A stretch of 64,000 bases of DNA. Origin: Candidatus Levyibacteriota bacterium. Its GTDB lineage: Bacteria; Patescibacteriota; Microgenomatia; Levybacterales; UBA12049. This document shows positions 1 to 64,000 of this stretch, piece by piece. Where the stretch lies: assembly GCA_963722305.1 (NCBI GenBank), contig CAVRKE010000001.1, forward strand, positions 501,549-565,548, in the 5' to 3' direction. Numbering within the stretch: the stretch's first letter is position 1; each line of letters begins with the position of its first letter. The notes below the pieces were generated by a model. The model had not been told where the DNA came from. It did no database searches and was given only the letters and a program-made list of their open reading frames with translations. The position numbers were made by a program, and so were the translations under genes.

Positions 1-1
1 C

Positions 2-331
2 ATTCGGGTAATTGCTGCCAACGCCGACCTTTACGAATCAATCATTAGTACTTTCCAACAGGTAGGCTTTTCGATCCAGTCGCTCTCTCCGGTTACGCTT
101 TACGGCGACGACATCCAGATTGAAAGACTAACCAGCGAGTCGGAAAAAATATTTTCCGGAAAAAATGACTCTTTAAGAAAATACAGCCTGGTGAGTGACA
201 CCGGTAATTTTGTCGCGGCAAAAGAAGAAGAAGTAGTCAAGCAAAAAAATAACATGATGATTATTGCCTCGGTTATAATGTTTGTCATTGCGGGGTTTTT
301 GCTGGTTTTCGCCTTATTTTTCCTCAAATAA
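2..331 (+). CDS. 3' fragment of a hypothetical protein with C-terminal transmembrane anchor; gene runs off the window start
   Basis: Frame 2 is open from position 2 to a TAA stop at 329-331 (...KQKNNMMIIASVIMFVIAGFLLVFALFFLK*). The ORF track instead lists the antisense ORF 100..327. Confidence 0.35.
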   Translation: MRVIAANADLYESIISTFQQVGFSIQSLSPVTLYGDDIQIERLTSESEKIFSGKNDSLRKYSLVSDTGNFVAAKEEEVVKQKNNMMIIASVIMFVIAGFLLVFALFFLK

Positions 332-401
332 AATTAAACCTTTAGTAATTTTAGCTTCATTTTGGGGTAATCCCACCCTGTTGGTACAAAATCGTTAGAA
401 T

Positions 402-656
402 ATGATTATGTACCATTTAAAACAAGTACCTACGGATGCCCAGATTAAAAAGTTTCTCAGAAGAACTGTTTTTGGTAGAAATATCTTCTGTCCAAAGTGC
501 AAATCCTGGAATATTGTTCGCTTTGAAAAAAGATACAGATGTAGACAATGTCAGATTAAGTTCTCGCTGTTTTCCCATACCTGGCTTTGCAATGTGAAGA
601 TTCCTTTGCAGAGATTTATAATGGACCCCATAATCTGCACAGTCACCTTAGACTAA
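402..656 (+). pseudogene. N-terminal fragment (zinc-ribbon region) of IS1595-family transposase, truncated by the IS3 insertion
   Basis: First 73 aa identical to the intact 268-aa transposase at 29423..30229 (CPKC...CRQC), then diverges exactly at the IS3 junction at 617/618. Confidence 0.8.
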
Positions 657-670
657 GATAGAATAGTTCT

Positions 671-967
671 ATGGATCAAAAAATACGCAGAATTCATCCA
701 CCGGCATTTAAAGCCAGAGTTGCTCTGGAGGCAATTAAGGAACAAAAAACAATTGCGGAGCTGTCAAGTATGTACGGTGTACATTCAACCCAAATAACGA
801 AATGGAAACGCCGGGCGTTGGAGATTCTCTCGCAAGGGTTTTCAGAACATCTTATTCAACGGAAACGGGATGACCGTGAGCTGGTACAGGAATTGTATCG
901 GCAAATAGGAAGATTAAAAGTCGAAGTAGACTTTCTTAAAAAAAAGATGGGCATCTTCGACGAGTAG
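671..967 (+). CDS. IS3-family transposase OrfA (HTH)
   Basis: 98-aa HTH protein of IS3/IS911 OrfA type. The A8G slippery run (A at 938-945, G at 946) near its 3' end fits a -1 frameshift into OrfB. Confidence 0.85.
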   Translation: MDQKIRRIHPPAFKARVALEAIKEQKTIAELSSMYGVHSTQITKWKRRALEILSQGFSEHLIQRKRDDRELVQELYRQIGRLKVEVDFLKKKMGIFDE

Positions 968-1070
968 GGATATCCTTACTCCCGGAGAAATTGCTCTGCA
1001 CATTAACAAAACAGAAAGCGTATTACCAAAGAGTATACGGGCTGATCTTCTGGATATTTCCAGATCAAGT

Positions 1071-1808
1071 TTGTACTATCAGCCAAGACCGGTTAAACCC
1101 GAGGCACTCATTTTAATGAACAGAATTGATGAGGTATATACTGCCCACCCTTTTTATGGTTCAAGACGTATGGCAAAAGAGGTTGGTGTTAACAGAAAAC
1201 AGGCACAACGCCTGATGCGTGAAATGGGCTATGAGGCATTGTATCCGAAGCCTAATTTGAGTAAACCCGATAAACAACACATGTTCTATCCGTATTTACT
1301 CAAAGGAGTAGTTGCAGGATATCCAAATCATATCTGGGGCACAGATATTACGTATATTCGGATGAAACATGGGTTTGTATATTTAACTGCCTTTCTTGAT
1401 TGGTTTACCAGATTTGTTGTTTCCTGGAAGCTCTCAATTACCCTTGAAACAGACTTTTGTTTTGATGCTGCAACTGAAGCAATTGAGAAATTCGGAAGAC
1501 CAACCATTATTAATGAAGATCAGGGATCACAAAATACCGATCATCTGATGACAGATCTCTGGGAAAATCACAATGTCAAAATCAGCATGGACTCACGGGG
1601 ACGGGCACTGGACAATATCTTCACCGAGAGGTTATGGAGGAGTGTTAAATATGAAGAGGTATACTTAAAAGAATACGCTACTGTTTTGGAAGCAAAAGAA
1701 AACATTGAAAACTATTTTTACTTTTACAATTATGAAAGAAAACACCAATCGCTTAATTACAGAACACCGGCTGAAATATATTTTGGAAAGGAGGAAAACT
1801 TAGTCTAA
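1071..1808 (+). CDS. IS3-family transposase OrfB (DDE integrase core, rve)
   Basis: HIWGTDITYI...NEDQGSQNTDH...YNYERKHQSLNYRTPAEIY is a typical IS3 DDE catalytic core. The frame is open upstream of the listed Met, consistent with an OrfAB fusion. Confidence 0.85.
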   Translation: MYYQPRPVKPEALILMNRIDEVYTAHPFYGSRRMAKEVGVNRKQAQRLMREMGYEALYPKPNLSKPDKQHMFYPYLLKGVVAGYPNHIWGTDITYIRMKHGFVYLTAFLDWFTRFVVSWKLSITLETDFCFDAATEAIEKFGRPTIINEDQGSQNTDHLMTDLWENHNVKISMDSRGRALDNIFTERLWRSVKYEEVYLKEYATVLEAKENIENYFYFYNYERKHQSLNYRTPAEIYFGKEENLV

Positions 1809-1882
1809 GTTTAGCCGTTTTACTGTGTTGACAATGGGGTCCACCTTAATTTTGGTTAATTCTCTGGTGCTGGACAAAACAA

Positions 1883-2443
1883 ATGCCGGTTAAACAGACT
1901 GAAGATCTAACTTCTTTGTCTGAGAAGGGAGTCAGACATTACTTTGACTTGTTCAGAGAACAATTACCAAGAGATCAGAGGCTTCTAGAGCATATTGTCC
2001 AGCTTGATGAGGCCTACTTTGGCAGATTTGGTAATACCGCACTTCTCATGGGAAAGGAGAGAGGAACCAGAAAGCTTGCTTATCAAATCCTCTCCTCTGA
2101 TGCCCCAGCGAAGAAAGATGCAATTGATTTTGTTAGAACTTACGTTAAACCAGAGTCTCAACTAAATACAGATGGCTCTACTATTTACAAAAATATTGAT
2201 AAGTATTATCCTCTATTCCATATGACAGACATTCACAAGAAATTTGAGTTTACCAACACCTCTGAAATTGAAGGAATGTTTGGCGTTTTAAGGACTTTTA
2301 TCCGGAGGATGTACCACCATGTCAGTGAAGAAAAGCTTGAAGAATATGTCTGTGAATTTTACTGCAGATTTTCCAGACCGGAAATGTTTAAATCTCCTTA
2401 CCATTACTTGCAAAACACGCTACATGCTTTACCAACAGGGTAG
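1883..2443 (+). pseudogene. C-terminal fragment of the interrupted IS1595-family transposase
   Basis: Identical to residues ~83-268 of the intact transposase at 29423..30229. Confidence 0.8.
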
Positions 2444-2503
2444 GAGAACCCTCATTTTGCTTCTTGACAAGGCATATCTATTATGTCAATAATTAATTAA
2501 TAC

Positions 2504-2953
2504 ATGAAATCTGCTGCCCAACAAAAAGGTTTTACATTAATCGAACTCCTCGTCGTCATCGGAATCCTTGCAATCCTCTTTTCAATTGTTTTAATTGCTA
2601 TCAATCCAGCCAGGCAATTTAACCAAGCTAATGACACAAAAAGAAGAAGCGATACGCTGCAGATTTTGAACTCAATTCATCAGTATGCAGCTGAGCACTC
2701 CGGAAATCTTCCGGCACCGTTAGCAACACCATATACAGCCGCCGATGTGGCTAATACAGGCGCCGACCTCTGCGCACTGATAATGCCAACTTATATTTCG
2801 GCTCTTCCGCAAGATCCGGCTAATAACAATGGTGTACCAATCACATCCTGCACAACCTACGACACAGGCTATCAAGTAGCAGTTGATGCTCAAGGAAGAG
2901 TTACAGTTAGCGCACCGGATGCTAAACTAGGCACAGTGTCGGTAACCAGATAA
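2504..2953 (+). CDS. type IV pilin-like protein (prepilin N-terminal cleavage/methylation domain)
   Basis: N-terminus KGFTLIELLVVIGILAILFSIVLIAINP is a class III signal peptide with a conserved Glu at +5. Confidence 0.8.
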   Translation: MKSAAQQKGFTLIELLVVIGILAILFSIVLIAINPARQFNQANDTKRRSDTLQILNSIHQYAAEHSGNLPAPLATPYTAADVANTGADLCALIMPTYISALPQDPANNNGVPITSCTTYDTGYQVAVDAQGRVTVSAPDAKLGTVSVTR

Positions 2954-2954
2954 T

Positions 2955-3401
2955 ATGAAAAGTCAAAAAGGTTTTACATTAATCGAACTCCTCGTCGTCA
3001 TCGGAATACTTGCAATCCTCTTTTCAATTGTTTTAATTGCTATCAATCCAGCCAGGCAATTTAACCAAGCTAATGACACAAAAAGAAGAAGCGATACGCT
3101 GCAGATTTTGAACTCAATTCATCAGTATGCGGCTGAGCATTCCGGAAATCTACCAACAGGTTTAACAGCCGGGATGGCCGCAGTCGATGTTTCTGATACA
3201 ACCGGAGATGCTAATATCTGTGCGCAGATAATGCCAACTTACATTTCGGCTCTTCCGCAAGATCCGCAAAACAACAGTGGAGCACCAATCACAACCTGCA
3301 CCGGCTATGACACCGGCTATCAGGTTTCAGTAGATACACAGGGAAGAGTTACAGTTAGCGCACCGGATGCTAAACTAGGCACAGTGTCGGTAACCAGATA
3401 A
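2955..3401 (+). CDS. type IV pilin-like protein, tandem paralog
   Basis: Same prepilin N-terminus. The first ~190 bp and last ~60 bp are nearly identical at DNA level to 2504..2953; the central part differs. Confidence 0.8.
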   Translation: MKSQKGFTLIELLVVIGILAILFSIVLIAINPARQFNQANDTKRRSDTLQILNSIHQYAAEHSGNLPTGLTAGMAAVDVSDTTGDANICAQIMPTYISALPQDPQNNSGAPITTCTGYDTGYQVSVDTQGRVTVSAPDAKLGTVSVTR

Positions 3402-3423
3402 ATTCACGATAAATATTGAATGA

Positions 3424-3444
3424 ACCCCTGCAAAGGGGTTTTTT
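3424..3444 (+). terminator. Rho-independent terminator after the pilin pair
   Basis: ACCCCT-GCAA-AGGGGT hairpin followed by TTTTTT. Confidence 0.7.
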
Positions 3445-3463
3445 ATTGCCTACGTGTATTAGC

Positions 3464-3493
3464 TTGACATCTAATCTTCCCATTACTTATAAT
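3464..3493 (+). promoter_or_regulatory. consensus sigma70-type promoter (TTGACA-18-TATAAT)
   Basis: TTGACA at 3464-3469, 18-nt spacer, TATAAT at 3488-3493. The ATG at 3504 lies ~4 nt from the predicted transcription start, implying a leaderless or near-leaderless mRNA. Confidence 0.5.
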
Positions 3494-3503
3494 CCGCTTT
3501 ATT

Positions 3504-4046
3504 ATGCCATCGATAGCAAGACGAGGACACAGAGTAGGGCCTGAACGAGGCGGAACAACAGATGTTGGTGGAGCACCCGCAACTGCTACGAAAGAAGCGG
3601 GTGGAACTATGGTTGTTCCGGACATTGAACATTCTATTTTTGGATCCACCCCGCAACAGTTTGCGGCAATGTTTGAGCAAGAATACAGCGAAATCTATTT
3701 TGAAGATATACCATTAACGCTTCGTTCTAAGGACGGCAGTAAAATAAAGCTTAAACCCGGAGTTTTTGTTACAACTACAGATTCTAAAGGAGAACCAATC
3801 CAACAATGTTTAATCGACCGGGGAATTATCATAAATATTCTTTTAATGGACGCTGTTCAACCAGACGGCACACAGATTGAAAGGAGTTTTCCTAATGTCG
3901 AGGGACGTAAAACATTATTAACACTTGCAGGGTTTTGTAGCGAAAAAGATCATATGCCTACTATTACTATCGGCAGTGCTGCTCATAACAGGCTGAAACA
4001 AGCTATACAGCAGTATCGCCAAGAAAGATCTGGTCAGCATCCATAA
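3504..4046 (+). CDS. hypothetical protein
   Basis: 180-aa ORF with no recognisable motif. A consensus promoter directly upstream supports expression and the 3504 start. Confidence 0.45.
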   Translation: MPSIARRGHRVGPERGGTTDVGGAPATATKEAGGTMVVPDIEHSIFGSTPQQFAAMFEQEYSEIYFEDIPLTLRSKDGSKIKLKPGVFVTTTDSKGEPIQQCLIDRGIIINILLMDAVQPDGTQIERSFPNVEGRKTLLTLAGFCSEKDHMPTITIGSAAHNRLKQAIQQYRQERSGQHP

Positions 4047-4060
4047 CATTTAAACATTAA

Positions 4061-5836
4061 TTACCTTCCAAACCAAGCATCTAGAATCTTTTTGGCGATC
4101 GGCGCGGCCACGTTACTGCCTTCTCCGCTGTTTTCCGAAAGGACCGTGATAACAATTTGCGGATTGTAAGCCGGCGCAAACAGCGTCACCCAGGCATGGG
4201 CTAAGGTATTTTCTCCACCGTTTTCCGCCGTGCCGGTTTTGCAGGCTAAAACCACCTGGCGCATATCGGCCGAGCCCGAAGAAGGGTCAACCCCTAGAAT
4301 ATTTTTCCCGTCGATGGGAAGCTTTGGATTCTTAACCATGTAATTAAACAAGGGCCAAGCCACACCCCCGGGACTGCAGGCTTCAACCATCCCCTCCTTA
4401 ATTAAATCCGCCGAATGGTTGTCTAAAAGATTGACGCTGAGAAGTTGGGAACCAAAATCCTTCATTAAGTGCGGCTTATACAAATTGCCGTTATTGGCAA
4501 TCGCCTGCGTCCAGGAATTAACCTGTAAAGGCGTGGTTAAGAGGTAACCCTGGCCAATTCCGTAGTGATAGGTATCCCCCAAGTACCATTGTTCGCCGAT
4601 ATTTTTGAGTTTCCATTCCGGCGTCGGCACTAATCCCGGTGCTTCTCCCGGCAAATCAATCCCCAAGTCTTCCCCCAACCCGAATTTCTTGGCCATTGCC
4701 GAAACTTTATCAACCCCCACTTTTTCCGCCAGTTGATAAAAGAAAATATCGTTGGAACGCTTGATGCCTTTGACAATGTTGACCATGCCGTCGGTTCCAC
4801 CGTAACCGGTGTAATACCAGTTGGAAAAAGAAAATGCACCGACCGTCAAAACGCCGGTATCTTCGATTTGCCAGTTTTCGTCAATGATTTTATCAGCCAG
4901 GCCCGCCGAAGCGACTATTAATTTAAAGGTTGAACCCGGTGGATAGACTCCTGAAATTGCCCGATTTAAAAGCGGCTGGTTTTGCGAATCGGAAAGAATA
5001 TCCGATAAGCTTAAATATGAACTGGCAGTCGAGATTTTATAATCCTGTCGCATCGTAAACAGGTTAGGGTCAAACGAAGGCTTGGAAACCATAGCCAGTA
5101 TTTCACCGTTAGGAGTTGAAACTATGGCCGCGCCCTTTTTGACGTCTTTCATGGCTGTAAAGACCGCCTCCTGAAGCTTTGCATCTAAAGTCAAAACGAT
5201 ATCTTGTCCGGCAACCGGGTCATTCTGGCCAAGCACCCTGACCAAATTGCCCCTCGCATCAACTTCGAAAAGCTCCTTCCCGTCGGTCCCTTTTAATAAA
5301 GACTCGTATTCCTGCTCGATTCCGGATTGTCCGACTAAATCTGATGGCGAGTATCCGGCGTATTGAGGATCCGACAGTTGCTCTTTGGAAATCTGGCCGA
5401 TATAGCCCAAAACGTGGGCGAAGGCTTCTTTGTACGGATAGCTTCTTAAAGAATCCACTTCCAAATTATTTTTGCCCGCAGCAATTGCCTGCAAAGCTTC
5501 ATCCTGATTTAAAATTACCGTTTTACCGTTAACAATTTCCCTTACTCCGGGCGCGTTAAAAACTAAAGGCGTACCGTTTCGGTCAAAAATTATTCCTCTT
5601 GGCGCATGGATGGTAACGGTTTTGGTGCGGTTACTGTCCGAAAGGTAGCGGTAATAATAACCTTCCAAGACCTGCAGAAAAAATAAGCGGAAAAAAAGAA
5701 TTGAAAATAACACCAGCAAAGCCAAAGGCAGCAAATAATTCCTGTTGGAATGCCCACCACCCTCGTAATCCCATTTTCTTCTTTTGTGGTCGCCCTTAGT
5801 AATATAATCGCCAAAAGCGATACCCGGTTTATTCAT
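4061..5836 (-). CDS. mrdA: penicillin-binding protein 2 (peptidoglycan D,D-transpeptidase)
   Basis: N-terminal transmembrane helix plus the transpeptidase motifs GSTFK (SxxK), SND (SxN) and KTGTAE (KTG). Adjacent to mreCD. Confidence 0.9.
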   Translation of the reverse strand: MNKPGIAFGDYITKGDHKRRKWDYEGGGHSNRNYLLPLALLVLFSILFFRLFFLQVLEGYYYRYLSDSNRTKTVTIHAPRGIIFDRNGTPLVFNAPGVREIVNGKTVILNQDEALQAIAAGKNNLEVDSLRSYPYKEAFAHVLGYIGQISKEQLSDPQYAGYSPSDLVGQSGIEQEYESLLKGTDGKELFEVDARGNLVRVLGQNDPVAGQDIVLTLDAKLQEAVFTAMKDVKKGAAIVSTPNGEILAMVSKPSFDPNLFTMRQDYKISTASSYLSLSDILSDSQNQPLLNRAISGVYPPGSTFKLIVASAGLADKIIDENWQIEDTGVLTVGAFSFSNWYYTGYGGTDGMVNIVKGIKRSNDIFFYQLAEKVGVDKVSAMAKKFGLGEDLGIDLPGEAPGLVPTPEWKLKNIGEQWYLGDTYHYGIGQGYLLTTPLQVNSWTQAIANNGNLYKPHLMKDFGSQLLSVNLLDNHSADLIKEGMVEACSPGGVAWPLFNYMVKNPKLPIDGKNILGVDPSSGSADMRQVVLACKTGTAENGGENTLAHAWVTLFAPAYNPQIVITVLSENSGEGSNVAAPIAKKILDAWFGR

Positions 5837-5856
5837 AAATGTTGTTGTACTCCAAT

Positions 5857-5954
5857 TTCTAATTTAAAATTTCTAATTTTTAATCAAGTCTAAATGTCTT
5901 AATTTTGAGCATTTTGGGCATTCATTGGAAATTAAGAATTAAAAATTGAAAATT
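5857..5954. repeat. ~100-bp AT-rich intergenic repeat, copy A, immediately upstream of mrdA
   Basis: ~85-90% identical to 11541..11644. Contains AATTTCTAATTT and GAAAATTGAAAATT units. Confidence 0.8.
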
Positions 5955-6360
5955 ATCCTTTTATATTCGCTCTCTGAACCACCTTAAACATTATTAATCC
6001 GATTATTGAACTTACAACCGCTTGAACAATAATTAAGTCTGTATCCCCCACTAGGAAAAGATAAATAAAACTTCCTGCAAGTATAGTAAGGAAAACAAAA
6101 GTATTGGTTTCGATCTCAAATTTACTTTGGTAAAGCAGAACCAAGAATAAAGATAGCACAAAAAAGGCGCTGGATAAGCCAAGTGTCCGAAAGCCGACCA
6201 AGTCTAAAAGAATCCCGAAGATAAAGCCGAAACCAAACAGCCAATTTTCTTTTGACAGCACCAGCAAAACGAGTAACGCCAAAAAAACCAAGGGAAGAGT
6301 GGTCAGGCTTGCTTCTAGAATTAGGGCGATTGATAGTAAAATTAGCGCCAAAATCTTCAT
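5953..6360 (-). CDS. mreD: rod shape-determining protein MreD-like membrane protein
   Basis: 135-aa polytopic membrane protein immediately downstream of and overlapping mreC. Confidence 0.6.
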   Translation of the reverse strand: MKILALILLSIALILEASLTTLPLVFLALLVLLVLSKENWLFGFGFIFGILLDLVGFRTLGLSSAFFVLSLFLVLLYQSKFEIETNTFVFLTILAGSFIYLFLVGDTDLIIVQAVVSSIIGLIMFKVVQRANIKG

Positions 6361-7163
6361 TAGTAATTAACAATCACAAACACTTTGCTAAGCTTACTAA
6401 AATTAATTTTACTGTTCAGTTTTGCTTCCTGGAAAAGGTCGCTGGGGAACTTACTGACCGATTCTATTTGTCCGACCACCAGATCCGGAGGAACACCAAC
6501 CATAGTTTGACTGTCAAAATCACCTTTAGTTAAGACTAAGTCGCCTTTTTGTAAAGAATCTGACAAGACAACGTTATCTAAAAATAAACCGCCACCACCC
6601 TGGCCTTTTACCACTCCCAAAGCATCTGTTGAGGCCGTTTTAGCCGTAAAAGATGAGGAAAAATTGCTAATTAACATTACACTTGCTAGGGAGGAGGAGG
6701 TTTTAATAATCCTCCCAACCAAATTGTCCTGGTAAACAACCGCTTGTCCAACTTTGATTCCGTCATTTTCTCCTCTGTCCAGAACTAAAAATTCCGGAGC
6801 AGAAATTCCGGGGATGAATCCGGGAGCGCCGATGACGTTTGCTTCAATTAAAGTTGGACTTTTCGGATTTTCCGTTTGAAATTGGTCCCTTAAAGCCTTG
6901 TTATCTTCAATAAGCTTAGTCTGATTGACAATTTTTTCAGTTAAGGCAAAATTTTGGGCCTGCAAACTTTTTACTTCCGAGTTCGTAGCAAAACCGGTCA
7001 ATTTTGCATAAGCACTATAGCTTAGAGCCTGAAACGGCGCTAAAACTTCCTTGGTCAACGAGTCAACCGGCTTTAAAAGACCCATTTTTGAGATGAAAAT
7101 AATCACTAACGACAAAAACAGGAAGAGCAAAAAATAGGAAAGAAGATTGTTTTTTTGGTGCAT
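6360..7163 (-). CDS. mreC: rod shape-determining protein MreC
   Basis: N-terminal transmembrane anchor, coiled-coil segment, and Gly-rich beta domain (GQGGGGLFLDNV). Confidence 0.8.
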   Translation of the reverse strand: MHQKNNLLSYFLLFLFLSLVIIFISKMGLLKPVDSLTKEVLAPFQALSYSAYAKLTGFATNSEVKSLQAQNFALTEKIVNQTKLIEDNKALRDQFQTENPKSPTLIEANVIGAPGFIPGISAPEFLVLDRGENDGIKVGQAVVYQDNLVGRIIKTSSSLASVMLISNFSSSFTAKTASTDALGVVKGQGGGGLFLDNVVLSDSLQKGDLVLTKGDFDSQTMVGVPPDLVVGQIESVSKFPSDLFQEAKLNSKINFSKLSKVFVIVNY

Positions 7164-7348
7164 GAAACCATTTTAGCCTTTTTGAAAAAAGAAGACAAGC
7201 TTTTGCATACTAGGTTGACTAGAATTATGCGAATAATTTTGATATCTATTTATGTTCATAATATGAGTAATACTTTATTTTTGATGGCTATGTTTATTTA
7301 CATTAATTGTCAAAATATGGGCTTTGACTCGCCTGCTATAATAGCGCT

Positions 7349-8191
7349 ATGGCAAAAAAATCTGTTACGGAGGTTTTAAAATATTTTCAGTTTTCCGATA
7401 AAAATAAAGTTCTAAAAAAACTGCAGACAATTATTGCCGGCGGAAAAAATAATTTGCATTTACTTTTTGATTTTGACCGGACCTTAACTGTTGGTAAAAA
7501 CAACACCGGTGAAGACTTTACTTCGTGGAATATCTTAACAAAACTTTTGCCTCCTAAGGCTTTTGCCAAACAGTACAAACTTTATCAAAAATATCGACCA
7601 ATAGAGGCATCGGGCAAATTAAGTGCCAAAGATGCAACAAGTTGGGCCAATCAGGTGTTGAAAATTATTGTTGAAAACCAGGTCAATTTGTTGGAAATGG
7701 AAAAAGACTTTTTGCAAAACACCAGCATTAGATCTCATGCTAAAAACATTTTTGATGCTTGTAATATTCTCGGAATTCCCATTGTAATTGTCTCGGCCGG
7801 AATAAAAAATGTTATTGATATTTGGTCAAAAATATTTCAGGTATCCCCTGCTTTAGTTTTAGCTGTCAAGCTAATCGCTGACACAAACGGAAAAATTATC
7901 GACTGGGACAAAAATATTATCCATGTAGGAAATAAAGGAGAACAAGGAAACGAGGAGTTGGATAAAATCAAAAATCAAAGACCGAACATTATTGCCGTTG
8001 GGGACGCCATTGAAGACGCGGATATGGTTAAGGACGATGAAAATGTCCTGCGGATAAGAATTAACGACCCAAGGATAGATGAGAAATTAAGTGAAGCAGA
8101 ACGTCTGAAGAAAACTTTTGCCAAGTTTGATTTAATGATTGACTCCGGCACTCTGGAGCCGGTTTTGAAGATTTTGGAATTATTGGAATAA
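7349..8191 (+). CDS. HAD-superfamily hydrolase (pyrimidine 5'-nucleotidase-like)
   Basis: Motif I LLFDFDRTLT (DxDxT) and motif IV GDAIEDADM. Confidence 0.55.
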   Translation: MAKKSVTEVLKYFQFSDKNKVLKKLQTIIAGGKNNLHLLFDFDRTLTVGKNNTGEDFTSWNILTKLLPPKAFAKQYKLYQKYRPIEASGKLSAKDATSWANQVLKIIVENQVNLLEMEKDFLQNTSIRSHAKNIFDACNILGIPIVIVSAGIKNVIDIWSKIFQVSPALVLAVKLIADTNGKIIDWDKNIIHVGNKGEQGNEELDKIKNQRPNIIAVGDAIEDADMVKDDENVLRIRINDPRIDEKLSEAERLKKTFAKFDLMIDSGTLEPVLKILELLE

Positions 8192-10384
8192 ACTATTTGA
8201 ACCAAAAATCTCTTTTATAATTTCTGCCTTTAATTTTGATGTAAGTCTTCTCCTCCTTGTTGGTTTACTCTTTGGATTTCCAAGCTCAGATATTGCCTTA
8301 CGTTTCATTTCTAGTCTTTTTTTCATCGGCATCCCCTGCAACCTAATTATTTGCTTAATAATTGAGTCACGGAGAATTGATGCCATCATGTTGGGATCAT
8401 CCGACTCGGGTAAAACTTCATTTACAATTCCTATATCTAATCCATGTTGTTCTGCTGCGGTAGACTTCATCGAAGGCATTAGTTCTTTAACTTGTTCTGC
8501 TGTAGGATTGGAAACCCTTTTTATTATTGCAGTCTGATTTCTAGGCTCAGCTACAAATATTTTGCTTTTTTTAGGCGCCCCTATAAATTCTCCGAAAGGC
8601 AATATTCCAATCATTCCGCCGCTACCGCCAACACCCCAAATATATCCTATTCCTACCCATTTATGACTATTGACTGCTTCGGTTGATTCGGCAATACTTC
8701 TTGGTTGTCCTTTTCTTTCCGCTTCTATTGTCGGATTGGCTCCTAAAGTATCAATTAACGATACCAACGGCCATTTAAATCTGTCGGCAACTTTTAACAA
8801 CCGAATTATCCGTTGGTAATCTTCCGGCTGTGGACTGGCAGGAATTTTTACTATTTCAAAGCCTCCAGGTTTTTCCGGATTGGGGATTCTTTGGTAAGAA
8901 GGCATGTTGCCGATCATTAACACTGGCTGCGGGCCAATCTTAACAATTGAGGCCACAATTGCCGGATAACGTAAGATTGTGGTTTCATAAGAAGCACCAC
9001 CGTCTTCCGGATAAATTTCGGTGTGCTCAATGTGCCCCTGGTAAAGATTGACAACGTCATTCGGATTGGGAAACATTCTGGTAATCAGTGTTTGCATATC
9101 CGGTCTTTGTGAGTTTCTGACTAGCTCGTCGTATTCCCGAAGCAACCTATCCGCCTCCGGCTCATCTGCAGGAATTTCCGGTTTTGCATCTCTAGGTTGT
9201 TCATAGAACACCCTATCAGGAGAGATAAATCCTTCCAGTTTGAAAGCATCGGCTTTGGTCTCCTCTCCTTCAGTTGGACGAAAATCAGGTTTATTTTCGT
9301 AGGTCAATCTTTGGTGGCTCGGTTTAGTTATTCTGACAAACCTTTGCAAAAAATTTAAAAGCTCTTCTTTGGTTTTGAAAACCAAATCAATTTCCCGGGG
9401 GGTTAAAGCTTGCGCTTCAACACTCTGCTCCCAACCTTCAACAGGTACTTTTGTATAAAATTCCGTTAAGTGTTTACCCGAAAAACCAAAATCATTACCT
9501 TCCAAAGCAACAATAATATCTCCAAGCGGTCCAATACTTGCCGATTCTCCGCCAAATTCCGGACCGATTAGAGCGGTTATATAAGCCCTATCTTTGGCTT
9601 GCTCTTTAAAATCGTGTACCTCCATCACTTGTTTTGGTAATTGAACTAAAGCCACGGTACCTTCATCTTGTCTTGCTCCCGCGGAGGCTAAAAAGCAAAC
9701 CAATGGACGTTCGTGTCTGCCAAGAAGTCTATCCCTAAGATTTCTGCGGCGTGCCAATTCACTAGCTCTTTTGAATTTTTCTCCCGCAACCTGTCCGTTA
9801 GAGCCCCTTTGGAAATCATAATATTTTACATACGCAACTACTTCTACCCCACCCAAATTAGCGTGTCCATAGCATGCTGATTCAGGTTTACCGGTTTTTT
9901 TCTCTTCTTCTCTAAGTCGATCAAAATATCCACGGACCCTTGAAGGAAGATGCGGCTCCACGCCGGCCGGAATATTAGCTTCAACTCTTGTCTCAGCAGA
10001 ACGCTTTAGTCCCATAATGTCCTTTTTTACTCTCATCCAACGGTCAAGTTCATCAAGATGGATATTTCTTACAAGCCAATCTGTGATTTCGACTACTCTA
10101 TCGACAACTTCCTGGCCGTTAAGTTTTGGCCTTGACTCTAACATTGTCTTTGGAAAAGTTACGTTTGGTCTCGCTGGAGTTTCCAGGGGAACATTTCCGG
10201 GCATAATTGATATTTCCGGCCCGGCTTCGGTTCGAGTAAGGCGTACTGTAGTCAATGTCCCATCCGGATTCCGAAGAAGTGCCCTGACTCGGGTAATTTT
10301 GTTAGGGTCAAAATCGGGATGTTCGGCCCTTAGCGTTGACAATATCCATTTACTTGGTTTATTTGGGCCTTGTTCTCTCGCCAT
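8180..10384 (-). CDS. fused acetyl-CoA carboxylase carboxyltransferase beta(AccD)-alpha(AccA)-like protein with N- and C-terminal extensions
   Basis: AccD-like block PLVCFLASAGARQDEG...IGPEFGGESAS followed by AccA-like block SLIDTLGANPTIEAERKGQPRSIAES...GVGGSGG. 734 aa. Confidence 0.6.
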   Translation of the reverse strand: MAREQGPNKPSKWILSTLRAEHPDFDPNKITRVRALLRNPDGTLTTVRLTRTEAGPEISIMPGNVPLETPARPNVTFPKTMLESRPKLNGQEVVDRVVEITDWLVRNIHLDELDRWMRVKKDIMGLKRSAETRVEANIPAGVEPHLPSRVRGYFDRLREEEKKTGKPESACYGHANLGGVEVVAYVKYYDFQRGSNGQVAGEKFKRASELARRRNLRDRLLGRHERPLVCFLASAGARQDEGTVALVQLPKQVMEVHDFKEQAKDRAYITALIGPEFGGESASIGPLGDIIVALEGNDFGFSGKHLTEFYTKVPVEGWEQSVEAQALTPREIDLVFKTKEELLNFLQRFVRITKPSHQRLTYENKPDFRPTEGEETKADAFKLEGFISPDRVFYEQPRDAKPEIPADEPEADRLLREYDELVRNSQRPDMQTLITRMFPNPNDVVNLYQGHIEHTEIYPEDGGASYETTILRYPAIVASIVKIGPQPVLMIGNMPSYQRIPNPEKPGGFEIVKIPASPQPEDYQRIIRLLKVADRFKWPLVSLIDTLGANPTIEAERKGQPRSIAESTEAVNSHKWVGIGYIWGVGGSGGMIGILPFGEFIGAPKKSKIFVAEPRNQTAIIKRVSNPTAEQVKELMPSMKSTAAEQHGLDIGIVNEVLPESDDPNMMASILRDSIIKQIIRLQGMPMKKRLEMKRKAISELGNPKSKPTRRRRLTSKLKAEIIKEIFGSNSLFQ

Positions 10385-10427
10385 AAGGCAGAATTATAGT
10401 CGCGAAATCCTGTAGTGTCAAATGAGC

Positions 10428-11531
10428 TTACTTGAGGCCGCCGATGACTTTGACGCGCTGCAAGAGCGAGTCGTCTTCCAATACTTTGCCGGTACCACGG
10501 ACAACCGAAGTTAAAGGGTCTTCACTGCGGACAACCGGAATGTGAGTTCTTTCCACAATCAAATGGTCAAGCCCGGAAAGAAGCGAACCTCCGCCGGTTA
10601 AAAGAATTCCGTGTTCCAGAATATCGCTGGTTAGTTCCGGCGGCGCATCTTCCAGAACAGAGGCCACCGCATCAATAATCTGACTTAAAACCGGCGACAA
10701 CGCTTCCCTGATTTCCACTTCCGTCACTCTTAGGCTCTTTGGTAGTCCGGTTTCAATATCCCTGCCCCTGATAATGGCCACCTTTTCTTCTCTTTTCTCT
10801 TTTTCCCCGTCTTTGCTGTTTGTAGTTTGGGATTTGTGATTTGGGATTTGTTGATATGCGCTGCCAATTTTTATTTTCATTTCCTCGGCGGTTTTTTCAC
10901 CAATCAACAATCCATGTCGAAGTCTGATGTAGTGAGAAATTGCCATGTCCATATCGTCTCCGGCAACTCTTAAAGATTTGGAAACCACAATTCCGCCCAG
11001 GGAAATTATCGCAATTTCGGTGGTTCCCCCCCCAACGTCAATCACCATTACACCGCTAGGTGAAAAAACCGAAATATTTTCGCCGATGGCCGCTGCCATT
11101 GGTTCTTCGATTAAAAAGGCTTCCCTTGCCCCTGAAGATAGTGTCGCTTCCCAAACGGCTCTCCTTTCGACTTCTGTCACCGATGAAGGAATGCCGATTA
11201 CTACTCTGGGCCTGGAAAAAGCCAAAGGGATCGACTTACCGACTTCGTAAACCTGCTGAATATAATAAGAAATCATCGCCATGGTGGCATCAAAATCGGA
11301 AATCACTCCGCCTTTTAAAGGCCTTATTGTCATAATTGCCGCCGGAGTTTTTCCAACCATTTTTTTGGCTTCCATTCCTACCGCAATCACTTTTTTGCTT
11401 TTTTTATGGATGGCCACCACCGAAGGTTCCCTGATCACAATCCCCTTCCCTTTTACAAAAACCAAAGTATTAGCAGTGCCCAAGTCGATACCAATGTCAT
11501 GGGAGAAAAGAGAGAATAGTTTATTGAACAT
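10428..11531 (-). CDS. mreB: rod shape-determining protein MreB (actin homologue)
   Basis: IGIDLGTANTLVFV phosphate-1 motif and overall MreB collinearity. Contains a ~35-aa low-complexity insertion. Confidence 0.9.
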   Translation of the reverse strand: MFNKLFSLFSHDIGIDLGTANTLVFVKGKGIVIREPSVVAIHKKSKKVIAVGMEAKKMVGKTPAAIMTIRPLKGGVISDFDATMAMISYYIQQVYEVGKSIPLAFSRPRVVIGIPSSVTEVERRAVWEATLSSGAREAFLIEEPMAAAIGENISVFSPSGVMVIDVGGGTTEIAIISLGGIVVSKSLRVAGDDMDMAISHYIRLRHGLLIGEKTAEEMKIKIGSAYQQIPNHKSQTTNSKDGEKEKREEKVAIIRGRDIETGLPKSLRVTEVEIREALSPVLSQIIDAVASVLEDAPPELTSDILEHGILLTGGGSLLSGLDHLIVERTHIPVVRSEDPLTSVVRGTGKVLEDDSLLQRVKVIGGLK

Positions 11532-11540
11532 AGATAAGAA

Positions 11541-11644
11541 CTTCTAATTTAAAATTTCTAATTTCTAATCAAGTCCAAATGACTTAATTTTAAAATTGAA
11601 GCATTTAAACATTCATTGAAAATTAAAAATTGAGAATTGAAAAT
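11541..11644. repeat. ~100-bp AT-rich intergenic repeat, copy B, immediately upstream of mreB
   Basis: Aligns base-for-base with 5857..5954 apart from a few substitutions and indels. Confidence 0.8.
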
Positions 11645-11710
11645 TTCTATACCATAATAGCATCTTGCGGTACTTTTTCCAATATGCTAGGATTACTCTA
11701 ATTCCTATAG

Positions 11711-14209
11711 ATGAGATTATTAAATTTTTGTAACAAGGTCATTGAATATTCCTTTTACCTGCTTTTCTTCCTGGTGCCGCTGGCTTTTACCAACGACACC
11801 TCCGAACTTTTCGAGTTTAATAAGCTCTGGGTAACCTTTATTATTACCCTTGTCATTGCCGCCGCCTGGACTACCAAAATAGTTATCAAAAGGCAATTAC
11901 GGATCCAGAAAACCCCTTTGGATATCCCCATCGTCCTATTTTTAGCCTCGGAAATTATCTCCACCTTCCTTTCTTTAGACCCGCACACTTCAATCTGGGG
12001 CTATTATTCAAGGTTTAACGGCGGACTACTCTCAATTATCTCCTACATCTTCCTGTATTATGCTTTTGTTTCCAACCTGAAAGAGGAAGAAACGGAAGAA
12101 AAAGTAAAATTAGGACTGAAAAAGGTTTATATTTTTATTATTGGCGTTGTCGCCTTCTTTATCGGCGCCCTGGTTTCTTCGCAAATCAAAAGCTCACAAA
12201 GTGCGGATATTCCCTACCAATTGCTGATGAATTTGCTAACCGTTTTTGTTTCCTTCGCCATTTTGATGAAAGCCGCACCGCAAGGAATTATCAAACGCTC
12301 AATTTTTGCCATTCTTTCTTCCTGTTTACTGGTTGTATTATGGGGCCTTCCTTCTCATTTCGGTTATGATCCAACCTGCCTCTTGTTTAGGGGCACCTTT
12401 GACGTTTCCTGCTGGACAAACGAATTCCAACCCAAAGTGCGCATTTTCTCAACTCTTGGGCAACCCGACTGGATGGCAGCATATCTGGCTGCTTTAATTC
12501 CTTTAATCGGAGCTTTATTTATTAATTCTGTTTCCGAAAGTAAGATTATTTTTAGTAAAAGCTTATCTTTCTTTAAAGATAAAAACTTTATCATCTCGGC
12601 CTCTCTTTTTATCTTTTTTGTTATCACGTACCTCGCATTACTGTATACCGTCTCCCGTTCAGCAGTGCTGGCTATTTGGTTGTCAATTCTCCTTTTCTTA
12701 GTCTGGTTTTTCTGGTTTTATATTAAACCGCGCTTTGATCTAAAAAAACTAAACCTTGATTTTAAAACCGCCATACTGCTGTTTGTGAGCGTTGGGGTTA
12801 TCACTTTTTTTGCGGGACAACCCTTTGGCCAACTGAATAAATTCTCGTTTAGTTATCTGACTTCGCTTTTTGCCAGGCCGCCGACTTCAACTAAAACTGT
12901 CGCTAAGCCGGCCGCAGTTGCGCCGGTGACTTTACCCCCCGGCTCAAGCGGAGAACTTGGTGGAACCGATTCGGGCAAAATCAGACTGTTGGTTTGGGAT
13001 GGGGCAATCGACATCTGGAAACACAATTTACTCTTCGGCAGCGGTTTGGAAACTTACGCCTACGCCTATTATCAATACCGGCCTGCCGCCCACAACCTGA
13101 CGTCAGAATGGAAGTATCTTTATAACAAAGCACATAACGAATATTTGAATTACTTGGCAACGACCGGAACTGTCGGCATTGTCACCTACCTACTGATGAT
13201 TGGCAGCTTTTTGTTTCTGTCACTTCACTACTTGCTTAAAAAAAGAAGCCGACTTTCACGCAAAGACTTGATTATTGTTTCCCTGCTGGCTGGCTATTGT
13301 ACGATTTTGGTCACCAACTTCTTAGGCTTCTCTGTAGTGATGATTAATATTTTGTTCTATCTTTTCCCCGCGTTTATTTTTATCTTGGCCGGCAAAATAA
13401 ATTATAACAAAGCTTATTCTCTTCCCTCTTTTGCAAAAGATGTCTATGTTTTAAGCAAACTGCAAAAGGCCTTAATTGTAATTGCAGTCGTAGTTTCATT
13501 GTACTTGATTTACGTTTTAGTAAACTTCTGGAACGCTGACAGAAATTATTACTACGGCATGAATTATGACCAGGCCGGAGATTATCAACAAGCCTATCCG
13601 TATCTGCGCCAAGCGGTAACATTAAGGCCAAGCGAACCCACTTTTAAGGACGAGTCTTCTTATAATAACGCCGTGCTCGGAGCCAGCCTCTTAGTTCAGG
13701 CACAGAAACAACCGCAAGACCAGCAACAGCAAGCCCAGACCGTGGCCAAACAATTAATCGATACCGCCATCGGTTACTCTAATGAAGTCACTAGCACTCA
13801 TCCAAATGACATTGTTTTTTGGAAAACCAGAGTCAGGGTATTTTATACGCTCGGGCAATTAGACCCAAGCTATCTTCCGCTGGCTTTAGAGGCAATTAAA
13901 AAAGCGGCAGAGTTAGCTCCAACCGATGCGGATGTTTCCTATAATTTAGGCGTTTTATATGGCCAGAATGGAGACATCAAAGATGCCGTAAACACTTTGG
14001 AAAATACAATCAGATTAAAATCGGATTACTCAAACGCCTATTATGCCTTAGGAATTTTCTACCATCAACTGGCACTTAACTCCAGCGGAAAAGTGGTTGA
14101 CCAAAGTTACAACCAAAAAGGCATCGCCGAAATGAAGTTGCTTATAAAATATTTTGGGCCGAATAAGAATGCGTCGGACGCCATCGCTGCCTGGGGCGGA
14201 GGTAAATAA
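11711..14209 (+). CDS. polytopic membrane protein with O-antigen-ligase-like (Wzy_C-type) core and C-terminal TPR repeats
   Basis: More than 10 predicted transmembrane segments. The C-terminal TPR-like region includes YNLGVLYGQNGDIKDA and YYALGIFYHQLALNS. Confidence 0.5.
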   Translation: MRLLNFCNKVIEYSFYLLFFLVPLAFTNDTSELFEFNKLWVTFIITLVIAAAWTTKIVIKRQLRIQKTPLDIPIVLFLASEIISTFLSLDPHTSIWGYYSRFNGGLLSIISYIFLYYAFVSNLKEEETEEKVKLGLKKVYIFIIGVVAFFIGALVSSQIKSSQSADIPYQLLMNLLTVFVSFAILMKAAPQGIIKRSIFAILSSCLLVVLWGLPSHFGYDPTCLLFRGTFDVSCWTNEFQPKVRIFSTLGQPDWMAAYLAALIPLIGALFINSVSESKIIFSKSLSFFKDKNFIISASLFIFFVITYLALLYTVSRSAVLAIWLSILLFLVWFFWFYIKPRFDLKKLNLDFKTAILLFVSVGVITFFAGQPFGQLNKFSFSYLTSLFARPPTSTKTVAKPAAVAPVTLPPGSSGELGGTDSGKIRLLVWDGAIDIWKHNLLFGSGLETYAYAYYQYRPAAHNLTSEWKYLYNKAHNEYLNYLATTGTVGIVTYLLMIGSFLFLSLHYLLKKRSRLSRKDLIIVSLLAGYCTILVTNFLGFSVVMINILFYLFPAFIFILAGKINYNKAYSLPSFAKDVYVLSKLQKALIVIAVVVSLYLIYVLVNFWNADRNYYYGMNYDQAGDYQQAYPYLRQAVTLRPSEPTFKDESSYNNAVLGASLLVQAQKQPQDQQQQAQTVAKQLIDTAIGYSNEVTSTHPNDIVFWKTRVRVFYTLGQLDPSYLPLALEAIKKAAELAPTDADVSYNLGVLYGQNGDIKDAVNTLENTIRLKSDYSNAYYALGIFYHQLALNSSGKVVDQSYNQKGIAEMKLLIKYFGPNKNASDAIAAWGGGK

Positions 14210-14249
14210 GATTTTTCCCAAAGCCCATTACACTGAAAGTTAAATAACA

Positions 14250-14795
14250 ATGTTAGACATCATCAAAGCCCCCAATCCGATACTCTCTTTACAGGCAAAA
14301 CCGGTTGCCAAAGTTGATAAGGCGGTTTTGAACCTGATTGAGCAGATGGAACAGGCTCTTAATGCGGCTTTTGATCCGGTCGGAGTGGGACTGGCGGCGC
14401 CGCAAGTCGGTAAAAGTTTGCAGCTATTTATTGTCAAACCAACCAGTAAATCCCCTATCTCTGTTTTTATCAACCCTAAAATCACGGCCAAAAAGCCTTT
14501 GCTTTCCGAAAACGAAGAAAATAAAAAACCCTATAAACTTGAAGGCTGTCTATCGCTTAAGGATATTTGGGGCGAAGTACAAAGGTCACCGGAAATTGTA
14601 CTTGAATATCTGGACCAAACGGGAAAACTCCATAAACGAAAGCTCAGCGGTTTTATGGCCATCATTATCCAACACGAATATGACCATTTGGAAGGAATTC
14701 TTTTCCCCAAACGGGTGCTCGAACAAGGCGGAACACTCTATGAATCTCACAAAAACTCCAAGGGTGAGGACGAATTTGAAGAGCTTAAAATCTAG
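14250..14795 (+). CDS. def: peptide deformylase
   Basis: Motifs GVGLAAPQVG, EGCLS and QHEYDHLEG. Confidence 0.9.
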   Translation: MLDIIKAPNPILSLQAKPVAKVDKAVLNLIEQMEQALNAAFDPVGVGLAAPQVGKSLQLFIVKPTSKSPISVFINPKITAKKPLLSENEENKKPYKLEGCLSLKDIWGEVQRSPEIVLEYLDQTGKLHKRKLSGFMAIIIQHEYDHLEGILFPKRVLEQGGTLYESHKNSKGEDEFEELKI

Positions 14796-15379
14796 AGGAA
14801 GTTGAATTCTAATTTTGTTGTCTTTGAGTTGGCAACTTGCTGTTTGGAATTTCGGATGTATTTGCGGTAGTGTTTTTGGACAATCACTTTATTGTAATCG
14901 CTGACTTTCTGAATGAACTCGATTCCCTGCAGGTGGTCGTATTCATGTTGGATGACCCGCGCCATAATTCCGTTGCAAAGAAGAGTGAACTTTCGGCCAT
15001 TCTCGTCAAACGCTTCAATCTGAACTTCTTTTGGACGCAGCACCGGTCCGAAAATTCCGCCGTCGTCCAAACTGCCGCAGCCTTCATAAATTACACTTTT
15101 AGCTTTCGATTGGAAAGTAATTTTCGGGTTAATAAAAACTCTTAGTTTATCAGCTTTGAAGGTTTTTCTCGCGCCGGTGTCTCTTGGATGAGTAACAAAA
15201 ATTTGGTAATTTTCCGCAATTTGAGGACAGGCAATGCCGATTAAATCCACTTTGTACATTGTATCGCAAAGGTCTTTGACTAACTTTCGTACTTTAGCTA
15301 ATTTGAAATTTGATATTTGCTTATTTGCTGATTTTAATCTCGGATCCCCCGCTTCAATCACTTTTCTTATCATAAACAA
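14792..15379 (-). CDS. def: peptide deformylase, second paralog
   Basis: Motifs GIACPQI, EGCGS and QHEYDHLQG. Convergent with the first def; the two ORFs overlap by 4 nt. Confidence 0.85.
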   Translation of the reverse strand: MFMIRKVIEAGDPRLKSANKQISNFKLAKVRKLVKDLCDTMYKVDLIGIACPQIAENYQIFVTHPRDTGARKTFKADKLRVFINPKITFQSKAKSVIYEGCGSLDDGGIFGPVLRPKEVQIEAFDENGRKFTLLCNGIMARVIQHEYDHLQGIEFIQKVSDYNKVIVQKHYRKYIRNSKQQVANSKTTKLEFNFL

Positions 15380-15384
15380 TAAAA

Positions 15385-15942
15385 TTATCTTGGTCTTGAA
15401 CTAATTTTAATCCTGCGTAATGTCCCGTCGGGCATTAATCGTGCTAAAAATCTTCTCTTATTAAAACCCCACGCTTCTCCAACTAGTCTTCCTTGGGCTT
15501 CCCAGTTATGTCTAATCATCCCTTCTCTTTCTAATCTTTTGTCTTCAAGATAGCTCTCCCACGATTTGGCTAATTCTAGATTACTCGCCAACACCACGAA
15601 ACCTTGTCTACTACCCGCAGTGCCGGTCACAGTGGTAATATCTGTAAACTTGTGAACAGCGTCAAGTACTCCCCGTATGAACGCTGCTTCTGGCGTTTGA
15701 CCGCTACGATCAGGTGCCGGATCAATCTCAGAAGCTAGTCCTTCGAGCTCAACAATGGCGGGAAACACTTCTGACTCACTTCTGACCACAATACTTCCTG
15801 AAGAAAGTCCTTCGAGGAATTGTGCAACATTAGCTTCGTGAAGTATCCCTCCCGTCCCGACTTGAGCATCTTGCCCGCCAGCTTCTCTGGCATCTGACAC
15901 TGCACCATGATTTACTTGTCTACCTAATTCTCCGTTATTCAT
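15385..15942 (-). CDS. hypothetical protein (higher GC than surroundings)
   Basis: 185-aa ORF with no recognisable motif, lying between def and the IS30 element. Confidence 0.4.
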   Translation of the reverse strand: MNNGELGRQVNHGAVSDAREAGGQDAQVGTGGILHEANVAQFLEGLSSGSIVVRSESEVFPAIVELEGLASEIDPAPDRSGQTPEAAFIRGVLDAVHKFTDITTVTGTAGSRQGFVVLASNLELAKSWESYLEDKRLEREGMIRHNWEAQGRLVGEAWGFNKRRFLARLMPDGTLRRIKISSRPR

Positions 15943-16000
15943 TGGAGCATAAACTTTACCACTATAAGATGATTAAGTCAAGCGAAATCCTTACGGTACA

Positions 16001-17087
16001 TTCTAGCTCGAAGTGCAACGATTTGAGGTTTTTGTATTCTGCATGATTTCTCCTAAAACTTCAAGTGGTATTTTCCAATCCAAACATTTTCTGGGCGTAT
16101 TATTCAGTTCCCATTCAATTAAAGCAACGTCTCTTTCGGTAATTAGATCCATGCTTATGCCTTTAGGAATAAAACGCCTGATTCTTCCATTCATATTTTC
16201 AACCGTTCCTTTTTCCCAGGAGTGATATGCATGACAGAAATATACAGACATGTCTAAGCTCTCCGTAATTTGTTTATGTTTGGTATTTTCAGCTCCATTG
16301 TCAGCAGTCAGAGTTTTTCTGATTTTGTCAGGAAAACGACTCATTCTAGCAAACAGTTTCTTAGTTTTTTCATCTGCTGTTTTAGCAGCTAGCTTTGACA
16401 TAACAGTAAGCCTTAGTTTTCTTTCAACCGTTACTGACAGGGCAGTCTTGTCAGTTTGGCGGCCTATCACATTATCTGTCTCCCAATGGCCAAGTTGTAA
16501 TCTTGTGTCAATCGATTTGGGTCTACTATCAATCGAAATAGCTTCAGGAATACGGCTATCTCTATTAACCCTTCTTCCCAGCTTTTTCATTCTTTTCTTG
16601 CGTTTTACTGTTAGATATTGCCAGAGCTTAAATTGCTTGTTCTGTGGTTTGTAGATTGCCTGATAAATAGTTTCATGGACAATTGAAAGATCGGGATGAT
16701 CTTTTGACAATCTTCCGGCAATTGTTTCAGGAGACCACTGTTTCTCTATTAGTTTCTTTTTAACATAAGAGTAGACCTCCGGTCCTTTCCAGGATGCTTG
16801 AGAGCGTTGAATAGCTGCTCTCTTATCAGCTTTTTGTTGTGCACGGCAGGGAATATATACGGCTGAAGTTTTCTCCAATCCCTTGGTATATGTTCTGTTT
16901 CTTTTGAGTTCACGAGACAGAGTGCCTTTGTTTCGTCCTAATTTATCTGCAATATCTCCCAGACTTAGTCCTGCATGCTTAAGCGCATAAAGCTCTTCCC
17001 GCTCTACAAGAGTTAAATGATTATACATAGCGCAACACCTCCTTTCGGTAATTGATTTTACCTCAAGTGTTGCACTTCGTTTTAGAA
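16001..17087 (-). mobile_element. IS30-family insertion sequence (~1.09 kb)
   Basis: Imperfect ~28-bp terminal inverted repeats TTCTAGCTCGAAGTGCAACGATTTGAGGT (16001-16029) and ACCTCAAGTGTTGCACTTCGTTTTAGAA (17060-17087) bracket the transposase gene. Confidence 0.75.
16003..17028 (-). CDS. IS30-family transposase
   Basis: N-terminal HTH (LSLGDIADKLGRNKGTLSRELKRN) and DDE core with GHWETDNVIG (IS30 GHWE.D signature). Confidence 0.85.
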   Translation of the reverse strand: MYNHLTLVEREELYALKHAGLSLGDIADKLGRNKGTLSRELKRNRTYTKGLEKTSAVYIPCRAQQKADKRAAIQRSQASWKGPEVYSYVKKKLIEKQWSPETIAGRLSKDHPDLSIVHETIYQAIYKPQNKQFKLWQYLTVKRKKRMKKLGRRVNRDSRIPEAISIDSRPKSIDTRLQLGHWETDNVIGRQTDKTALSVTVERKLRLTVMSKLAAKTADEKTKKLFARMSRFPDKIRKTLTADNGAENTKHKQITESLDMSVYFCHAYHSWEKGTVENMNGRIRRFIPKGISMDLITERDVALIEWELNNTPRKCLDWKIPLEVLGEIMQNTKTSNRCTSS

Positions 17088-17137
17088 CCTACCTACCTCT
17101 TTATACTAAATTCTAAATCCACTATACTAAATACGGT

Positions 17138-17983
17138 ATGAAAGCAGTCTTTTTTGGCTCATCAAGATATATCGTCCCCGTTTTGGAAATGATTTATAAT
17201 AATTTTGACCTGCCTTTGGTTGTTACTACCGAACAAAACCGCGTGGACCCCATTCCCTTCTATTGCGCGTCCAAAAAGATTAACTTTCTTAAAGTTAGAA
17301 AATCTGCCGACATGATTTCCAATTATGAAATCGGGCAAACCATGGCCAACATTGGCATCGTTGCCGACTTCGGCGTTTTGGTTCCCGATTCCCTGTTGAA
17401 TGTTTTTCCCTATGGAATTGTGAATATTCACCCATCCCTACTGCCAAAATACCGGGGTCCAACACCTGTGCAAAGCGCCATTTTAAACGGAGACACGGAA
17501 ACCGGCGTTACCATCATTAAGCTTGACAAATATCTCGACCACGGACCGGTCGTCGCCCAAGTCAAGGAAGAAATAAAAGAAAATGATACTGCCAAATCTT
17601 TGTATGAAAGGCTTTTTAAAATCGGCGGGGAGCTTTTAATAAGGACTCTTAGCCGCTTTGAAAATGCCGAGTCTCTGATGATACCGCAAAACCATGAAAA
17701 CGCCACTTTTACCAAACCGCTGACTAAAGACGACGGTTTTGTCGAACTGACAAGCGTCGTCGGCGGAAAAAGTTTTTTCGAAAGAATGGTTCGGGCTTAT
17801 TATCCCTGGCCGGGAGTTTGGACTAAAGCGCTGATTAATGGCCAAATGCTGTTGATTAAATTCTTGCCGGAGAAAAAAATACAGGTTGAGGGCGGAAATG
17901 AAATGGGCTATAAAGACTTTTTGAATGGCTACGCGGATAAAGCGGAGAAAAATTTGTTGGAGTTTTTGAAGAGAGAACTTTAA
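17138..17983 (+). CDS. fmt: methionyl-tRNA formyltransferase
   Basis: IVNIHPSLLPKYRGPTPVQSAI formyltransferase motif. Confidence 0.9.
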   Translation: MKAVFFGSSRYIVPVLEMIYNNFDLPLVVTTEQNRVDPIPFYCASKKINFLKVRKSADMISNYEIGQTMANIGIVADFGVLVPDSLLNVFPYGIVNIHPSLLPKYRGPTPVQSAILNGDTETGVTIIKLDKYLDHGPVVAQVKEEIKENDTAKSLYERLFKIGGELLIRTLSRFENAESLMIPQNHENATFTKPLTKDDGFVELTSVVGGKSFFERMVRAYYPWPGVWTKALINGQMLLIKFLPEKKIQVEGGNEMGYKDFLNGYADKAEKNLLEFLKREL

Positions 17984-18177
17984 GCTGCTTTTCTTCTAAT
18001 TCCTACGTTTCTCGCAACTATTGTTAACAAACCTCTTTCACGCTTGCGATTATATGAGCCATCTATCCTAAGCTCCACAGTATCAGCTAAACCCAATCTG
18101 CCCCGTGCCAAAGGGTGAACCGGAGAACCTTCAGCCTCTCTCCAATGCACACGACGACTATTGTCTTTGTCTTTCAT
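17980..18177 (-). CDS. hypothetical small basic protein
   Basis: 65-aa Arg/Lys-rich ORF downstream of rpmB. No family recognised. Confidence 0.25.
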   Translation of the reverse strand: MKDKDNSRRVHWREAEGSPVHPLARGRLGLADTVELRIDGSYNRKRERGLLTIVARNVGIRRKAA

Positions 18178-18188
18178 AATTTCTGACC

Positions 18189-18422
18189 TTAAGCTGCGAC
18201 AACCGGAGGAACTTCAACTTTTACTGCTGCCTGGGGTTTGGCTGCAGCTCTGATTGTTCTTTGGCATTTGGTGCAAAGCCTGACTCTTTTGGCCACACCA
18301 CCAACGATAATCCGAGCGCTATGAAGGTTCGGTTTAAAAATTCTTCTGGTGCGGTTTTTGGCGTGGGAAACATTGTGTCCGTACATTACTCCCTTGCCGC
18401 AATTAAAACAAACTAAGGCCAT
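18189..18422 (-). CDS. rpmB: 50S ribosomal protein L28
   Basis: C..CGK...[19 protein letters not shown] is the L28 signature. Confidence 0.8.
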
Positions 18423-18535
18423 AATCTTTGTATTATAACTAAAATGTGCGGAATTTTCAATTCGAAATTTTAAATTTAAAATTATATTCTTAAAAATTGA
18501 TTGAAAATTAGAAATTAAAAACTTATAATTGCCTA

Positions 18536-19183
18536 ATGGACTTAATCGGTATCATCATTATTCTTCCAATATTAATATACAGCGCAATTTTACATGAGAT
18601 TATGCATGGCTTAGTTGCCGAACGCTTAGGCGATCCAACAGCCCGACTTATGGGTAGAATTACCCTTAATCCAATACCACATATCGACCCTTTTATGAGC
18701 ATACTTCTCCCTTTAATCCTATCTCTATCTCCAACTCATGTAATTATTGGTGGCGCGAAGCCTGTTCCTGTTGATCCATTTAACTTCCGCGAACCAAAGA
18801 AGGATATGGCCATAGTCTCTTTAGCCGGACCAGGAACAAACTTTTTGATTGCAATTGTTTTCGGAATTATTTGCCGAGTGGTCTTCCCAGGATTGACTTT
18901 AGACGGGGTATTAAACAGCGGAATATTAGGCGCTATTTTAGGAACAATTGTTTATATAAATATTATCTTGGCCATTTTTAACCTAATTCCCATTCCCCTG
19001 CTTGACGGTTCCAAAATCTTCGCGCTGGTGTTGCCGGACAGAGAAGCGGCAATGTATATGTCCATCGGCAGTTTTGGAATTTTGATAATTTTCTTCCTGC
19101 TACTTTTCCCTATCGGCGGATTTTCCCTGGGGAGTTTAATGTTTAACCTCCTGACCTTTGCGCAACATTTACTGGGGCTTTAA
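18536..19183 (+). CDS. site-2 protease family (peptidase M50) membrane zinc metalloprotease
   Basis: HEIMHG (HExxH) in a transmembrane helix, [10 protein letters not shown] motif, multiple transmembrane segments. Confidence 0.7.
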
Positions 19184-20164
19184 ATATCTGCTACTTTGTC
19201 TTGTCCTTGCTCTAACCTGATCTAAAACCTCTGGCTCAACGGCAACTTTTTCAAGAACTCCCATTGCTCTCATCCCATCTTCTTCGTTAAGGGCTATTTC
19301 CAGCGGTGACTGCTTAAAAAGTAAAGCCAGTAAAGCAATCCTCGCTAAAGAAGTTGTTCTGGTTGCTCCACTTTCTATTGCCCGATAACCTCCAACTCCT
19401 TTTCTAAATCCCAAGAATTTTCCAACTGTGCCTTTGGATAGATTCATCGCCTGTCGTAAAGCCCTGATATTTCCTTTTCTAACAGGCAACATCTCCATTA
19501 ATTCACGATCAAATTCAGCACCTTCGTAAAAATGAACACCGGGAATATGGTCTAAATCAAGAGGACTATTACTAAAAACGCTGTGATCTATTTGTTTGTG
19601 CGAATAATCACTTCTGCTACTTTGTCTTGTCCTTGCTCTAACCTGATCTAAAACCTCTGGCTCAACGGCAATTTTACCAAGAACATCCATTGCTCTCATC
19701 CCATCTTCTTCGTTAAGGGCTATTTCCAGCGGTGACTGCTTAAAAAGTAAAGCCAGTAAAGCAATCCTCGCTAAAGAAGTTGTTCTGGTTGCTCCACTTT
19801 CTATTTTTTGGTAACCTTTTTGCCCAAGCCCCAAAAATTCTCCTACTTTTTCTTCAGATAAATTTACGGCTAGACGTAAAGCCCTGATATTTCCTTCTCT
19901 AACAGGCAACATCTCCATTAATTCACGATCAAATTCAGCACCGTCGTAAAAATGAACACCGGGAATATGGTCTAAATCAAGAGGACTATGATAAGCATAG
20001 GTGTGACCTCTTTCTCTGCGTGTGGGCTCTGGTTGAGCAAGTACTCTTCTTGACGCTATGGAATAATCTGCTCCAAATATTGTTGCAAGAGCATTTGTTC
20101 TTGGCGGCAAATCTGGTCCAAGAATATGTGATCCTAAGTGTTCACCACCTGATTTTACCATCAT
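19169..20164 (-). CDS. XRE-type HTH protein with an internal tandem duplication (two HTH modules)
   Basis: Two ~142-aa repeats each carry an HTH (NIRALR.A.NLS...FLG...IESGATRTTSLARIALLALLF). Overlaps the 3' end of the M50 gene by 15 bp. Confidence 0.55.
   Translation of the reverse strand: MMVKSGGEHLGSHILGPDLPPRTNALATIFGADYSIASRRVLAQPEPTRRERGHTYAYHSPLDLDHIPGVHFYDGAEFDRELMEMLPVREGNIRALRLAVNLSEEKVGEFLGLGQKGYQKIESGATRTTSLARIALLALLFKQSPLEIALNEEDGMRAMDVLGKIAVEPEVLDQVRARTRQSSRSDYSHKQIDHSVFSNSPLDLDHIPGVHFYEGAEFDRELMEMLPVRKGNIRALRQAMNLSKGTVGKFLGFRKGVGGYRAIESGATRTTSLARIALLALLFKQSPLEIALNEEDGMRAMGVLEKVAVEPEVLDQVRARTRQSSRYLKPQ
19188..20039. repeat. in-frame tandem direct repeat, 2 x 426 bp, inside the HTH gene
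   Basis: Units 19188-19613 and 19614-20039 are nearly identical except for a ~70-bp central segment. Confidence 0.85.
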
Positions 20165-20230
20165 ATAAAAAATATTATATCACAAAAATAAGCTTAAAGT
20201 CAACACTATAGGATTAGACTTGGGGCAATT

Positions 20231-20992
20231 TTAAAGCGTTATTTCTAAATCGTCGACCGCGGCGGTGGTGTTGGGAAAAATTGTTTTGGCTTTCTCTTCG
20301 GCTTTTTTCCGCTCTTCTAAAGTTAAATAAACAGGGGCGCTGAAGTGCGTCAACAGCAGCTTTTTGACATTCTCTTCTTTGGCAACAGTTGCCGCCTGGA
20401 CCGGGTCAAGATGACCTGTGTCGCCCTCTTTAGTCTGAATATTTGAGCATTCACTAATTAGAACGTCGGCAGCGTGAGTCAGCTTTCTTAAGCCTTCTGT
20501 AAGCCCGCAGTCGCCCGTGTAGGCAATTGTTTTACCTTCAAGTGTAATTCTATAACCGTGGTCTTTGAATAAATGAGCTTGCTCAACTACCGATACGGGA
20601 AATCCGACATTTTGTTCTCCTGAGGGAAGCTCATGCAGCCTGATTTCGGTTTTTGGGCTTTGCGTATTTTTCGGCTGAGAAAGGTACCCTGTCATATAGG
20701 GCGGATTATAAAAAGTGTCAAAATCTTTCTTTCTGCCCTTTGCCACATAAACATCAATCCCCTGTCTAAGGAAGAAGCTCGACAAAATTCCTAACCCAGA
20801 AACATGGTCTTGATGAAAGTGGGAAATAAAAAGTGAAATCGGTTTGTCTTCGGTAATATATTTGTTGAGCTTATAAATGCCGTTGCCAGCGTCAAATACT
20901 ACGTAACGCTCTTTGCTGTCGATAAGAACGCAAGCTGTATTGCCGGTTGGAGTTGTATACCACCCGTTAGTGCCTAAAAATATAATTTTCAT
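20231..20992 (-). CDS. MBL-fold metallo-hydrolase (RNase Z/beta-lactamase fold)
   Basis: ISHFHQDHVSGL (HxHxDH) motif. Start chosen at MKIIFLGTNGW (20992); the longer ORF to 21139 would overlap the upstream gene. Confidence 0.65.
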   Translation of the reverse strand: MKIIFLGTNGWYTTPTGNTACVLIDSKERYVVFDAGNGIYKLNKYITEDKPISLFISHFHQDHVSGLGILSSFFLRQGIDVYVAKGRKKDFDTFYNPPYMTGYLSQPKNTQSPKTEIRLHELPSGEQNVGFPVSVVEQAHLFKDHGYRITLEGKTIAYTGDCGLTEGLRKLTHAADVLISECSNIQTKEGDTGHLDPVQAATVAKEENVKKLLLTHFSAPVYLTLEERKKAEEKAKTIFPNTTAAVDDLEITL

Positions 20993-21026
20993 GGTGTGCA
21001 AATTTGTTGTCGGTCTTTGAACATTA

Positions 21027-21696
21027 TCACACGAAATCAATTCTTGGGAAAGGGGATGCTCCGTATAATCTGATTTCGCCATTTGGATCAGGGAATACCG
21101 GTTTTTCACCTTTTGCAAAAGCATAAAACGGGGCTTCACTCATGATCCTAACATTGGTTTCTCCACGGAATTGATGGTCACAATCAGGAATAGTAAAAAG
21201 TTCTCTTCGAACCGCGCCTGTTGCTAAATCGTAGAATATTTTACCAGCCCCTGGTCCAACCATCTCATCTTGTTCTCCAATTACAATACATACTTCACCG
21301 CTAAATTTACTTAATCCTTCTCTTACCATTCCTTCCGGCATGTCACCAGATGGCGCATAGAGAAGAATCCTTGAGACTTCTGGATATTCGTGAGCCACTG
21401 CAGCGATTGCGCTTGCCCCTCCTGAAAATCCCATTAATAAAATCTCCGGTGCTGGCTCCCCGCATGTCACCCAAGCGTTGCTTCTTGCATACTGAAGTGC
21501 TGCTCTTAGGTTAATATCAGGAAGATACCCAACCCTGATATTGTTGCCTGTTCTAACAACAGCTCCCAATTCCTCTGTCTGCATGTGGTGAGCTAAACGC
21601 TTATATTCATGTAGGCGTCCATCTATGCTGCCATCAATGCTGGGAACATTAATAATTATTCTTCTTGAAACATTTGGATGAATCGCTAATTGAACT
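21027..21696 (-). pseudogene. alpha/beta-hydrolase (dienelactone-hydrolase-like), C-terminal part, interrupted by IS3
   Basis: GFSGGA nucleophile elbow. The frame is open from the IS3 boundary (21696) through 21027. Confidence 0.7.
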
Positions 21697-21737
21697 TTAA
21701 GGTGGACCCCATTGTCAACACAGTAAAACGGCTAAAC

Positions 21738-22475
21738 TTAGACTAAGTTTTCCTCCTTTCCAAAATATATTTCAGCCGGTGTTCTGTAATTAAGCGATTG
21801 GTGTTTTCTTTCATAATTGTAAAAGTAAAAATAGTTTTCAATGTTTTCTTTTGCTTCCAAAACAGTAGCGTATTCTTTTAAGTATACCTCTTCATATTTA
21901 ACACTCCTCCATAACCTCTCGGTGAAGATATTGTCCAGTGCCCGTCCCCGTGAGTCCATGCTGATTTTGACATTGTGATTTTCCCAGAGATCTGTCATCA
22001 GATGATCGGTATTTTGTGATCCCTGATCTTCATTAATAATGGTTGGTCTTCCGAATTTCTCAATTGCTTCAGTTGCAGCATCAAAACAAAAGTCTGTTTC
22101 AAGGGTAATTGAGAGCTTCCAGGAAACAACAAATCTGGTAAACCAATCAAGAAAGGCAGTTAAATATACAAACCCATGTTTCATCCGAATATACGTAATA
22201 TCTGTGCCCCAGATATGATTTGGATATCCTGCAACTACTCCTTTGAGTAAATACGGATAGAACATGTGTTGTTTATCGGGTTTACTCAAATTAGGCTTCG
22301 GATACAATGCCTCATAGCCCATTTCACGCATCAGGCGTTGTGCCTGTTTTCTGTTAACACCAACCTCTTTTGCCATACGTCTTGAACCATAAAAAGGGTG
22401 GGCAGTATATACCTCATCAATTCTGTTCATTAAAATGAGTGCCTCGGGTTTAACCGGTCTTGGCTGATAGTACAA
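21738..22475 (-). CDS. IS3-family transposase OrfB
   Basis: Identical 245-aa product to 1071..1808. Confidence 0.85.
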   Translation of the reverse strand: MYYQPRPVKPEALILMNRIDEVYTAHPFYGSRRMAKEVGVNRKQAQRLMREMGYEALYPKPNLSKPDKQHMFYPYLLKGVVAGYPNHIWGTDITYIRMKHGFVYLTAFLDWFTRFVVSWKLSITLETDFCFDAATEAIEKFGRPTIINEDQGSQNTDHLMTDLWENHNVKISMDSRGRALDNIFTERLWRSVKYEEVYLKEYATVLEAKENIENYFYFYNYERKHQSLNYRTPAEIYFGKEENLV

Positions 22476-22578
22476 ACTTGATCTGGAAATATCCAGAAGA
22501 TCAGCCCGTATACTCTTTGGTAATACGCTTTCTGTTTTGTTAATGTGCAGAGCAATTTCTCCGGGAGTAAGGATATCC

Positions 22579-22875
22579 CTACTCGTCGAAGATGCCCATC
22601 TTTTTTTTAAGAAAGTCTACTTCGACTTTTAATCTTCCTATTTGCCGATACAATTCCTGTACCAGCTCACGGTCATCCCGTTTCCGTTGAATAAGATGTT
22701 CTGAAAACCCTTGCGAGAGAATCTCCAACGCCCGGCGTTTCCATTTCGTTATTTGGGTTGAATGTACACCGTACATACTTGACAGCTCCGCAATTGTTTT
22801 TTGTTCCTTAATTGCCTCCAGAGCAACTCTGGCTTTAAATGCCGGTGGATGAATTCTGCGTATTTTTTGATCCAT
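22579..22875 (-). CDS. IS3-family transposase OrfA
   Basis: Identical 98-aa product to 671..967. Confidence 0.85.
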   Translation of the reverse strand: MDQKIRRIHPPAFKARVALEAIKEQKTIAELSSMYGVHSTQITKWKRRALEILSQGFSEHLIQRKRDDRELVQELYRQIGRLKVEVDFLKKKMGIFDE

Positions 22876-22928
22876 AGAACTATTCTATCTTAGTCTAAGG
22901 TGACTGTGCAGATTATGGGGTCCATTAT

Positions 22929-23074
22929 ACTTTTGTAAGAAATTCTCTCCCCAAAAATTCTCCCCCTCTAAAATCAGGGTCATTGCTAGGATAAGCATAT
23001 CTACCCTTAAACGTCCTTAAAGGTTCTCCGATGTACATTGCTGCTTCACTATTTTTTCCAACCAGTTCTGCCAT
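22929..23074 (-). pseudogene. N-terminal part of the IS3-interrupted alpha/beta-hydrolase gene
   Basis: ATG at 23074 (MAELVGKNSEAAMYIGEPLRTFKGRYAYPSNDPDFRGGEFLGREFLTKV). Removing the IS plus one duplication copy joins this in frame to VQLAIHPNVSRRIIINVPSIDGS... at 21696. Confidence 0.7.
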
Positions 23075-23212
23075 GGGCAGATTGTATCACGACGTAAATA
23101 ATATATCAAACAACATCAAGAGACATACTTGAGGACTTGCTTTTTTGAAAAGGGGTTTTGTGCCAAAAATTTTGGCAGGGTTGCTTAGACTCGAGATTAA
23201 AAGTGAGCGTTT

Positions 23213-24466
23213 TTAGATTTGTCCTTTTCGAATTTCATTCCCCCTTTGGAAAGCCAGACGACTAGGATCTCTTCCTCCATGGGATAGAATGTTGGAATGT
23301 ATGTCTGATGTGCTCGGCGTTGTTCCTCCGTTTGCACCATACCTTACTTGAGCAGGGGGAATACCTTTGCGTCTATTCCACGCTCCGCTTTCAACAAAAT
23401 TTATTAAAGTGTTTTTTAACACATGCAATCCTTCTCTAACTCTCGCCTCCATTACTGCTTTTGCATCACCGTCAAGTTGACCATCTATGGTGGAACGGCA
23501 CAAAACAGCAAGTGCTTCTACTTTTTCTATTATGGTTTTCGGGTCAACCATTTTCCCCGGTCTTAAAAAATTTGGAAGCTCAACTAGATATTTACTCATT
23601 GCAGCCACCAGGTAAGGAAGATATCTTACATCATAGCTATCCCTTCCTTCCGCTTTTAATTCTTGGGGGAAAGGAAAAAATAGAGAATTGAATATTGCAG
23701 ACCGTTCTTCTTCCAAAGACACTCGAAGGTTCCAAACGGCAACCGATTGTAAAAAACTGTCAACACCATCTTTGGGTACATATCCACTCGCAACCAATTT
23801 TTGAATACTGCCTATCGTAGGTAATCTTTGTATCACCAACGGTAAACTATTAACGGAGACAGGCAAATTCCGTTCTTTATTTGGCTGCATGAGGGTTGTT
23901 ATATTTGTAAAGGGCCTGCCTGTTGTCTCATCTAACAACCGTCCTTGAACAAGAGCAACCGCCAAGTAGTCTATTATTGTACCTTTTGTATGCGGCTCGT
24001 GTCTAGCAACTTCAAAATATGGCAACTGTTGCTCTCCCAATAAATCCTTTAAATAAGCTGGCTCCTGCTCTGAATCAGGCATGTCTGATTCAGCCACATC
24101 CGGAGATTTTCCCAGCAAACTCGCCAAATAAACGGATTGGCTATGGCTTGCTCGCCTTTCTCTATGCCAGTTATCAAACACAATTTCTCCAAGGGCAATA
24201 AAGCGCCTGGAAGGGCAAAACATCTTATCGCCAAGATGCATAATCAGTTGCTTGATGGTTAAACCCTCCGTCGGAAATGGCAACGGTTGATTTTCAAAAA
24301 CTACAGTTGCTATATACGCCGGCAGACGTAGCTCCGGATGCCTGAGTAAAAGTTCAGGGAAGTAGCGTGGATCCACAACACTTGGTGTTGGTTTTACCCA
24401 TTTTATCGAACCTGAAGATTCTTCCATTCCGTTACCAGGAAGCGCCTCAATTAGTTGTCTTTGCAT
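23213..24466 (-). CDS. hypothetical protein
   Basis: 417-aa ORF with coding-like composition and no recognisable motif. Confidence 0.5.
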   Translation of the reverse strand: MQRQLIEALPGNGMEESSGSIKWVKPTPSVVDPRYFPELLLRHPELRLPAYIATVVFENQPLPFPTEGLTIKQLIMHLGDKMFCPSRRFIALGEIVFDNWHRERRASHSQSVYLASLLGKSPDVAESDMPDSEQEPAYLKDLLGEQQLPYFEVARHEPHTKGTIIDYLAVALVQGRLLDETTGRPFTNITTLMQPNKERNLPVSVNSLPLVIQRLPTIGSIQKLVASGYVPKDGVDSFLQSVAVWNLRVSLEEERSAIFNSLFFPFPQELKAEGRDSYDVRYLPYLVAAMSKYLVELPNFLRPGKMVDPKTIIEKVEALAVLCRSTIDGQLDGDAKAVMEARVREGLHVLKNTLINFVESGAWNRRKGIPPAQVRYGANGGTTPSTSDIHSNILSHGGRDPSRLAFQRGNEIRKGQI

Positions 24467-24513
24467 GAAGAAAATTATAGCAGAAATATTACATAATGCA
24501 ACTATAGGGTATC

Positions 24514-24554
24514 TGGCAGGCCAGGAGGGAATCGAACCCCCAACAGAGGTTTTG
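24514..24554 (-). tRNA. 3' exon of a split tRNA-Trp(CCA)-like gene: anticodon-loop 3' part, variable loop, T-arm, acceptor 3' strand, encoded CCA
   Basis: Minus strand reads CAAA-ACCTC-TGTT-GGGGG-TTCGATT-CCCTC-CTGGCCT-G-CCA. The acceptor 3' strand pairs 7/7 with AGGCCAG at 24757-24763. Confidence 0.55.
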
Positions 24555-24730
24555 TCCCAGAAGTATCTCGCAAATTTTTATTGCAGGGTTGCTCAGATTC
24601 GAACTGAGAAAAGCAGTTTTGGAGACTGCTGTGATAACCATTTCACCACAACCCTTTGAAAAATTTGCTTAGAACTTCGGGATCCCGTAGATGTAAGCTT
24701 TTTCTCCGAAAAAGCAACATACTACTGGGA
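24555..24730 (-). other. 176-nt intervening sequence inside the split tRNA gene; contains a complete tRNA-Trp
   Basis: Its flanks are mutually complementary (TCCCAG/CTGGGA, GAAGT/ACTTC, GCAAATTTTT/AAAAATTTGC). The 5' part has two hairpins (GCTTTTTC-GGA-GAAAAAGC and CGGGA/TCCCG). Confidence 0.55.
24584..24655 (-). tRNA. tRNA-Trp (anticodon CCA), 72 nt
   Basis: AGGGTTG-TG-GTGA-AATGGTTA-TCAC-A-GCAGT-CTCCAAA-ACTGC-TTTT-CTCAG-TTCGAAT-CTGAG-CAACCCT-G. All stems are Watson-Crick, with U33 and a canonical T-loop. Confidence 0.85.
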
Positions 24731-24763
24731 GAGACCTCAGTTATACCATTTAACTACTGGCCT
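24731..24763 (-). tRNA. 5' exon of the split tRNA-Trp(CCA)-like gene: acceptor 5' strand, D-arm, anticodon stem 5' strand plus CTC
   Basis: AGGCCAG-TA-GTTA-AATGGTA-TAAC-T-GAGGT-CTC. D-stem 4/4, anticodon stem GAGGT pairs ACCTC of the 3' exon, U8/A14/G18G19 present. Confidence 0.55.
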
Positions 24764-24818
24764 ATGACGTTATTATACTGGGAATGGACAAATCTAGCAA
24801 TTGAGGAAGAAACAGGGG

Positions 24819-24995
24819 TTATTTCAGTTTTTCGTTTTCTTTGTGGTCGGTAACTTTTCTACAATGCCGGCAATATTTTTTGAGCAGCAATTTTGCCTCT
24901 GTATTCAGCTTATTTCTGGTCGTGACGTAATTTCTGTTTTTACAAACAGTGCAAACGAGCCCCAAAACTACCCTATGTTCTCCCTTTTTTGCCAT
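24819..24995 (-). CDS. rpmG: 50S ribosomal protein L33 (58 aa)
   Basis: MAKKGEHRVVLGLVCTVCKNRNYVTTRNKLNTEAKLLLKKYCRHCRKVTDHKENEKLK has a C-x2-C ... C-x2-C zinc ribbon and L33 spacing. Below the ORF-track length cutoff. Confidence 0.8.
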   Translation of the reverse strand: MAKKGEHRVVLGLVCTVCKNRNYVTTRNKLNTEAKLLLKKYCRHCRKVTDHKENEKLK

Positions 24996-25045
24996 AAACG
25001 GTATTTTAGCAGACTTTCTTCGTAATTTGAAGAGCGAGTATTTTG

Positions 25046-25117
25046 AGCCGAGAGCGGGAATCGGACCCGCGACCTAGTCATTACCAATGACTTGCTCTGC
25101 CACTGAGCCATCTCGGC
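25046..25117 (-). tRNA. tRNA-Thr (anticodon GGT)
   Basis: GCCGAGA acceptor, anticodon arm AGTCA-TTGGTAA-TGACT, T-loop GGTCCGATTCC. Confidence 0.85.
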
Positions 25118-25144
25118 GTGCTATAACAATGAGCCTGTCAAATG

Positions 25145-25228
25145 TGCTGGGTGAGGGACTCGAACCCCCGCAGACCTTACGGTCATCTGGTCTACAGCCA
25201 GAGGCGATTGCCGCTACGCGAACCCAGC
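25145..25228 (-). tRNA. tRNA-Tyr (anticodon GTA), long variable arm
   Basis: GCTGGGT acceptor, anticodon arm TCTGG-CTGTAGA-CCAGA, 13-nt variable arm, T-loop GGTTCGAGTCC. Confidence 0.85.
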
Positions 25229-25251
25229 GTGTTATTATTTTAGCAGATTTG

Positions 25252-25323
25252 AGCCGAAGGCGAGATTCGGACTCGCGACTTGCTGTTTACAAAACAGCTA
25301 CTCTACCACTGAGTTACTTCGGC
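25252..25323 (-). tRNA. tRNA-Thr (anticodon TGT)
   Basis: GCCGAAG acceptor, anticodon arm GCTGT-TTTGTAA-ACAGC, T-loop GAGTCCGAATC. Confidence 0.85.
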
Positions 25324-25650
25324 TTAAGCTTAATTGATTTTAGCAAAAACTATACCAAGAAGGAAGCCCCAGGGGCCAAAGGAATAATACTTGATAAATT
25401 CGTCCCTCGGTATTGAGTAGAGCTGATGTTTCCCCGAACTTCAAATTAGGTGGGCTAAACTCATTGCACTTAGCAATGAAGTAATTCGCCCTGTCTCACG
25501 CCAATCTGGCGGATACCTCAAGTCCAGTGAAATTGTAGAGGAAAATCTTACCAACTCCCTCTAATACCAAAGAACAGTAAAAGTATAGAACAGACTTTTC
25601 ACGACTGTCAAGACCTTGACAAGGGGTGTATAATGTGAAAATTTTTAAAA

Positions 25651-26694
25651 TTATGCTGCTCTTTCTAACTGTCTGAAGATGGTTATCCCTTTATAGGCAG
25701 GAACAAAAGCGGTTATTCCCAAAGGGATTGTCGTTGTCTTAATAAAGCTTGTCGTTCCCCGGGGCTCCCCATCCTGTTCGAACGCAACTGGCTCTGCTAA
25801 ATTAATCACTGTTTGCCGTATTCGGCCCGACATTGCTACTAAAGGATTCTTCCTGCCTCTTAAAGCAAACGTGAGTAGTCCTCGGGGAAATATTTCCCAA
25901 CCTTCATCCCCTTCAATTAAAGTCATGTTTTGCCAACCGTCATTGACTTTGGCTCTGGGATGGAGTCTTCCACAAACATGCCATTGAGAATTACTGTATA
26001 TTACTTCCAGAAAGCGGATTGGTTTTGGCTTACCCCTCCTGCCAATAATTATTTCTCCCGACACTTCTCGATATGAACCTAAATCACGAAGACCGGCTTT
26101 AAAAAACGGCCATTTGCCGTCGCTCGTCTTTTCCTCTCCGTAAGCATGTACCATACTCATGGCGTGGGCTAAATAACCGGCATCTGCCACACCCAGATGT
26201 ATATCCTTGTTTCCCGATGAATCTTCTATCTCTCCAAAATCCATACCTTTTCTGACGCCGTTTTGCATGGCGAGGACTATTTCAGCGGCGCGTTTTGAGG
26301 CATGAAGGTCATGGTCGTAGTTATTGACGGTTCCGATTTGTACCGTGGCAATGGCTATTCTTTTTTCGGGACCGTTATCGAGAGCAGTAACCAAAGCCTC
26401 TCCTTTTTCTCTCTTTCTTTTCTCGGCATTAAGTACGCCTTTTGCTCCTTTATTAAGTCCTCCATCTCCGGTGGCCATCGCAATAATCGTGGCGCCTTTT
26501 TCAATGGACTTTTCCGTAAGTACTGTTTCGTCTCCCGCATGCTCCGTGTAACAAATGTCAATCAACCATCCGCCGGCCTGCAACCCTTTGGCGACATCAT
26601 TCACCAGTTTTAATCTTTCCTTCCTGCCCGCCTTTTCTCCACCATTAGGATTAACAATAAACGTAACGCGTTCGGGATTATCTCGTTCTAACAT
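25651..26694 (-). CDS. diacylglycerol-kinase-family lipid kinase (DAGK_cat domain, YegS/BmrU-like)
   Basis: TFIVNPNGGEKAG phosphate-binding start and GDGG motif (MATGDGGLN). Confidence 0.55.
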   Translation of the reverse strand: MLERDNPERVTFIVNPNGGEKAGRKERLKLVNDVAKGLQAGGWLIDICYTEHAGDETVLTEKSIEKGATIIAMATGDGGLNKGAKGVLNAEKRKREKGEALVTALDNGPEKRIAIATVQIGTVNNYDHDLHASKRAAEIVLAMQNGVRKGMDFGEIEDSSGNKDIHLGVADAGYLAHAMSMVHAYGEEKTSDGKWPFFKAGLRDLGSYREVSGEIIIGRRGKPKPIRFLEVIYSNSQWHVCGRLHPRAKVNDGWQNMTLIEGDEGWEIFPRGLLTFALRGRKNPLVAMSGRIRQTVINLAEPVAFEQDGEPRGTTSFIKTTTIPLGITAFVPAYKGITIFRQLERAA

Positions 26695-26785
26695 TAGGGC
26701 TGCATCATAGCAAGACTATTTGAGACTGTCAATTGCGAGGCTTTCTTTAATTGAAATAAGGTAGATGTAAGAATACAATATAAAT

Positions 26786-29323
26786 ATGGAAAACCAGACA
26801 ATCGATGCTTCTTTAGATCAACAGTTTTGGAAATTAACCTATGAAGACGTCTTAACCAAGCTACAAACAAGATTATCCGGCCTGACAGAAGCGGAAGTTT
26901 TAGAAAGACAAAAGTTATACGGCTTAAACACAATCCATAAAAGAAAAGTAAATCTTATTTCCATCATCCTTCGCCAATTTAAAAGCAATCCGTTAATTAT
27001 TATTCTGGCGCTGGCCACATTTATCTCTTTTTCCCTTGGCCAACAAATTAGCTCCTATTATATTTTCGGGATGATTCTGGTAAGCATACTTTTGGGGGTT
27101 TGGAACGAGTATGGAGCGGAAAAAACCGTAGATGCGCTCTTAAAAAAAATCTCTCCTACCGCCCTGGTTATTCGTAATGACCAAAAACTGGAAATCCCGA
27201 TTGCTCAATTAACAATCGGCGATGTTGTTTTACTCTCCGAAGGAAGCATTATTCCGGCAGATTTGCGCCTGATTACCACCAATGATTTGGAAGTAAACCA
27301 ATCCTCGCTCACCGGAGAGTCGAAAACATCCTTTAAGGTAGCAGAAAATTTGTCTGTTGCGCCTGAAGGACTAAGTAAAATGGCCAATATTGCTTTTATG
27401 GGAACCTCTGTTGACAGCGGCTCCGGAAAGGGAGTCGTGATTAAAATCGGCAAGGATACGGAATTTGGAAAAATTGCCAAAAGCACGCTGTATATTAAAC
27501 CGGAAACTGATTTTGAAAAAGGGCTGGCAAGCTTTGGAAGACTCTTAGTGAAAGTTATTTTCATTCTAACCGCTGTTATTTTTGCCGTTAATGCATTGCT
27601 CGGCCACCACCTGCTTGATTCCCTGCTTTTCTCCTTAGCGATTGCTGTTGGGCTTACACCGGAGCTTCTTCCGGTAATTGTCACCGTCAGTCTTTCTCAC
27701 GGAGCAGGCAAACTGGCCAAGAAAAAAGTGGTGGCAAAACAGTTAATTGCCATAGAAAACCTTGGTAACATGGATACGCTTTGTACGGACAAAACAGGCA
27801 CGCTCACCGAAGGCAATATTGAACTGATTGACTTTCTTGATACCAAGGGTGAGAAAAATATCAATGTTTTAACCTCCGCTTTGCTTTGCAACAGCGCAAT
27901 TATCCATCATAAGGTCATTGGTAATGGTATTGATGCGGCAATTTGGAAATATGCCATGAAAAATAATCATAAGCCCGACCCTTCCATTATTAAGCTTGAG
28001 GATGAGCCGTTTGATTACAACCGAAAAGCAATGTACTCGGTTGTGGCTGAAAAAGAAAGCCATACCCTAATCGTTAAAGGCGCACCTCAGGCCATTCTCT
28101 CGTACTGCAAGAAGGAAAAGCTGACCGAGGAATGGGAGAAAAAATTTGCAGGCTTAAACAACGACGGTTTAAGAGTTGTCGTCATTGCAACTAAAAAAGT
28201 GCAAAAGAAGGATGCTTATTCATGGGAGGATGCCGAAGAAGGCCTGACCCTTTTAGGCTACATGACCTTCTTAGATATCCCAAAACTGTCCGTAAAAGAG
28301 GCGCTGGTAAAACTAAAAAATTTAAATGTGGCGGTCAAGGTAATTACCGGCGATAATGAAATCGTCACCCAAAAAGTCTGCCGGGAAGTTGGGATGGAAG
28401 TAACAAAGGTGCTGCTTGGCGCTGAGATTGACAAGCTGGACGATGCAAAACTTAAAGAACAGGTAATAACGGCCAATGTTTTTGCACGCGTTACTCCCGA
28501 GCAAAAAATGCGGATTATCCAGGCAATCCGCGATAATGGACATACTGTCGGATATCTTGGAGACGGCATTAACGACATTCCTCCGCTTCGCAATAGCGAT
28601 GTGGGTATTTCCGTCAACACTGCCGTAGATGTAGCTAAAGATGCTGCGGCAATAGTGCTTCTGCGGAAAAGTCTTGACGTGATTGCGGATGGGATTATGG
28701 AAGGAAGAAAAACCTTTAATAATACTATCAAGTATATCCTGATGGGAACCAGCTCTAATTTTGGCAATATGTTTTCGGCTGCCGGAGCCTCTTTTTTCCT
28801 TCCTTTTTTGCCGATGACTCCCGTGCAAATCCTGCTTACCAACGGCTTGTATGATATGTCGCAACTGACCATACCAACGGATAACGTCGACCAAGAAAGT
28901 CTTATAAAACCACGGCATTGGAATATTAATTTCATCCGAGACTATATGGTCTTTTTTGGACCAATCAGCTCTTTGTATGATTTTCTTACTTTTGGTGTGA
29001 TGTATTTCCTTTTTAAAGCCAGAGGCCCGCTTTTCCAAACCGGTTGGTTTATTGAATCGATGGCGACTGAAATCTTGGTGATTTTTGTCATCCGCACCTC
29101 GCGAACACCTTTCTTTCTAAGCAAGCCCAGCAAGTGGCTGCTTGGAGCGTGTGTCATCATCGTTGGACTATCATTGCTGATTCCTTTTTCTCCTCTAGCG
29201 GCCGACTTGGGATTTGTTACTCCTCCCCCGCTTTACTTTATAATTCTGATCCTCCTGGTCTCAACTTATCTTCTGCTGGTGGAAACATTAAAACGCATAT
29301 TTCTTAAGAATTACAGTCTGTAG
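26786..29323 (+). CDS. cation-transporting P-type ATPase (MgtA/Ca2+-ATPase-like)
   Basis: CTDKTGTLT phosphorylation motif, GDGINDIPPLRNSDVGIS hinge motif, ~10 transmembrane helices, 845 aa. Confidence 0.85.
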   Translation: MENQTIDASLDQQFWKLTYEDVLTKLQTRLSGLTEAEVLERQKLYGLNTIHKRKVNLISIILRQFKSNPLIIILALATFISFSLGQQISSYYIFGMILVSILLGVWNEYGAEKTVDALLKKISPTALVIRNDQKLEIPIAQLTIGDVVLLSEGSIIPADLRLITTNDLEVNQSSLTGESKTSFKVAENLSVAPEGLSKMANIAFMGTSVDSGSGKGVVIKIGKDTEFGKIAKSTLYIKPETDFEKGLASFGRLLVKVIFILTAVIFAVNALLGHHLLDSLLFSLAIAVGLTPELLPVIVTVSLSHGAGKLAKKKVVAKQLIAIENLGNMDTLCTDKTGTLTEGNIELIDFLDTKGEKNINVLTSALLCNSAIIHHKVIGNGIDAAIWKYAMKNNHKPDPSIIKLEDEPFDYNRKAMYSVVAEKESHTLIVKGAPQAILSYCKKEKLTEEWEKKFAGLNNDGLRVVVIATKKVQKKDAYSWEDAEEGLTLLGYMTFLDIPKLSVKEALVKLKNLNVAVKVITGDNEIVTQKVCREVGMEVTKVLLGAEIDKLDDAKLKEQVITANVFARVTPEQKMRIIQAIRDNGHTVGYLGDGINDIPPLRNSDVGISVNTAVDVAKDAAAIVLLRKSLDVIADGIMEGRKTFNNTIKYILMGTSSNFGNMFSAAGASFFLPFLPMTPVQILLTNGLYDMSQLTIPTDNVDQESLIKPRHWNINFIRDYMVFFGPISSLYDFLTFGVMYFLFKARGPLFQTGWFIESMATEILVIFVIRTSRTPFFLSKPSKWLLGACVIIVGLSLLIPFSPLAADLGFVTPPPLYFIILILLVSTYLLLVETLKRIFLKNYSL

Positions 29324-29414
29324 GAATAATCTTGGGAATGGTTTCGCATTCGATTGAAGGAAAAGAACTGTTAAAACTTTTGGAAGAAATCAGAAAACTT
29401 TTCGAGACAAATTC

Positions 29415-30266
29415 GGGTTCTCCTACCCTGTTGGTAAAGCATGTAGCGTGTTTTGCAAGTAATGGTAAGGAGATTTAAACATTTCCGGTCTGGAAAATCT
29501 GCAGTAAAATTCACAGACATATTCTTCAAGCTTTTCTTCACTGACATGGTGGTACATCCTCCGGATAAAAGTCCTTAAAACGCCAAACATTCCTTCAATT
29601 TCAGAGGTGTTGGTAAACTCAAATTTCTTGTGAATGTCTGTCATATGGAATAGAGGATAATACTTATCAATATTTTTGTAAATAGTAGAGCCATCTGTAT
29701 TTAGTTGAGACTCTGGTTTAACGTAAGTTCTAACAAAATCAATTGCATCTTTCTTCGCTGGGGCATCAGAGGAGAGGATTTGATAAGCAAGCTTTCTGGT
29801 TCCTCTCTCCTTTCCCATGAGAAGTGCGGTATTACCAAATCTGCCAAAGTAGGCCTCATCAAGCTGGACAATATGCTCTAGAAGCCTCTGATCTCTTGGT
29901 AATTGTTCTCTGAACAAGTCAAAGTAATGTCTGACTCCCTTCTCAGACAAAGAAGTTAGATCTTCAGTCTGTTTAACCGGCATTTGTTTTGTCCAGCACC
30001 AGAGAATTAACCAAAATCTCTGCAAAGGAATCTTCACATTGCAAAGCCAGGTATGGGAAAACAGCGAGAACTTAATCTGACATTGTCTACATCTGTATCT
30101 TTTTTCAAAGCGAACAATATTCCAGGATTTGCACTTTGGACAGAAGATATTTCTACCAAAAACAGTTCTTCTGAGAAACTTTTTAATCTGGGCATCCGTA
30201 GGTACTTGTTTTAAATGGTACATAATCATATTCTAACGATTTTGTACCAACAGGGTGGGATTACCC
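29415..30266 (-). mobile_element. IS1595-family insertion sequence, intact copy B (852 bp)
   Basis: Same terminal inverted repeats as copy A. Perfect 8-bp target-site duplication ACAAATTC at 29407-29414 and 30267-30274. Confidence 0.9.
29423..30229 (-). CDS. IS1595-family transposase (zinc-ribbon plus DDE)
   Basis: 268-aa product. N-terminal CPKC...CRQC, then a DDE_Tnp_IS1595-like body. Confidence 0.85.
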   Translation of the reverse strand: MIMYHLKQVPTDAQIKKFLRRTVFGRNIFCPKCKSWNIVRFEKRYRCRQCQIKFSLFSHTWLCNVKIPLQRFWLILWCWTKQMPVKQTEDLTSLSEKGVRHYFDLFREQLPRDQRLLEHIVQLDEAYFGRFGNTALLMGKERGTRKLAYQILSSDAPAKKDAIDFVRTYVKPESQLNTDGSTIYKNIDKYYPLFHMTDIHKKFEFTNTSEIEGMFGVLRTFIRRMYHHVSEEKLEEYVCEFYCRFSRPEMFKSPYHYLQNTLHALPTG

Positions 30267-30461
30267 ACAAATTCCTTATTGAAAGGCTAAATTTGGGCTG
30301 ATATAATTTAAATTTATGAATAGACGTGAAAGACAAAGAATAAGACAAAAACAAATGCCAGTAACATCCCCATCAGTTTTGTGCCCGCCGGAGAAAGCGG
30401 TTCTTTGTGGCGCACTTAAAGGTAAATGTGACTTGGTAAGAGTAGGCCAAACTGCTGCAGT

Positions 30462-30653
30462 TTATGAAAGAGATGGCGGAAATTCAGCTGATTTACTTGG
30501 AAGAACTACAGCAGTTATAAGTGCCAGGAGATGCACCGAGGACGCAATAAGGACATATCTTCCACCTGCCGCCAGACCAGCATATAGGCCAGCTCCCGAC
30601 AAGCTTCCATCCATATTTAGATCATAATCTAACAGTAATTCTAAAGAAAACAC
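30462..30653 (-). CDS. possible small Gly/Ala-rich membrane protein
   Basis: 63-aa ORF overlapped by an implausible Arg-rich + strand ORF. Weak call. Confidence 0.2.
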   Translation of the reverse strand: MFSLELLLDYDLNMDGSLSGAGLYAGLAAGGRYVLIASSVHLLALITAVVLPSKSAEFPPSLS

Positions 30654-30665
30654 TGGATAAGAAAA

Positions 30666-31325
30666 CTAAAGAAAAAGAAGCGAGAAGATGCCCATTGATG
30701 CACCAAGCATTGAGCCGCCGATGACGTCGGACAACCAGTGCTCCCCCAGATAAATTCTGGAAATGAACATTAAAGCCGCAAAAATAATGATCGAACAATA
30801 CAGCAATCGTTTTTGAACTTTTGAAAGCCGTTTCAGATGATAGATAATAAATATCAAAATCGTCGAAATGAACAATGTCCTGGCCAAATGACCGGAGGGA
30901 TATGATGAGCCGGGTTGGACATAAGAAGTGGGAAACTGGAAAGGAATATCATAGCGAAAGAAAAGGTATGGTGGTCCCGGATGAGCAACAAAAGCTTTCC
31001 CGAAAAGTTCTAAAAGATGGAAGAAGCCAAAAATACACAGAACAAAAATAAACCTCAATTTCCGAATAAAGAACCATAAAATAAGCAGTAATACACTCAC
31101 AATTTCAAAGCTTCCGACCAGGCTTAAAAGCGAAAAAAAGAAGTCAAAGCGTCTGGGAATTTTGTTTTGCAACCTGACCGTCGTATCAAAATCCAAGTGA
31201 ACAAAAAGGTTTTTGTGGACTAGGTAAGAGAACAAGATAAAAACAATGAACAATGAAATGCCAAAAATTGCCGGGAGCAGTTTGGGCGAAGTCCTGAGGG
31301 GTTGATCCGAAGGATTTTTCTTCAT
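30666..31325 (-). CDS. PAP2-family membrane phosphatase (phosphatidic acid / undecaprenyl-diphosphate phosphatase-like)
   Basis: YPSGH and SRIYLGEHWLSDVIGG motifs (PAP2 motifs 2 and 3) plus transmembrane segments. Confidence 0.7.
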   Translation of the reverse strand: MKKNPSDQPLRTSPKLLPAIFGISLFIVFILFSYLVHKNLFVHLDFDTTVRLQNKIPRRFDFFFSLLSLVGSFEIVSVLLLILWFFIRKLRFIFVLCIFGFFHLLELFGKAFVAHPGPPYLFFRYDIPFQFPTSYVQPGSSYPSGHLARTLFISTILIFIIYHLKRLSKVQKRLLYCSIIIFAALMFISRIYLGEHWLSDVIGGSMLGASMGIFSLLFL

Positions 31326-32206
31326 TAGTCTAATTTGAGTTCCTTTAGGAATTTTTTAAATTCTCCGTTGATATCGGGATGCTTTAGCCCCCACTCAACT
31401 ACTGTTTTCATATATTCCAATTTATTGCCGGTGTCATAATACTTGGCATCTTTTATCTCCACCGCGTACAAAGGCACACCTTGTTCTTTTAACTTATTAA
31501 TGGCGTCTACCAACCACACTTCCCCGCCCTGTCCCGGCGCTAAATTCCTCAAGGCAGCAAAAATTTGCGGCGGCAAAATGTATCCGCCGTGGGTTGCCAG
31601 ATTGGACGGGGCTTTGTCCGGTTCGGGTTTTTCGACAATTTCGTTGATCTTGTAAACATTGCCTTCAACCTGGGTGACGTCGGCAATTCCGTATCTTTTT
31701 AAGTCTTCCTTTTTGTCTATCCTCACTCCGGAAATAACAATCCCCCCGTATTTTTCGTAAACGCCAATCATTTGCGAAAGGCGCGGAGGTGTGGCATAAA
31801 TAAATTCATCTCCCCACAAAACCGCAAACGGTTCGTCTTCGATGGCCGGCTCCGCCGACAAAATCGGCGTACCGTTGCCATACGGGCCCTTTTGCCTGAT
31901 GTAAATAAAGTTGGCCATTTCGGCCAGTTTATTAATCTGCTCAACGAATTCGGTCTTACCGCCATCCTTGAGATTTTTAAGCAGCTCCGAATTCGGCACA
32001 TCAAAATGGTCTTCGATAGCCCGCTTGGCCGAGCCGGTGACAATAATCACATCCCGTATTCCCGACCCCACCGCCTCCTCAACCACATATTGGATAACCG
32101 GTTTATCAACAATCGGCAGCATTTCTTTAGGCATGGCTTTAGTCTGGGGCAAAAAGCGGGTGCCAAACCCGGCGGCGGGGATAACAACCTTGCGAATCTT
32201 CTTCAT
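31325..32206 (-). CDS. galU: UTP--glucose-1-phosphate uridylyltransferase
   Basis: KVVIPAAGFGTRFLPQTKAMPKEMLPIVDKPVIQYVVEEA. Start set at MKKIRK (32206) rather than the upstream Met at 32284. Confidence 0.85.
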   Translation of the reverse strand: MKKIRKVVIPAAGFGTRFLPQTKAMPKEMLPIVDKPVIQYVVEEAVGSGIRDVIIVTGSAKRAIEDHFDVPNSELLKNLKDGGKTEFVEQINKLAEMANFIYIRQKGPYGNGTPILSAEPAIEDEPFAVLWGDEFIYATPPRLSQMIGVYEKYGGIVISGVRIDKKEDLKRYGIADVTQVEGNVYKINEIVEKPEPDKAPSNLATHGGYILPPQIFAALRNLAPGQGGEVWLVDAINKLKEQGVPLYAVEIKDAKYYDTGNKLEYMKTVVEWGLKHPDINGEFKKFLKELKLD

Positions 32207-32346
32207 ATGCTTTCTGCATTGTAATGCTTTACGCGATTTCCTGTCAACCCTGTTAAATACCAGCGAAGCTGGTGCTTTTAGCATTTAATAGGGTCAACAT
32301 TTGACTTTCAAAACTTATCCTGCTTTACTTAAATTAAGCTGAATTT

Positions 32347-33795
32347 ATGCCCGACCAGAAAATACTAGATTATATTAAGACCGAAGAACAAAAAGGTTTT
32401 GCTAAAGCTACTATCACAACTGCTCTCTTAAAAATCGGCTGGCCACAAACACAAATCGACGAAGCTTTTGCAAGCCTTAATAATCAAACTCCGGCTGCGC
32501 CCGTAAGTCAAACTCCAAAACAAACTCCTCCCCAAATCTCTAACTACCTCCCGGGGGTAAAACAGCTTTTTGGCCAGGCTTGGCAAATTGAAAAAGACAG
32601 ATTCAAAACAATCGGGGCCATCATGCTATTTCCGTTTGCTTTTCTAATTATCGGCCTCATCGTTGGCCTTATCGGTATTTTTGCAAAACAAAATTTAATT
32701 GCAATTGCCGTGATTGGCATTGCTGCCCTTTTCACGATTGTTTTTAACATTTGCGCTCCAATTGCGCTGATACTGGCAATTAAATACAGGCATGAAAAAA
32801 TTGGCTTTAGGCAAGCTTATACAAAAAGCATCGGCAAGGCAATCCCGTTAATTATTCTTTCTATTTTATCCGGACTTATAGCCCTTACCGGCCTTATTCT
32901 TTTTATAGTTCCAGCGTTTATTTTTGGCATCTGGTTTAGCATGGCAATTTATGCATTGGTAAGCGATGATGCCGGAATAATTGCATCATTAAAATTAAGC
33001 AAACAATACGTAAACGGTAAGTTTTTTGCCGTACTTTATCGGTTTATCGGCTTTAGTATTATCATCTTTTTGCTTTCTCTATTGATTGGTCTGATTCCTA
33101 TTGTTAATTTATTTTTGGGGATTATAAATTTGCTGGTACTTAGTCCCCTTTCCACAATTTATAGTTATTTGCTCTATGAAAACCTGAAAAATTTGAACGG
33201 AAAACCGATTTCGAATCAGCCAAGCAAACTGTTTGTCTCGCTTATTCTATTTTTATTAGCCTTGATTGCATTTCTGCTTTTGCTGGTTTTAGCCTATGTG
33301 ATACCAAATTTAATTAAAAACTACAGCAAGCCACCAACAGCTTATCAATACAAACAAACTCTGCCAAATAAGAATTTGAATTCTCTTCCTGCTCAGACTC
33401 CTATGCCGACTCAAAGTGTGAATCCATCGCAAATTCCTGCTCCGATTGAGGCTACTGGTTCGGCCGAAACTCCTACCTGCACTATTGACTGGAGTAATTT
33501 CCCGCCCTTGATAATCACTGGGCAACCATATACGTTTTCGGTTATGTTTAATTCCAATTTCGGCACAGCCATGCCCTCTGTCTATATCTATCCTGGCGGA
33601 CAGGCTCTCTACCGAGACAGCAATTCTTCCGGCTCTAATTTAAATTCGGTAACTGTAACCGTTGGCCTTACAGGCCCGACAAACGGGACCTACACTCTTA
33701 AACCATATCTTGATAATTCTTCCGCACAAGGTGTTGAGTGCAACGAAAAAACATTTACTGTCGGGGAACAAAATCAACCTTCCCCAACTCCTTAA
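32347..33795 (+). CDS. hypothetical polytopic membrane protein with an extracellular Thr/Pro/Ser-rich C-terminal domain
   Basis: Soluble N-terminal domain, ~8 transmembrane helices, low-complexity linker. Confidence 0.5.
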   Translation: MPDQKILDYIKTEEQKGFAKATITTALLKIGWPQTQIDEAFASLNNQTPAAPVSQTPKQTPPQISNYLPGVKQLFGQAWQIEKDRFKTIGAIMLFPFAFLIIGLIVGLIGIFAKQNLIAIAVIGIAALFTIVFNICAPIALILAIKYRHEKIGFRQAYTKSIGKAIPLIILSILSGLIALTGLILFIVPAFIFGIWFSMAIYALVSDDAGIIASLKLSKQYVNGKFFAVLYRFIGFSIIIFLLSLLIGLIPIVNLFLGIINLLVLSPLSTIYSYLLYENLKNLNGKPISNQPSKLFVSLILFLLALIAFLLLLVLAYVIPNLIKNYSKPPTAYQYKQTLPNKNLNSLPAQTPMPTQSVNPSQIPAPIEATGSAETPTCTIDWSNFPPLIITGQPYTFSVMFNSNFGTAMPSVYIYPGGQALYRDSNSSGSNLNSVTVTVGLTGPTNGTYTLKPYLDNSSAQGVECNEKTFTVGEQNQPSPTP

Positions 33796-33874
33796 ACTCT
33801 TTCTTTACATGCCCCTAAATTTCTGTTAAAATGTTGACAAATCCCATTATCCTAGTGTATTGGGATTTTAATTT

Positions 33875-34063
33875 ATGGCAACCACCCCGGCAAATTTTTT
33901 ACGCGAAGTTCGGGATGAACTGAAAAAAGTTGTCTGGCCGACCCGGGACGAAATAATCAGGCTTACGGGCGTTGTCATATTGGTCAGTTTACTGGTTGGA
34001 GTTTTCCTGGGTGGAACCGACTTTATTTTGACTAAATTAGTTGCAATATTAGTAACCAGATAA
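33875..34063 (+). CDS. secE: preprotein translocase subunit SecE
   Basis: 62 aa. FLREVRDELKKVVWPTRDE followed by a single transmembrane helix. Confidence 0.8.
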   Translation: MATTPANFLREVRDELKKVVWPTRDEIIRLTGVVILVSLLVGVFLGGTDFILTKLVAILVTR

Positions 34064-34069
34064 TAAATT

Positions 34070-34861
34070 ATGACCGACAATAAAAAGACAAAAATTGAAG
34101 AAACACCTGAAGATACAACTCTGGTCGAAAAAGCTGTTGAAGAAGAAAAAACCGAACAAAAAGTCGAAGAAGTTGTCGACGAGGTGATTGAAGAGAAAAC
34201 CGAGCAAACGGAGAACAGCGAAATCCCGAGCGCAGCCGAGGGAGAAACCCCTGAAGGAAACGAAGTTTCCGAAGGGACCGAAGAGACTAAGGAAGAACCC
34301 GCAGTTGAAGAAACGCCCGCACCCGCTTCCTTGTCCGATGACGCCAAATGGTACATTGTCCACACTTATTCCGGACATGAAAACAAAGTTTCCAAATCCC
34401 TAAGGCAGCGCATTGAATCGATGGGTTTTGAAGACCGCATTTTTGACATTATTGTTCCGACCCGCGAAACCTTTAAAGTTTCCGGCGGTAAAAAAGAAAC
34501 AGTTAAAGAAAAGATTTTCCCCGGCTATGTCTTGGTCAAAATGATTTTGGACGACGAAAGTTGGCTTCTGGTTAGAACCACCCAGGGCGTCACCGCTTTT
34601 ATCGGCGCCGGCAACAAACCGACCCCGATTTCCGACAAAGAAGTGGCGGCCATCCAAAAGTTTATGGCCACCGAAGAACCATTATACAAAGCCTCTTTTG
34701 TGGTTGGCGAAGCGGTCAAGATTACGGACGGGCCGTTTACCGATTTCCTCGGCACCATTGACAATATTGACGAATCCAAGGGAAAACTGAAGGTTTTGGT
34801 AAGCATTTTCGGACGAGAAACTCCTGTTGAGCTAGATTTTCTCCAAGTATCAAAATTATAA
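34070..34861 (+). CDS. nusG: transcription termination/antitermination factor NusG with an acidic N-terminal extension
   Basis: NGN domain (KWYIVHTYSGHENKV), KOW motif (GEAVKITDGPFTDFLGTI), ~95-aa Glu-rich N-terminal extension. Confidence 0.9.
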   Translation: MTDNKKTKIEETPEDTTLVEKAVEEEKTEQKVEEVVDEVIEEKTEQTENSEIPSAAEGETPEGNEVSEGTEETKEEPAVEETPAPASLSDDAKWYIVHTYSGHENKVSKSLRQRIESMGFEDRIFDIIVPTRETFKVSGGKKETVKEKIFPGYVLVKMILDDESWLLVRTTQGVTAFIGAGNKPTPISDKEVAAIQKFMATEEPLYKASFVVGEAVKITDGPFTDFLGTIDNIDESKGKLKVLVSIFGRETPVELDFLQVSKL

Positions 34862-34873
34862 TAATGAAAATCT

Positions 34874-34968
34874 AGCGAAATCCTGAGCGTTAGCGAAGGA
34901 TTGAATACGGCTTCTTGCAAGTGAGTAAGCTTTAGCTTACGAAATCCTGAGCGAAAGCGAAGGATCAG
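34874..34968. repeat. two copies of a ~28-nt intergenic repeat (AGCGARATCCTKAGCG-NTAGCGAAGGA)
   Basis: 34874-34903 and 34939-34968. Related copies at 44501-44530 and 45858-45887. Confidence 0.7.
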
Positions 34969-35203
34969 TAGACATTTTAAGATAGAATAAGTATAATAGA
35001 AAAACTTATTACGAGTCTGGGAGACCGTAAGGTCGTTTGAACCAGTAGATAAGAACCTCTTTTTGAGACTTTTCTACTTTCAAATTTTCAGTTTTAATAA
35101 TAATTTTTGCGGGGAGCTTGCAAAATTTTTGAAGGACGACAAGCGAATTACGGGTCCGAAAAAATTTTCGTAAGCGACCCAAGCAAATCTTTAGAAAGTA
35201 AAT

Positions 35204-35314
35204 ATGGCTAAAAAGATTAAGACAATCATTAAAATTAACATTCCGGCCGGAGCAGCCCGCCTGCCATCGCTGGTAGCTCAGGCATGGAACGCTATTATGA
35301 AAGGACGAAATTAA
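35204..35314 (+). CDS. 36-codon uORF duplicating the N-terminus of L11; stops 1 nt before the rplK start
   Basis: MAKKIKTIIKINIPAG is identical to the rplK N-terminus, with 11 synonymous and 0 non-synonymous codon differences. The rest is a frame-shifted decayed copy of rplK 5' sequence. Confidence 0.5.
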   Translation: MAKKIKTIIKINIPAGAARLPSLVAQAWNAIMKGRN

Positions 35315-35315
35315 A

Positions 35316-35738
35316 GTGGCGAAGAAAATCAAGACAATAATTAAGATAAATATACCTGCCGGGCAGGCCACGCCTGCGCCACCGGTGGGAACGGCTTTGG
35401 GACCACACGGATTACCGATTATGGAGTTCGTCAAGGCCTTTAACGACAGGACTGCCGAGCAAAAAGGCACCATTGTTCCGGCTGTAATTACCGTTTACGA
35501 AGACCGCACTTTTTCGTTCATTGTCAAAAAATCTCCGATTGCGGAAATGATTAAAAAAGCGATGAACCTGGAGAAAGGTTCCGGCAAACCGGGGACAGAA
35601 TCGGCAGGAACATTGACTAAAACTCAGGCCGAGCAAATTGCCAAAGACAAGCTGGAAGATTTGAATACCGACGACGTGACTCAAGCTGTCAAAATTGTGG
35701 AAGGAGTCGCCCGCTCAATGGGCATCAAAGTACAATAA
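35316..35738 (+). CDS. rplK: 50S ribosomal protein L11 (GTG start)
   Basis: PPVGTALGPHGLPIMEFVKAFN...VITVYEDRTFSF is canonical L11. Confidence 0.9.
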   Translation: MAKKIKTIIKINIPAGQATPAPPVGTALGPHGLPIMEFVKAFNDRTAEQKGTIVPAVITVYEDRTFSFIVKKSPIAEMIKKAMNLEKGSGKPGTESAGTLTKTQAEQIAKDKLEDLNTDDVTQAVKIVEGVARSMGIKVQ

Positions 35739-35739
35739 T

Positions 35740-36639
35740 ATGGGAAAAATTAGAGTCAGAACTCTTGGCGACGAAAGCCAGGAAGAACAACAAAAAAACG
35801 AGGTCAAGAAAAAACACGAGGCTAAATTGAACGCAGCGAAATCCTCGACGAGAGGAAAGACGACCAAGGCTCCCGGCATGAAAGGCGGCGAAAGAGTGGT
35901 TTCGGTTGGCCCGAGCGAAGAAGAATTAGCCGCTTTGGATAATAAAGGGGTGGCAGAAGAGGGAGGGCTCCCGACAGCGCGCAGTGAAGAGAGCACTGGC
36001 GGGAAGGAAACCTCTGACAGGACCCCGACAAAAAAGCCTAAAAAGGAACAAAAAAACTTCCATTCGCAAAAATACGAGAAACTGTTAGCCGAAGTTGACC
36101 GCAGCAAGACTTATCCTTTAAACGAAGCGCTGGCGCTTTTGCAGAAACTGCAGCGGAAATCTTTTGACGAAACCGTTGAATTGCATGTTAATACCTTAAC
36201 CAGTGGTATTTCCGGCCAAATTACTCTTCCCCACGGCACCGGTAAAACCACCCGCGTCGCCATTGCCGACGACAAAATAATTGCCGAAGTCGAAAAAGGA
36301 GTGATTAATTTTGACGTTTTGGTGGCAGAACCAAGTATGATGCCAAAACTGGCCAAGGTGGCTAAAGTACTAGGACCAAGAGGCTTAATGCCAAACCCCA
36401 AAAACGGCACGATTTCGCCAAAGCCGGAAGAAGTGGCCAAAAAATATGCCGGCGGACAAATGAACTTTAAAACCGAGACCAAAGCACCGATTATTCACTT
36501 AACTGTCGGCAAAATTTCCTTTGGTCCGGAAAAATTAACCGAGAACATTGAAGCATTAATTGCCGCCATCAAAAAAACTAATATCGTAAACGTTACCTTG
36601 AAATCTACAATGAGCCCGGGGCTGAAGATAAAGATCTAA
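35740..36639 (+). CDS. rplA: 50S ribosomal protein L1 with a ~110-aa Lys/Glu-rich N-terminal extension
   Basis: TLPHGTGKTTRVAI, VLGPRGLMPNPKNGT. ATG at 35740, directly after the rplK stop. Confidence 0.85.
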   Translation: MGKIRVRTLGDESQEEQQKNEVKKKHEAKLNAAKSSTRGKTTKAPGMKGGERVVSVGPSEEELAALDNKGVAEEGGLPTARSEESTGGKETSDRTPTKKPKKEQKNFHSQKYEKLLAEVDRSKTYPLNEALALLQKLQRKSFDETVELHVNTLTSGISGQITLPHGTGKTTRVAIADDKIIAEVEKGVINFDVLVAEPSMMPKLAKVAKVLGPRGLMPNPKNGTISPKPEEVAKKYAGGQMNFKTETKAPIIHLTVGKISFGPEKLTENIEALIAAIKKTNIVNVTLKSTMSPGLKIKI

Positions 36640-36684
36640 GCCTCAATTTGACAATTTTTTACCTCAGTAGTATTATCCGCAAGT

Positions 36685-36942
36685 ATGCCATGCCTACATG
36701 AATTGGGTTTAGTACGAAGAATTAAAAATACAGGCACACATATCGCACGATCGATTGACAGATTTGAACTGAAGGTTGAAGGGCTTAGTTCAAGGCAAAA
36801 AAGACAAATTTATTTTGTTATAGTAGCATTTATGTTAGCTACTGTAGGTTCCATTGGCGCAGTTGCAGGTAATGACTTAGGCGCTGCGATGCCTTTCTCC
36901 GGAGCTGCCGCATCGATATTTGGTGCAGCCATGAACTCCTAA
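36685..36942 (+). CDS. hypothetical small membrane protein
   Basis: 85-aa ORF with one hydrophobic segment and a Gly/Ala-rich C-terminus. First gene of the inserted island. Confidence 0.3.
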   Translation: MPCLHELGLVRRIKNTGTHIARSIDRFELKVEGLSSRQKRQIYFVIVAFMLATVGSIGAVAGNDLGAAMPFSGAAASIFGAAMNS

Positions 36943-36989
36943 CTCGGCCTATTGACAACCAACCACCTCAGCATTAAAATCCGCTCAAT

Positions 36990-37844
36990 ATGATAAGAGA
37001 ATTTGGAACATTTCGACCTCTGTCTCCCAGCCTAATAGGTGATCCACAATCACCGGGACAAGCTAGTCCTACTAAAGATTCTGATGGCCGCTTAGCTCCG
37101 CAGGAGCGCCGTATTAAACTGCTTGCTGCTCTTTGCGAAAAAGGACTGTTTAAAGCGGTCGCTGCCTTGGAAAAAGAACAACCGACGAATGATCTTAAAT
37201 ATCGTTCCTGGGAATTAGTCAGGCACGGTAGAGCGGCAGAAGTGGTTGGAACAGTTTTAGGCCCGGACGGAAAACCAATACGTTACAACGGTTTTGAACC
37301 GTATTTTCTCGGTCTTCCGGCAGAGAAAATTGTCAAGCGGGAAATCGAATTAGGCCATCATCTTGCAGCTGAACTTAAGTTGGAACATCCAAAGGGCAGA
37401 ACAATAGAACTAAATCAACAGGAACGGGAAGTTATAAAAGCTTTACGCGGTGAGGAAATATCCCATTCCCACATTATTCAGGTATTAAAAGACCTTGATT
37501 GCGTTTTTCAAGTTGTTCATAATAGGGCAAAAGGCGGTTTAATTTGGGAAGGCATCCGGTTCCGGGACCACACGCATGACATTGTTGAATCAAGCCAACC
37601 TTACGAACCAGTCGTTAAAAATACGGTTGTTCATGTAGAAAACGCGGAAGACAGAAACGCTCTTATCTTACTGGGTGAAATCGGCATTATAGGCCATCCA
37701 GCACTTAGAGAAATCGTTGAGGGTATTCCTTTTAGATTTGAAGAAGAACCAAAACCTGTTATAGTCGTAGACGAGGCAACACATCGAAGGCTTAACGCCG
37801 CGGTGCATACTGGTGAAAAAGGACCGCCTGATGAACTTGCCTAG
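36990..37844 (+). CDS. hypothetical protein
   Basis: 284-aa ORF with no recognisable motif. Confidence 0.45.
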   Translation: MIREFGTFRPLSPSLIGDPQSPGQASPTKDSDGRLAPQERRIKLLAALCEKGLFKAVAALEKEQPTNDLKYRSWELVRHGRAAEVVGTVLGPDGKPIRYNGFEPYFLGLPAEKIVKREIELGHHLAAELKLEHPKGRTIELNQQEREVIKALRGEEISHSHIIQVLKDLDCVFQVVHNRAKGGLIWEGIRFRDHTHDIVESSQPYEPVVKNTVVHVENAEDRNALILLGEIGIIGHPALREIVEGIPFRFEEEPKPVIVVDEATHRRLNAAVHTGEKGPPDELA

Positions 37845-37908
37845 AATCCCTTTCCGTTCGGTTTGACAATAAACCGCCAACACAGTAAAATCCCCACATT
37901 ACTAAATT

Positions 37909-40089
37909 ATGAGCGTAGAGCAGCACAGACGCACCAACAGAGAGACTCTTGCCGAGGCTTTTTCGCTTGAAAAACAAGCCGCGGGCGCAATAGCGGGGAG
38001 ATTACATTTAATACCGCTACATGAAAGACAAGAAACGGAAACTGTTAAGCTGACTTTTGCATCATTCGGAGTAGTAGGCGCATGCGGCCAAACCGGCCGG
38101 CTTTATATCGAGAGGACTGCTCTTGGCTCCCCCACTCTTCCCATTACTGCAGTTGATTTGGTAGAGCCTACGAAAAGAGGAATAGAATTCCCCGACAGCG
38201 TTAAATTTTCTAGCGATTTAGCTTCAATTTTGCAAAGAAAAGACAGACCCGAAGCTTTTATTCTTGCGACCACTAATCCCATTGATAAACTACTTGAAAC
38301 TTTTAGAGATAACCTTGACGACAGACATATCACTTTGATTCTTCCTCAAAATGGAGTTGACGTTGTACCAAAAGCTCAAGAAATATTAAAAGGTAAAAAC
38401 GTAACTTTAATAAGAGCAAGCTTATTTACACCGGTTGATACTGAGCCGGATGGAAAAATTAAATATCCGGAGGACAAATTAAGAATAGGGCTTTCTTTAG
38501 TCAGGCCGGAAGGAGATATTGCCGATCCCGAAAAAGAGAAAGAACTTCAAAAGGCGGTAGAAACGTTTAGACGAGGAGGTTTTGACGCTAAAATTTTTGA
38601 GAACTATGTCAGCATGGAATGGACAAAGTTAGTTTTGAATGCGGTTGGCATAACAGGAGGTATTGTCGGCATTTCACCAAAAGAAGTTTACAATGACCAC
38701 GCCCTGTATCTACTGGAAACGCAGGCGCTGCACGATAGATTAAGAATTTTGGAAGCAGCCGGAATTAAATTAGAACATATTCCCTGGGGCGGAGCCGCAC
38801 TTTTACCTACATATGATTCTCTCCCTGGACTAATAAGAAAAAGTCATTTGGCGCAATTCCTTTATGGCCAGAAAGTGATTGCCGGCAGAGGGAATAAGCC
38901 TTCATCGGTTGGAATCAATATTCAAAAAGGAACCCCAACTGAGGGAATTACTTATCTTGAACCATTTGTCAAACTTGGAGAAACGGTTGGACTGCGATCA
39001 ATTGTCGATGAAGCGATGATTGAAATCATTCAAGGAAATTATACATTTATAACTCGTCGCAAAAACGACGTTGATACTCAAGAAAGAAAAATTGATTTGG
39101 CAGATTTTAGCCTCGAAGAGAGAAGAACGCTTTTGTTTGAAACTATTAGAAAACTAAGCCAAAAACCGCCAACCCGCCTGGACCGACTTGAAGGCAGAAT
39201 ATTTGCCGAAGGAGCGAAAAGATTTCTTCGTTACAGGATTATTGATCCACGCAACTACAGAGAGCGAACAGCTGAAGTTTTGCATCCAAAAAATGCTGAA
39301 GAAAAACCAGGTGAGGTGGTTGAAGGATTAAATCATGGAGACATGTCTGACTCTATTCACGGAATGGAATTAAATTTCACGATAGATGATATTGCCCATG
39401 CCTATGGCATGGATACTTTTTGGCATTACGATCGAACAAGAGGAAAAAAATATACCAGACTTTATGCTTGGGTAGAAGCTAAAGTGACAGCGGCAACCGG
39501 TATGCGAACCTACCACATCTTAAGGGAAAAAGATTTTGAATATTACCGAACCCACCGCGGAGCTATAGAAGGAAAAGCTCCTGAAGAATATAGCGGCCCA
39601 TCCTACAGAAAAATCAGGGAAAGACTTAAAAAAGAAGGCGGAATTTTTCTAATTGCTCCAGAGGCAACCAGAACTTTAACCGGCGAGCTAAATAGAGCTC
39701 AACCTGCAGGACTATTTTTAGAAACAAAGGACTTCAAGGAACGGGGCGTTTATCTTCCGGTAGGACTTGTCCCGACTTCTATCAAAGTCCCTTATCCCGA
39801 GAGAAGAAGTCTCGCCCAAAAAGCTAAACGCTTTTTGGCTAAAACAGAAATTAGAGTAGGAAAGCCTGTAACCTACGCTGAAATTATCCAAGATATGACA
39901 ATTGTCAATGAAGGCATAAAAGCTGTAAATAACCAAAGAGGAGAAAATGAGCAACTCGAATTAATGACCATAAGCGACATGATGATGCTTTATATCGCTA
40001 GGGTTCTTCCTCCACAGTATTGGGGATACTATAAAGAATACGTTCAATTCATGCCAAAAAATAATGGCAACGCTCCCCTAGCCACCTAA
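37909..40089 (+). CDS. two-domain protein: N-terminal ketopantoate-reductase (ApbA/PanE)-like fold, C-terminal acyltransferase-like region
   Basis: Rossmann-like GVVGACGQTG and WTKLVLNAVGITGG (PanE-like). C-terminal IFLIAPEATRT resembles the FPEGTR block of glycerolipid acyltransferases. Confidence 0.45.
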   Translation: MSVEQHRRTNRETLAEAFSLEKQAAGAIAGRLHLIPLHERQETETVKLTFASFGVVGACGQTGRLYIERTALGSPTLPITAVDLVEPTKRGIEFPDSVKFSSDLASILQRKDRPEAFILATTNPIDKLLETFRDNLDDRHITLILPQNGVDVVPKAQEILKGKNVTLIRASLFTPVDTEPDGKIKYPEDKLRIGLSLVRPEGDIADPEKEKELQKAVETFRRGGFDAKIFENYVSMEWTKLVLNAVGITGGIVGISPKEVYNDHALYLLETQALHDRLRILEAAGIKLEHIPWGGAALLPTYDSLPGLIRKSHLAQFLYGQKVIAGRGNKPSSVGINIQKGTPTEGITYLEPFVKLGETVGLRSIVDEAMIEIIQGNYTFITRRKNDVDTQERKIDLADFSLEERRTLLFETIRKLSQKPPTRLDRLEGRIFAEGAKRFLRYRIIDPRNYRERTAEVLHPKNAEEKPGEVVEGLNHGDMSDSIHGMELNFTIDDIAHAYGMDTFWHYDRTRGKKYTRLYAWVEAKVTAATGMRTYHILREKDFEYYRTHRGAIEGKAPEEYSGPSYRKIRERLKKEGGIFLIAPEATRTLTGELNRAQPAGLFLETKDFKERGVYLPVGLVPTSIKVPYPERRSLAQKAKRFLAKTEIRVGKPVTYAEIIQDMTIVNEGIKAVNNQRGENEQLELMTISDMMMLYIARVLPPQYWGYYKEYVQFMPKNNGNAPLAT

Positions 40090-40510
40090 CCCTTGACGGA
40101 AAAATAAATATGAATTAATATCCACATCATGTCAATTGAAAGAAAACATTTAAACAGACTTGAAGCTTGGAAAAAAGGCGAACCATATCGTAGAGCTGTT
40201 GATCTAACGCGTAGCGATGGCTACAATCCATCCATTCCCCATCCCCACAGCTAAAAGGAGACCGTTTTATCGAATCTTCAGAATGGGCCATGAATAGAGG
40301 GCTTATTGCGGCTGCATTTTCTTTCTTAAGCTATCTTTCTGGGAATGAGCGGGCAGGTACAGCGGCAGCGGCGACAGCGGCTGTTTTTATCTTAAGCTCC
40401 ATTATTCTTTATAATCTATCCAATTATTCAAACCCAAACTAAGGCACCTATACCTTGAAGACAAGTAAGACATGCTCATGTTAAATTTCTGTCTCGAAAT
40501 AGATTAAGTC

Positions 40511-42185
40511 TTAAGGTTGACTTCTTTGAGGTAAAGTTGGCAATGAATCTTTCGTTGCTTCCCATTCTTTAAGAATCTGAATAACTCTTTGGTTCTCACC
40601 TGCTGTGGGATCTAATATAGCCTCTTCCAAGTTAAGCATAGCCACGTTATACAGTTTGCCAAACTCTCTAACAAAATTTGCATCATGTCCCTTGCTCAGA
40701 GACCGTTCATGTGAGATTTCATGAAGATAAGTTTCAAGTGCAGTTGAAAACGCTTGATGGATTCGTTCTTGTGCTTCCCACAAGAATTCAGGCGTATAAT
40801 GCCCATGGAAAATACTTTTTTCCTTAGCAGCGCTAAACATCCAGATTTGAGGAGTTTCCTTAATTCCCATTATTTCTCCGGCAAATTCCCTTAGCAATCC
40901 CGTTCTTGTGTTTTCAGCTTCTGAAGGCTCAATTCTAAAATGACTCATTAGATTTTTAACAGCTTCTGCCGTTGTAGTCATTCCCAAATCTGCCATTGCA
41001 GGATGACAAAGAACATAACCTGCTCCTTCTAGAGCTAGGTCATAGTCACCAAACGCCTCGTTGCTTATGGCGACATATTGAGAAGGAAATTCTAGCGGTT
41101 GTCCGTGATATTTTTCGACATAAGCATCCACCATCGCTCCCAATAATTGCCCTGGTATTGAAATATCGTAAATTGAATTCATGAAGTCTTCCCCCATAGC
41201 CAATGCGTTTGCCATGCCCTTTTTTGTCCGATCGGGATCGTCTACGCTTTCTATGTCTACCGATTTAGGACCTCCTGGAACCAATGGTTTTTTTCTTCCA
41301 TACCAAAAATCGGGATTATTGACTATAGTGCTTCGTATTTCTTCCTCTGTCATTCCAGCTACAATTTTCGGAATAACGTCTTCTTCTATTTGTCCTTTTG
41401 TTACAGCTCCTCGGTCTCGATCCGCACTTAAAAACTTTTCCCTTAGTCCATAGTGTTATGTCTTCAATTGCATTGTAACCTCCGCCACTCTTATCACCCA
41501 GAAATAGAAGATCTTGACGAAAATGACGTCTTTGTCCAGCTTCGTAAATATTACCTTTTTTGCCTTTGTGGAGCTTAAAGCCTCCAACTTCGGGATTGCT
41601 ATATGTGGGATTTCTAAAGTCAGGATTTTCGCTTGAATAGAAAAGATTTCTTGTTTCAAGAAATGTTTTTGCCATTCCTGGTGTTGGAAACTTAACACTA
41701 AACCTACTTCCGGCTTGATAATGAACTCTTTCTACTCTTGCATAGAGGCCTTTCGTGGGTTCATCGCCAATTCTATAATCAGGAACATCATTTAGATAGT
41801 AGGTTAAACGCCAGTCTCCCGATTCGTGCACTACTTGATTAGCTCCCATTCTTGTCAACATGATTAGCGCGGCGACTTTTGCTCCTTCCCGATATCCTCC
41901 CGCAGATGAATCATCCATAGATTTTGTTCCTCCGCCCATATGCATTAAATGTGAATAGTCGTATTCACCTGAACCGCCTATTAAAACTTGGACTCCGTGT
42001 TCGGTTTTGGTTTGAGAATGGATAACTCCGTCTAGTGTGCCACCTTGCCCATCAAAGAAGTTTTGCCATACATCTCGAGCGGTTTTTTCATCATCCCAAG
42101 GAACGTTGTATGTTGTAAGTAAGCCAAGATATCTATTTTCAATTACCGAAGACCTTATTTCGCCTGATGGTATTGGATCTGGCAT
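40511..42185 (-). pseudogene. ~560-aa gene split by a frameshift: N-terminal region with GHKL-ATPase-like Gly-rich boxes, C-terminal region with HExxH
   Basis: ORFs 41316..42185 and 40511..41353 overlap. The downstream frame stays open upstream of its Met (FLSADRDRGAVTKGQIEEDVIPKIVAGMTEEE), and the frames meet at an A4/T5 homopolymer near 41440-41460. Motifs: FFDGQGGTLDG, GGTKSMDDSSAGGYREGAKVAAL, LHEISHE. Confidence 0.5.
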
Positions 42186-42263
42186 AGCAATCTAATTGTT
42201 GTATATTACGAATGTAATTGCAAGCATATCTCGAGCATAATCCATGCTTGAGTTTTATTCTTT

Positions 42264-43115
42264 CTATGTTCCCGTCCAAATCCCAGCAATCATTCCCTTG
42301 CTTTGTAATAGATCAATTGTGGTTACTGCAAAATTTAGATGGTGTTCAAAAAGCGTTTCTTCAACTTTTTGTTTAATAAATTTTAAGAGAAACTTTTCCA
42401 TTTGCTTATCTGGAAGTACAAAAAGAATAATTGTATTAGCTGCTGTTGCTCCTTTGTAGTCTGAATATTCAATATATTGTTGTACTCTGTATCTTAAATA
42501 GTACCTTGGAGTCTTTTCTCCAATTAATTCAAGGTAATATAAATAGTCTTCTTTATCCTTAACTTGTTTTTTAAGCTTATTAATAGCTGTTGTTAATTTA
42601 ATCTTTTTCTTTATATAGTCGTCAATGATTGCAGGAGATGTTTTTAAAGATATTGCACAATCAGGATATGGTTCTATTATTACATCGTCTTCGTAGAGCT
42701 CCTGTTTTGTTTTAAAGAAGTTTAACGCATTAAGATCTTCAGTTTTACGTAGAGTGTCTAGGTAAAGATTGGCAATTACTGAACATCTACTTCTAAACTC
42801 TTCACTTCTTTCTTTTTCTCTGTAGAATTTATGAGCTGTATCATAGTCGATGTTATATCTAACAAACCTGACACCGGTTGGCGCTAAGAAATACACTGCC
42901 GGTTGAAGATTGAAAGGTGTTTTTCTGTCATAGATACGGTATAGATAGTCATTTTCTACTAAGTTTTTAAGCCATACGTTAATTCTTTTATAGTCCTTAT
43001 GTTTCATTATGGTTTGTATTTGAATTCTGTTTAGGAATCTGAATTTATGAATTAGTTTTAGTATTTCTTTTTGTTTTTCTGAGATGTAGGGTAGTTCGTA
43101 AGACCATTTTTTCAT
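42264..43115 (-). CDS. replication-relaxation family protein (plasmid/integrative-element type, winged-helix N-terminus)
   Basis: ISEKQKEILKLIHKFRFLNRIQIQTIMKHKDYKRINVWLKNLVENDYLYRI matches the N-terminal wHTH pattern of this family. Very AT-rich gene. Confidence 0.5.
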   Translation of the reverse strand: MKKWSYELPYISEKQKEILKLIHKFRFLNRIQIQTIMKHKDYKRINVWLKNLVENDYLYRIYDRKTPFNLQPAVYFLAPTGVRFVRYNIDYDTAHKFYREKERSEEFRSRCSVIANLYLDTLRKTEDLNALNFFKTKQELYEDDVIIEPYPDCAISLKTSPAIIDDYIKKKIKLTTAINKLKKQVKDKEDYLYYLELIGEKTPRYYLRYRVQQYIEYSDYKGATAANTIILFVLPDKQMEKFLLKFIKQKVEETLFEHHLNFAVTTIDLLQSKGMIAGIWTGT

Positions 43116-43400
43116 ATGTTTTTTGTTTTTAAGAGGCAGTTATTGTTTTTAGTTTAGTTTTGAGGGCAGAGGTTTTATTGTTTAGTATTATATCATTTTA
43201 GCGGATTTTAGAGTTATATCTTTATTTATATTTATATAAATAGAAAAGAGGGAATAACCCAGGATGTGATTTTAGACATTATTCGGCTAATTTAATGGAA
43301 AAATAGACACCACCCCCGCCCTAGCCGAATAGGGCAAAAAGAGTACTTACGTAGGTACTATTTGAAAGCTATGATATACTTTAATTTAATGAAAAAGAAA
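43116..43400. other. AT-rich, repeat-containing non-coding region upstream of the replication-relaxation gene (origin-like)
   Basis: TTTTAG/TTTAGTT iterations, TTTATTTATATTTATATAAATAG, inverted repeats ATTCGGCTA ... TAGCCGAAT and GCCCTA-gccgaa-TAGGGC. Confidence 0.35.
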
Positions 43401-43494
43401 CTGTTGGAGAAAGATAAAAAATTATTAGAGTTTGTAAAGATGGGTGGACGTGAGGGAGCAAAAAAAGATTTCCTATCTTTACTTAAAAAAGCAG

Positions 43495-44385
43495 CTAAAC
43501 CTTTAAAGTCTTAACCTCTGCAACTTGTCTTAGTAGCATTTCAAACATTTTTCCCTGATTGTTTCTCTGATTATATCGCCAAGCATATTCGTTGACATAA
43601 CTTTGGAGATATTTCTTTGAAACAACTCTATAAACTCCCGTAATTCCTCTTTTTAACTGAGACCATACCCCCTCAATAGTATTATTGTGAATAAATCCTC
43701 TTACATATTCTCCGCTTGAATGATTAACTTTGTCATGGTCGTAGTATCCAAAGTCATACAGGTTTTTATACGAAGCAAGTTCATCTGTCATGACATGGGC
43801 TTTAGGACTGACATTTTGTTTTATCTGGTTTATCAGCGTCCATTTTCCAGTATTGGGAATATGTTTTAAGTATGCCTTGCCACCCCTTTCAACTGCTCCC
43901 CAAACTACTTCCTTAGGTATTTCGTTGAAGTTTGGTTTTGTAGCTCTATTCTTACCCTTACCACCGATATATGTTTCGTCTATTTCAACAATCCCGCTTA
44001 AAAGTCCACCTTCCGTTTCTGCCATTAACATTCTGATTTGTTTAAACATTCTCCACGCCGTCTTATATGTTACCCCTAACATTCTCTCCAATTGTTTGGC
44101 CGATGTTCCGGATCTAGTTGTAACCATTAAATACATTGCAAAAAACCAAAGATCAAGTGGAGTACTGGTTTTTTCAAAGATAGTACCGGCCAGTGGATAG
44201 ATCTGAAACCCACAATACTTACAAGCATATGAGGTTCTATTGGTTACGGGATAGAAGACTGAAAGACTTTTACATTTAGAACATTCCATCTCATCTGGGA
44301 ATCTTAAGCGTTTAATAGCTTCCAGGCACTGTAAATGTGTACCGTATTTTCGCTTAAATTGTCTGAGGCTAAACTTCTTATTCAT
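43495..44385 (-). CDS. IS1595-family transposase (ISXO2-like subgroup), distinct from the 29423 copy
   Basis: Zinc-ribbon CSKCKS...CKYCG, then IVEIDETYIGGK, VMTDELASY and HNNTIEGVWSQLKR DDE_Tnp_IS1595 motifs. IS ends not resolved. Confidence 0.8.
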   Translation of the reverse strand: MNKKFSLRQFKRKYGTHLQCLEAIKRLRFPDEMECSKCKSLSVFYPVTNRTSYACKYCGFQIYPLAGTIFEKTSTPLDLWFFAMYLMVTTRSGTSAKQLERMLGVTYKTAWRMFKQIRMLMAETEGGLLSGIVEIDETYIGGKGKNRATKPNFNEIPKEVVWGAVERGGKAYLKHIPNTGKWTLINQIKQNVSPKAHVMTDELASYKNLYDFGYYDHDKVNHSSGEYVRGFIHNNTIEGVWSQLKRGITGVYRVVSKKYLQSYVNEYAWRYNQRNNQGKMFEMLLRQVAEVKTLKV

Positions 44386-44443
44386 AGCCTCATTATACAG
44401 TATTATTTACTTGTTGTCAAGGGATAAGTACCCAAACTAACTC

Positions 44444-44472
44444 TTGACGCTATAAAACTCTTCTGCTAAACT
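44444..44472 (+). promoter_or_regulatory. candidate sigma70-like promoter for the rplJ leader (TTGACG-17-TAAACT)
   Basis: Sequence match only. Confidence 0.3.
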
Positions 44473-44588
44473 GTTAAAACCTAAGACAGCGAGTCGAGCG
44501 GAGCGAGATCCTGAGCGCTAGCGAAGGACGAACTTCAATCCATAAATCTCGCCGAGGAGAAACTAAGTTCATTTTGAACTTAAAGTAA

Positions 44589-44609
44589 CTCGCTTAGGCG
44601 AGTTTTTTT
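44589..44609 (+). terminator. intrinsic terminator/attenuator hairpin in the rplJ leader, ending at the rplJ start codon
   Basis: CTCGC-TTAG-GCGAG followed by TTTTTTT and then ATG at 44610. Confidence 0.55.
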
Positions 44610-45452
44610 ATGGATACAAATACCAAAATCAGCACCAACCGGCCCACCAACACTAAAGTTACGGCGGGCAGGCAGAAGAAAATTGAAGTCGTTGCCAAGC
44701 TTAATGAAAAGTTAGCCAAATCCAAGGCAATTATCTTCACCAACTACACAGGGGTCACCCACAAGCAGCTGGAAGCCCTGAAAAGAGCGATTAAGCCAAT
44801 GCAGGCGGAATATGTCGTCGCCAAAAATTCTTTGATTCTCAGGGCTTTGGACGAAAACAAAATCAAGCTTGAGGGCGAAAATCCGCTGCAAGGCCCAACC
44901 GGAACGCTTTTGATTTATGCCGACTATATTGAACCGCTCAAGCAGCTGGCCAAAACCATGAAGGAACTGGGGCTTTTAAACATTAAGCTTGGTATTATGG
45001 AAAATCAGTTTTTAAGCGGCGAGCAAATCTTAAAAATTTCCGCTCTTCCGCCGAGAGAAACCTTACTCGCTCAAGTTGCCGCCGGCTTAAAGTCCCCTAT
45101 TTCCGGTTTACATCGGGCTTTGAACTGGAATTTACAGAAATTAGTGATGACACTTAAGGCTGTTGCCGATAAAAAACCCGCAGTCGCTGCAGTTCCGGTT
45201 CAAACTGTTCTGACCGCGAATCCGACAGAACCCGAATCAGTCATGGCGGAAACCGTAGCCGAAAAAACTGCTGAAACAGCACCCGCGGAACCTAATCAGC
45301 CGGCGGCCGAACCAAATATTACCGAGCCTGAAACAATCGGGGCAGAAACCGAAGCAGAAGTAGTCGCCGAACAACCAGAGAAGGATAATCCTACAATTGA
45401 AGCAGAGAAAAGTGTCGCGTCAAACGCGATTGGCGAAGGGGGTGAGAATTGA
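44610..45452 (+). CDS. rplJ: 50S ribosomal protein L10 with ~100-aa acidic Ala/Glu/Pro/Thr-rich C-terminal extension
   Basis: L10 core ([24 protein letters not shown]...YVVAKNSL). Stop overlaps the rplL start. Confidence 0.85.
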
Positions 45453-45844
45453 TGGCAAAATTAAAACAGGAAGAGTTATTAAAAGCAGTTGAAGAAATGT
45501 CAGTTCTCGAACTCTCTGAATTCGTCAAAGCTCTGGAAGAAAAATTCGGAGTTTCGGCAGCCGCTATGGCAGTAGCCGCACCGGCAGCCGCAGCCGCTCC
45601 GGCAGAAGCTGGAGAAGCAGCGGAAGAACAGACAGTCTTTAACGTCGTTATTGCCAACGGCGGAGCAACCAAAATCGCAGTCATTAAAGCTTTAAGAGAA
45701 TTAGTCCCAACCCTGGGACTCTCGGAAGCCAAAGGACTGGTCGATACCGCTCCGAAGGAAGTAATGACAGCCGTTAATAAGAAAACAGCAGAAGAAGCTA
45801 AAACAAAATTAACAGCAGCCGGAGCTACAGTAGAACTTAAATAA
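45449..45844 (+). CDS. rplL: 50S ribosomal protein L7/L12
   Basis: N-terminal dimerisation helix, Ala/Pro-rich hinge, C-terminal domain [36 protein letters not shown]. Confidence 0.9.
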
Positions 45845-45968
45845 ATTAAGTTGAGCGTAGCGAGATCCTTAGCGCAAGCTAAGGACTAGGGTTGAGTTGA
45901 AGTAAAATTTCTTTGAAGTTTTCGCAATTTTTCCCTTACATTCTCGAATGTGAGGGAATTTTTGTTGG

Positions 45969-46442
45969 CTATAAATTAAAAGTTAGCTGCTTTGAAGTCC
46001 GGGTTACAAAAACATCGTTTTGATCCCATTGTGTATCAGAATCAATATAACGGGTTGTCAGCCATACTCCGCCACGGTCGCGAATGAGTTCAAAAACTGC
46101 CGGTAAATGAGGTGGATTAGGTAAGTTACGAGGGTTTGGTAATGGATACGGATCATCGATTGGCTCCATAACTATTACATACCGCTTTCCGATTTCTAAC
46201 TGTTGCATATTCCCTTTTGCGGCTTCTATTGCCAAAAAAATGCCTGCTTCGGGAGAAAGTCTATTTTCTGGTTTTCCCCAAATTTGCTCCGCTTTTGAAG
46301 CGTCACTAATCATAAAACTTAACCCTGTAGGCATTTCAAAAGGCGGCATTAGTTCAATCATTGTTCTTGCCGCCCCGGCAACATTGAGCCCTCGAGTAGA
46401 ATCTAATAAGTTCCCTACAGCTGTATTTCTTTCCGGCAACAT
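45969..46442 (-). CDS. hypothetical protein (Pro-rich, elevated GC)
   Basis: 157-aa ORF. Confidence 0.4.
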   Translation of the reverse strand: MLPERNTAVGNLLDSTRGLNVAGAARTMIELMPPFEMPTGLSFMISDASKAEQIWGKPENRLSPEAGIFLAIEAAKGNMQQLEIGKRYVIVMEPIDDPYPLPNPRNLPNPPHLPAVFELIRDRGGVWLTTRYIDSDTQWDQNDVFVTRTSKQLTFNL

Positions 46443-46556
46443 GTTCTTGGAATATACAGTTGGATATCCTTTTTGTCAACAACGATTTAGACTGTTCACA
46501 TTTTACCCTAGGCGCTACGTGGGGGTGATTCTTGTTGGCTAAAGAGGGTTTTGCAG

Positions 46557-47507
46557 TTAATTTGAGAATATCTGTTTAAGCTGTTTATCTATTTCCGGAA
46601 TTGCTGCTAGTCCTTCGATTAATGTTTCAGTAGGCTCTTCGTACTGAATTGCTGCAACTGGTTGCCAGTGACTATCTCCATCATGCTGTAAGCCAAAATA
46701 AAAGAAGCCAACTTGATTTTCTAATGGCATCATAATTGATGCTGTCCAAAATTCCGGGTCTTCTACAGAACCTCTATCTACTTGCAGTTCTTGCCCTGTT
46801 TTCAGATTAATGTCCGCACTCTCAACGTAAGCATGCGGATTAAGAATATTTATTCTACCCCGTAATCTACTAATTGCGGATAGCAAAGGAGCATGTCCTT
46901 CTGCCCTTGTCTTATTTTCTTCTGCCTCCCTGTCTGTAACAGCTTCGAAAGCGTCAATTCCATATAACTTTAAAAAGCTTACTTCAAAACTTTCAACACC
47001 AAAGTCAGTTACTCTTGTTTCATCACCGTTTCTCTCCATATAAAAAGTGTGAACGTCGCCGCGGGTGGGAGGAACGTAAGGCGGCAGTGGAGCAAGTAAT
47101 CTATTAAAATCTCTGCCGATTGCATATGCTGCCCCTTGAGCTCTCAGCCCGATTGAAACTTCGGCGTTAATCGGCAAGTGCCTATGTGCAAAAGGCTCCA
47201 ATTGACCTGACTGTTCATTGATTTGAAAACCAAAAGTAGCATCAATAATCTGCTCTCCTTCGCTAAAAGTCAACGCCATTGACCAAGAATCGGGAGCTAT
47301 TTTGGTACCACCTTGGTATTTTAACGTTGCCCCATCTCTTAAACTGAACTCCCCGCTTGCTACATTATTTGTGTCAGCAAATATTCTGCTTCTTAAAGCA
47401 ACAATTTGCCCGGAAAACTCTGCCTCTCTACCTTTTGCTTCTGAGTCTTGAACCGGTACTTGTCTTACTCCCGTGTCTGGCGACATATTCCCGAAAATAT
47501 ACACCAT
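46557..47507 (-). CDS. hypothetical protein (elevated GC)
   Basis: 316-aa ORF with no recognisable motif. Confidence 0.45.
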   Translation of the reverse strand: MVYIFGNMSPDTGVRQVPVQDSEAKGREAEFSGQIVALRSRIFADTNNVASGEFSLRDGATLKYQGGTKIAPDSWSMALTFSEGEQIIDATFGFQINEQSGQLEPFAHRHLPINAEVSIGLRAQGAAYAIGRDFNRLLAPLPPYVPPTRGDVHTFYMERNGDETRVTDFGVESFEVSFLKLYGIDAFEAVTDREAEENKTRAEGHAPLLSAISRLRGRINILNPHAYVESADINLKTGQELQVDRGSVEDPEFWTASIMMPLENQVGFFYFGLQHDGDSHWQPVAAIQYEEPTETLIEGLAAIPEIDKQLKQIFSN

Positions 47508-47771
47508 TATGGTTTACCTGTCAAATTTGCCTCTTGATACATGCTGCGCTTTCCTTCGATTTCACTCAGGACTATAGTGCGCCCAGTCCTAAAGGATTTC
47601 GTTTCACTCAATATCGCGAACTATCTATAGACTATAGATATTTTGGGTCTTGATGCATGTTGCTTCGCTCAATACTTTCGCTCGGCCCAGTATCGCGTGG
47701 TAATTCTAAAATTGCCACTTGACAATTATGTTACACTTTGTTACTTTATCGTTGATTAATTATCATATTGA

Positions 47772-47789
47772 TGACTATATGTATAGTCA
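47772..47789. promoter_or_regulatory. perfect 8-2-8 palindrome TGACTATA-TG-TATAGTCA, 7 nt upstream of the HTH gene start
   Basis: Inverted repeat centred at 47780/47781. Likely operator for the adjacent HTH protein. Confidence 0.5.
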
Positions 47790-47796
47790 CAAGGTT

Positions 47797-48006
47797 ATGA
47801 ATAATCAAACCCTATCAATCAATAACCTACCCGATCTCCTGACAGTTAGGGAAGTGGCCCAAATCCTGAGAGTCTCCCCTCTCACCATCAAACGCTGGGG
47901 CAAAAGAGGAAAGCTCCCGGCCATAAGGATTAATTCCCGAGGAGATCGAAGGTACAAAAAGGAAGCCGTCCTCTGGCTTCTCGGTATTCAGGCAAAAGAA
48001 GAGTAA
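47797..48006 (+). CDS. excisionase/MerR-type HTH DNA-binding protein (HTH_17-like), 69 aa
   Basis: LTVREVAQILRVSPLTIKRWGKRGKLPAIRI. Start set at the Met following the palindrome and an AAGG spacer. Confidence 0.6.
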   Translation: MNNQTLSINNLPDLLTVREVAQILRVSPLTIKRWGKRGKLPAIRINSRGDRRYKKEAVLWLLGIQAKEE

Positions 48007-48131
48007 AAGTTGCTCGCTAACGCTTGCGCCAATTTCTAATTTCTAATTCTTGATTTCTAAAGAAAACTCAATGCCTAATTACTAATTAGCTCTGAAGTAT
48101 AATTCTGAAGACAGACATCACCCTCTATTAT

Positions 48132-48641
48132 TTACTTCCCTGTGGGAACAACCGGAGCATTGAATGTCGGAGCAGCAGTCGGAACGGATGTAGGAGCCGG
48201 CGCACTGGCGCCAAGATTCACCGGCGCCACTTCAATAATTTTATTAATACTTTCCCGGTAGAGAATGGCCTTTTTCGCTTGGGTATAAATTAAAACCTTA
48301 TCACCATTTTGCGCATTGGCAAAAAACGGCTGGTCGCTCAATTTGGTAATATCCGAAACCGTGGCAATAGTCGGCTGCTCATTGGTCGGCAAAAGCATCA
48401 ATTTTCCAACTTCGGCCACCACCTGTTTTGCTTCGGCGTTTGTCGAAGCAGCCGGATTTTGCAATAAATTTTCCGCTTGCTTATATTGGTGATAAAAATA
48501 GTAAGACGGCAAAATCGCAATTACCAACAAAATTACAAGCACAATAATCCATAGCGATTTATTGCCTCTGAGGTTACTCAGTATTTTTTCTTGATATTCG
48601 CGAAGCTTCTGGACAGAAATTTTCACTACAGTTATTATCAT
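48132..48641 (-). CDS. hypothetical membrane-anchored protein
   Basis: N-terminal transmembrane helix (LWIIVLVILLVIAILP), extracytoplasmic domain, Ala/Pro/Thr-rich tail. Confidence 0.45.
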   Translation of the reverse strand: MIITVVKISVQKLREYQEKILSNLRGNKSLWIIVLVILLVIAILPSYYFYHQYKQAENLLQNPAASTNAEAKQVVAEVGKLMLLPTNEQPTIATVSDITKLSDQPFFANAQNGDKVLIYTQAKKAILYRESINKIIEVAPVNLGASAPAPTSVPTAAPTFNAPVVPTGK

Positions 48642-48720
48642 AAAGAAAATTCCGGAAGTTTGTCAATCCCCGTCTTAAAAACATTGAACCAAATTTGAAT
48701 TTGTTGTAAAGTAAAGATGG

Positions 48721-51531
48721 ATGAAGAAAAAAATAACCTTTGGCCTGCTCTTATTTTTTTTGTCTGTCAGTTTATTTTGGAATTTACCCGAGGTTAAAGC
48801 AGCCGGTTTTACCAGCGCCTATCTAAGGCTGAATAACCAAACTCCAAGCTCGGCTCTTGCGGGCACTGTTTGTGCCCAACCTTCTTCACCGGGTGCCGGC
48901 AGCGAAAGTAAAATCAGCCTTTCTTTTCCCGATGATTTTACAGTTTCGGGAAACACCAGCAACTGGACTACTAATGTTACCAATCTTCCTTCCGGTTCCA
49001 CACCCTGGCCATCAATCGGCAACCCCGCCGTCAGTATTTCTGGCCAGTCTGTCACATTCTCAAGCGGCGATTTAACCGCCGGCACTATTTACTGCTTTAA
49101 TTTTAACGGCGCTTCCTCGACCACCGGCGCTGTCGGCAATGATAAGACCGGTGCTCTAACAAGCAAAAATTCTTCGGATGTTATTATTGACCAGTCTGCT
49201 TATGCTGTCTCTATCGTTTCCAGTAACCAAATTGGAATTTCGGCCACTGTCTCGCCCGCGGCCTCCGACCTGCCGATCTCGATTGAATCAACTACTGTCG
49301 GCAACAATTTTCCGCAAAACACCATTTTGGACTATAAAATTACCTACGGTTCATTAACGGTCGGACCTTTCCCCTTAACTATTCAGGCCGAGTGGTCGCA
49401 AGGAACAATTGATGGTAGCCCTACGCCCTCAGTTGACCTTTTAAATTACGTCATCGGCAGTGCTTCGAATGCTTATGACGCAGCTCCGGCCGTAGTTGAT
49501 ACTACCAACCGAACTATCACCTGGACCATTAATTCTTTTCCCGGCAATACTGTTGGCCAGACGGTTACTTTTGAGCTGGAAACCAATGATTCTTATACCG
49601 GCAGCGAAGTTGTCAGTTTTAATGTGGCGGCCAGAAGCATGTCGGAGACAACGATTACTCCCGACCAGACAGTTAGCCAAACCTATCTTTACAGCACAGG
49701 GATTGAGCCAACCCCCACTCCCGCCCCCCCAACGGCCACGCCTACTCCCGGTACAAGTAGCAGCACCAGCACTATTACGCCAACCACCACTCCCACTGTC
49801 GCTTCCTCGCCCAGCCTGGCTTTTTCGGCGATTTCAATTCAGTCTCTATCGCAGTCCCAGGCCCAAATCGACGTTTCCACCACCAACAATGCAACTATCA
49901 CCGTCCAATATGGCACTGGCATCAATGCCCTTTCACAAAGTATTACTACTTCTTTGCCGACCAGCGAAGCTTTGCTAACCCTCCCAAACCTCACAGCCGA
50001 TACCAATTATTATTACCGCGTCACTGCCAAGGATGCTTTTGGCAACGTTATTAAGTCCGACATCTTTACTTTTAAAACTGCCGTTATCTCCCAAGCTACG
50101 CTGGCTGACCTGCAATCACTGATTGTCACCAGCAACAACAACATTTTACTTAACCCACAGACCGAAAAAATCACCACCGGTAATACCGTTTACTCGGTGG
50201 TTATTCCGCAGTTAAGCATTTTTGAAATTCATTTTTCGCTGACAAAATACGTGCCGATAAAAAATATCCAGGTAATCATCGAGAACAAACACGTTTTAGG
50301 CGCCAACACCTTTACTCCGCAGACGGCTGCTTCTAATTTTGTCGATTTGGTAGAAACCCAACCGGGGGTTTTCACCGGAAGGCTGTTAAGTCAACAAACT
50401 CCGGGAGTCTACGAGCTGTATGCCAAAATAGTCGACTACAACGGCAATATTACACTACAAAAAATAACGGACATCGTGGTTGTGCCGGAATTTAAGGTGC
50501 TTGAAAAAGGCACCAATAACCCCATCGAAGCTGCCAGAATACTGCTTTATCTGTATAACCCGACGACCAGAATTTACGAGGTTATTTCTCCGCAAATCCT
50601 GCCTATTAATAACCCTTTGTTTTCCCAGCCTAACGGAGTCGTCCCCATTGTTTTGCCCAAAGGGCAATACAAGGCGGATATTTCAGCCATTAATTACCAG
50701 TCCCAAACTGTGACGTTTGCAGTCGGGGCCACTTCTGGAAACTATCCGACTGTCTACCTGCAAAATCAACCATTCAGTCTGACTAATTATGTCAATTTCT
50801 TTCTTACCACGCTTTCCGATTACGTAATATCAAGCCAACAAACTTTAAGCCAGTTTTCTGCTTCAAGCCGCCTATTTGCCTTTTTGGAAGGCTTAACTTT
50901 ACTCGGCTTTGTCTTTTTAGCTTTTCTCTCCTTTTCGGCCAGGACGCACATTTCCCTACCCTATATTCCTTACTTTTTCTTCCATAAACTCAAGCAGCTA
51001 TTGTTTAAAGAAAATTCGCTGACCATTGGCAAAGTTTACGACGAGGTCACTCAAGCTCCGGTTTCAAAAGCACTGGTGTATATTATTGATGCGAAAAAGA
51101 ACAGCCTGATAGCGCATCTTCGAACCAACCGGCTGGGCGAATTTTACTGCCGAAAATTCGCAGCTGTCGACAAAATAAAGATTACCGTCGTCAAAAAAGG
51201 TTTTATCGCTAAGGCCCCGCTTGAATATAGCCAAAAAAGCTTGAGTGTTATGCCGATTAGCATCGCTTTGGAGAAAGATCTTACTTATCGAAAATCGGTG
51301 ATTGAGCTTTTGCTTTTGGCTATTGAGAACATTTTTGGTGCTTTTATGGAATTTACTCTGGTTCTGACAATTATTCTGGAGCTGTATTTTATCCCACCCT
51401 TAGGAATTCTCAAAGTGTCTCCTTTCCTGGCATTATCGATTTTTAACGTTGTTCTTTTAATTCTTTACCTCTACAAACCACGCAGTTTGATGTTCAAAAA
51501 TCCTCTGATAGAACAAGATCTTGCTGCTTAG
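48721..51531 (+). CDS. large secreted surface protein (936 aa): signal peptide, FN3-like and carboxypeptidase-regulatory-like domains, Thr/Pro linker, C-terminal membrane anchors
   Basis: Signal peptide MKKKITFGLLLFFLSVSLFWNLPEVKA. TPTPAPPTATPTPGTSSSTSTITPTTTPT linker. YYYRVTAKDAFGN (FN3-like). C-terminal hydrophobic helices. Confidence 0.6.
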   Translation: MKKKITFGLLLFFLSVSLFWNLPEVKAAGFTSAYLRLNNQTPSSALAGTVCAQPSSPGAGSESKISLSFPDDFTVSGNTSNWTTNVTNLPSGSTPWPSIGNPAVSISGQSVTFSSGDLTAGTIYCFNFNGASSTTGAVGNDKTGALTSKNSSDVIIDQSAYAVSIVSSNQIGISATVSPAASDLPISIESTTVGNNFPQNTILDYKITYGSLTVGPFPLTIQAEWSQGTIDGSPTPSVDLLNYVIGSASNAYDAAPAVVDTTNRTITWTINSFPGNTVGQTVTFELETNDSYTGSEVVSFNVAARSMSETTITPDQTVSQTYLYSTGIEPTPTPAPPTATPTPGTSSSTSTITPTTTPTVASSPSLAFSAISIQSLSQSQAQIDVSTTNNATITVQYGTGINALSQSITTSLPTSEALLTLPNLTADTNYYYRVTAKDAFGNVIKSDIFTFKTAVISQATLADLQSLIVTSNNNILLNPQTEKITTGNTVYSVVIPQLSIFEIHFSLTKYVPIKNIQVIIENKHVLGANTFTPQTAASNFVDLVETQPGVFTGRLLSQQTPGVYELYAKIVDYNGNITLQKITDIVVVPEFKVLEKGTNNPIEAARILLYLYNPTTRIYEVISPQILPINNPLFSQPNGVVPIVLPKGQYKADISAINYQSQTVTFAVGATSGNYPTVYLQNQPFSLTNYVNFFLTTLSDYVISSQQTLSQFSASSRLFAFLEGLTLLGFVFLAFLSFSARTHISLPYIPYFFFHKLKQLLFKENSLTIGKVYDEVTQAPVSKALVYIIDAKKNSLIAHLRTNRLGEFYCRKFAAVDKIKITVVKKGFIAKAPLEYSQKSLSVMPISIALEKDLTYRKSVIELLLLAIENIFGAFMEFTLVLTIILELYFIPPLGILKVSPFLALSIFNVVLLILYLYKPRSLMFKNPLIEQDLAA

Positions 51532-51622
51532 AAATAACCTAAACACTCGCCGCTTCAACCAGTGGCTATTTTACTCCCTTGCTTCCGGCTTAACTCAATT
51601 TTTAAACAACCGCCTTAGGCCT

Positions 51623-54600
51623 TTATTGAGTCGGTGTTATGGTTGGAGTTGAAGATTCAACCTGATTTAGAATTGATTGGAACGCCGCCGACTGGGTCGC
51701 TTGCGGTTCGGGTGTGGGCACTACCGGCTCCAGTCCCGCAGTTTTGGCATCCTGGACTGAAAGCGCCACCCAGGAAAAGTTAATATCTTCGGGTGCGGGT
51801 TTATTCAGCCGAATTGTAAATCCCTGGGTAGTTCTATCGGTAATCACATAAGAAAGATTACCGTTAAGGATGGCATCTTCCAAAGCTTTCTGGGCCACCT
51901 GGTCATTTATTTTGTCAAGGGCAATACTGGCAGTGACAACCGGTGTGTCGGCATACTCGTTGTCAAAAGTCACCGAAACAGTATCCTCTCCCTGCTTAAT
52001 CACCGCAAATCCGGCCGTATCGCTGTTGAAAGTCGGAGTTGAATTAAATCTGACGTTACCCTTAAACACCACGTCGTTCATAAAGTAACTAAAGCCGGAA
52101 ACGAGGAAATTATTGGTCGTCAGACTATCAAGAACATTCAAAGCGCCCTGGATAAGGCCGTTACCCGCAACATTTAAGTCGGCCGAAATAGTGGCCAAAC
52201 CGTTAACGTTCAAATCGGAAAGGTTGAGGGTTGAGGGAAGGGTTGTTGTCGCCGATGGCGTGGCTGTTGCCAATTCTCCGCTTTGAGTGGCATCGGAAAG
52301 AACCGCTACGCTATTAGATAGTGCTGAAATTTGGTTGGTCAGTATTTCCAAACCCTCAATATGGTCGGCCCTGATGGTTTTGGCAGTAATTAAGTCGGCG
52401 ACAATTTCCGGGCTGATTACCTCGCCGGCCGCCACTGTTCCGGTGAAAACTTCCGAAGAATTAAACGCTGCCGAACCGGCGTCCTTAAGGCTTTGCAGGT
52501 ATACCAAAGTATTTTGGTCACCGCTGGAAATTTGGTTCATGTAGGAATCAAGGCCGGTATCCCCATAGATATCGGCAAACCCCGCACTGGTCGAAGCCAC
52601 AAAGTTTTCGTCCGCCATTGCCAGCTCGACACTTTCGCCGTTATAGCTGGTTAAGTTAACAAAGACCGTGATAGTTCCGCATTGGGTGGTTGACAAACTG
52701 CCTGCCCCTTGGGCCGGACAATCGGAAACTTCGGTTGGGTCGGTCGGGTCAAAATCCTCAATAGCAGTTCCCAACACTCTGCCGGCCACCGTGGCTTTCA
52801 TCGCGTAACCGGGAATTGAAGACGATGTCAGGTAATCACCGGAATGGATTGGCCCGTTTTCGGTGGAAACCAGCACGGGCACGCGTCCCACAAGGGCGAT
52901 GGGATAAGAATCCGGTGTGTAAGCACCCGCTACGAATCCCGGGTCTGTTGAAACCACTCCCATGATGTTACTTTGGTATTGCATAGTTGACTGAATCACA
53001 TTTTGTGCATTAAATTGGTCGCCGACCACCACTTCTCCCGGATTTAAAGTTTGGGTGGAGGTGTAATTTTCCGCTAAATCCGCCCCGCCCGAGTTCCACG
53101 CCCCGCCTGCGGCTGTGTAAGCCTGTCCGTCGGCGGCAAACCTAAAGGCATTCATTCCTTCACTGGTTAAAGTCAAAATATTCGGGTCTGTGGTATTTGC
53201 CAGTCTCCAGTACTGCAAAGTTGGCGTCTGTATCTGCCTATAATAATCAACTGAACCTCCGCTATCTATTCCTGACCAAACTCTCTCTTTCTCATAAGGC
53301 ATATTTGGCATTGTTCCAGTAAGGGTAAACTTAAACTGCGCCCAGGTGTCGCCGGCATTTGGATTAATCAATCCACCGGCTTTTTCGACATCATTCCAGT
53401 TGGTGGCCGTCATGGCGGCCAAACTTGAACCGGTTCTTGATTGGACTCCGATTGCCCCCTGCCCGACATTTTTCCAGTCGAGCGAAGTATTGGCAGTAAG
53501 GTTATTGGAATTTATTGGTTCAGTCACATACGTCCCCTGTAAATTCCAGCCGGCATCAATGATCATTGTATTGGAACTGCCTCCTACAATGACTACAAAT
53601 TTTCCATCCGGTCTTTGAAAAACATTTGTGCCCGCAGCTAAATTGCTAGGCGAAGGTAACGTCGGGCCTGCCCAAGTTCCTCCTACAACCTGTACAGAAG
53701 GGTCCACAATTGTTGTCGAGGTTGCCCCGCCGTTTGCCCACAGTATTTTTCCATCCGGCAAAGGAATTGTAAATGCGCCCGCTCCGGCATTGGCAGACAA
53801 AACTTCACCGAGCGCGGCGGTAAACGTACCAAGTCTTGCATCATAAAGATAAATCGTAGTCGCGGCTGTTCCTCTGGTTTGCAGCCAGTTGCCGTTGGAA
53901 ATTTGCACAGTGGTTGCGTTTGCCCCGTATGCAGCAGTGGTAGCAGGGCCAACAACAAAAGAGTTGCTTGATTCTTCATAGATATCGGTTACCGCACTGG
54001 TCCCTAAAAAGACAAGGTATTTTCCGTCAGGCCTTTTAATGCTGTAGGCTCCAGCGGTGACCGTTGATGTAGTGGCCGGACCGGCTGTAAATGAATTTAA
54101 GAACGGGTCGTAAATGTTGGTATTGGCTGTTGCACCTCCCAAAATTATCAGAAATCTTCCATCAGAGCGCAAAATAGCATGAGCGCCTGCGCCAATTGCG
54201 GCTGTTACGCTAGGTCCGGCGAAAAAAATATTTCTGACCGGATCATAAATATCTGTAAGCTGAGAGGCGCCTATAAACAACATAAACTGCCCGTTGGGTA
54301 AAGGTATCGAGAATGAACCGGTATTCGGATTGCTCGCCCCAACCGTTGTCGGACCGACAGTGAACAAACCGGTAGTCGAATCATACATTCTGGTTGCGTT
54401 TGAATTACCAGCTAAGATAATCAAAAACTTACCGTTTGGCAACTGTAGAGTGTGGGACCCTGTTCCAGCAGTGCCGCCCAAGTCCGCCGAGGCAGATGCA
54501 ACAATAATATCGGCATTAGAACTTGGCACGCTGCCATTTTCAAACGTTGCCAAAGTAACGGAATCGGAATCGCCAGTAACTGTTCCGTTAAAAACCGCGC

Positions 54601-57600
54601 TTTGGGTGGCGGCGTTTCTATCTTCGGTTGAATCACTGGCCAGTACTCCACCGTAGCCGGCAATTGGATTCTGGATTTTGAAATCATAAAGCGTCGGTTG
54701 GGTAATTTGGCGCACGTACTCGGTTGAACCCTCTGACGCCCACATGTTGCTTGGCACTGCCGTTCCTACCACTTGGTTATAAGGCGGGGCAATCGGCGAG
54801 TTGAATTGAATTTGAACCTTGACTTGAGTCGCACCCGGCATAGTTTGAATCAAATCGCCGTTGTTTTGAATTAAGTTGTAACTCACACTGCCAAGATTCC
54901 CGTTAACAGCCGTTTTGACATAAACCTCGACTCCGGCCGAAGGCGACGCCGAAACCGCAGGCGTCGAATCCCAAAAAATCGCCGAATAGGTGGAAATTTT
55001 TGTGCTGGTAATATCTTCCGATGTCCAAACACCACCAGTCCTCCAACCTACGTCATAAACCGTCGAGTTTGTACCAAGTGCACCGTTAAGAATTAAATAA
55101 CTTCCGTTATCTCTCTGGAATACGCCGCCCCCTACCCCAACCGAATTAGGTAAATTATTGGTAACCTGCGTCAGACTGCCGGTTGTACCGGAGGTCGGGT
55201 CGTAAAGATATGTCGCTTTTGAACCGTTGCCAACCGTAATTATCCATTTGTTGTTGGCCATTTGAAAAGCGGTTGAACCGGTGCCGACTTTATCACTAAA
55301 TTGCGGTCCGGCTGTAAATGTGTTAGTGGCAAAATTATAAATATCCGTATTGATATTATTGTTGGCATCAATCACCATAAACCTGCCATCAGGCAGTTGC
55401 AAAACATTGGCGCCGGTACCCGCAGCCGACTGGAGCGTCGGTCCGGCCGAAAAAGTACTGGTTACAGGATCATAAATATTGGTGGTAGTGGTGTTACCGC
55501 CCAGGATTACTATCCACTTTCCGTCCTGACGCTGGAAAACCGCCGAACCGGAAGCGACAATATTACCTGCTCCCGATAAAGCCGGCCCCTGGGCCATAGT
55601 GTTGGCAACCGGGTCATACAATGCGCTATATTGTGAACCGCCGAGTAAAACCAGGAACTTGCCGTCGGAATGCGGAATAACGCGGGAACCACCGCCGGCG
55701 ATATACTGGACGCCGCCAATTACTGGCAGATTCGGGCCAACCGCGATTGAACCAAAATTATTACTTCCGGCCGGGTCATAAATATCGCTTCTGTTGGCAT
55801 AAGTGATTACGAATTTCCCATCCTGTCTTTGGAAAACCGCCGAGCCGGAACCAATGGTTGCAGTTAAGTTAGGTCCGACGGTAAAAGTATTGGTCGGCAC
55901 GCTATACGTGTAAATTCTGGCGCTGGCAGCCGATACTCCGCCTAAAAATGCTACTACTCCGTTTTGCTGCCGCATAATTGCCGAACCCGAAGAAATTGGG
56001 ATTACCGTTGAAGGTGCGCCGGTGGAAGTTGGATTGATAGTGCTTGCAGTTAAAGAATTATCAACCTGCATTGAAATATCATTATTTGCAATTGAAACGT
56101 TAGTTGAACAGTATCCACTGCCGCTGCAGAAAGTTCCTTGGGTAAAGTCTGAAGTGGTGTTTTTAGTGATATCATCGTTGGTTGAATTTCCGGCAATTCT
56201 AGCAGAACCGACAACGTCAAGATTGTAACCGGAATTAGCTAAAGAACCGCCAATCCCGACACTGCCGTTTTGGTTAACGACAAATCTGGTTGCCCCGGAA
56301 GCAGAAGCGGCAATCAAAGCGCCGGTTCCCGAATTGTCGACGACCAGACCAGCAAAAGAAGTTGCCCCGGAAATGGAGGCGATAGCAATTGTGCCATTAT
56401 TAAGTCTGACATCAAAGTTTGCCAGAGGAGTAGTTCCGTCAGTGTTAATCCCCACCAAACCTGAGCCGCCCGGATTAATCGCAAAGTTTTGGTTAGTTGC
56501 GGTGCTGATTGTATCAATACCGGTTCCGGTAAAGCTAATTCCCGAACCATTGCCGGCCATCACTAAATTCCCGTTTTGCTGAACGGTGAATAAAGGCACG
56601 CCGGAGGCTGAAGCCGTAAAAATATCTCCTGTTCCCAACTGGTTTATTGTTAATCCCGCAAAAGAACTATTTCCGGAGAAAGAAGCTACTCCCAAAGTTC
56701 CGCTGGAACCCCGAACATCCAAAGTGGCAAGCGGCGCGGTGGTGCCAATACCAATCATGGCGCTGGCGGTAGCGTTGTTGACACCTAAAATACTACCTAA
56801 GATTAAACTGTTGTTTTGTGTTACATAAGCATTGGCTCCAATGGCTGTGGCGTTAATCAGATTGCCTAAACCAACATCGGCACCATACCCCAAAAGCGTA
56901 TTTAAGCCTCCAACGTCAATTGTCTGTCCTGCCTGATCACCCACGGCAGTATTGTTGGTACCAAGAGTCGTACTTTGACCCGCCTGATAGCCGAGGAAGG
57001 AGTTTTGAAAACCGGCGGTGTTGGAAAAACCTGCTCTGCCACCGAGGAAGGAATTGTTATATCCGGCGTTATTGTTATAACCTGCATAAAACCCGAGGAA
57101 GGAATTGTTATACCCGCTGGTATTGAGCCAACCTGCCATATAGCCGAGGAAGGAGTTGTCGTATCCGGTCAGGTTGGATAAGCCCGCCGTTTCGCCAAAG
57201 AAGGAGTTTTGGTATCCGGTGGTGTTATTTTGACCTGCGTAAGATCCGAGGAAGGAATTTTGGTATCCGGTCAGGTTGGATAAGCCTGCATAAAATCCAA
57301 CGAAGGAATTGTTATTCCCGGCGGTATTAGCACCACCTGCAGAATCTCCAACGAAGGAATTATTGTATCCGGTGGTATTAGAATTACCTGCATAAGCTCC
57401 GAGGAAGGAATTGTAGGATCCGCTGGTATTAACACTACCTGCATTCATACCAAGGAAGGAGTTATTAGATCCGGTAGTATTATATTCACCTGCGCCATTT
57501 CCAAAGAAGGAGTTTAGAGATCCGGTGGTGTTGCTTTGGCCTGCCTGATAGCCGATGAACGAGTTAGAGCCACCAGTGGTGTTGGATTGACCTGCGTTTA

Positions 57601-60600
57601 GGCCGATAAAGGTATTGGATTTGCCCGATCCTCCGTTTCTAAAATCTATTGCGGTTGTGCCGTTAGAGTTTAAAATTGTGGCAATCGGACTAACTGTATT
57701 TACTTGCCTGAGGATAACGTTATCAATTGTTCCGTACCAATTCATCGTTGGGGTAAAAGTAAGGTCTCCCGCGCCGAAAGAAGTAATCAGTTGGGTGTCG
57801 GTTTTACTCATGTTGACGTCTTGACCGACGGCTGTACCGTTTGTTCCTCCAACACCCGGAGTTAAGGAACCGGAAGAAGTACCGGTAGTTGTAAAAGTGT
57901 AAGTCAGCTCATAAGTACCGGCAGCAATAAGCGTATCAAAATCAGTCGTGTTATTAGTTAAAGTAAATACCCCTGTTCCCGGAGCATCTTTAGCCGCAAC
58001 ACCACTTGAATTAACATTAACATTCCACGGGGGCTGTCCGCCTGATGTTGTCCAGTGGCCGGTGCCCGAAAATTGACTATCGTTAGCAACGTTCTTAATC
58101 TTATTCGCTTGTACATAACTAGCGACGTCTCCGCCAACAACTCCCTCAATCGCCAGTTTTGCTGTTGGCGTATTTGTTCCAATCCCGACATTGCCGTTAT
58201 TTTGTATTACAAACTTCGTCCAACCACTGGCGGAGGCGGTAAATAAATCCCCAACGCCGTCATTGTTGGCCACCAAAGAAGCAAAGGATGTTGCTCCGGA
58301 AATTGAAGCAATGGCGATTGTCCCAACGTTAGGCCTAACATCAAAATTGGCCAGAGGAGTAGTTCCGTCGGTGTTGATGCCAAAAAGACCGGTGCCGCCC
58401 GGATTAATCGCGAAGTTTTGGTTACTGGCAGTGGTAATAGTATTTAATCCTGAAGTTCCCGAGAAGTTAAGGTCTGCTCCGTTCCCCGACAATGTGATTC
58501 CGGTTGTTCCTGCCAAAGTCAAGTTGCCGGACGAATCAATGTAATTTGTGGCGCCAAAAAACTGCAGGTTGCCGGTTGAACCGGAATTAAGAGTTAGAGT
58601 GTTTCCACCGGTGTTTGTAATTGACGGGCTAGAACCGGTAAAAGCCAGATTTCCGCCATTACTTAAGGAGGCAAAAGTGCCAGCCCCAAGGCCCGTTACA
58701 GACCACTGAGCATCATTAAGTGCCAGATCACCGCTTGAAGCATTGCCGATGGTGATAGTTCCGGCATTTGAACCCGTACCAATGTTGGTGGTATTACTGC
58801 CCGAAGTATTAATACTGGTTGCACCCAAAACGGTTAAACCACCCAGAGTTCCCACCGAAGTTAAGGAAGAGCCGGTCACTCCCGAGCCTAAAGTAGTGGT
58901 AGACAAAACGGAAGTGCCTCCGATTTGGTATGCTCCCGAAGCGTTAACATTACCGGCATTGGAAATTGTGAACCTCGGCCAACCGGAAGCGGAGGCAGTA
59001 AATAAGTCCCCGACGCCATTGTTATTGGCCACTAAAGTTGCGAATGAAGTTGTTCCGGAGATGGAGGCCACCGCTAAAGTGCCGGAACTGCCCCGAACAT
59101 CCAGGGTTACGAAGGGAGCAGTTGTGCCGATACCAATATAGCCGGTATTATCCCGGATAGTCATGGCAGTTGCCCAGGTGTTCAGTCCTGACTTGTAGCC
59201 AAAGTTTAAAGTGCCGTTCCCCGGCTCAATGGTAGAGCTGTTTGTTCCTCCCAACACTAAAGTGGCAGAGATGGAAGCGCTACCGGTCGGAGCACCGATA
59301 TTGACTACTGTGGCAGCTCCGGCAAGATTAAGTGTGCCGGTTAATCCGGTATTAAATACAGCCAGAGATCCGGAAGTTTGGTTAGTAGCAATGGTTGTAC
59401 CATTAAGCGTGATTGTTCCCGAAGCACCGCCCATAGTTAGAGTTGTCGTTGCGCCACCATAGGTGATTGATGTCGGCGTCGCCAATTCCGTAACCGTAGC
59501 CAGACTGGAATTAATGTTTGAGGCGTTAAGATTGATGACGCTTCCTGCCGCCGAGTTTAATGGAGCAAGAGTAATATTGCCGCTGGTATTCCCGCCAATG
59601 GTTAAGAGCTGGTTATTGGTCGTTTGAATAGCCCCTGTTCCATAGATACTAAAAGTTAAATTACCGGAGATAGAAGCATTACCACCCAACTCATTAGTGC
59701 CACTGGTATAAGGCATCACAACCAGGTTGCCGCCGACTGTGGCAACCGGCGTCCCGCCAGCGAGGTTTAAAACCGCAAAGGCAGCCGAACTGGTTGCTTG
59801 TGAACCGATTAGAAAATCCGCAGTTGAGTTAATCGGCGTAATATATCCTCCTCCAACACCGCTAACCAAATTCCAGTAATTCGCTCCACCGCAACCGCTA
59901 CAAGACATAACCGTTAAGGCTCCGCCCTTGGTAATATGCCAGGAGTTACCTGTTCCCTCAATATCGTAAGAATAGCCGGAGGTTGTGCCTGATAAATTAA
60001 GCTGCAGACCTACCTGGTTAAACGAGCCGTTCGCTCCCGAAAGGTTTAAGGCCAAACCAACTACCCCCCCGGTTTGCGAAGTTGAGTTGGTAAGATTGGC
60101 CAAAGTACCGGTTGAACCCGTATCGGCATAGATTAAACCCGTGCCTGAATTTGGTAGTTTAACCGTAACACCATTTGCTACCTGCAAGGTGCCGGAGGTC
60201 GAGGCGTTTCCGGAGGTGTCCTGAACGGTTAGGCCGGCCACCTGTTGGGCATTAAAGGCAAACGGGACTGCGGCCATCTGAATTCTGGGAGTCATTTCGG
60301 AATCACTCCCTACTTTGACTCCCAGATAGAGTCCATCCCAATTGAAATTAAAATTGGCAGGAAATGCAACATTAGAGCCCAAAGCCACTCGGAAAATTCC
60401 GTCAACCGTGGTTACCGAATCTGTTTCTTGCCAGAGGTAACCCGAAGCCGGACTACCCGCGGTTGGGTGGTTATAGAAAGAGAAAGTCACCGAGTAGGTG
60501 CTATTGGTGACATTCGTTCCGGCGGCGTTAACCAGTTTTCCCTGAAAATTGATGGTGCGGTTAATGCCCGGCGCAGCCCACACCGGCTTTGTGAAAAATA

Positions 60601-60676
60601 GCGAAAAATTGGCAAGAAAAAAGACTATTGCCAAAACGGTCAAAAAGTGTCTAAAATTAGAGTGTGGTTTAAACAT
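51623..60676 (-). CDS. giant secreted surface protein (3017 aa) with multiple internal repeat families
   Basis: Signal peptide. Repeated ~60-aa modules (GT[LI][AG][IV]AS[IF]SG.[TS]SFA.L...G.GD[LI]FTASASG). ~17 tandem 15-aa Asn/Gly-rich repeats (NNSFLGY.AG.SNT.GY). ~20 propeller-like blades (GS.AFQR.DGKF...GG). The long continuous ORF makes the many antisense ORFs spurious. Confidence 0.85.
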   Translation of the reverse strand: MFKPHSNFRHFLTVLAIVFFLANFSLFFTKPVWAAPGINRTINFQGKLVNAAGTNVTNSTYSVTFSFYNHPTAGSPASGYLWQETDSVTTVDGIFRVALGSNVAFPANFNFNWDGLYLGVKVGSDSEMTPRIQMAAVPFAFNAQQVAGLTVQDTSGNASTSGTLQVANGVTVKLPNSGTGLIYADTGSTGTLANLTNSTSQTGGVVGLALNLSGANGSFNQVGLQLNLSGTTSGYSYDIEGTGNSWHITKGGALTVMSCSGCGGANYWNLVSGVGGGYITPINSTADFLIGSQATSSAAFAVLNLAGGTPVATVGGNLVVMPYTSGTNELGGNASISGNLTFSIYGTGAIQTTNNQLLTIGGNTSGNITLAPLNSAAGSVINLNASNINSSLATVTELATPTSITYGGATTTLTMGGASGTITLNGTTIATNQTSGSLAVFNTGLTGTLNLAGAATVVNIGAPTGSASISATLVLGGTNSSTIEPGNGTLNFGYKSGLNTWATAMTIRDNTGYIGIGTTAPFVTLDVRGSSGTLAVASISGTTSFATLVANNNGVGDLFTASASGWPRFTISNAGNVNASGAYQIGGTSVLSTTTLGSGVTGSSLTSVGTLGGLTVLGATSINTSGSNTTNIGTGSNAGTITIGNASSGDLALNDAQWSVTGLGAGTFASLSNGGNLAFTGSSPSITNTGGNTLTLNSGSTGNLQFFGATNYIDSSGNLTLAGTTGITLSGNGADLNFSGTSGLNTITTASNQNFAINPGGTGLFGINTDGTTPLANFDVRPNVGTIAIASISGATSFASLVANNDGVGDLFTASASGWTKFVIQNNGNVGIGTNTPTAKLAIEGVVGGDVASYVQANKIKNVANDSQFSGTGHWTTSGGQPPWNVNVNSSGVAAKDAPGTGVFTLTNNTTDFDTLIAAGTYELTYTFTTTGTSSGSLTPGVGGTNGTAVGQDVNMSKTDTQLITSFGAGDLTFTPTMNWYGTIDNVILRQVNTVSPIATILNSNGTTAIDFRNGGSGKSNTFIGLNAGQSNTTGGSNSFIGYQAGQSNTTGSLNSFFGNGAGEYNTTGSNNSFLGMNAGSVNTSGSYNSFLGAYAGNSNTTGYNNSFVGDSAGGANTAGNNNSFVGFYAGLSNLTGYQNSFLGSYAGQNNTTGYQNSFFGETAGLSNLTGYDNSFLGYMAGWLNTSGYNNSFLGFYAGYNNNAGYNNSFLGGRAGFSNTAGFQNSFLGYQAGQSTTLGTNNTAVGDQAGQTIDVGGLNTLLGYGADVGLGNLINATAIGANAYVTQNNSLILGSILGVNNATASAMIGIGTTAPLATLDVRGSSGTLGVASFSGNSSFAGLTINQLGTGDIFTASASGVPLFTVQQNGNLVMAGNGSGISFTGTGIDTISTATNQNFAINPGGSGLVGINTDGTTPLANFDVRLNNGTIAIASISGATSFAGLVVDNSGTGALIAASASGATRFVVNQNGSVGIGGSLANSGYNLDVVGSARIAGNSTNDDITKNTTSDFTQGTFCSGSGYCSTNVSIANNDISMQVDNSLTASTINPTSTGAPSTVIPISSGSAIMRQQNGVVAFLGGVSAASARIYTYSVPTNTFTVGPNLTATIGSGSAVFQRQDGKFVITYANRSDIYDPAGSNNFGSIAVGPNLPVIGGVQYIAGGGSRVIPHSDGKFLVLLGGSQYSALYDPVANTMAQGPALSGAGNIVASGSAVFQRQDGKWIVILGGNTTTTNIYDPVTSTFSAGPTLQSAAGTGANVLQLPDGRFMVIDANNNINTDIYNFATNTFTAGPQFSDKVGTGSTAFQMANNKWIITVGNGSKATYLYDPTSGTTGSLTQVTNNLPNSVGVGGGVFQRDNGSYLILNGALGTNSTVYDVGWRTGGVWTSEDITSTKISTYSAIFWDSTPAVSASPSAGVEVYVKTAVNGNLGSVSYNLIQNNGDLIQTMPGATQVKVQIQFNSPIAPPYNQVVGTAVPSNMWASEGSTEYVRQITQPTLYDFKIQNPIAGYGGVLASDSTEDRNAATQSAVFNGTVTGDSDSVTLATFENGSVPSSNADIIVASASADLGGTAGTGSHTLQLPNGKFLIILAGNSNATRMYDSTTGLFTVGPTTVGASNPNTGSFSIPLPNGQFMLFIGASQLTDIYDPVRNIFFAGPSVTAAIGAGAHAILRSDGRFLIILGGATANTNIYDPFLNSFTAGPATTSTVTAGAYSIKRPDGKYLVFLGTSAVTDIYEESSNSFVVGPATTAAYGANATTVQISNGNWLQTRGTAATTIYLYDARLGTFTAALGEVLSANAGAGAFTIPLPDGKILWANGGATSTTIVDPSVQVVGGTWAGPTLPSPSNLAAGTNVFQRPDGKFVVIVGGSSNTMIIDAGWNLQGTYVTEPINSNNLTANTSLDWKNVGQGAIGVQSRTGSSLAAMTATNWNDVEKAGGLINPNAGDTWAQFKFTLTGTMPNMPYEKERVWSGIDSGGSVDYYRQIQTPTLQYWRLANTTDPNILTLTSEGMNAFRFAADGQAYTAAGGAWNSGGADLAENYTSTQTLNPGEVVVGDQFNAQNVIQSTMQYQSNIMGVVSTDPGFVAGAYTPDSYPIALVGRVPVLVSTENGPIHSGDYLTSSSIPGYAMKATVAGRVLGTAIEDFDPTDPTEVSDCPAQGAGSLSTTQCGTITVFVNLTSYNGESVELAMADENFVASTSAGFADIYGDTGLDSYMNQISSGDQNTLVYLQSLKDAGSAAFNSSEVFTGTVAAGEVISPEIVADLITAKTIRADHIEGLEILTNQISALSNSVAVLSDATQSGELATATPSATTTLPSTLNLSDLNVNGLATISADLNVAGNGLIQGALNVLDSLTTNNFLVSGFSYFMNDVVFKGNVRFNSTPTFNSDTAGFAVIKQGEDTVSVTFDNEYADTPVVTASIALDKINDQVAQKALEDAILNGNLSYVITDRTTQGFTIRLNKPAPEDINFSWVALSVQDAKTAGLEPVVPTPEPQATQSAAFQSILNQVESSTPTITPTQ
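56985..57645. repeat. 45-bp imperfect tandem repeat array (~14 units) inside the giant gene
   Basis: Units resemble GAGGAAGGAATTGTTATATCCGG.GGTATT....ACCTGC.TAA..CC on the + strand. They encode the 15-aa NNSFLG..AG..NT.GY repeat on the minus strand. Confidence 0.75.
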
Positions 60677-60707
60677 TAATTAATACTACCTACGGTAGTA
60701 TTAATTA
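60677..60707. promoter_or_regulatory. 31-bp perfect palindrome (14-bp arms, 3-bp spacer) immediately 5' of the giant gene start codon
   Basis: TAATTAATACTACC-TAC-GGTAGTATTAATTA. The giant gene ATG (minus strand) is at 60676, directly adjacent. Confidence 0.55.
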
Positions 60708-60802
60708 CAGCAATTATAAGGCTGGAGGTCAAATCCTAGAAAGACTTGCATATTATTATTTATAATTGTATACTATTGCATAGCTAATTTTTCACGATAA
60801 TT

Positions 60803-61084
60803 ATGGAAAACCTAATGAATGTTAAGCAAGTTGCGTTTATTCTTAAAGTCCATCCCCTAACGGTTCGCCGTTACATAAAAAGCGGAAAATTAAAAGCAGT
60901 CAGGGCCGGCGGCAATGTCCGGATTAAGGAATCAAGTCTGACGGAATTTAACAAAGACTTTACCACTGCTTCCTCACAAAGACAAATTATTAAAAGCAGA
61001 CTCCGCCCGGCAAAGATTTTTACGCTTGACGACCCGTTATTTAGGCTCAGAGGCCGTGGAGCAAGCCTGAACTTAAGCCCCTGA
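60803..61084 (+). CDS. excisionase/MerR-type HTH DNA-binding protein, paralog of 47797..48006
   Basis: VKQVAFILKVHPLTVRRYIKSGKLKAVRAGGNVRI. Confidence 0.6.
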   Translation: MENLMNVKQVAFILKVHPLTVRRYIKSGKLKAVRAGGNVRIKESSLTEFNKDFTTASSQRQIIKSRLRPAKIFTLDDPLFRLRGRGASLNLSP

Positions 61085-61263
61085 GATTTAGAATTATGAA
61101 GCTAGAATTATGAATCAAGGAAAAATACAATCATTTACAGATTTACATGAATGGCAAGAAGCTCAAGAATTAACCATGATCTTTCAGAAAATGACTAATT
61201 CTTTGAGAAATGCTAATTAAATCATTCACTGAAAATTGTAAATTGAAAAATGAAAATTGAATT

Positions 61264-61683
61264 ATGACCAGTAAAAAAGTTTATATCGCACCCAGCGCTT
61301 TTTACGCTCTAATTGACCGTGCCCATCCAAAACACGATCAGTCAGCGGCTTTCTTCCGGTTTTGCGCCGAGCAAAAATACATGCTATTTACCGATACAAA
61401 CACCTTAATCGAGGCTTATAATCATGTCTATATGGAAATTAGTCCTTCCCTGGCTAAAGACTTTTTGCGCACGATTTTTTTAGGCAACATTAACATTATT
61501 TACCCCGAAGAAAGCGACATTAAAGCCGCTTTGAAAACCTTAATCAATTACCAATCAACCGAGTTAACTTTTTCCCAAGCGCTGCGGGCAGTTTTGGCAA
61601 ATAGGCGCGGCGTTACGCAAGTGTTTACTTTTGATTACTTGCATCCGTTATTTGGTTTAAGCGTTTTCTATCTGCCGATATGA
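61264..61683 (+). CDS. hypothetical protein (possible PIN-like/toxin partner of the upstream HTH)
   Basis: 139-aa ORF. Its stop overlaps the next gene's start (ATGA at 61680-61683). Confidence 0.4.
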   Translation: MTSKKVYIAPSAFYALIDRAHPKHDQSAAFFRFCAEQKYMLFTDTNTLIEAYNHVYMEISPSLAKDFLRTIFLGNINIIYPEESDIKAALKTLINYQSTELTFSQALRAVLANRRGVTQVFTFDYLHPLFGLSVFYLPI

Positions 61684-64000
61684 GAATAAATCAAAAAATT
61701 AAATTAACAAGCATGCTGCTCGGTTTAGCTCTTATTCTTTTAGCTTTCTTAATGGCTTTTTCCCAAAATTCAGCCTCATTACCAAGCTTTTCCGCTCCAA
61801 ACTTTATCACTAACGCTTCGGGAAATTATGTGGCTAAAAATAGTATTTTTGAAGCTATTTTCCCTGGCCAAAGCCGTGAACCGATAACCATAACTAAAGA
61901 TAAAAGCCTTTCGTTTACTCTGGCTAACGCCCAAGCCACGCAGGCCAAAGTTGATGGCAATAAAATCCTTTACGCAAATGCTTATTCATCCTCAAACATT
62001 GTATATCAAACTATAAATAATGGTATCAAAGAATCAATCATTCTACTGTCTAATACTAACATTCCCGATGAATTTTCCTATAATTTTAATGCCCAGGATT
62101 TAAAGGCAGAACTTGCCAACGACAACAGCATTGAGTTTACGCAAATTTCCAATGAGCCGGCCAAAGATATTCCCGTTTCCGACGGAACAGTTATAAAAGC
62201 AAACCAGGCAGTAAATTATTTGCCGGAACATCCGGTCCGTTTTAAAATTGCCCCCCCGATTATGATTGATGCTAAAGGCCAAAAATCACAAGTCTCGGAC
62301 GTAAAAGTAATCTTGGGCAAAAACTCTTTAACCCTTATCCCTAACAAGGACTGGCTGAAGAAAGCGACTTTCCCGGTTACCCTGGACCCAACAGTCGAAA
62401 CGACTCCTCAGATTGTCAAAGAATTGGCAAACAAAAGAACCGAAACTTCCAAAGAATTCCTCAATGACGACGGCTCATATACCTCCGTCATTTATCAAAA
62501 CCCTATCCAATATAAAGACGGTAATACTTACAAAGACATTGACAGAACTTTTCGACTGTCCGATGACCCGAGCTACAAGTACCAGGTTAAAACCGGGATT
62601 TATATTGCCAGACTAAAAAAGACTCTCAGTGGTCAAAGCGATATTGAACTGGATTTTGGCGGCAGCAGCCTTGGCCTTTCTCCCCTTTCGATCGGCTGGG
62701 ATAACGGCGACAACCTGGGAACAGTAAAAGCGGTTGAGGGCAAGATTTCCGGCGACGGGTCATCTGTCACCTACTCAAGTTTGTTTGGCATCCAAGGTGT
62801 TGATCTACAAGCCACTTATGACAATGAGAAATTTTTGAAAGAAACCGTTATCAATGACCCACAAGCTATTCAGGCGCAAAATCATACTAATGATAATTTG
62901 GAAATAAACTTTGCCCTGACTATTCCATCCGACGTTGACTTAAGGGTGAACGGTAAAACTTGGGATAAAACTTCCACCGTTGAAACCCAGGATACAATTG
63001 GCGTTTTTAAAAACGGTGTCGAAATTTCCGACCTTCGCAAAGCCATTGTCTATGGCGCAAGCAAAGACCCGACAAATTTAAATAACATTCAAATCATTAC
63101 CATTAGGCTAGCCAAAGTCGGCAATCAGTTAATCTTAACCAAAATCATTTCCGGAAACTGGCTTTCAAACGCAATATATCCTGTCCGCACCGACACCACC
63201 GACACCATCTACGCTGATACAACCGACGGAGAAGTAGATAGTTACAGCGCTAGCGGTAGCTTTGAGAATGCGCGTAATGGTATAGGGGATGCCACATTTT
63301 TCGGTTCGTCGACAGTTACGACCGCTACGATAGGTCAATTTTGGGAAGTTACTATTTCTAACGTCTATGACGTATATCAATACTTTGTACAATTTAATAC
63401 CTCCGGCATAGGAACAGATACGATTAGTTCGGCCACCTTTTCTTTATATGGGGATGGAGCTAATACTGCTCGAGACTGGACTATTGAAGTAAGAGTCGAT
63501 GACTGGGGACCGTCCTTAGACATCGGTATGCCCGATTTTGTAGCCGGCACAAGTCTTGGCGGACTGACACTTGTCGCCCACTGGGATCCTTACACCTCCG
63601 GTTGGCCTACGAATGCCTATACTGATTTTACCGACGACGCAATGGCCGCTAATATCAATAAGAACGGACAGACCCGATTAATGCTTGACAGTAGTCGGGT
63701 GCGCCTCGACCAACCTTATGTTTATCCTTCGGGCGAGACAGCAGATTTTTATACCGCCGATCAAGCCGGCACTTCACAGGATCCGAAACTGACCATTGTA
63801 CATTCGTCCAGCAACCCAATTCCACCTTCCAGTCCTTCCAGTAGTACTTATACCTTGATCGACTATGGTTTTGGCTCGGGCGGAACCGCCAATTCCAGCG
63901 ACGGAACATACCAACTTTACGCGATTTCCGGGGAAATCGAATCTGCTAGTCCAAGCTCGCTAAATTACGGCTTGTTGCCGGGATTAACCTATACTCTCCA
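61680..64000 (+). CDS. large secreted/surface protein, 5' partial (>770 aa), running off the window end
   Basis: ATG at 61680 overlapping the previous stop. N-terminal signal/transmembrane segment (LLGLALILLAFLMAF), then an uninterrupted frame-3 ORF to position 64000. Absent from the ORF track because it has no stop in the window. Confidence 0.6.
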   Translation, partial: MRINQKIKLTSMLLGLALILLAFLMAFSQNSASLPSFSAPNFITNASGNYVAKNSIFEAIFPGQSREPITITKDKSLSFTLANAQATQAKVDGNKILYANAYSSSNIVYQTINNGIKESIILLSNTNIPDEFSYNFNAQDLKAELANDNSIEFTQISNEPAKDIPVSDGTVIKANQAVNYLPEHPVRFKIAPPIMIDAKGQKSQVSDVKVILGKNSLTLIPNKDWLKKATFPVTLDPTVETTPQIVKELANKRTETSKEFLNDDGSYTSVIYQNPIQYKDGNTYKDIDRTFRLSDDPSYKYQVKTGIYIARLKKTLSGQSDIELDFGGSSLGLSPLSIGWDNGDNLGTVKAVEGKISGDGSSVTYSSLFGIQGVDLQATYDNEKFLKETVINDPQAIQAQNHTNDNLEINFALTIPSDVDLRVNGKTWDKTSTVETQDTIGVFKNGVEISDLRKAIVYGASKDPTNLNNIQIITIRLAKVGNQLILTKIISGNWLSNAIYPVRTDTTDTIYADTTDGEVDSYSASGSFENARNGIGDATFFGSSTVTTATIGQFWEVTISNVYDVYQYFVQFNTSGIGTDTISSATFSLYGDGANTARDWTIEVRVDDWGPSLDIGMPDFVAGTSLGGLTLVAHWDPYTSGWPTNAYTDFTDDAMAANINKNGQTRLMLDSSRVRLDQPYVYPSGETADFYTADQAGTSQDPKLTIVHSSSNPIPPSSPSSSTYTLIDYGFGSGGTANSSDGTYQLYAISGEIESASPSSLNYGLLPGLTYTL

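Follow-up and report, generated by a model that had tools for sequence, protein, structure and literature searches.

Organization of the pilin locus

Within the window (the whole 64-kb stretch of DNA analyzed here, part of a 608-kb contig), two complete open reading frames, W1 and W2, lie in tandem with 1 nt between the W1 stop codon and the W2 start codon (Table 1). An initial annotation of the sequence had called these frames adjacent pilin genes, and this is borne out: both proteins match the PF07963 N_methyl family above its gathering score and have the features of a class III signal peptide (MKSAAQQKG/FTLIELLVVIGILAIL in W1, MKSQKG/FTLIE in W2), with a short basic leader, Gly at −1, Phe at +1, Glu at +5 and a hydrophobic segment. 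The W2 protein is identical to the database protein P0006. W1 and W2 share 83% amino-acid identity. They differ in 27 alignment columns (residue differences plus the leader and loop indels), with the residue differences in the αβ-loop, where there is also a 2-residue indel, and around the second Cys and first β-strand. The loop of W1 contains a specific peptide stretch, ...APLATPYTAADVANTGADLCALIMPTYISALPQDPANNNGVPITSCTTYDTGYQVAVDAQGR. By sequence, W1 and W2 are tandem type IV pilin paralogs of the T4a-like major pilin kind, an adjacent pair of full-length, highly identical genes that differ mainly in predicted surface loops.

The pair is preceded by a σ70-like promoter and followed by an intrinsic terminator, both located by scanning, and W2 has no promoter of its own. 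The W1 ATG lies 10 nt past the −10 box, so that the mRNA is predicted to be leaderless or to have only a short leader. Upstream of the pilin in three related loci (L084, L085 and L086) this arrangement, TTGACA...AATAAT/ACAATAAT, is conserved, and a hairpin homologous to the terminator follows the pilin gene or genes in these three and in L091 and L092. W1 and W2 probably share this single promoter and single terminator, and both are probably expressed.

The start of the window matches the C-terminus of the 236-aa and 227-aa ORFs that immediately precede the pilin gene in L081 and L082; its position and C-terminal transmembrane segment suggest a PilN/PilO-like protein. Loci L088 and L089 encode PilC (T2SSF) and minor pilins upstream of a homologous pilin pair. 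These gene neighborhoods place the pair last in a cluster of putative type IV pilus assembly genes. The IS1595-family element between the cluster and the pilin promoter is flanked by an 8-bp target-site duplication, TCATTTTG (357–364 and 2452–2459), and its empty insertion site is seen in L084. Second copies of the IS elements, 100% identical, are present at 21697–22929 and 29409–30272.

Table 1. Features of the pilin locus, in window coordinates; paired coordinates give the W1 and W2 segments.
Feature	Position	Strand	Details
3′ end of last gene of upstream type IV pilus cluster	1–330	+	membrane protein, 227–236 aa in relatives
IS1595-family element	365–2451	+	Pfam DDE_Tnp_IS1595, Zn_ribbon_IS1595, rve and HTH_Tnp_1 (with the interrupting element); inserted 4 nt upstream of pilin −35 box
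IS3-family element interrupting the IS1595-family element	617–1849		Pfam matches given with the IS1595-family element
σ70-like promoter of pilin operon	2464–2493	+	TTGACA, 18-nt spacer, AATAAT; promoter scan, 11/12 matches
Pilin gene W1	2504–2953	+	complete ORF, 149-aa prepilin; type-1 leader MKSAAQQKG/FTLIE; PF07963 E = 1.3e-8
Pilin gene W2	2955–3401	+	complete ORF, 148-aa prepilin; type-2 leader MKSQKG/FTLIE; PF07963 E = 1.1e-9
5′ gene-conversion tract	2522–2688 = 2964–3130	+	167 nt, 1 mismatch; leader end and whole α1 helix; pS 0.03
Stretch after 5′ tract	2689–2713	+	4 mismatches, all synonymous
Hypervariable αβ-loop block	2714–2779 (APLATPYTAADVANTGADLCAL) vs 3156–3227 (TGLTAGMAAVDVSDTTGDANICAQ)	+	W2 version 2 codons longer (6-nt indel); dN 0.56, dS 1.03
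Central near-identical block (IMPTYISALPQDP)	2780–2818 = 3228–3266	+	39 nt, 1 mismatch; pS 0.11
Moderately divergent block, second Cys and first β-strand	2819–2893 vs 3267–3341	+	20 mismatches/75 nt; dN 0.19, dS 1.18
3′ gene-conversion tract	2894–2953 = 3342–3401	+	60 nt including stop codon, 0 mismatches; last two β-strands; pS 0.00
Intrinsic terminator of two-gene operon	3422–3447	+	terminator scan; 8-bp stem, then T-run

Predicted structure of the pilin

The AlphaFold2 model of W1 (pLDDT 87.6) is a lollipop in which a helix (residues 12–64) is followed by strands at residues 77–83, 120–127, 133–137 and 145–148. The predicted fold has the α1 helix against an antiparallel β-sheet with the αβ-loop between them, and profile comparisons match the N-terminal parts of Streptococcus sanguinis PilE1 (8pfb), geopilin and GspG. 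The region that varies between W1 and W2 is the αβ-loop together with the first β-strand. By analogy with solved pili it is expected to lie along the side of the filament and not at the tip, and the earlier description of it as tip-exposed is inaccurate for a major pilin.

Synonymous divergence between W1 and W2 is clustered

We derived a segment map from a codon alignment of W1 and W2, with all coordinates checked (Table 1). The identical 60-bp 3′ end described in the initial annotation is present exactly as stated. The near-identical 5′ end was confirmed over 167 nt; the extreme 5′ end, encoding the cleaved leader peptide, is unlike in the two genes (MKSAAQQKG vs MKSQKG), with a 3-codon (9-nt) indel and a switch between TCT and AGT serine codons, a difference that the initial annotation overlooked. 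The middle has diverged, as had been noted, but is itself mosaic, and the 39-nt near-identical block that it holds could be an internal recombination point.

Conserved ends around a variable middle are, at the protein level, a general pattern across the whole pilin family. The hypervariable block corresponds to the most variable columns of the family, and the differences between W1 and W2 as a whole coincide with its hypervariable columns (p = 1e-11). Within the 3′ tract, several positions at which W1 and W2 agree carry amino acids that vary across the family.

Aligned codon by codon, as the initial annotation had suggested, the two genes show strongly clustered rather than uniform divergence. 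Among codons that specify the same amino acid in both genes, synonymous differences occur at 1/76 in the flanks vs 19/47 in the core (Fisher p = 1e-8), and the longest run free of synonymous differences spans 40 codons (permutation p = 0.003). The flanks have dS values of 0.03 and 0.00 vs 0.80 for the middle, where pS (0.48) resembles the divergence seen between lineages. In the variable block dN/dS is ~0.5, i.e. not above 1; the middle may simply be unconverted so far, rather than held different by selection.

An old duplication with recently homogenized ends

A scan of a genome collection, using the family alignment and generic GFTLIELL/VVIGILA motifs, gave only distant pilins among the matches listed, and those matches show tandem pilin paralogs to be common in Patescibacteria. 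A DNA-pattern scan of metagenomes returned 3 loci.

Orthologs from other metagenomes that share the N-terminal protein have pS values of 0.33–0.77, vs 0.03 for the W1/W2 5′ tract; for the 3′ tract, pS between lineages is 0.28–0.93, vs 0.00 for W1/W2. Because orthologs with an identical N-terminal protein differ at 33–77% of synonymous sites, the DNA identity of W1 and W2 is not the result of nucleotide-level constraint. Uniform divergence and pure protein constraint are both excluded, by the synonymous-site analysis combined with orthologs that share protein but not DNA.

Three independent contigs (L091, L092 and the contig encoding protein P0005) carry a second gene that starts 1 nt past the first and has the short leader of type 2, MK[SNT]QKGF. 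The junction AGATAAT/ATGAAA was read directly in L091 and L092, and the 1-nt spacing on the P0005 contig was taken from its gene table. These contigs differ from the window at 40–70% of synonymous sites, and the two leader types stay tied to gene position across lineages. At least three further lineages thus share the tandem junction with its 1-nt spacing and the leader type of the second gene, which makes the duplication old; judged from these comparisons, it predates the splits from the L091, L092 and P0005 lineages.

With an old duplication and near-zero pS at both ends, it follows that the ends were recently homogenized by gene conversion. Synonymous divergence in the tracts is far below that in the rest of the pair, and within the tracts the paralogs are closer to each other than are orthologs from different genomes, though the duplication predates the split. 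The proposal that the flank and core pattern reflects gene conversion therefore stands on synonymous sites and ortholog comparison, not on protein conservation alone.

The positions of identical patches vary by lineage (window, L087 [run test p = 0.001], L091 and L092), a pattern that fits repeated, independent short conversion events. The proteins of relatives appear as mosaics of W1-type and W2-type residues, read from short metagenome contigs in which assembly chimeras of paralogs are possible.

The pilin pairs of the more distant L088 and L089 loci have pN of 0.02–0.03 and pS of 0.51–0.55. Clustered identical tracts are absent from these pairs, within-pair pS is close to between-genome pS, and concerted evolution is, without such tracts, unsupported there. 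That the proteins stay nearly identical despite this pS indicates that purifying selection has long acted on two functional genes, and speaks against a generator of diversity. Conversion and surface diversification are therefore not general to such pairs, and simple dosage could be their conserved function.

Competing explanations

The initial annotation had raised antigenic or adhesive variation. In a dedicated system of this kind, as in Neisseria pilE/pilS, frequent directed conversion would swap the variable core and switch pilus surface or host specificity within a population. A variable core between conserved flanks, the mosaic W1- and W2-type patterns in relatives and the conversion patches that are unlike between lineages all agree with such a cassette system, but we regard it as quite improbable. 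Both copies are full-length, with start codon and leader, in one operon with a shared promoter and terminator, so that neither is silent. The silent cassettes that had been suggested were not found: a six-frame motif scan, tblastn, blastn (word size 7) and a repeat search detected no other pilin sequence, full or partial, in the 64-kb window. No run of four G3+ tracts that could form a G-quadruplex occurs on either strand of positions 1–6000. Conversion at this locus homogenized the constant parts and did not exchange the variable part, two donors would give only a tiny repertoire, and the sister lineages L088 and L089 retain two near-identical proteins. A minimal two-cassette module, with frequent conversion between two expressed pilins serving host switching or phage evasion and no silent loci needed, seems to us just as doubtful. 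Conversion would then start from the identical 5′ and 3′ blocks and from the 39-nt central one, continually reshuffling loop and β-strand segments with occasional fusion, and obligate episymbiont populations would hold a standing pool of mosaic pilus surfaces.

Alternatively, the whole gene may have been duplicated recently, and a divergent allele from a related strain may then have replaced the middle of one copy. The flanks would in that case be young rather than converted, and homologous recombination, e.g. following DNA uptake, would have brought the allele in. The pS of ~0.5 in the middle, like that between lineages, is as expected for an import, allele shuffling is evident among lineages, and the first half of the W2 loop (TGLTAGMAA) is identical to that of P0005, which comes from another sample. 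Against this stand the tandem junction, spacing and type-2 leader held in common with contigs at 40–70% synonymous difference, and the old leader differences (TCT vs AGT and the 9-nt indel) located 5′ of the identical tract; we consider a recent duplication unlikely. The pair might instead be a dosage duplicate, two copies kept for more pilin, with the middle drifting at weakly constrained surface positions and conversion incidental to tandem repeats. The strong purifying selection on the L088 and L089 pairs, the frequency of tandem pilin paralogs among the patescibacterial matches listed and a dN/dS below 1 in the variable block all favor dosage. This account is nonetheless distinctly unlikely, since the 27 differing columns, the 2-residue loop indel among them, are concentrated in the most exposed, family-variable columns, and the conservation of leader types by gene position suggests that the copies are not interchangeable. 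An assembly artifact, either two strain alleles stitched into a false tandem or flank differences erased by repeat collapse, might be suspected because the contig is metagenome-derived and because 167 nt and 60 nt, the lengths of the identical tracts, are on the order of short-read or k-mer lengths. We judge it highly improbable: the tandem layout occurs in three independent assemblies, in two of which the junction itself was read; IS copies of 1.2 kb with 100% identity are kept apart on the contig, suggesting long reads or curation; and an independent short-read Logan contig (run ERR11594402) ends ~30 nt inside the 3′ repeat, as predicted.

A model for the W1/W2 pair

The explanation that we consider probable combines an old duplication, gene-converted ends and a divergent middle in two co-transcribed genes whose products most likely form a mixed filament. 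In this model, tandem duplication of the gene for the major type IV pilin, which closes the pilus cluster in this Microgenomates-type (CPR) bacterium, would have taken place long ago. A single short-leader mRNA, running from one promoter to one terminator, would carry both genes, with W2 most likely translated by reinitiation 1 nt beyond the W1 stop codon. Homologous recombination between the direct repeats (non-reciprocal gene conversion) would recently have overwritten both ends of one copy, namely the 167-nt α1-helix stretch and the last 60 nt, with older divergence retained in the leader codons and in the region for the surface-exposed αβ-loop and first β-strand. Because the assembly helix is identical, both subunits are expected on the same machinery, and the same prepilin peptidase and polymerizing machine should serve both. 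By analogy with S. sanguinis PilE1/PilE2, the two would most likely form a heteropolymeric filament whose sides present a mosaic of both subunits. In the longer term, loop segments would be shuffled between the copies by unequal crossing-over and short-tract conversion, and such events may now and then leave one hybrid gene in place of the pair. The gene conversion between W1 and W2 is real, but it is a fairly ordinary mode of evolution for pilin gene pairs.

Comparison with known systems

The genes for PilE1 and PilE2 of S. sanguinis are adjacent. Their products are two major pilins of a heteropolymeric type IV pilus (Anger et al. 2023, PMC10628169), into which both are incorporated stochastically, and either alone supports piliation (PMC10628169). 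As in S. sanguinis, two full-length major-pilin paralogs are encoded at one pil locus in the window. The C-terminal tails of W1 and W2 are identical, whereas those of PilE1 and PilE2 differ; the organism is a CPR bacterium, in which a mixed filament is predicted; and the DNA-level evidence of recent partial gene conversion is specific to the W1/W2 locus.

Neisseria pilE/pilS consists of one expressed gene and many promoterless, 5′-truncated silent cassettes; a G4-forming sequence is present, and the variable part is transferred in a directed manner at high frequency. The W1/W2 locus resembles pilE-pilS of N. gonorrhoeae and N. meningitidis in that copies of a type IV major pilin undergo conversion and conserved segments flank surface-exposed variable ones. 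Unlike in Neisseria, both W1 and W2 are complete and predicted to be co-transcribed, the 64-kb window has no silent copies, positions 1–6000 have no G4 motif, and the converted tracts are the constant ends.

The lpl genes of Staphylococcus aureus form a tandem cluster of lipoprotein paralogs (Tsuru & Kobayashi 2008, PMC2568036). There, the conserved unit runs from the 3′ end of an ORF across the junction into the 5′ end of the ORF that follows, a likeness to the tandem W1/W2 pair (PMC2568036). The lpl cluster belongs to another protein family and has more copies; the W1/W2 junction is 1 nt and its leader codons are not homogenized. PilA1 and PilA2 of the saccharibacterium TM7x are small, highly expressed major pilins that act in host binding, competition and twitching (PMC11623550); they are encoded at different loci, and each builds its own pilus, one thick and one thin, through a machinery of its own (PMC11623550). 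W1 and W2 are likewise small major pilins of a CPR bacterium but, unlike PilA1/PilA2, form a tandem, near-identical pair.

Tandem pilA paralogs also occur in Pseudomonas stutzeri (pilAI/pilAII), Xylella fastidiosa (pilA1/pilA2) and Synechocystis (pilA1/pilA2), where the second copy modulates the function of the first instead of duplicating it (e.g. transformation efficiency, pilus number or position). These pairs are far more divergent overall than W1/W2, and we know of no report of a conversion-tract mosaic in any of them.

Implications

No attachment and motility organelle of CPR/Patescibacteria is better documented than the type IV pilus, and it is the surface of the major pilin that hosts and phages meet. 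An effect of the pair on host attachment or DNA uptake, as the initial annotation proposed, would be plausible. The practical value is modest: the pair merits a check against metatranscriptomes, metaproteomes and long-read population data, and the repeats of such loci can cause breaks or chimeras when short reads are assembled. The locus offers a clean, quantifiable CPR example of two major-pilin genes kept side by side, with the assembly-critical parts of the pilin held in register by gene conversion while the exposed loops are free to differ. If both subunits do enter one filament, heteropolymeric pili like that of S. sanguinis would extend to the Microgenomates.

Segmental identity of the tandem pilin genes

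We aligned W1 and W2, the first and second tandem type IV pilin genes, codon by codon and verified the coordinates of the resulting segment map (table). The two genes are complete and, as the initial annotation had it, lie 1 nt apart (...AGA TAA T ATG AAA...); both products score above the Pfam threshold for PF07963 (prepilin N-terminal methylation motif) and carry the canonical cleavage site G↓FTLIE. The near-identical 5' sequence described there corresponds to the 5' tract; the leader peptide, counted as part of it there, is not common to W1 and W2. The identical 3' end holds to the nucleotide. The middle is divergent in its hypervariable and moderately divergent blocks but is itself a mosaic, with a near-identical central block between them.

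Features of the pilin locus and window, with Nei-Gojobori dS and dN of W1 versus W2 by segment
Feature	Positions	Strand	dS	dN	Remarks
IS1595-family element split by IS3-family element	365–2451 (IS3 part 617–1849)				8-bp target duplication TCATTTTG
σ70-like promoter	2464–2493	+			TTGACA-18-AATAAT, 11/12 matches; 10 nt 5' of W1 ATG
W1 prepilin ORF	2504–2953	+			complete, 149 aa
W2 prepilin ORF	2955–3401	+			complete, 148 aa
Leader	W1 from 2504; W2 from 2955				MKSAAQQKG (type 1) vs MKSQKG (type 2); 9-nt indel and TCT/AGT Ser codons
5' tract	W1 2522–2688; W2 2964–3130		0.03	0	1 mismatch in 167 nt
Transition	W1 2689–2713; W2 3131–3155				4 mismatches, synonymous
Hypervariable block	W1 2714–2779; W2 3156–3227				APLATPYTAADVANTGADLCAL vs TGLTAGMAAVDVSDTTGDANICAQ; 6-nt indel
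Central block	W1 2780–2818; W2 3228–3266				1 mismatch in 39 nt
Moderately divergent block	W1 2819–2893; W2 3267–3341				20 of 75 nt different
3' tract	W1 2894–2953; W2 3342–3401		0	0	60 nt with stop, identical
Middle			0.80	0.21
Loop block (inside middle)			1.03	0.56
Intrinsic terminator, strong	3422–3447	+			3' of W2; kept after pilin(s) in relatives
Four-tRNA gene cluster	24584–25323	−

Synonymous differences are clustered in the core; the pair lacks the uniform divergence that, for the initial annotation, would have counted against its reading. Among codons for the same amino acid, 1/76 differ between W1 and W2 in the flanks and 19/47 in the core (Fisher p = 1e-8), and such codons run for at most 40 in a row without a synonymous difference (permutation p = 0.003).

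As an orthologue control we used eight related pilin genes, each from an independent metagenome contig (L081–L086, L091 and L092). The N-terminal 60 residues of several of the products are exactly those of W1/W2. Compared with W1/W2 and among themselves, the orthologues differ at 33–77% of synonymous sites in the N-terminal segment and at 28–93% in the C-terminal segment; the synonymous divergence (pS) of the W1/W2 middle, 0.48, lies inside the between-lineage range. The divergence of the orthologues rules out nucleotide-sequence constraint as the cause of the identical ends. Because orthologues with the same protein diverge at synonymous sites, the identical ends reflect recent common ancestry of the tracts.

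Age of the duplication and conversion across lineages

A second gene with a type-2 leader (MK[SNT]QKGF) starts 1 nt after the first in L091, in L092 and on the contig of the database protein P0005, where the layout comes from the gene table, with no DNA sequence. The junction AGATAAT/ATGAAA was read in L091 and L092, and the type-1 leader (MK[ST]AA[QH]QKGF) is borne by first genes and by single genes. Since lineages with this tandem layout are far apart at synonymous sites, the duplication is older than their split; an old duplication with flanks identical within one genome therefore implies later homogenisation, by gene conversion between direct repeats. The comparison of sequences indicates an old duplication with recently homogenised W1/W2 ends, and the conversion that the initial annotation placed behind the flank/core pattern is borne out by synonymous sites and orthologues alike.

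In the L091 pair identity covers the central block and a 39-nt stretch but does not extend to the extreme 3' end; the L092 copies are nearly identical at the 3' end; and the more distant L087 pair shares its first ~100 nt and a 3' patch without a difference (run test p = 0.001). The placing of identical patches thus varies by lineage, which makes the conversion an episodic, lineage-specific process of short tracts. No clustered identical tracts were found in the L088 and L089 pairs, with pS of 0.51–0.55 and nonsynonymous divergence (pN) of only 0.02–0.03. These tandem pilins (L088 5001–5919, L089 5001–5914), from more distant Microgenomates genomes, are near-identical proteins whose main difference is the cleaved leader peptide. 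Long-term purifying selection acts on both copies, which are therefore functional genes.

Close relatives carry pilins pieced together from W1-type and W2-type residues, possibly assembly chimeras between paralogues given the short contigs. P0005 has the order leader 2, loop 2 (first half), loop 1 (second half). Single-gene loci such as L085 combine a type-1 leader with a W2-type loop insertion, as expected for unequal crossing-over collapsing a pair.

Predicted structure and the variable surface

AlphaFold2, with a 26-sequence family alignment as input, gave a confident lollipop model (pLDDT 87.6) comprising a helix (12–64), a loop region with a short strand (77–83) and a short helix at Cys90, and strands at 120–127, 133–137 and 145–148. 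The 5' conversion tract covers nearly all of the α1 helix (the polymerisation core) along with the end of the leader, and the 3' tract the last two strands. Residues that differ between W1 and W2 lie in the αβ-loop and around the second Cys and first strand, and their columns are also the most variable of the family (mean entropy 1.90 vs 0.61 bits, p = 1e-11). Solved type IV pili have the αβ-loop and first-strand regions on the outside of the filament, which in a major pilin is the lateral surface, not the tip to which the initial annotation had assigned the variable region. A Foldseek search of the PDB gave a match below significance, and the sequence profile matches N-terminal parts of S. 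sanguinis PilE1, geopilin and GspG.

Genomic context and expression signals

W1 and W2 are intact and in tandem between a single promoter-like site, kept in L084–L086, and a single terminator-like hairpin; no W2-specific promoter was found. Most genes of the window have a TATAAT box 5–12 nt 5' of the ATG, without a Shine-Dalgarno sequence (starts include 7349, 10384(−), 18536, 20164(−), 24466(−), 44385(−) and 3504), and the pattern suggests that leaderless or very short-leader mRNAs predominate in the organism. W1 is probably translated from such an mRNA; for W2, reinitiation at the 1-nt junction is the probable route.

Positions 1–330 encode the C-terminus of the membrane protein that stands directly 5' of the pilin in relatives. 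In L088 and L089, the homologous pair ends a cluster with PilC (T2SSF), several N_methyl minor pilins and a 640–690-aa protein. The nested IS1595/IS3 insertion, whose empty site is seen in L084, lies 4 nt 5' of the pilin −35 box, leaves the core promoter intact and puts the operon 2.1 kb from the remaining pilus cluster. Second IS copies at 21697–22929 and 29409–30272 (an intact IS1595 copy with target duplication GAATTTGT and a second IS3 copy) lie 20–27 kb off in inverted orientation; they are 99–100% identical, so transposition was recent. The inverted copies give potential for inversion of a ~27-kb segment carrying the operon.

Downstream of the terminator, a 180-aa ORF (3504–4046, +) with a perfect promoter (TTGACA-18-TATAAT, 3464–3493) had no match in a Pfam search. 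L085, L091 and L092 have a promoter-like site at the equivalent position; downstream of the pilin, L085 and the contig of the database protein P0041 each have a predicted + strand gene, a candidate counterpart of this ORF by position.

Elsewhere, a 331-aa ORF (19169–20164, −) of apparent helix-turn-helix character, to judge from its sequence, is built from a ~140-aa unit that occurs twice in tandem (nucleotide repeats 19187–19391/19613–19817 at 95% and 19410–19598/19830–20018 at 85%), the window's second recent tandem duplication, within one reading frame. A giant 3017-aa ORF (51623–60676, −) may encode a large surface protein; it has at least 10 tandem 51-nt (17-aa) repeats (56928–57577, 63–71% identity) and a 265-nt internal repeat (56250–56514/58179–58443). 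An AT-rich ~53-nt intergenic motif, AATTTCTAATTTAAAATTTCTAATTT..., present in both orientations (5854–5906, 11539–11591, 18478–18531 (inverted) and 48031–48083), could be a regulatory or terminator-type element.

Discussion

The initial annotation also raised antigenic or adhesive variation. The defining marks of the Neisseria pilE/pilS system are truncated silent cassettes, a G4 element and the transfer of variable segments. In contrast, W1 and W2 are both complete, co-oriented and in one operon, and conversion is documented at their constant parts; no further pilin cassettes, including the silent ones that the initial annotation proposed to look for, were found in the 64-kb window, and no G4 motif near the locus. 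With a two-donor repertoire that is also very small, a pilE/pilS-type system has low probability, and these observations tell against dedicated variation in general. It is improbable that the pair works as a minimal module of two expressed cassettes, shuffled in the service of host or phage interactions. An assembly artefact, in which the tandem pair would be spurious, is unlikely: three independent assemblies have the layout, and the junction was read at sequence level in two of them; IS copies of 1.2 kb and 100% identity are resolved in the contig; and an independent short-read Logan contig (run ERR11594402) stops ~30 nt into the 3' repeat, at the very point at which the two possible continuations part.

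For gene conversion between two expressed pilins, RecA-type recombination at the 167-nt, 39-nt and 60-nt identical blocks could provide the means of further conversion, and could equally generate hybrid genes and copy-number change. W1 and W2 would be co-transcribed, with W2 translation coupled to W1, and their identical α1 would let one peptidase and one assembly machine handle both subunits. They may co-polymerise into a mixed-surface filament, as demonstrated for PilE1/PilE2 in S. sanguinis, where heteropolymeric pili from two major pilins are known (PMC10628169).

Pilin paralogues in tandem are common: at least 40 adjacent pilin-like ORF pairs occur among the 80 distantly related loci listed, several 50–80% identical, and one locus has four consecutive pilins (adjacent pairs 52–61% identical). 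Gene conversion between tandem paralogues has precedents in other families, among them S. aureus lpl, where the conserved unit runs from the 3' end of one gene across the junction into the 5' end of the next (PMC2568036). The cultivated CPR bacterium TM7x has two major pilins in separate loci, forming separate pili (PMC11623550), whereas W1 and W2 are in tandem and partly converted; the pair is therefore a new example in CPR, not a new kind of system.

Follow-up and report, generated by a model that had tools for sequence, protein, structure and literature searches.

The tRNA-Trp locus described here raises the question why a tRNA gene that is interrupted in its anticodon loop should hold, within the interruption, a second and complete tRNA gene with the same anticodon. 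The locus lies in a 64,000-nt stretch of Candidatus Levyibacteriota DNA, which we analyzed as a whole and refer to as the window. The initial annotation offered three answers: an intron-containing tRNA, self-spliced or processed by RNase P/Z, a tRNA-targeted insertion of a tRNA-bearing element, and a disrupted duplicate. Read along the minus strand, the locus begins with the ORF of rpmG (24819-24995; ribosomal protein L33, 58 aa), which served as the anchor for orthologous loci, followed by a sigma-70-type promoter of the resident tRNA-Trp (24772-24800; TTGCTA and TATAAT separated by 17 nt, 10 of 12 positions matching). Next come the 5′ part of the tRNA-Trp gene (24731-24763; tRNA positions 1-34, ending in CTC), an insert of 176 bp between C34 and C35 (24555-24730) and the 3′ part of the gene (24514-24554; positions 35-76, starting with CAAA and ending with GCCA). 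The boundaries given initially for the outer halves and for the insert proved exact. A complete tRNA-Trp(CCA) gene, which does not encode its CCA end, lies within the insert (24584-24655). We refer to the split gene as the host, or type A, and to the inner gene as the cargo, or type B.

When the outer halves were joined in silico, ARAGORN reported a flawless 74-nt tRNA-Trp(CCA), as expected from the perfect cloverleaf described before, and the junction then reads GAGGUCUC|CAAAACCUC. The inner gene, likewise described as complete, was called by ARAGORN and matched the Rfam tRNA family with 63.4 bits; it has the cloverleaf, the conserved tertiary positions and the Trp identity elements (the CCA anticodon, G73 and A1-U72, the latter two being present in the outer gene as well). 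The ARAGORN intron search proposed as a check returned only the inner tRNA on the native sequence, and recovered the outer gene, called as intron-containing, after the inner tRNA had been deleted. Host and cargo are only 65% identical. The type-B cargo is presumably the functional tRNA-Trp of this genome, and the resident promoter, whose sequence is conserved upstream of uninterrupted orthologues, presumably drives the whole 250-nt transcript. The CCA encoded by the outer gene is indeed present, as had been noted, but as a tRNA feature it is probably accidental, since no other tRNA gene in the window encodes CCA and since GCCAGATAC is one base off a cassette arm, GCAAGATAC(TTCTGGGA), which trails the type-A tRNA where the latter is itself the cargo (locus L008). 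The overlapping CAGATAC (24509-24515), a short match, was compared with GCAAGATACTTCTGGGA of L008 and with GCCAAGATACTTCACGAA of L023, where a relic of a type-B 3′ half follows, and is likely the leftover 3′ arm (C-AAGATAC-TTCTGGGA) of an older cassette that once carried type A as cargo.

The insert is built of two hairpins. Unit 1 is empty (24683-24730; TCCCAG-TAGT-ATGTTGC..apex..GCTTACA-TCTA-CGGGA) and is supported by the minimum free energy (MFE) fold, by covariation and by the consensus of its arms, while the arms of unit 2 (24555-24682; TCCCG-AAGT-TCTAAGC../..GCGAGAT-ACTT-CTGGGA) surround the cargo. The two units are mutually inverted and meet at a central palindrome, CGGGATCCCG (24678-24687). 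The 250-nt RNA is predicted to fold with −92 kcal/mol (z = −6.6), and its MFE structure contains the two hairpins next to each other, at 24730-24683 and 24682-24555. Covariation also favors this side-by-side arrangement, and not the single long helix prolonging the outer anticodon stem that had been suggested.

Excision in silico leaves a perfect outer cloverleaf, and no recognizable splicing signal was found at the junctions. The Rfam model of the group I core (RF00028) had no match in 24400-24900 even at E ≤ 10, in agreement with the earlier failure to recognize such a core by eye; at the gathering score there was none across the window, nor in 16 related loci. More generally, no ribozyme or other known RNA family was matched by the insert at E ≤ 10, nor by the 16 related loci. 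A single choice of junctions restores the CCA anticodon, with the exon ending in CUC and the intron in GGGA, and it lacks the U(-1) and the terminal G of group I introns. The group II models (RF00029 and relatives) did not match either, and the 176-nt insert has no ORF. The 3-4-3 bulge-helix-bulge (BHB) motif is absent at the junctions in both MFE and centroid folds, which place the junctions opposite each other across a 3 × 4 nt loop below the flush hairpins, and a direct reading of the sequence shows that UCCC, with which the intron begins, is unable to pair with A36-A38. Self-cleaving ribozymes (hammerhead, hairpin, twister and the like) were rejected as well, as no core motifs were seen by eye and Rfam gave no match. 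Splicing by RNase P and RNase Z finds no support, because their cuts would leave two pieces and not a joined anticodon loop.

To see what occupies this site in other genomes we searched genome contigs with the L33 protein and obtained 311 relatives, the best of them from Ca. Levybacteria/Levyibacteriota; for L33 and for a 417-aa neighbor no exact-sequence records were found. In the closest relatives the type-A tRNA-Trp is uninterrupted at the same site. L069, L001, L003 and L024 carry it intact behind the same upstream promoter region, while the window and L023 are filled. The 5′ half in the window is identical to the uninterrupted genes of L069, L019 and L024, the two parts of the host match native type-A genes base for base, and once the insert is removed the sequence reads CTC|CAAA, precisely the empty site, without any base being duplicated. 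The conserved neighborhood had been taken to mean that one of the two tRNA-Trp genes is ancestral, and the comparison identifies the outer one as the resident gene. Its undecayed halves, which had been regarded as a sign of function, are better read as the mark of a recent insertion. In L023, a more distant genome, the cassette is 94% identical and sits at the identical position with a 100% identical cargo; since the L33 proteins of the two genomes are only 76% identical, the comparison indicates that the cassette moved horizontally between distant genomes. Type B is the native rpmG-linked tRNA-Trp of many relatives. The nesting is found reversed, type A inside type B, in L008 and L032, and in L078 a third type, C, is nested in a B-like host.

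The window copy belongs to a large family. One metagenome scan for the scaffold TCCCAG..CGGGA|TCCCG..CTGGGA, in which the central palindrome is invariant by construction, returned at least 120 stretches, holding at least 84 distinct tRNA-loaded cassettes in at least 81 loci; the length of the loaded unit was fixed at 95-125 nt, and the cargo set is therefore biased towards intact tRNAs. Among the matches listed, the cargo was tRNA-Thr(UGU) in 43, Cys in 12, Thr(CGU) in 11, Trp in 10, Thr(GGU) in 6 and Pro in 2. Host and cargo had the same anticodon in 81 of the 82 anticodon-loop insertions listed, the exception being a host with a mutated anticodon, and no anticodon loop among the listed matches held a double-hairpin cassette without cargo. 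The cassettes are 150-190 bp long, including the 72-nt tRNA, and are inserted between positions 34 and 35 in Trp and Cys genes, between 35 and 36 in Thr genes and rarely in the D-loop; altogether the scaffold was found in at least seven tRNA species. Thr and Cys hosts likewise lack a target duplication. The copy in the window has every feature of the type-I family: the scaffold, a tRNA at one apex, a position at the center of the anticodon loop and a matching anticodon.

Several further possibilities were examined around this family. A promoter in hairpin unit 1 was rejected as a general role: its −35-like TTGCCA is good but the −10 is poor (TTAGAA), scanning called no internal promoter in the window, and in five Cys cassettes the order of the units is reversed, with the empty unit downstream of the cargo. 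A search for viral cassettes on IMG/VR contigs (TCCCAGN{25,55}TACGGGATCCCG) gave 12 matches, all of them GC-rich chance hits without tRNAs, and a type-II-like motif at 35256-35367 of the window is a chance match in the rplK region. Full-text literature searches turned up no earlier account of nested tRNA genes or of tRNA-bearing cassettes, and the family is apparently both widespread and undescribed.

The symmetry of the scaffold is that of DNA. At the variable positions, Watson-Crick pairing within units was found in 64-83 of the 84 copies, versus 20-35 for the cross pairings; more than 20 different stem tetramers occur, and stem positions 1-4 covary throughout the family. Over the 84 copies, reverse-complementing the conserved arm motifs of unit 1 yields those of unit 2, so that the units are equivalent as double-stranded DNA and different as RNA; written out, the arm motif is TCTAAGC-N4-CGGGATCCCG-N4-GCTTAGA. 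In the same consensus the left end, TCCCAG..ATCTTGC, mirrors the right end, GCAAGAT..CTGGGA, forming terminal inverted repeats. Covarying stems would also fit a structural role at the level of RNA or of single-stranded DNA, which counts against reading the insert as a DNA cassette.

Host genes differ from their cargo in their state of preservation. After precise excision, 41 of 80 hosts were recoverable with the right anticodon, and even these had 33 mismatches at 731 stem positions compared with 8 at 1428 in the cargo tRNAs, the set biased towards intact copies (about eightfold; Mann-Whitney p = 1e-5). In about half of the cases the host shell is chimeric, truncated or interrupted again (L008, L057, L062, L023, L146 and L137 are examples of chimeric or truncated ones), while the cargo tRNAs are intact. 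Some hosts have acquired extra flush hairpins in the D and T arms that can be excised cleanly, e.g., L050, L123 and L132. L162 is a complete three-level nest, and partial nests were seen in L127, L141, L109 and L115. The other half of the shells, including that of the window, form perfect cloverleaves after excision, as would be expected also if shells stayed in use, and this counts against a reading of them as disrupted genes.

We consider it likely that the insert is a protein-less mobile DNA cassette, which disrupts a tRNA gene and at the same time supplies its replacement; on this best reading the outer halves in the window are a recently split gene and not exons. Among the readings proposed initially, the insertion of a tRNA-bearing element is the one supported by the empty and filled alleles, the large family and the decay of half of the shells. 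The cassette, two mutually inverted hairpin units with a whole tRNA gene at the tip of one, would land in the middle of the anticodon loop of a resident gene with the same anticodon and, without duplicating the target, split and thereby inactivate it. The cargo would then be co-transcribed from the resident promoter, freed by RNase P at its 5′ end and by RNase Z or exonucleases at its 3′ end, completed by CCA addition, and would take over decoding, and we infer that the outer tRNA remains unspliced. The split type-A gene would be left as a shell that decays, gains hairpins or comes to lie outside the invasion of a new cargo. As for the chemistry, we favor break-induced copying or recombination in which the conserved tRNA halves would serve as homology arms, the break being made by nucleases that act in trans and cut the hairpin loops of tRNA genes. 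Candidates for this activity are I-Ssp6803I-like proteins (PF11645) and small GIY-YIG proteins.

No gene for an insertion enzyme was found in or adjoining the cassette of the window, and 1.36 Mb of related loci contained no larger autonomous relative or transposase element with the same ends. The 176-bp insert contains neither an integrase gene nor a repeat of the 3′ half of the tRNA. The ends of the cassette are unrelated to an IS3 copy that lies in the window at 21738-22875. Clustering of the ORFs within 2.5 kb on either side of 84 cassettes yielded nothing beyond housekeeping neighbors, small GIY-YIG ORFs in 7 loci and a serine recombinase in 5. The endonuclease that the tRNA-fMet intron of cyanobacteria encodes belongs to the family PF11645 (PMC13011429). 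ORFs of this family, with 2OST as the best PDB match, adjoin tRNA-Thr(UGU) in at least 13 loci, and at least 16 loci of related tRNA clusters contain small GIY-YIG ORFs; examples of such nuclease ORFs lie at 2295-2672 of L015 and at 1132-1404 of L023. The free-standing PF11645 nucleases are candidate insertion enzymes; neither kind of ORF is present in the window, and the presence of PF11645 showed no visible correlation with nesting, both occurring together only in L078, L097 and L185. Known routes of insertion were also considered. A crossover by a tyrosine or serine recombinase was rejected, as no 6-8 bp overlap or 2-bp crossover dinucleotide is repeated at both junctions, and so was an IS605-like guide-target pairing, as the stem tetramers vary independently of the flanks. 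The fixed 4-5 nt target of HUH enzymes is not seen among the 5′ flanks (TCTC, TTTG, ATCG, TTGG, TCAG). Flush, duplication-free insertion without a common flanking motif fits no well-characterized transposition chemistry.

Could the insert nevertheless be a true intron? The 250-nt transcript would then give rise to two tRNAs, the hairpins being removed by a bacterial endonuclease and a ligase (e.g., RtcB). This would amount to a fifth kind of intron, based on the excision of hairpins by proteins, in which nests would yield three tRNAs and shells would be multi-intron genes. Cutting at the hairpin bases does restore a perfect tRNA-Trp, but the cut sites are directly opposed at the helix base with no 3-4-3 BHB motif, the exon would end in C and the intron in A, and there is neither a group I or II core nor another ribozyme. 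The 41 of 80 hosts that precise excision leaves intact and the covarying hairpin stems also speak for an intron, yet the mirror symmetry of the conserved motifs is one of DNA, so that as RNA the motifs of the two units differ, and hosts decay relative to cargo, many being chimeric with halves that are unable to pair. Multi-intron tRNAs occur in some archaea, and the clean extra hairpins in the D and T arms of L050, L123 and L132, which such a system could excise too, resemble them. The anticodon shared by host and cargo, on the other hand, has no rationale for an intron and is required for a disruptive insertion. Given this balance, splicing of the outer tRNA, whether by the ribozyme or RNase routes raised initially or by proteins, appears quite improbable.

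The spread of the cassettes might also have needed no dedicated mobility, if a nested allele that arose by accident, once or a few times, was passed on by natural transformation and RecA recombination, for which the highly conserved tRNA halves would provide homology arms that travel with the allele. Flush junctions without duplications are the outcome of homologous replacement, the two parts of the host in the window do not differ from native type-A genes, the nested allele was transferred horizontally and no transposase was found, all in keeping with passive spread; still, the occurrence of the scaffold in at least seven tRNA species, at varied positions and in D-loops, calls for repeated new insertions, the strong conservation of the arms implies recognition by a protein and the repeated invasions that give rise to nests imply drive, so we regard this course of events as unlikely. 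If the resident tRNA-Trp had been duplicated or rearranged locally, or if the assembly were chimeric, this would account for two genes of the same specificity at one locus, and a 100-N gap at the cassette position of the related scaffold L013 hints that the region is hard to assemble. The disrupted duplicate envisaged before is hard to reconcile with the low identity of host and cargo and with a cargo type that is native in other lineages. The worry about a chimera, raised at the same time, is answered by the independent assembly of the same architecture in many studies and samples, among them L023, with its nearly identical insert at the identical position, and more than 80 further contigs. 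Both explanations are close to refuted.

A cassette that replaces the gene it disrupts shares traits with several known systems. Group I introns occupy anticodon loops of bacterial tRNAs, namely tRNA-Leu(UAA), tRNA-fMet with I-Ssp6803I and, at 35/36, tRNA-Asn/Asp of Patescibacteria (PMC13011429). The cassettes resemble them in the precise anticodon-loop site, the lack of target duplication, the patchy presence among related genomes and the presence of I-Ssp6803I-family genes in the same lineage, and they share with homing elements the filled and empty alleles at one site in related genomes. They differ in lacking the ribozyme core, U(-1) and terminal G, in that any endonuclease lies outside the cassette, unlike in homing introns, and in that a spare gene, and not splicing, apparently makes up for the damage that insertion does. 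Prophages and islands that integrate into tRNA genes span kilobases, encode an integrase, carry a direct repeat of the 3′ part of the tRNA and rebuild a hybrid gene. Classes of such integration with a crossover in the anticodon or T loop were reportedly distinguished by Williams in 2002. The cassettes, too, target tRNA genes, in many cases within the anticodon stem-loop, and would preserve viability through the replacement tRNA sequence that they bring; unlike islands, they have no integrase or direct repeat, and they bring a whole independent tRNA gene and leave the old one split.

In archaea, the tRNA-Trp intron encodes a C/D box RNA, and here again an RNA gene is found within an interruption of tRNA-Trp. 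Archaeal BHB introns of tRNAs, transposing introns of Thermoproteales and split or permuted tRNAs have been described (PMC4090602, PMC3978253). Several insertions per tRNA, non-canonical positions and related insertions in different tRNAs are common to these introns and the cassettes, whereas the cassettes are found in a bacterium, lack the BHB, carry a full tRNA with the anticodon of the host and are flanked by host halves that decay. Gene-less palindromic elements, such as MITEs, Rickettsia palindromic, Correia and REP-type elements and the IS200/IS605-derived PATEs, usually have a target duplication or a fixed target of 4-5 nt. Like them, the cassettes are short, ORF-less, hairpin-forming and multicopy, have conserved inverted arms and can sit in RNA genes, but they insert at the apex of a hairpin loop in a tRNA gene, their flanks are variable (CTC|, TTG|, TCG|, TGG|, CAG|) and they always bring a matching tRNA.

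If the outer tRNA were spliced after all, the locus would define a new class of bacterial tRNA introns. If instead the insert is a replacing cassette, as we consider likely, it would represent a new strategy of selfish DNA, which neither splices itself out nor rebuilds the gene it invades: by disabling an essential single-copy tRNA gene the cassette would become indispensable as the only working copy. Replacement would then be serial, A invading B and B invading A, with nested fossil layers left behind. The conserved tRNA halves of 35-40 bp, or the insertion enzyme, would define a very compact natural system that places cargo site-specifically at tRNA genes. In the reduced genomes of CPR bacteria tRNA genes would be horizontally replaceable wholesale, and the shells, which are missed entirely by standard tRNA finders and annotation, would be a record of past invasions from which gene flow among uncultivated lineages may be traced.

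The split tRNA-Trp(CCA) of the window is encoded on the minus strand by a 5′ half of 33 nt (24763-24731) and a 3′ half of 41 nt (24554-24514), separated by an insert of 176 nt (24730-24555, minus) that contains a second, complete tRNA-Trp(CCA) (24655-24584, minus; reported by ARAGORN, and by Rfam as tRNA with 63.4 bits). The sequence, ARAGORN and Rfam agree with the initial annotation on both tRNAs and their coordinates, and the check for a chimeric assembly indicated that the nested layout is real and not an artefact. Joined in silico, the outer halves give a mismatch-free tRNA-Trp(CCA) that ARAGORN accepts, and when the inner tRNA is deleted, ARAGORN reports the outer gene as intron-containing. 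A1-U72, G73 and CCA, the identity set of bacterial tRNA-Trp, are present in both tRNAs. Upstream lie the promoter predicted by promoter scan for the resident tRNA-Trp gene (TTGCTA-17-TATAAT, 24800-24772, minus) and the L33 gene rpmG (24819-24995), the anchor that places the window in Ca. Levybacteria. Directly downstream of the locus there is a 417-aa ORF without a Pfam match (23213-24466, minus), followed by an IS3-type orfA/orfB pair (HTH_Tnp_1, rve; 21738-22875, minus). The window also encodes a 302-aa metallo-beta-lactamase-fold protein, possibly RNase Z-like (Lactamase_B_2; 20231-21139, minus). In the nusG/rplK region around 35.3 kb (plus), part of the N-terminal coding sequence of rplK (L11) is duplicated (..TIIKINIPAG..; 35230-35400, plus) just 5′ of the real start.

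A single uninterrupted tRNA-Trp follows rpmG in most of 80 related species-level loci. In the closest loci (L001, L069 and L003, also L019 and L024) it has the sequence of the window outer tRNA (type A); the L33 of L001 is 95% identical to that of the window, these loci share the promoter region of the window gene, and alignment A1 revealed the exact empty site CTC/CAAA in relatives. Many other relatives have the window inner tRNA (type B) as their native tRNA-Trp linked to rpmG. The filled allele, A around B, was found in the window and in L023, the reverse nesting, A within B, in L008 and L032, and a third tRNA-Trp type within a B-like gene in L078. Since type A is uninterrupted in the closest relatives and type B is native elsewhere, the outer gene is the resident, in line with the earlier suggestion that one of the two is ancestral, and the insertion was gained recently. 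The cassettes of the window and L023 are 94% identical, with identical cargo (the inner tRNA) and identical host (outer) halves, while L33 identity is only 76% and the upstream DNA is dissimilar, so the nested allele was transferred between distant genomes. A second rpmG 3′-end fragment and the type-A promoter region precede the type-A tRNA-Trp in L023 (284-450) and L024 (~3180-3340), where this gene apparently came with flanking DNA of another lineage. CAGATAC, directly 3′ of the window outer gene, is one base off the cassette arm behind the type-A cargo of L008, so the resident gene was probably once a cargo itself; the same comparison accounts for its encoded CCA, unique among the window tRNAs. 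In L013, the site expected for tRNA-Trp after rpmG coincides with a scaffold gap of 100 N (3175-3275) that has a type-B 3′ end behind it, and nested tRNA loci may break assemblies. L018 (836-1100) and L064 (1130-1400) are without tRNA-Trp after rpmG and have there a conserved, structured-looking stretch of ~250 nt with no Rfam match.

The inner-tRNA flanks are kept between the window and L008 despite the swapped host and cargo, and were also found within tRNA-Thr genes. A metagenome scan with the pattern TCCCAG-N(32-46)-CGGGATCCCG-N(95-125)-CTGGGA matched at least 120 stretches, which, with unrelated chance or repeat matches set aside, included at least 84 distinct cassettes in at least 81 loci, every one with a tRNA inside. 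Among the matches listed, the cargo was Thr(UGU) (at least 43), Cys(GCA) (at least 12), Thr(CGU) (at least 11), Trp (at least 10), Thr(GGU) (at least 6) or Pro (at least 2). The insertion point was 34/35 in Trp and Cys hosts, 35/36 in Thr hosts, and in the D-loop in both listed Pro copies. Also among the matches listed, the host anticodon rebuilt from the flanks equalled that of the cargo in 81 of 82 cases, the sole mismatch being a host with a mutated anticodon; host and cargo were on the same strand in every case, and no anticodon loop held a cargo-less double hairpin of this type. For one scaffold to occur in seven tRNA species and at varied loop positions, insertion must have happened anew many times.

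Each cassette consists of two hairpin units abutting at the palindrome CGGGA/TCCCG. Unit 1 reads TCCC(A)G - 4 variable nt - ATCTTGC.. apex ..GCTTAGA - 4 nt - CGGGA, and unit 2, its inverted copy, TCCCG - 4 nt - TCTAAGC.. apex ..GCAAGAT - 4 nt - C(T)GGGA. In the listed cassettes, which have more than 20 different tetramers, the variable positions form Watson-Crick pairs within units in 64-83 of 84 cases and across units in only 20-35 of 84, so the two-hairpin form is constrained. The conserved arm motifs of the units are mirror images, so that as double-stranded DNA both are one object in opposite orientations, whereas as RNA one would have a U-rich and the other an A-rich internal loop; this points to recognition of the scaffold at the DNA level. 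The cargo occupies the downstream unit in 79 of the 84 listed cassettes; the other five, all Cys cassettes, have it in the upstream one.

Precise excision in silico from the 80 listed cassettes with enough flank gave a detectable host with the correct anticodon in 41. The non-recoverable hosts have one or several defects each: halves from different tRNA variants, unable to pair (e.g., L146, L137, L184, L008), truncation (L057, L062, L190), a mutated anticodon (L098, L078), or additional flush hairpins in the D, anticodon or T arms. Stem mismatches (acceptor, anticodon and T) were present in 33 of 731 pairs of the recoverable hosts vs. 8 of 1428 pairs of the cargo (p = 1e-5); ascertainment by the scan partly explains why the cargo is intact, but not this contrast in stem quality. 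Hosts decay and cargo does not, the host being relaxed and replaced after insertion. L162 contains a complete nest of Thr(UGU) in Thr(UGU) in Thr(UGU) (minus, at ~281 after excision) with a fourth, decayed layer on its 5′ side; further layers were found in L127, L141, L109 and L115, and in L023 a third shell, a decayed type B, lies outside the A[B] pair.

An unrelated GC-rich scaffold, CCTGCCCGCC..GGCAGGCGGG, behaves alike, loaded with Thr or Trp (L008 118-223; L078 2738-2841; L032 459-565; L190). It represents a second family, of ~40-nt GC-rich flush hairpins, whose cargo-less copies are sited in D stems, anticodon stems and T arms of shells and in tRNA fragments (L008 864-905; L024 1700-1739 and 2469-2508; L033 2290-2332; L050 2046-2077; L123 7488-7523; L132 2836-2874; L146 11554-11593). 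Yet another GC-rich scaffold holds Ile(GAU) inside tRNA-Ile(GAU) at A35/U36 (L132 2810-3090; L041 4861-5184, with repeated shell fragments). A third hairpin element family, with GAGCTCGCTTGCTTGACAAGCG(G/T)GG, recurs as a D-loop insert in shells of Trp, Thr and Cys tRNAs, in the 5′ halves of the hosts (L032 ~412-447; L078 ~3810-3890; L202, L105, L111, L114).

The cassette resembles tRNA introns in position, but the features that define the known kinds of intron are not seen in it. The 250-nt RNA has a predicted folding energy of -92 kcal/mol (z = -6.6 vs. shuffles), and the fold replaces the single long helix once proposed to extend the outer anticodon stem: this stem meets two neighbouring hairpins, one empty (24730-24683, minus) and one carrying the inner tRNA (24682-24555, minus). 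The junctions lie opposite one another at the base of these flush hairpins, whereas a bulge-helix-bulge motif would offset them over a 4-bp helix with a 3-nt bulge on either side; this motif is thus absent. At the sole junction that restores the CCA anticodon the exon ends in C and the insert in A, where group I introns call for U at -1 and G as the last base. Group I and group II models, suggested earlier as a check, had no match, as Rfam gave only tRNA at 24400-24900 (E<=10); in 16 related loci it likewise gave tRNAs only. A new class of protein-spliced intron, giving two tRNAs from one transcript, is for us a minority reading. The intact outer halves had been taken as a sign of function; we read them as a freshly split resident gene, not exons, and most likely it is the inner tRNA-Trp gene that functions.

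As for DNA elements, the cassette compensates for its target as tRNA-integrating islands do, but it lacks defining features of these islands, and likewise of MITEs, PATEs and BHB introns. DDE transposase chemistry does not fit an insertion without target duplication, nor tyrosine or serine recombinases junctions without a repeated overlap, nor IS200/IS605 chemistry the lack of a fixed target. No account of nested tRNA genes or of cassettes bearing a tRNA turned up in full-text searches of the literature.

At least 13 related loci have, between tRNA-Thr(UGU) and tRNA-Tyr, a free-standing PF11645 ORF (Pfam) of 124-125 aa with a strong promoter-like sequence at its 5′ side (L015 2295-2672; L019 1749-2123; L003, L016, L036, L051, L052, L053, L061, L068, L078, L097, L185). 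These ORFs belong to the PD-(D/E)XK, I-Ssp6803I family class, and their best PDB match is 2OST (I-Ssp6803I). The endonuclease of the cyanobacterial tRNA-fMet intron is also of the PF11645 family (PMC13011429). The ORFs are candidate tRNA-gene-cutting nucleases. The same tRNA clusters are dotted with small GIY-YIG nuclease-like ORFs (~90 aa), often adjoining tRNA-Trp or a cassette (L023 1132-1404; L032 693-950; L080 631-888; L050 2510-2761; L024 2183-2431; L011, L030, L048, L066, L071, L126, L158). The window encodes neither type, and in the related loci their presence does not follow nesting.

Insertion is a precise, duplication-free and polymorphic DNA event at the loop apex of tRNA genes, and it delivers a matching tRNA every time. 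We favour a homing-like model, for which the nuclease ORFs give circumstantial support: a trans-acting nuclease would cleave a hairpin loop of intact tRNA genes, the break would be mended from a filled allele via the conserved tRNA halves, and an insertion would survive only if its cargo matched the gene it broke. The cargo would be transcribed from the resident promoter, freed by RNase P and 3′ processing and then given its CCA, and the host would not be spliced. The window locus is one case of a widespread, previously unrecognised family of tRNA-replacing cassettes in Levybacteria and their relatives.

Follow-up and report, generated by a model that had tools for sequence, protein, structure and literature searches.

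A conserved leader open reading frame that copies the N-terminus of ribosomal protein L11 ahead of rplK in uncultured Levybacteria-like bacteria

In a 64,000-nucleotide stretch of DNA from a Candidatus Levyibacteriota bacterium (the window), the gene for ribosomal protein L11, rplK, is preceded by a short open reading frame (uORF) whose head copies the N-terminus of L11. The same arrangement, which we term class A, was found in at least 11 lineages of uncultured Levybacteria-like bacteria (the window and ten other metagenomic ones), always directly before rplK. The head of the uORF is under codon-periodic purifying selection and co-varies with the genome's own L11, the tail is conserved at the nucleotide level, and the stop lies at or near the rplK start. 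The reading that we prefer, with a probability of roughly 0.58, is that an old partial tandem duplication of rplK has been retained as a translated leader ORF, which would be coupled to rplK by termination-reinitiation and a long-range RNA helix. The interpretation given in an earlier note on this DNA, that of a duplicated rplK 5' end acting as a translated leader, is thus partly supported. The elements concerned are as follows:

35204-35257, + strand: uORF head, codons 1-18 (MAKKIKTIIKINIPAGAA), with an AU-rich start of ancestral type that lacks a Shine-Dalgarno (SD) sequence, and with the preferred codons of the rplK 5' end kept
35246-35265, + strand: 5' strand of the proposed long-range helix (RNAalifold), uORF codons 15-21, core GCCUGCC at 35259-35265
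35255-35283, + strand: GC-rich conserved RNA element of the uORF tail, GCCCGCCUGCCAUCGC at 35255-35270 and GCUCAGGC at 35276-35283, its columns invariant or nearly so despite saturated synonymous sites
35300-35305, + strand: rplK SD sequence AAAGGA, within the 3' end of the uORF
35312-35318, + strand: stop-start junction TAA-A-GTG, with the single base A 35315 between the uORF TAA and the rplK GTG at 35316
35316-35738, + strand: rplK (L11, 140 aa), which starts with GTG and is recoded over codons 1-18 to rarer codons (AAG, ATA, GGG)
35355-35386, + strand: rplK codons 14-24 with the invariant CCUGCCGGGCAGGCC, 3' strand of the proposed helix, GGCAGGC at 35362-35368 and CUGC...CCGGU to 35386

The ORF at 35204-35314 of the + strand (MAKKIKTIIKINIPAG) gives the same peptide as the N-terminus of L11; it is opened by the ATG at 35204, comprises 36 codons (MAKKIKTIIKINIPAGAARLPSLVAQAWNAIMKGRN) and is closed by the TAA at 35312-35314. 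The earlier note had claimed that it copies the first 16 codons of rplK, with 11 of 15 codons changed synonymously, and ends 1 nt before the GTG, and the sequence confirmed this: the two peptides are identical over codons 1-16, 11 codons among 2-16 differ, and together with ATG versus GTG there are 12 single-base differences, all of them synonymous or start-preserving. As about one quarter of random substitutions are synonymous, 12 of 12 would arise by chance with P < 1e-6; this, and the recurrence of the architecture in 10 other lineages, excludes chance, and the uORF is not a private relic of the window. A repeat search delimited the direct repeat to 55 nt (35196-35250 and 35308-35362; 75% identity, spacing 112). 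Judged against the L11 of relatives (PAGAATPAPP), the upstream copy is intact over 18 codons, since A17 and A18 are the common state and the Q17 of the window rplK is derived; the uORF head peptide is of the A17 type (...IPAGAATPAPPVG) and the window rplK N-terminus of the Q17 type (...IPAGQATPAPPVG). After codon 18 the upstream copy, interrupted by several indels, is still homologous to rplK codons 19-36 and colinear with them as far as 'ATTATG' (P = 0.003-0.01 for the local alignment, compared with shuffles). An exact-sequence look-up returned no record for the window L11 or the uORF, no further self-mimicking uORF was found among the ATG-started ORFs of at least 90 aa in the window, and an Rfam search of 33800-36800 (E<=10) gave no match beyond chance, the leader and uORF falling under no curated family; at the gathering score, the whole window yielded four tRNAs only.

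Independent JGI, ENA, NCBI and Logan assemblies supplied the 11 lineages with the class A architecture, all of which share the frameshifted tail; the further lineages were found by a tandem-pattern scan and a peptide-profile search. It is absent in the window's closest relatives, namely L081 (96% L11 identity), L082-84 (94%) and L085 (93-94%), and none of the 80 nearest genome representatives carries a class A uORF, an upstream head copy being present in L055 only, so that the genome collection alone would have suggested a non-conserved uORF. Looking for the uORF in relatives, as the earlier note had proposed, therefore gives a divided answer: the closest relatives lack it and ten more distant lineages have it, a distribution that is patchy and not one of absence. 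The class A lineages are scattered over the L11 tree, and this patchiness implies that the module is dispensable, often lost or laterally spread. Other duplications of the rplK head, of separate origin, were also found: the class B and L088-type loci, the triple repeat of L092/L103 and one additional copy in L112. The class B uORFs are only 15-28 aa long, with a hairpin that starts at codons 6-10, and their members keep the RNA motif while the reading frame over it varies. The first 90 nt of the window rplK are 82-84% identical to those of the class A lineage L105 and 77-80% identical to those of L081/L082, a weak hint only, on which a recombination boundary inside the window rplK was not accepted.

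Selection on the head acts at the protein level. Variable head columns are mostly third codon positions, giving a 3-nt periodicity across 18 codons, and pN/pS is 0.28 for the uORF heads versus 0.33 for the rplK heads; between the two heads of the same genome pN is 0.04 and synonymous sites are saturated. At residues 3-13 we counted 0-1 nonsynonymous differences, where a neutral head would carry roughly 10 or more, beside 8-14 synonymous ones. Each uORF head follows, at the protein level, the L11 N-terminus of its own genome (permutation P about 1e-4; P = 5e-6 with 11 lineages, 1.5e-4 with 9 and 0.005 with the most conservative set of 7), in a sample found partly by patterns and profiles that include the head, with residues 8-13 and the comparison to the own rplK imposed by no search. 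Lineage-specific residues are common to both heads and encoded by different codons (I11L by TTA and CTT, N12T by ACA and ACG), and in L114 the lineage-specific 'TIVKVNI' stands in both. The earlier claim that only the coding potential of the first 16 codons had been preserved stands in so far as the head is under protein-level selection, and falls in so far as the tail is conserved too, as RNA. Coupling by itself leaves the conservation and L11-tracking of residues 8-18 unaccounted for.

At the nucleotide level the uORF heads group with uORF heads and the rplK heads with rplK heads across lineages, which bears out the suggestion of an old tandem duplication of the rplK 5' end and argues against recent gene conversion. 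The latter was rejected as the source of the likeness between the heads on the further ground that own-pair identity is near the minimum possible (21-27 of 33), the uORF heads of other lineages being closer. Class A heads are 60-84% identical to each other and do not represent one recently transferred identical segment. An antisense gene was likewise rejected as the cause of the codon periodicity, the antisense frame not being consistently open and the frame relation differing between the two heads.

The position of the uORF relative to rplK is equally constrained. It starts with ATG in all 11 lineages, without an SD sequence in 10 of them; from codon 19 onwards its frame stays open as far as the rplK start in 11/11, unlike the other two frames, and its stop falls between -17 and +6 nt from the rplK start in every lineage. 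A strong SD sequence, placed within the 3' end of the uORF, precedes rplK in 11 of 11 class A loci, and 82 of the 90 loci outside class A have none, so that the SD-less uORF start resembles the rplK start of other relatives. By sequence comparison, then, the uORF combines a conserved start and open frame, a stop near the main start and codon-periodic conservation, the marks of a coupled leader ORF, and the comparative data fit the termination-reinitiation coupling that the earlier note had proposed. As rplK has a strong SD sequence of its own, it may also initiate without the uORF. An in-frame fusion or frameshift into L11 was discarded, the start offset being 0, 1 or 2 mod 3 depending on the lineage, with a stop always in between. 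ORFs of this kind, of 30-47 aa, and the rplK GTG or ATG starts behind them, are easily miscalled in annotation.

The earlier note had described the copy past codon 16 as homologous to rplK at the DNA level and broken by indels. The homology is indeed colinear and interrupted by indels, but the copy is not simply broken: the tail core GCCCGCCTGCCATCGC...GCTCAGGC hardly varies at any of the three codon positions, and its nucleotides are kept through a change of frame in L086, which makes the tail a conserved RNA element. In 11/11 lineages the core CGCCUGCC complements an invariant GGGCAGGC located at codons 16-18 of rplK; all 15 loci that bear a uORF, of three types, have GGGCAGGC at these codons, and none of the 86 others does. 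In the predicted long-range helix 89% of cells are paired, against 24-52% in slid controls, and two pairs covary, at third-codon positions; the core shows no covariation of its own because it is invariant. L088-type loci carry at the same place a different, perfectly complementary 14-bp pair (z = -4.9), and in L097/L101 a G-to-A change breaks one pair of the core. Duplex energy clearly exceeds that of shuffles in L088, the window and L086 only (z only -1 for most members), and it was dropped as a general test of the pairing, GC-rich shuffles folding almost as well. The helix starts right after uORF codon 18 and its inner end lies before rplK codon 19, a geometry that a local palindrome together with the tandem duplication also gives. 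Simple occlusion of the rplK SD sequence or AUG by structure was rejected, the unpaired probabilities being inconsistent across lineages.

The uORF is embedded in a ribosomal-protein operon with further regulatory elements:

34070-34861, + strand: nusG, the upstream gene (ORF list; Pfam NusG on the L081/L082 orthologues)
34969-34997, + strand: promoter-like TAGACA-17-TATAAT, 11/12 matches, probably the rplK-rplA promoter
35017-35045, + strand: small L1-type regulatory hairpin CUGG-GA-GACC(guaa)GGUC-GUUUGAA-CCAG, which folds as drawn, ~160 nt upstream of the uORF and not overlapping it
35045-35077, + strand: another hairpin of the leader, GUAGA-UAAG-AAC-CUC..GAG-AC-UUUUCUAC, whose sequence is akin to the motif of the class B uORFs
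35105-35130, + strand: weak hairpin resembling a terminator, with a U run behind it, situated past the conserved leader and ahead of the uORF; L082-type leaders lack it
35740-36639, + strand: rplA (L1, 299 aa, long N-terminal extension), 1 nt after the rplK stop (Pfam Ribosomal_L1 on the orthologues)
35958-36015, + strand: larger L1-stalk-like element (folded) in the rplA 5' region, AGAGG-GA-GGGCUCCC...GGAAA-CCUCU

In the closest relative, L081, the nusG stop lies 2 nt before the rplK ATG, and the TATAAT box is conserved at the nusG end of L082, L094 and L109. The hairpin at 35017-35045 is shared with the uORF-less L002, L003, L025, L042 and L082-84, with differing inner hairpin sequences, and it fits the description of L1-interacting RNA as a 6-12 bp stem with a GGGAG-type bulge (PMC3616713). 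The element at 35958-36015 is found again in L085, both in the leader ahead of rplK and in the region of rplA, and behind rplK in L110/L111; it is probably a second L1 site. Spacer segments were found elsewhere in relatives. The earlier note had also raised the possibility of an L1- or L11-binding mimic overlapping the uORF, and this was not borne out. A pattern scan of the uORF region 35204-35315 found no L1-type motif, the L1-type sites lying at 35017-45 and 35958-36015, and sequence alignment of 10 class A tails with the L11 site (GAC) of E. coli 23S (nt 1051-1108) gave P = 0.06-0.94 against shuffles. The tail was therefore rejected as a sequence mimic of the GAC or the L1 stalk, the similarity not being significant; an apparent sharing of GCAGCC/AUC/UAGCUCA also fails, as GCAGCC is not conserved in class A.

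We infer from these comparisons that the uORF is translated and coupled to rplK and that the helix gates rplK. The class A family would go back to a single old tandem duplication, out of frame, that covered roughly 36 codons at the beginning of rplK; in the upstream copy the SD-less start of the ancestor and codons 1-18 would have been retained. Beyond these the copy would have been remodelled, from codon 19, to a GC-rich RNA element, followed by the rplK SD sequence and then a stop that adjoins or overlaps the start of rplK. This element would pair with rplK codons 16-24, themselves recoded to GGG-CAG-GC, and thereby place the ribosome-binding site and head of rplK in a loop of ~100 nt. Ribosomes would load at the uORF start, read through, melt the long-range helix and terminate at the rplK start, where the SD sequence would aid re-initiation, so that synthesis of L11 and of the coupled downstream L1 is proposed to depend on translation of the leader ORF. 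L1 feedback would operate via the separate sites at 35017-45 and 35958-36015.

Several other readings of the uORF were weighed against this one. That it is a non-functional relic, a recombination scar or an assembly artefact, i.e., a decaying duplicate or a displaced fragment of a foreign rplK whose synonymous-only differences were inherited from the divergence of functional genes, is largely refuted by the conservation and seems very improbable to us. The uORF head is indeed closer to the rplK 5' ends of other genomes (83-86%) than to its own rplK (77%), the distribution is patchy, the spacer has segments that occur elsewhere in relatives, and over its first 90 nt the window rplK resembles L105 slightly more than it does its nearest relatives by L11. 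Such a fragment would hardly have the same architecture and frameshifted tail in 11 lineages and independent assemblies, nor an intact head beside a changed tail, with the placement of the stop, the gain of the SD sequence and the complementary rplK motif all conserved, and the nonsynonymous differences expected of a neutral head are missing from residues 3-13. An element acting as RNA only, with an untranslated upstream copy, would have a trans factor or the initiating ribosome read the same non-wobble nucleotides in both start regions, the tail-rplK helix being a protein-binding site or structural switch. The tail, conserved as nucleotides regardless of frame, and class B, which keeps its RNA motif under a varying frame, agree with this, and the constraints on third positions in the codons of Lys and Ile (only purines; no G in any AUH codon) could have their cause at the RNA level. 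We nonetheless find it unlikely, given the 3-nt periodicity across 18 codons and the ATG in 11/11, the frame that is open exactly to the rplK start in 11/11 and the parallel amino-acid replacements made with different codons in the two heads; moreover, 50 nt read at two of every three bases matches no known mode of RNA binding.

It is unlikely, too, that the identity of the peptide is itself the functional point, whether through joining of the head to the L11 body by a bypass of the 112-nt stem-loop (giving an A17-type isoform) or through a sensor that recognises L11 and reads the peptide. Were a sensor involved, the uORF would be a bacterial counterpart of N-terminal-peptide autoregulation, acting via a decoy ORF. 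In such peptide-dependent autoregulation the nascent or released L11-like N-terminal peptide would be the signal, perceived by a factor that also recognises L11 or within the ribosome, and the supply of L11 would feed back on the leader. No other class of model directly predicts that the head is conserved as protein and also co-evolves with the L11 of its genome, and the head is Lys-rich, as known nascent-chain effectors are. The C-terminal half of the uORF, however, is not conserved as protein (frameshifted in L086, its last 10-15 residues variable), a chain of 32-47 aa is at termination still almost wholly within the ribosome exit tunnel, class B uORFs have only 15-28 aa and no candidate sensor was found, which together render autoregulation of this kind improbable. 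Recoding would use the uORF head as an alternative first segment of L11, with take-off near uORF codon 18 (GCC) and landing at rplK codon 18 (GCN), bypassing the 112-nt stem-loop. We consider it most improbable: take-off and landing codons are identical in 2 of 11 lineages only (uORF codon 18 is GCC in 10/11, rplK codon 18 GCC, GCA or GCT), the putative take-off codon is followed by CGC and not by a stop, rplK keeps its own SD sequence and start codon (11/11) and a conserved head, the gap is more than twice the known 50-nt gap of gene 60, and the geometry of class B is unsuitable. It would account for the evolution of the head, which changes just as an L11 N-terminus does and in step with the remainder of L11; the helix has its inner end immediately behind uORF codon 18 and immediately ahead of rplK codon 19, and the GCC-CGC after the head is nearly invariant, CGC being a minor codon for Arg (4.3 per thousand, against 18 for AGA).

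The preferred reading, that of a translated and coupled leader ORF, can be set beside several known systems. In Methanococcus vannielii the L1 site lies near or inside the start of the regulated ORF, within the coding region. This archaeal L1 operon (PMC3616713) resembles the present case in having a regulatory RNA structure just past a start codon, the hairpin of the class B uORFs beginning at codons 6-10; it differs in that the class A and B uORF structures lack the GGGAG/GA-bulge signature of L1 sites. In eukaryotes, tubulin is autoregulated through its nascent N-terminal peptide. The likeness, the first residues of a protein serving in cis as the signal by which it feeds back on its mRNA, is one of concept only; domain of life and machinery differ, and the class A signal would sit on a separate short ORF. 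An amino-acid attenuator of the trpL/hisL type was not supported, as the search for terminator-like sites on the + strand gave none from the uORF to rplK, and the one that it did give (35105-35130) lies upstream of the uORF. A nascent-peptide arrest leader (SecM/TnaC/Erm type) was not supported either, no C-terminal motif being conserved: the final 10-15 residues vary, L086 uses a different frame and conservation as protein is confined to the N-terminal 18 residues.

The L11 operon of bacteria such as E. coli is controlled by L1, which attaches to a small rRNA-like hairpin ahead of rplK (or rplA), and translation of rplA is coupled to that of rplK (Baughman and Nomura 1983, as cited in PMC3616713; Fu et al. 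2013, PMC3616713). The window shares with this system the rplK-rplA operon, the L1-type hairpin at 35017-45, probably another in rplA at 35958-36015, and a stop-start coupling in which the rplK TAA is followed by a T and then the rplA ATG. The known system has no upstream ORF, whereas the window adds, between the L1 site and rplK, a putatively translated ORF copying L11 and a long-range helix, in a module without an L1-type motif. Other bacterial regulatory uORFs (PMC13285730; PMC12121999) are likewise short 5' leader ORFs whose stop overlaps or abuts the main start and whose translation is expected to remodel the RNA near the main ribosome-binding site; known leader peptides, however, are unrelated to the protein that they control, whereas class A is a maintained, co-evolving copy of its first 18 residues, the two coding sequences being maximally different at synonymous sites. 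The bypassing of phage T4 gene 60 (PMC5462505; PMC6551183; bioRxiv 10.1101/2022.08.31.505936) is alike in its duplicated codon context flanking a structured gap and its Lys-rich nascent peptide upstream, with skipping yielding the correct protein. Class A, unlike gene 60, has neither matching take-off and landing codons nor a stop after take-off, possesses an independent downstream start and would span a gap of 112 instead of 50 nt.

We found no description in the literature of a leader ORF that copies the N-terminus of the very protein it regulates. In the textbook picture, ribosomal-protein operons are under autogenous translational control by rRNA mimicry; a co-evolving leader ORF that copies an N-terminus stands outside that picture, and the class A arrangement points to an undescribed control of a ribosomal-protein gene. 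An RNA-level constraint has here reshaped a conserved ribosomal protein, L11 residues 14-17 having become (P/A)(A/G)GQ to encode GGGCAGGC. Protein-level selection on a leader of ~36 aa whose C-terminal half is an RNA element only raises the question of what reads the peptide. Finally, the independent duplications of the rplK head suggest a general solution in the SD-poor Microgenomates, whereby regulation would be inserted behind an SD-less start.

In the window, rplK (ribosomal protein L11) is preceded by a short upstream open reading frame (uORF) that opens with a copy of the L11 N-terminus; we refer to its codons 1-18 as the head and to the rest as the tail. The locus is laid out as follows:

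33875-34063: secE
34070-34861: nusG
454 nt: nusG-rplK spacer
34969-34997: strong promoter-like site, TAGACA-17-TATAAT
35017-35045: hairpin, CUGG-GA-GACC..GGUC-GUUUGAA-CCAG
35204 (ATG) to 35312-35314 (TAA): uORF, 36 codons, MAKKIKTIIKINIPAGAARLPSLVAQAWNAIMKGRN
35316-35738: rplK, starting with GTG
35740-36639: rplA, starting with ATG

Codons 1-16 specify the same peptide in the uORF and in rplK, and the two copies are separated by twelve single-base differences (in 11 of codons 2-16, plus ATG/GTG), every one of them synonymous or start-preserving. The TAA of the uORF lies one base from the rplK GTG, and a repeat search of the window returned a 55-nt direct repeat at a spacing of 112. This agrees in coordinates, codon comparison and repeat with an earlier note, which had described a uORF copying the rplK head and ending just before its start. 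Past codon 18, the uORF can still be aligned colinearly to rplK codons 19-36 as far as 'ATTATG', though several indels interrupt the match (P = 0.003-0.01 compared to shuffled sequences). The spacer also has two copies (34876-34901 and 34940-34965) of a small dispersed palindromic repeat, CGAAATCCTGAGCG(T/A)(T/A)AGCGAAGGAT, with arms AATCCT...AGGATT, which was likewise observed elsewhere in the window (44502-44528) and in the related loci L004 (2865-2935), L039 (2848-2885), L073 (926-966) and L036 (2670-2691, minus strand); L-numbers here denote related genome or metagenome loci.

A metagenome collection was scanned with a degenerate tandem pattern (M-A-K-K-[IV]-K-T, a gap of 51-111 nt, K-K-[IV]-K-T), giving at least 19 loci, 17 of which are true rplK leaders. 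Six lineages (L094=L100, L097, L098, L101, L086 and, via a peptide search, L109) have the full architecture of the window, which we term class A, as well as a frameshifted tail '..G-x-A-R-L-P-S..A-Q-A'. A profile of four class A peptides, searched against 1.84 billion representative proteins, yielded further members, and all four with DNA retrieved (L110/111, L112, L113 and L114) sit directly before rplK. Class A thus comprises at least 11 lineages, found in assemblies from JGI, ENA, NCBI and Logan, in a sample obtained partly with head-containing patterns and made up of lineages that are not phylogenetically independent. On these sequence comparisons, the uORF is a family and not a private relic. 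Its start is ATG in 11/11 lineages and lacks a Shine-Dalgarno (SD) sequence in 10/11, similar to rplK starts outside class A, where the SD is absent in 82 of 90 loci. In all 11 lineages, the uORF frame runs open from codon 19 as far as the start of rplK (the other two frames show no such pattern); the end of its stop falls between -17 and +6 nt relative to that start (11/11), and a strong rplK SD (AAGGA, GGAGG or similar) lies within the 3' end of the uORF (11/11).

The window's L11 protein places it among Levybacteria-like Microgenomates (Patescibacteria/CPR). None of the 80 nearest species-representative genomes carries its own rplK-head copy upstream, with the sole exception of L055, whose copy is of a different kind. 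The nearest L11 proteins in a large protein collection, P0001, P0004 and P0006, are 96%, 94% and 94% identical. The earlier note had proposed looking for the uORF in related genomes: it is missing from the contigs of the closest L11 relatives, namely L081 (a nusG-rplK gap of 2 nt), L082-84 (a 100-nt leader) and L085 (a different leader), but was found in ten further lineages. Window 34969-35086, which covers the promoter-like site and the hairpin at 35017-35045, is homologous to the L082-type leader. Between this conserved L1-type leader and the uORF module lies a weak terminator-like hairpin (35105-35130; 9 bp, 3 G-C, then UUUUU), missing from L082-type leaders, which could be an attenuator or a rearrangement seam. 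On a tree of the L11 body, class A lineages are interspersed with relatives that have no uORF. Identity to the window is no higher than 83% for its nearest class A neighbour, and its 96% and 94% neighbours are without a uORF, as is L003 (93%), the nearest neighbour of L105. This scatter argues that the module was repeatedly lost or laterally moved, and a slight, not significant, excess similarity to L105 over the 5'-most 90 nt of rplK in the window hints at lateral movement.

Nucleotide identity is 38-43/51 among uORF heads and 37-44/51 among rplK heads, yet 29-37/51 between the two types, within or across genomes (the exception being L086's own pair, 41). Since heads of the same type are closer than own-genome pairs, we infer one old duplication, in keeping with the old tandem duplication of the rplK 5' end that the earlier note had claimed, and recent gene conversion, which it had named as a possible cause of the synonymous-only pattern, is contradicted. 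At residues 8-18, which were not imposed by any search pattern, pN/pS was 0.28 for uORF heads and 0.33 for rplK heads, and own-genome pairs gave a pN of 0.04 although synonymous sites are saturated. Under neutrality, about ten nonsynonymous differences would be expected in the head beside 8-14 synonymous ones; zero or one was observed (residues 3-13). Moreover, lineage-specific residues are common to both heads, namely L at 11, T at 12 (L097/L101), A14-G15 (L109), T8/A13 (L086), V9/V11 (L114), V5 (L112) and an extra residue after A2 (L110), and come from different codons (e.g., TTA vs CTT, ACA vs ACG). Permuting the uORF-rplK pairing gave P = 5e-6 over 11 lineages, not phylogenetically independent (residues 8-13), P = 1.5e-4 over 9, and P = 0.005 over 7, with the two of highest own-pair identity left out. 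An antisense gene, considered as the source of the codon periodicity, cannot account for it. These selection data uphold the claim that the head's peptide-coding potential is preserved, and suggest that peptide identity is functional. Selection against nucleotide identity between the two heads is also suggested: the two heads within a genome have identical codons at 30/116 positions vs 49.6 expected (26% vs 35% cross-genome), and in the window the rplK head (35316-35369) uses rarer codons (AAG, ATA, GGG, a GTG start) and the uORF head (35204-35257) the genome's preferred ones (AAA, ATT).

The tail core GCCCGCCUG(C/U)CA.. is present in all class A members and GCUCAGGC in 9/11. Both the GCCCGCCUG core and GCUCAGGC are invariant at all three codon positions, and L086, in which a 1-nt deletion shifts the frame, keeps these nucleotides, which argues that this part of the tail is conserved as RNA and not as peptide. 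Thus, the earlier proposal that only the peptide potential of the first codons was preserved stands for the head, which is under protein-level constraint, but not for its 'only'. In every class A locus, rplK codons 14-18 read (C/G)CUG(C/G)CGGGCAGGC. GGGCAGGC at rplK codons 16-18 occurs in 15 loci, all uORF-bearing (class A and the independent L088/L091 and L092/L103 types), and in 0/86 others, tying the resulting L11 Q17 to the uORF; residue 17 of the uORF head is the common A, E, S or V. L11 residues 14-17 appear to have been reshaped by this RNA motif.

RNAalifold predicted that uORF codons 13-21 pair with rplK codons 16-25 in a long-range helix (core GCCUGCC/GGCAGGC), which encloses the tail hairpin together with the SD, start codon and head of rplK. 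Across the alignment of 11 lineages, pairing in the helices amounts to 89%, compared to 24-52% with the 3' strand slid by 1-3 columns. The core helix itself is invariant. Covariation at third-codon positions is seen in two outer pairs, 78:246 (CG, AU, UA, UG) and 84:237 (AU, GC, GU), with a covariation score above all but 7 of 500 shuffles; a C-to-U change in L110 retains a G-U pair, and one core pair is lost in L097/L101 through a G-to-A change. The L088-type tail GGCCCUGCACCAAUU differs from class A and matches codons 12-17 of the rplK behind it as a perfect complement over 14 bp (z = -4.9), an independent support for pairing at this position. Simple occlusion of the ribosome-binding site is not claimed, since thermodynamics by itself gives little support for most class A members (z about -1) and lineages disagree in how accessible the rplK SD and AUG are predicted to be.

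The hairpin at 35017-35045 recurs in L002, L003, L025, L042 and L082-84, the inner stem varying in sequence. It agrees with what has been published on L1-interacting RNA, which is located before rplK or rplA and consists of a short stem whose internal bulge comprises a G-A pair and an unpaired A (PMC3616713). It sits ~160 nt 5' of the uORF and does not overlap it; an L1-binding mimic overlapping the uORF, for which the earlier note had proposed to check, was not found. A second, GC-rich structured element of ~85 nt, AGAGG-GA-GGGCUCCC...GGAAA-CCUCU, lies at window 35958-36015, in frame in the L1 N-terminal extension (rplA 5' region), and also in L085 (2404-2486 in the nusG-rplK leader, 3094-3187 in the rplA region) and L110/L111 (2046-2130, right after rplK). 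Judging by its outer stem, GA bulge and GGAAA, it resembles a larger L1-stalk mimic and may be a second site of L1 autoregulation, or else a mobile element able to sit within coding sequence. No Rfam family matches the leader or the uORF.

Separate head duplications were found in other relatives, among them the class B uORFs:

L055, 2928-2984: ATG overlapping the nusG stop (TAATG)
L087, 425-496
L093, 367-438
L102, L104 (minus strand)

In class B uORFs, the peptide MAKKVKTIIRT precedes a hairpin that is conserved in the RNA, UAAG-AAC-[variable stem-loop]-AAC-CUUG (AAC/AAC internal loop), the outer stem of which is made of head codons 6-9; the frame over this motif varies among members, indicating that it is an RNA motif. 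The window's second leader hairpin (35045-35077) is similar to it. L092 (725-1023, = L103 2136-2434) has three tandem uORF copies before rplK, MAKKVKTQMRTYAYA, MAKKVKTQIRHSLALGLVLGLHLE and MAKKVKTQIRLSLALGLVFVLI, each closed by a stop, and L112 (227-262) an extra mini-copy, MAKKIKTIRSR-stop, 5' of its class A uORF. In this clade, then, rplK start regions have been duplicated repeatedly, and one locus may carry several copies. A third uORF type, MAKKIKTIVKIQIPAGQALHQFSFYII with its stop, is found in L088 (5488-5611, = L091 6719-6842), with a TATATAAT box between uORF and rplK. As for the leaders themselves, the L094/L105 lineage has its ~90-nt AT-rich uORF leader duplicated in the 158-nt rplK-rplA spacer before rplA (L105 2906-3000, 3533-3690), and the L097 uORF leader is similar to the L098 rplA leader (..ttgactgactgaaaggaa..); leaders appear to move as cassettes from gene to gene. 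Window 35123-35170, just 5' of the uORF (..GAAGGACGACAAGCGAAUUACGGGUCCGAAAAAAUUUU..), shares 86-89% identity with the sequence that directly precedes secE in two other genomes (L001 2141-2189 and L004 1863-1890), and looks like a portable 5' leader module set before different ORFs. In L101, where nusG and the uORF are ~330 nt apart, an ORF-sized insertion follows nusG and precedes the AT-rich uORF leader; its close relative L097 lacks this insertion.

From the observed anatomy and selection signatures we infer the following mechanism. An out-of-frame tandem duplication of ~110 nt would at once give a short ORF ending in an AT-rich region before a second start, and viability would then depend on re-initiation. 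Selection would since have established three features: a stop codon where rplK begins, an SD able to hold terminating ribosomes, and a GC-rich helix joining the uORF to rplK codons 16-24. Ribosomes would load at the ancestral SD-less start, melt the helix by translating the uORF and re-initiate at rplK, with rplA translated via the usual stop-start coupling (TAA-T-ATG) and L1 feedback acting through separate sites, the small hairpin at 35017-45 and probably also the element at 35958-36015. This coupling model leaves unaccounted for the tracking of L11 by leader residues 8-18, which is the genuinely odd feature.

That tracking would be explained if the L11-like leader peptide were itself a signal, but no candidate sensor was found, the chain has not yet left the tunnel when translation terminates, and the uORFs of class B are even shorter, making this an unlikely reading. 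We find it similarly doubtful that the upstream copy is conserved purely as untranslated RNA, given the 3-nt periodicity of the head, the conserved ATG and frame, and the parallel replacements via different codons in both heads. Translational bypass, joining the uORF head to the L11 body, accounts elegantly for the co-evolution and is consistent with the position of the helix; however, matching take-off and landing codons occur in 2/11 lineages only, no stop follows the take-off codon, rplK has an independent downstream start and the gap is 112 nt, so that most defining features of the bypass in phage T4 gene 60 are lacking and we regard it as very improbable. Least credible is a neutral relic or artefact, which conservation across independent assemblies largely refutes.

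In the literature searched, nothing relevant was found on rplK/L11 uORFs, on Patescibacteria ribosomal leaders or on leader peptides identical to the downstream protein's N-terminus. Translationally coupled leader ORFs are already known; what is new here is that the leader ORF reproduces the N-terminus of the protein under regulation, as a copy that is under selection and co-evolves with it, with recoded synonymous sites and a dedicated predicted long-range helix. If the identity of the peptide is functional, the uORF may be more than a variant of the known coupled leader ORFs.
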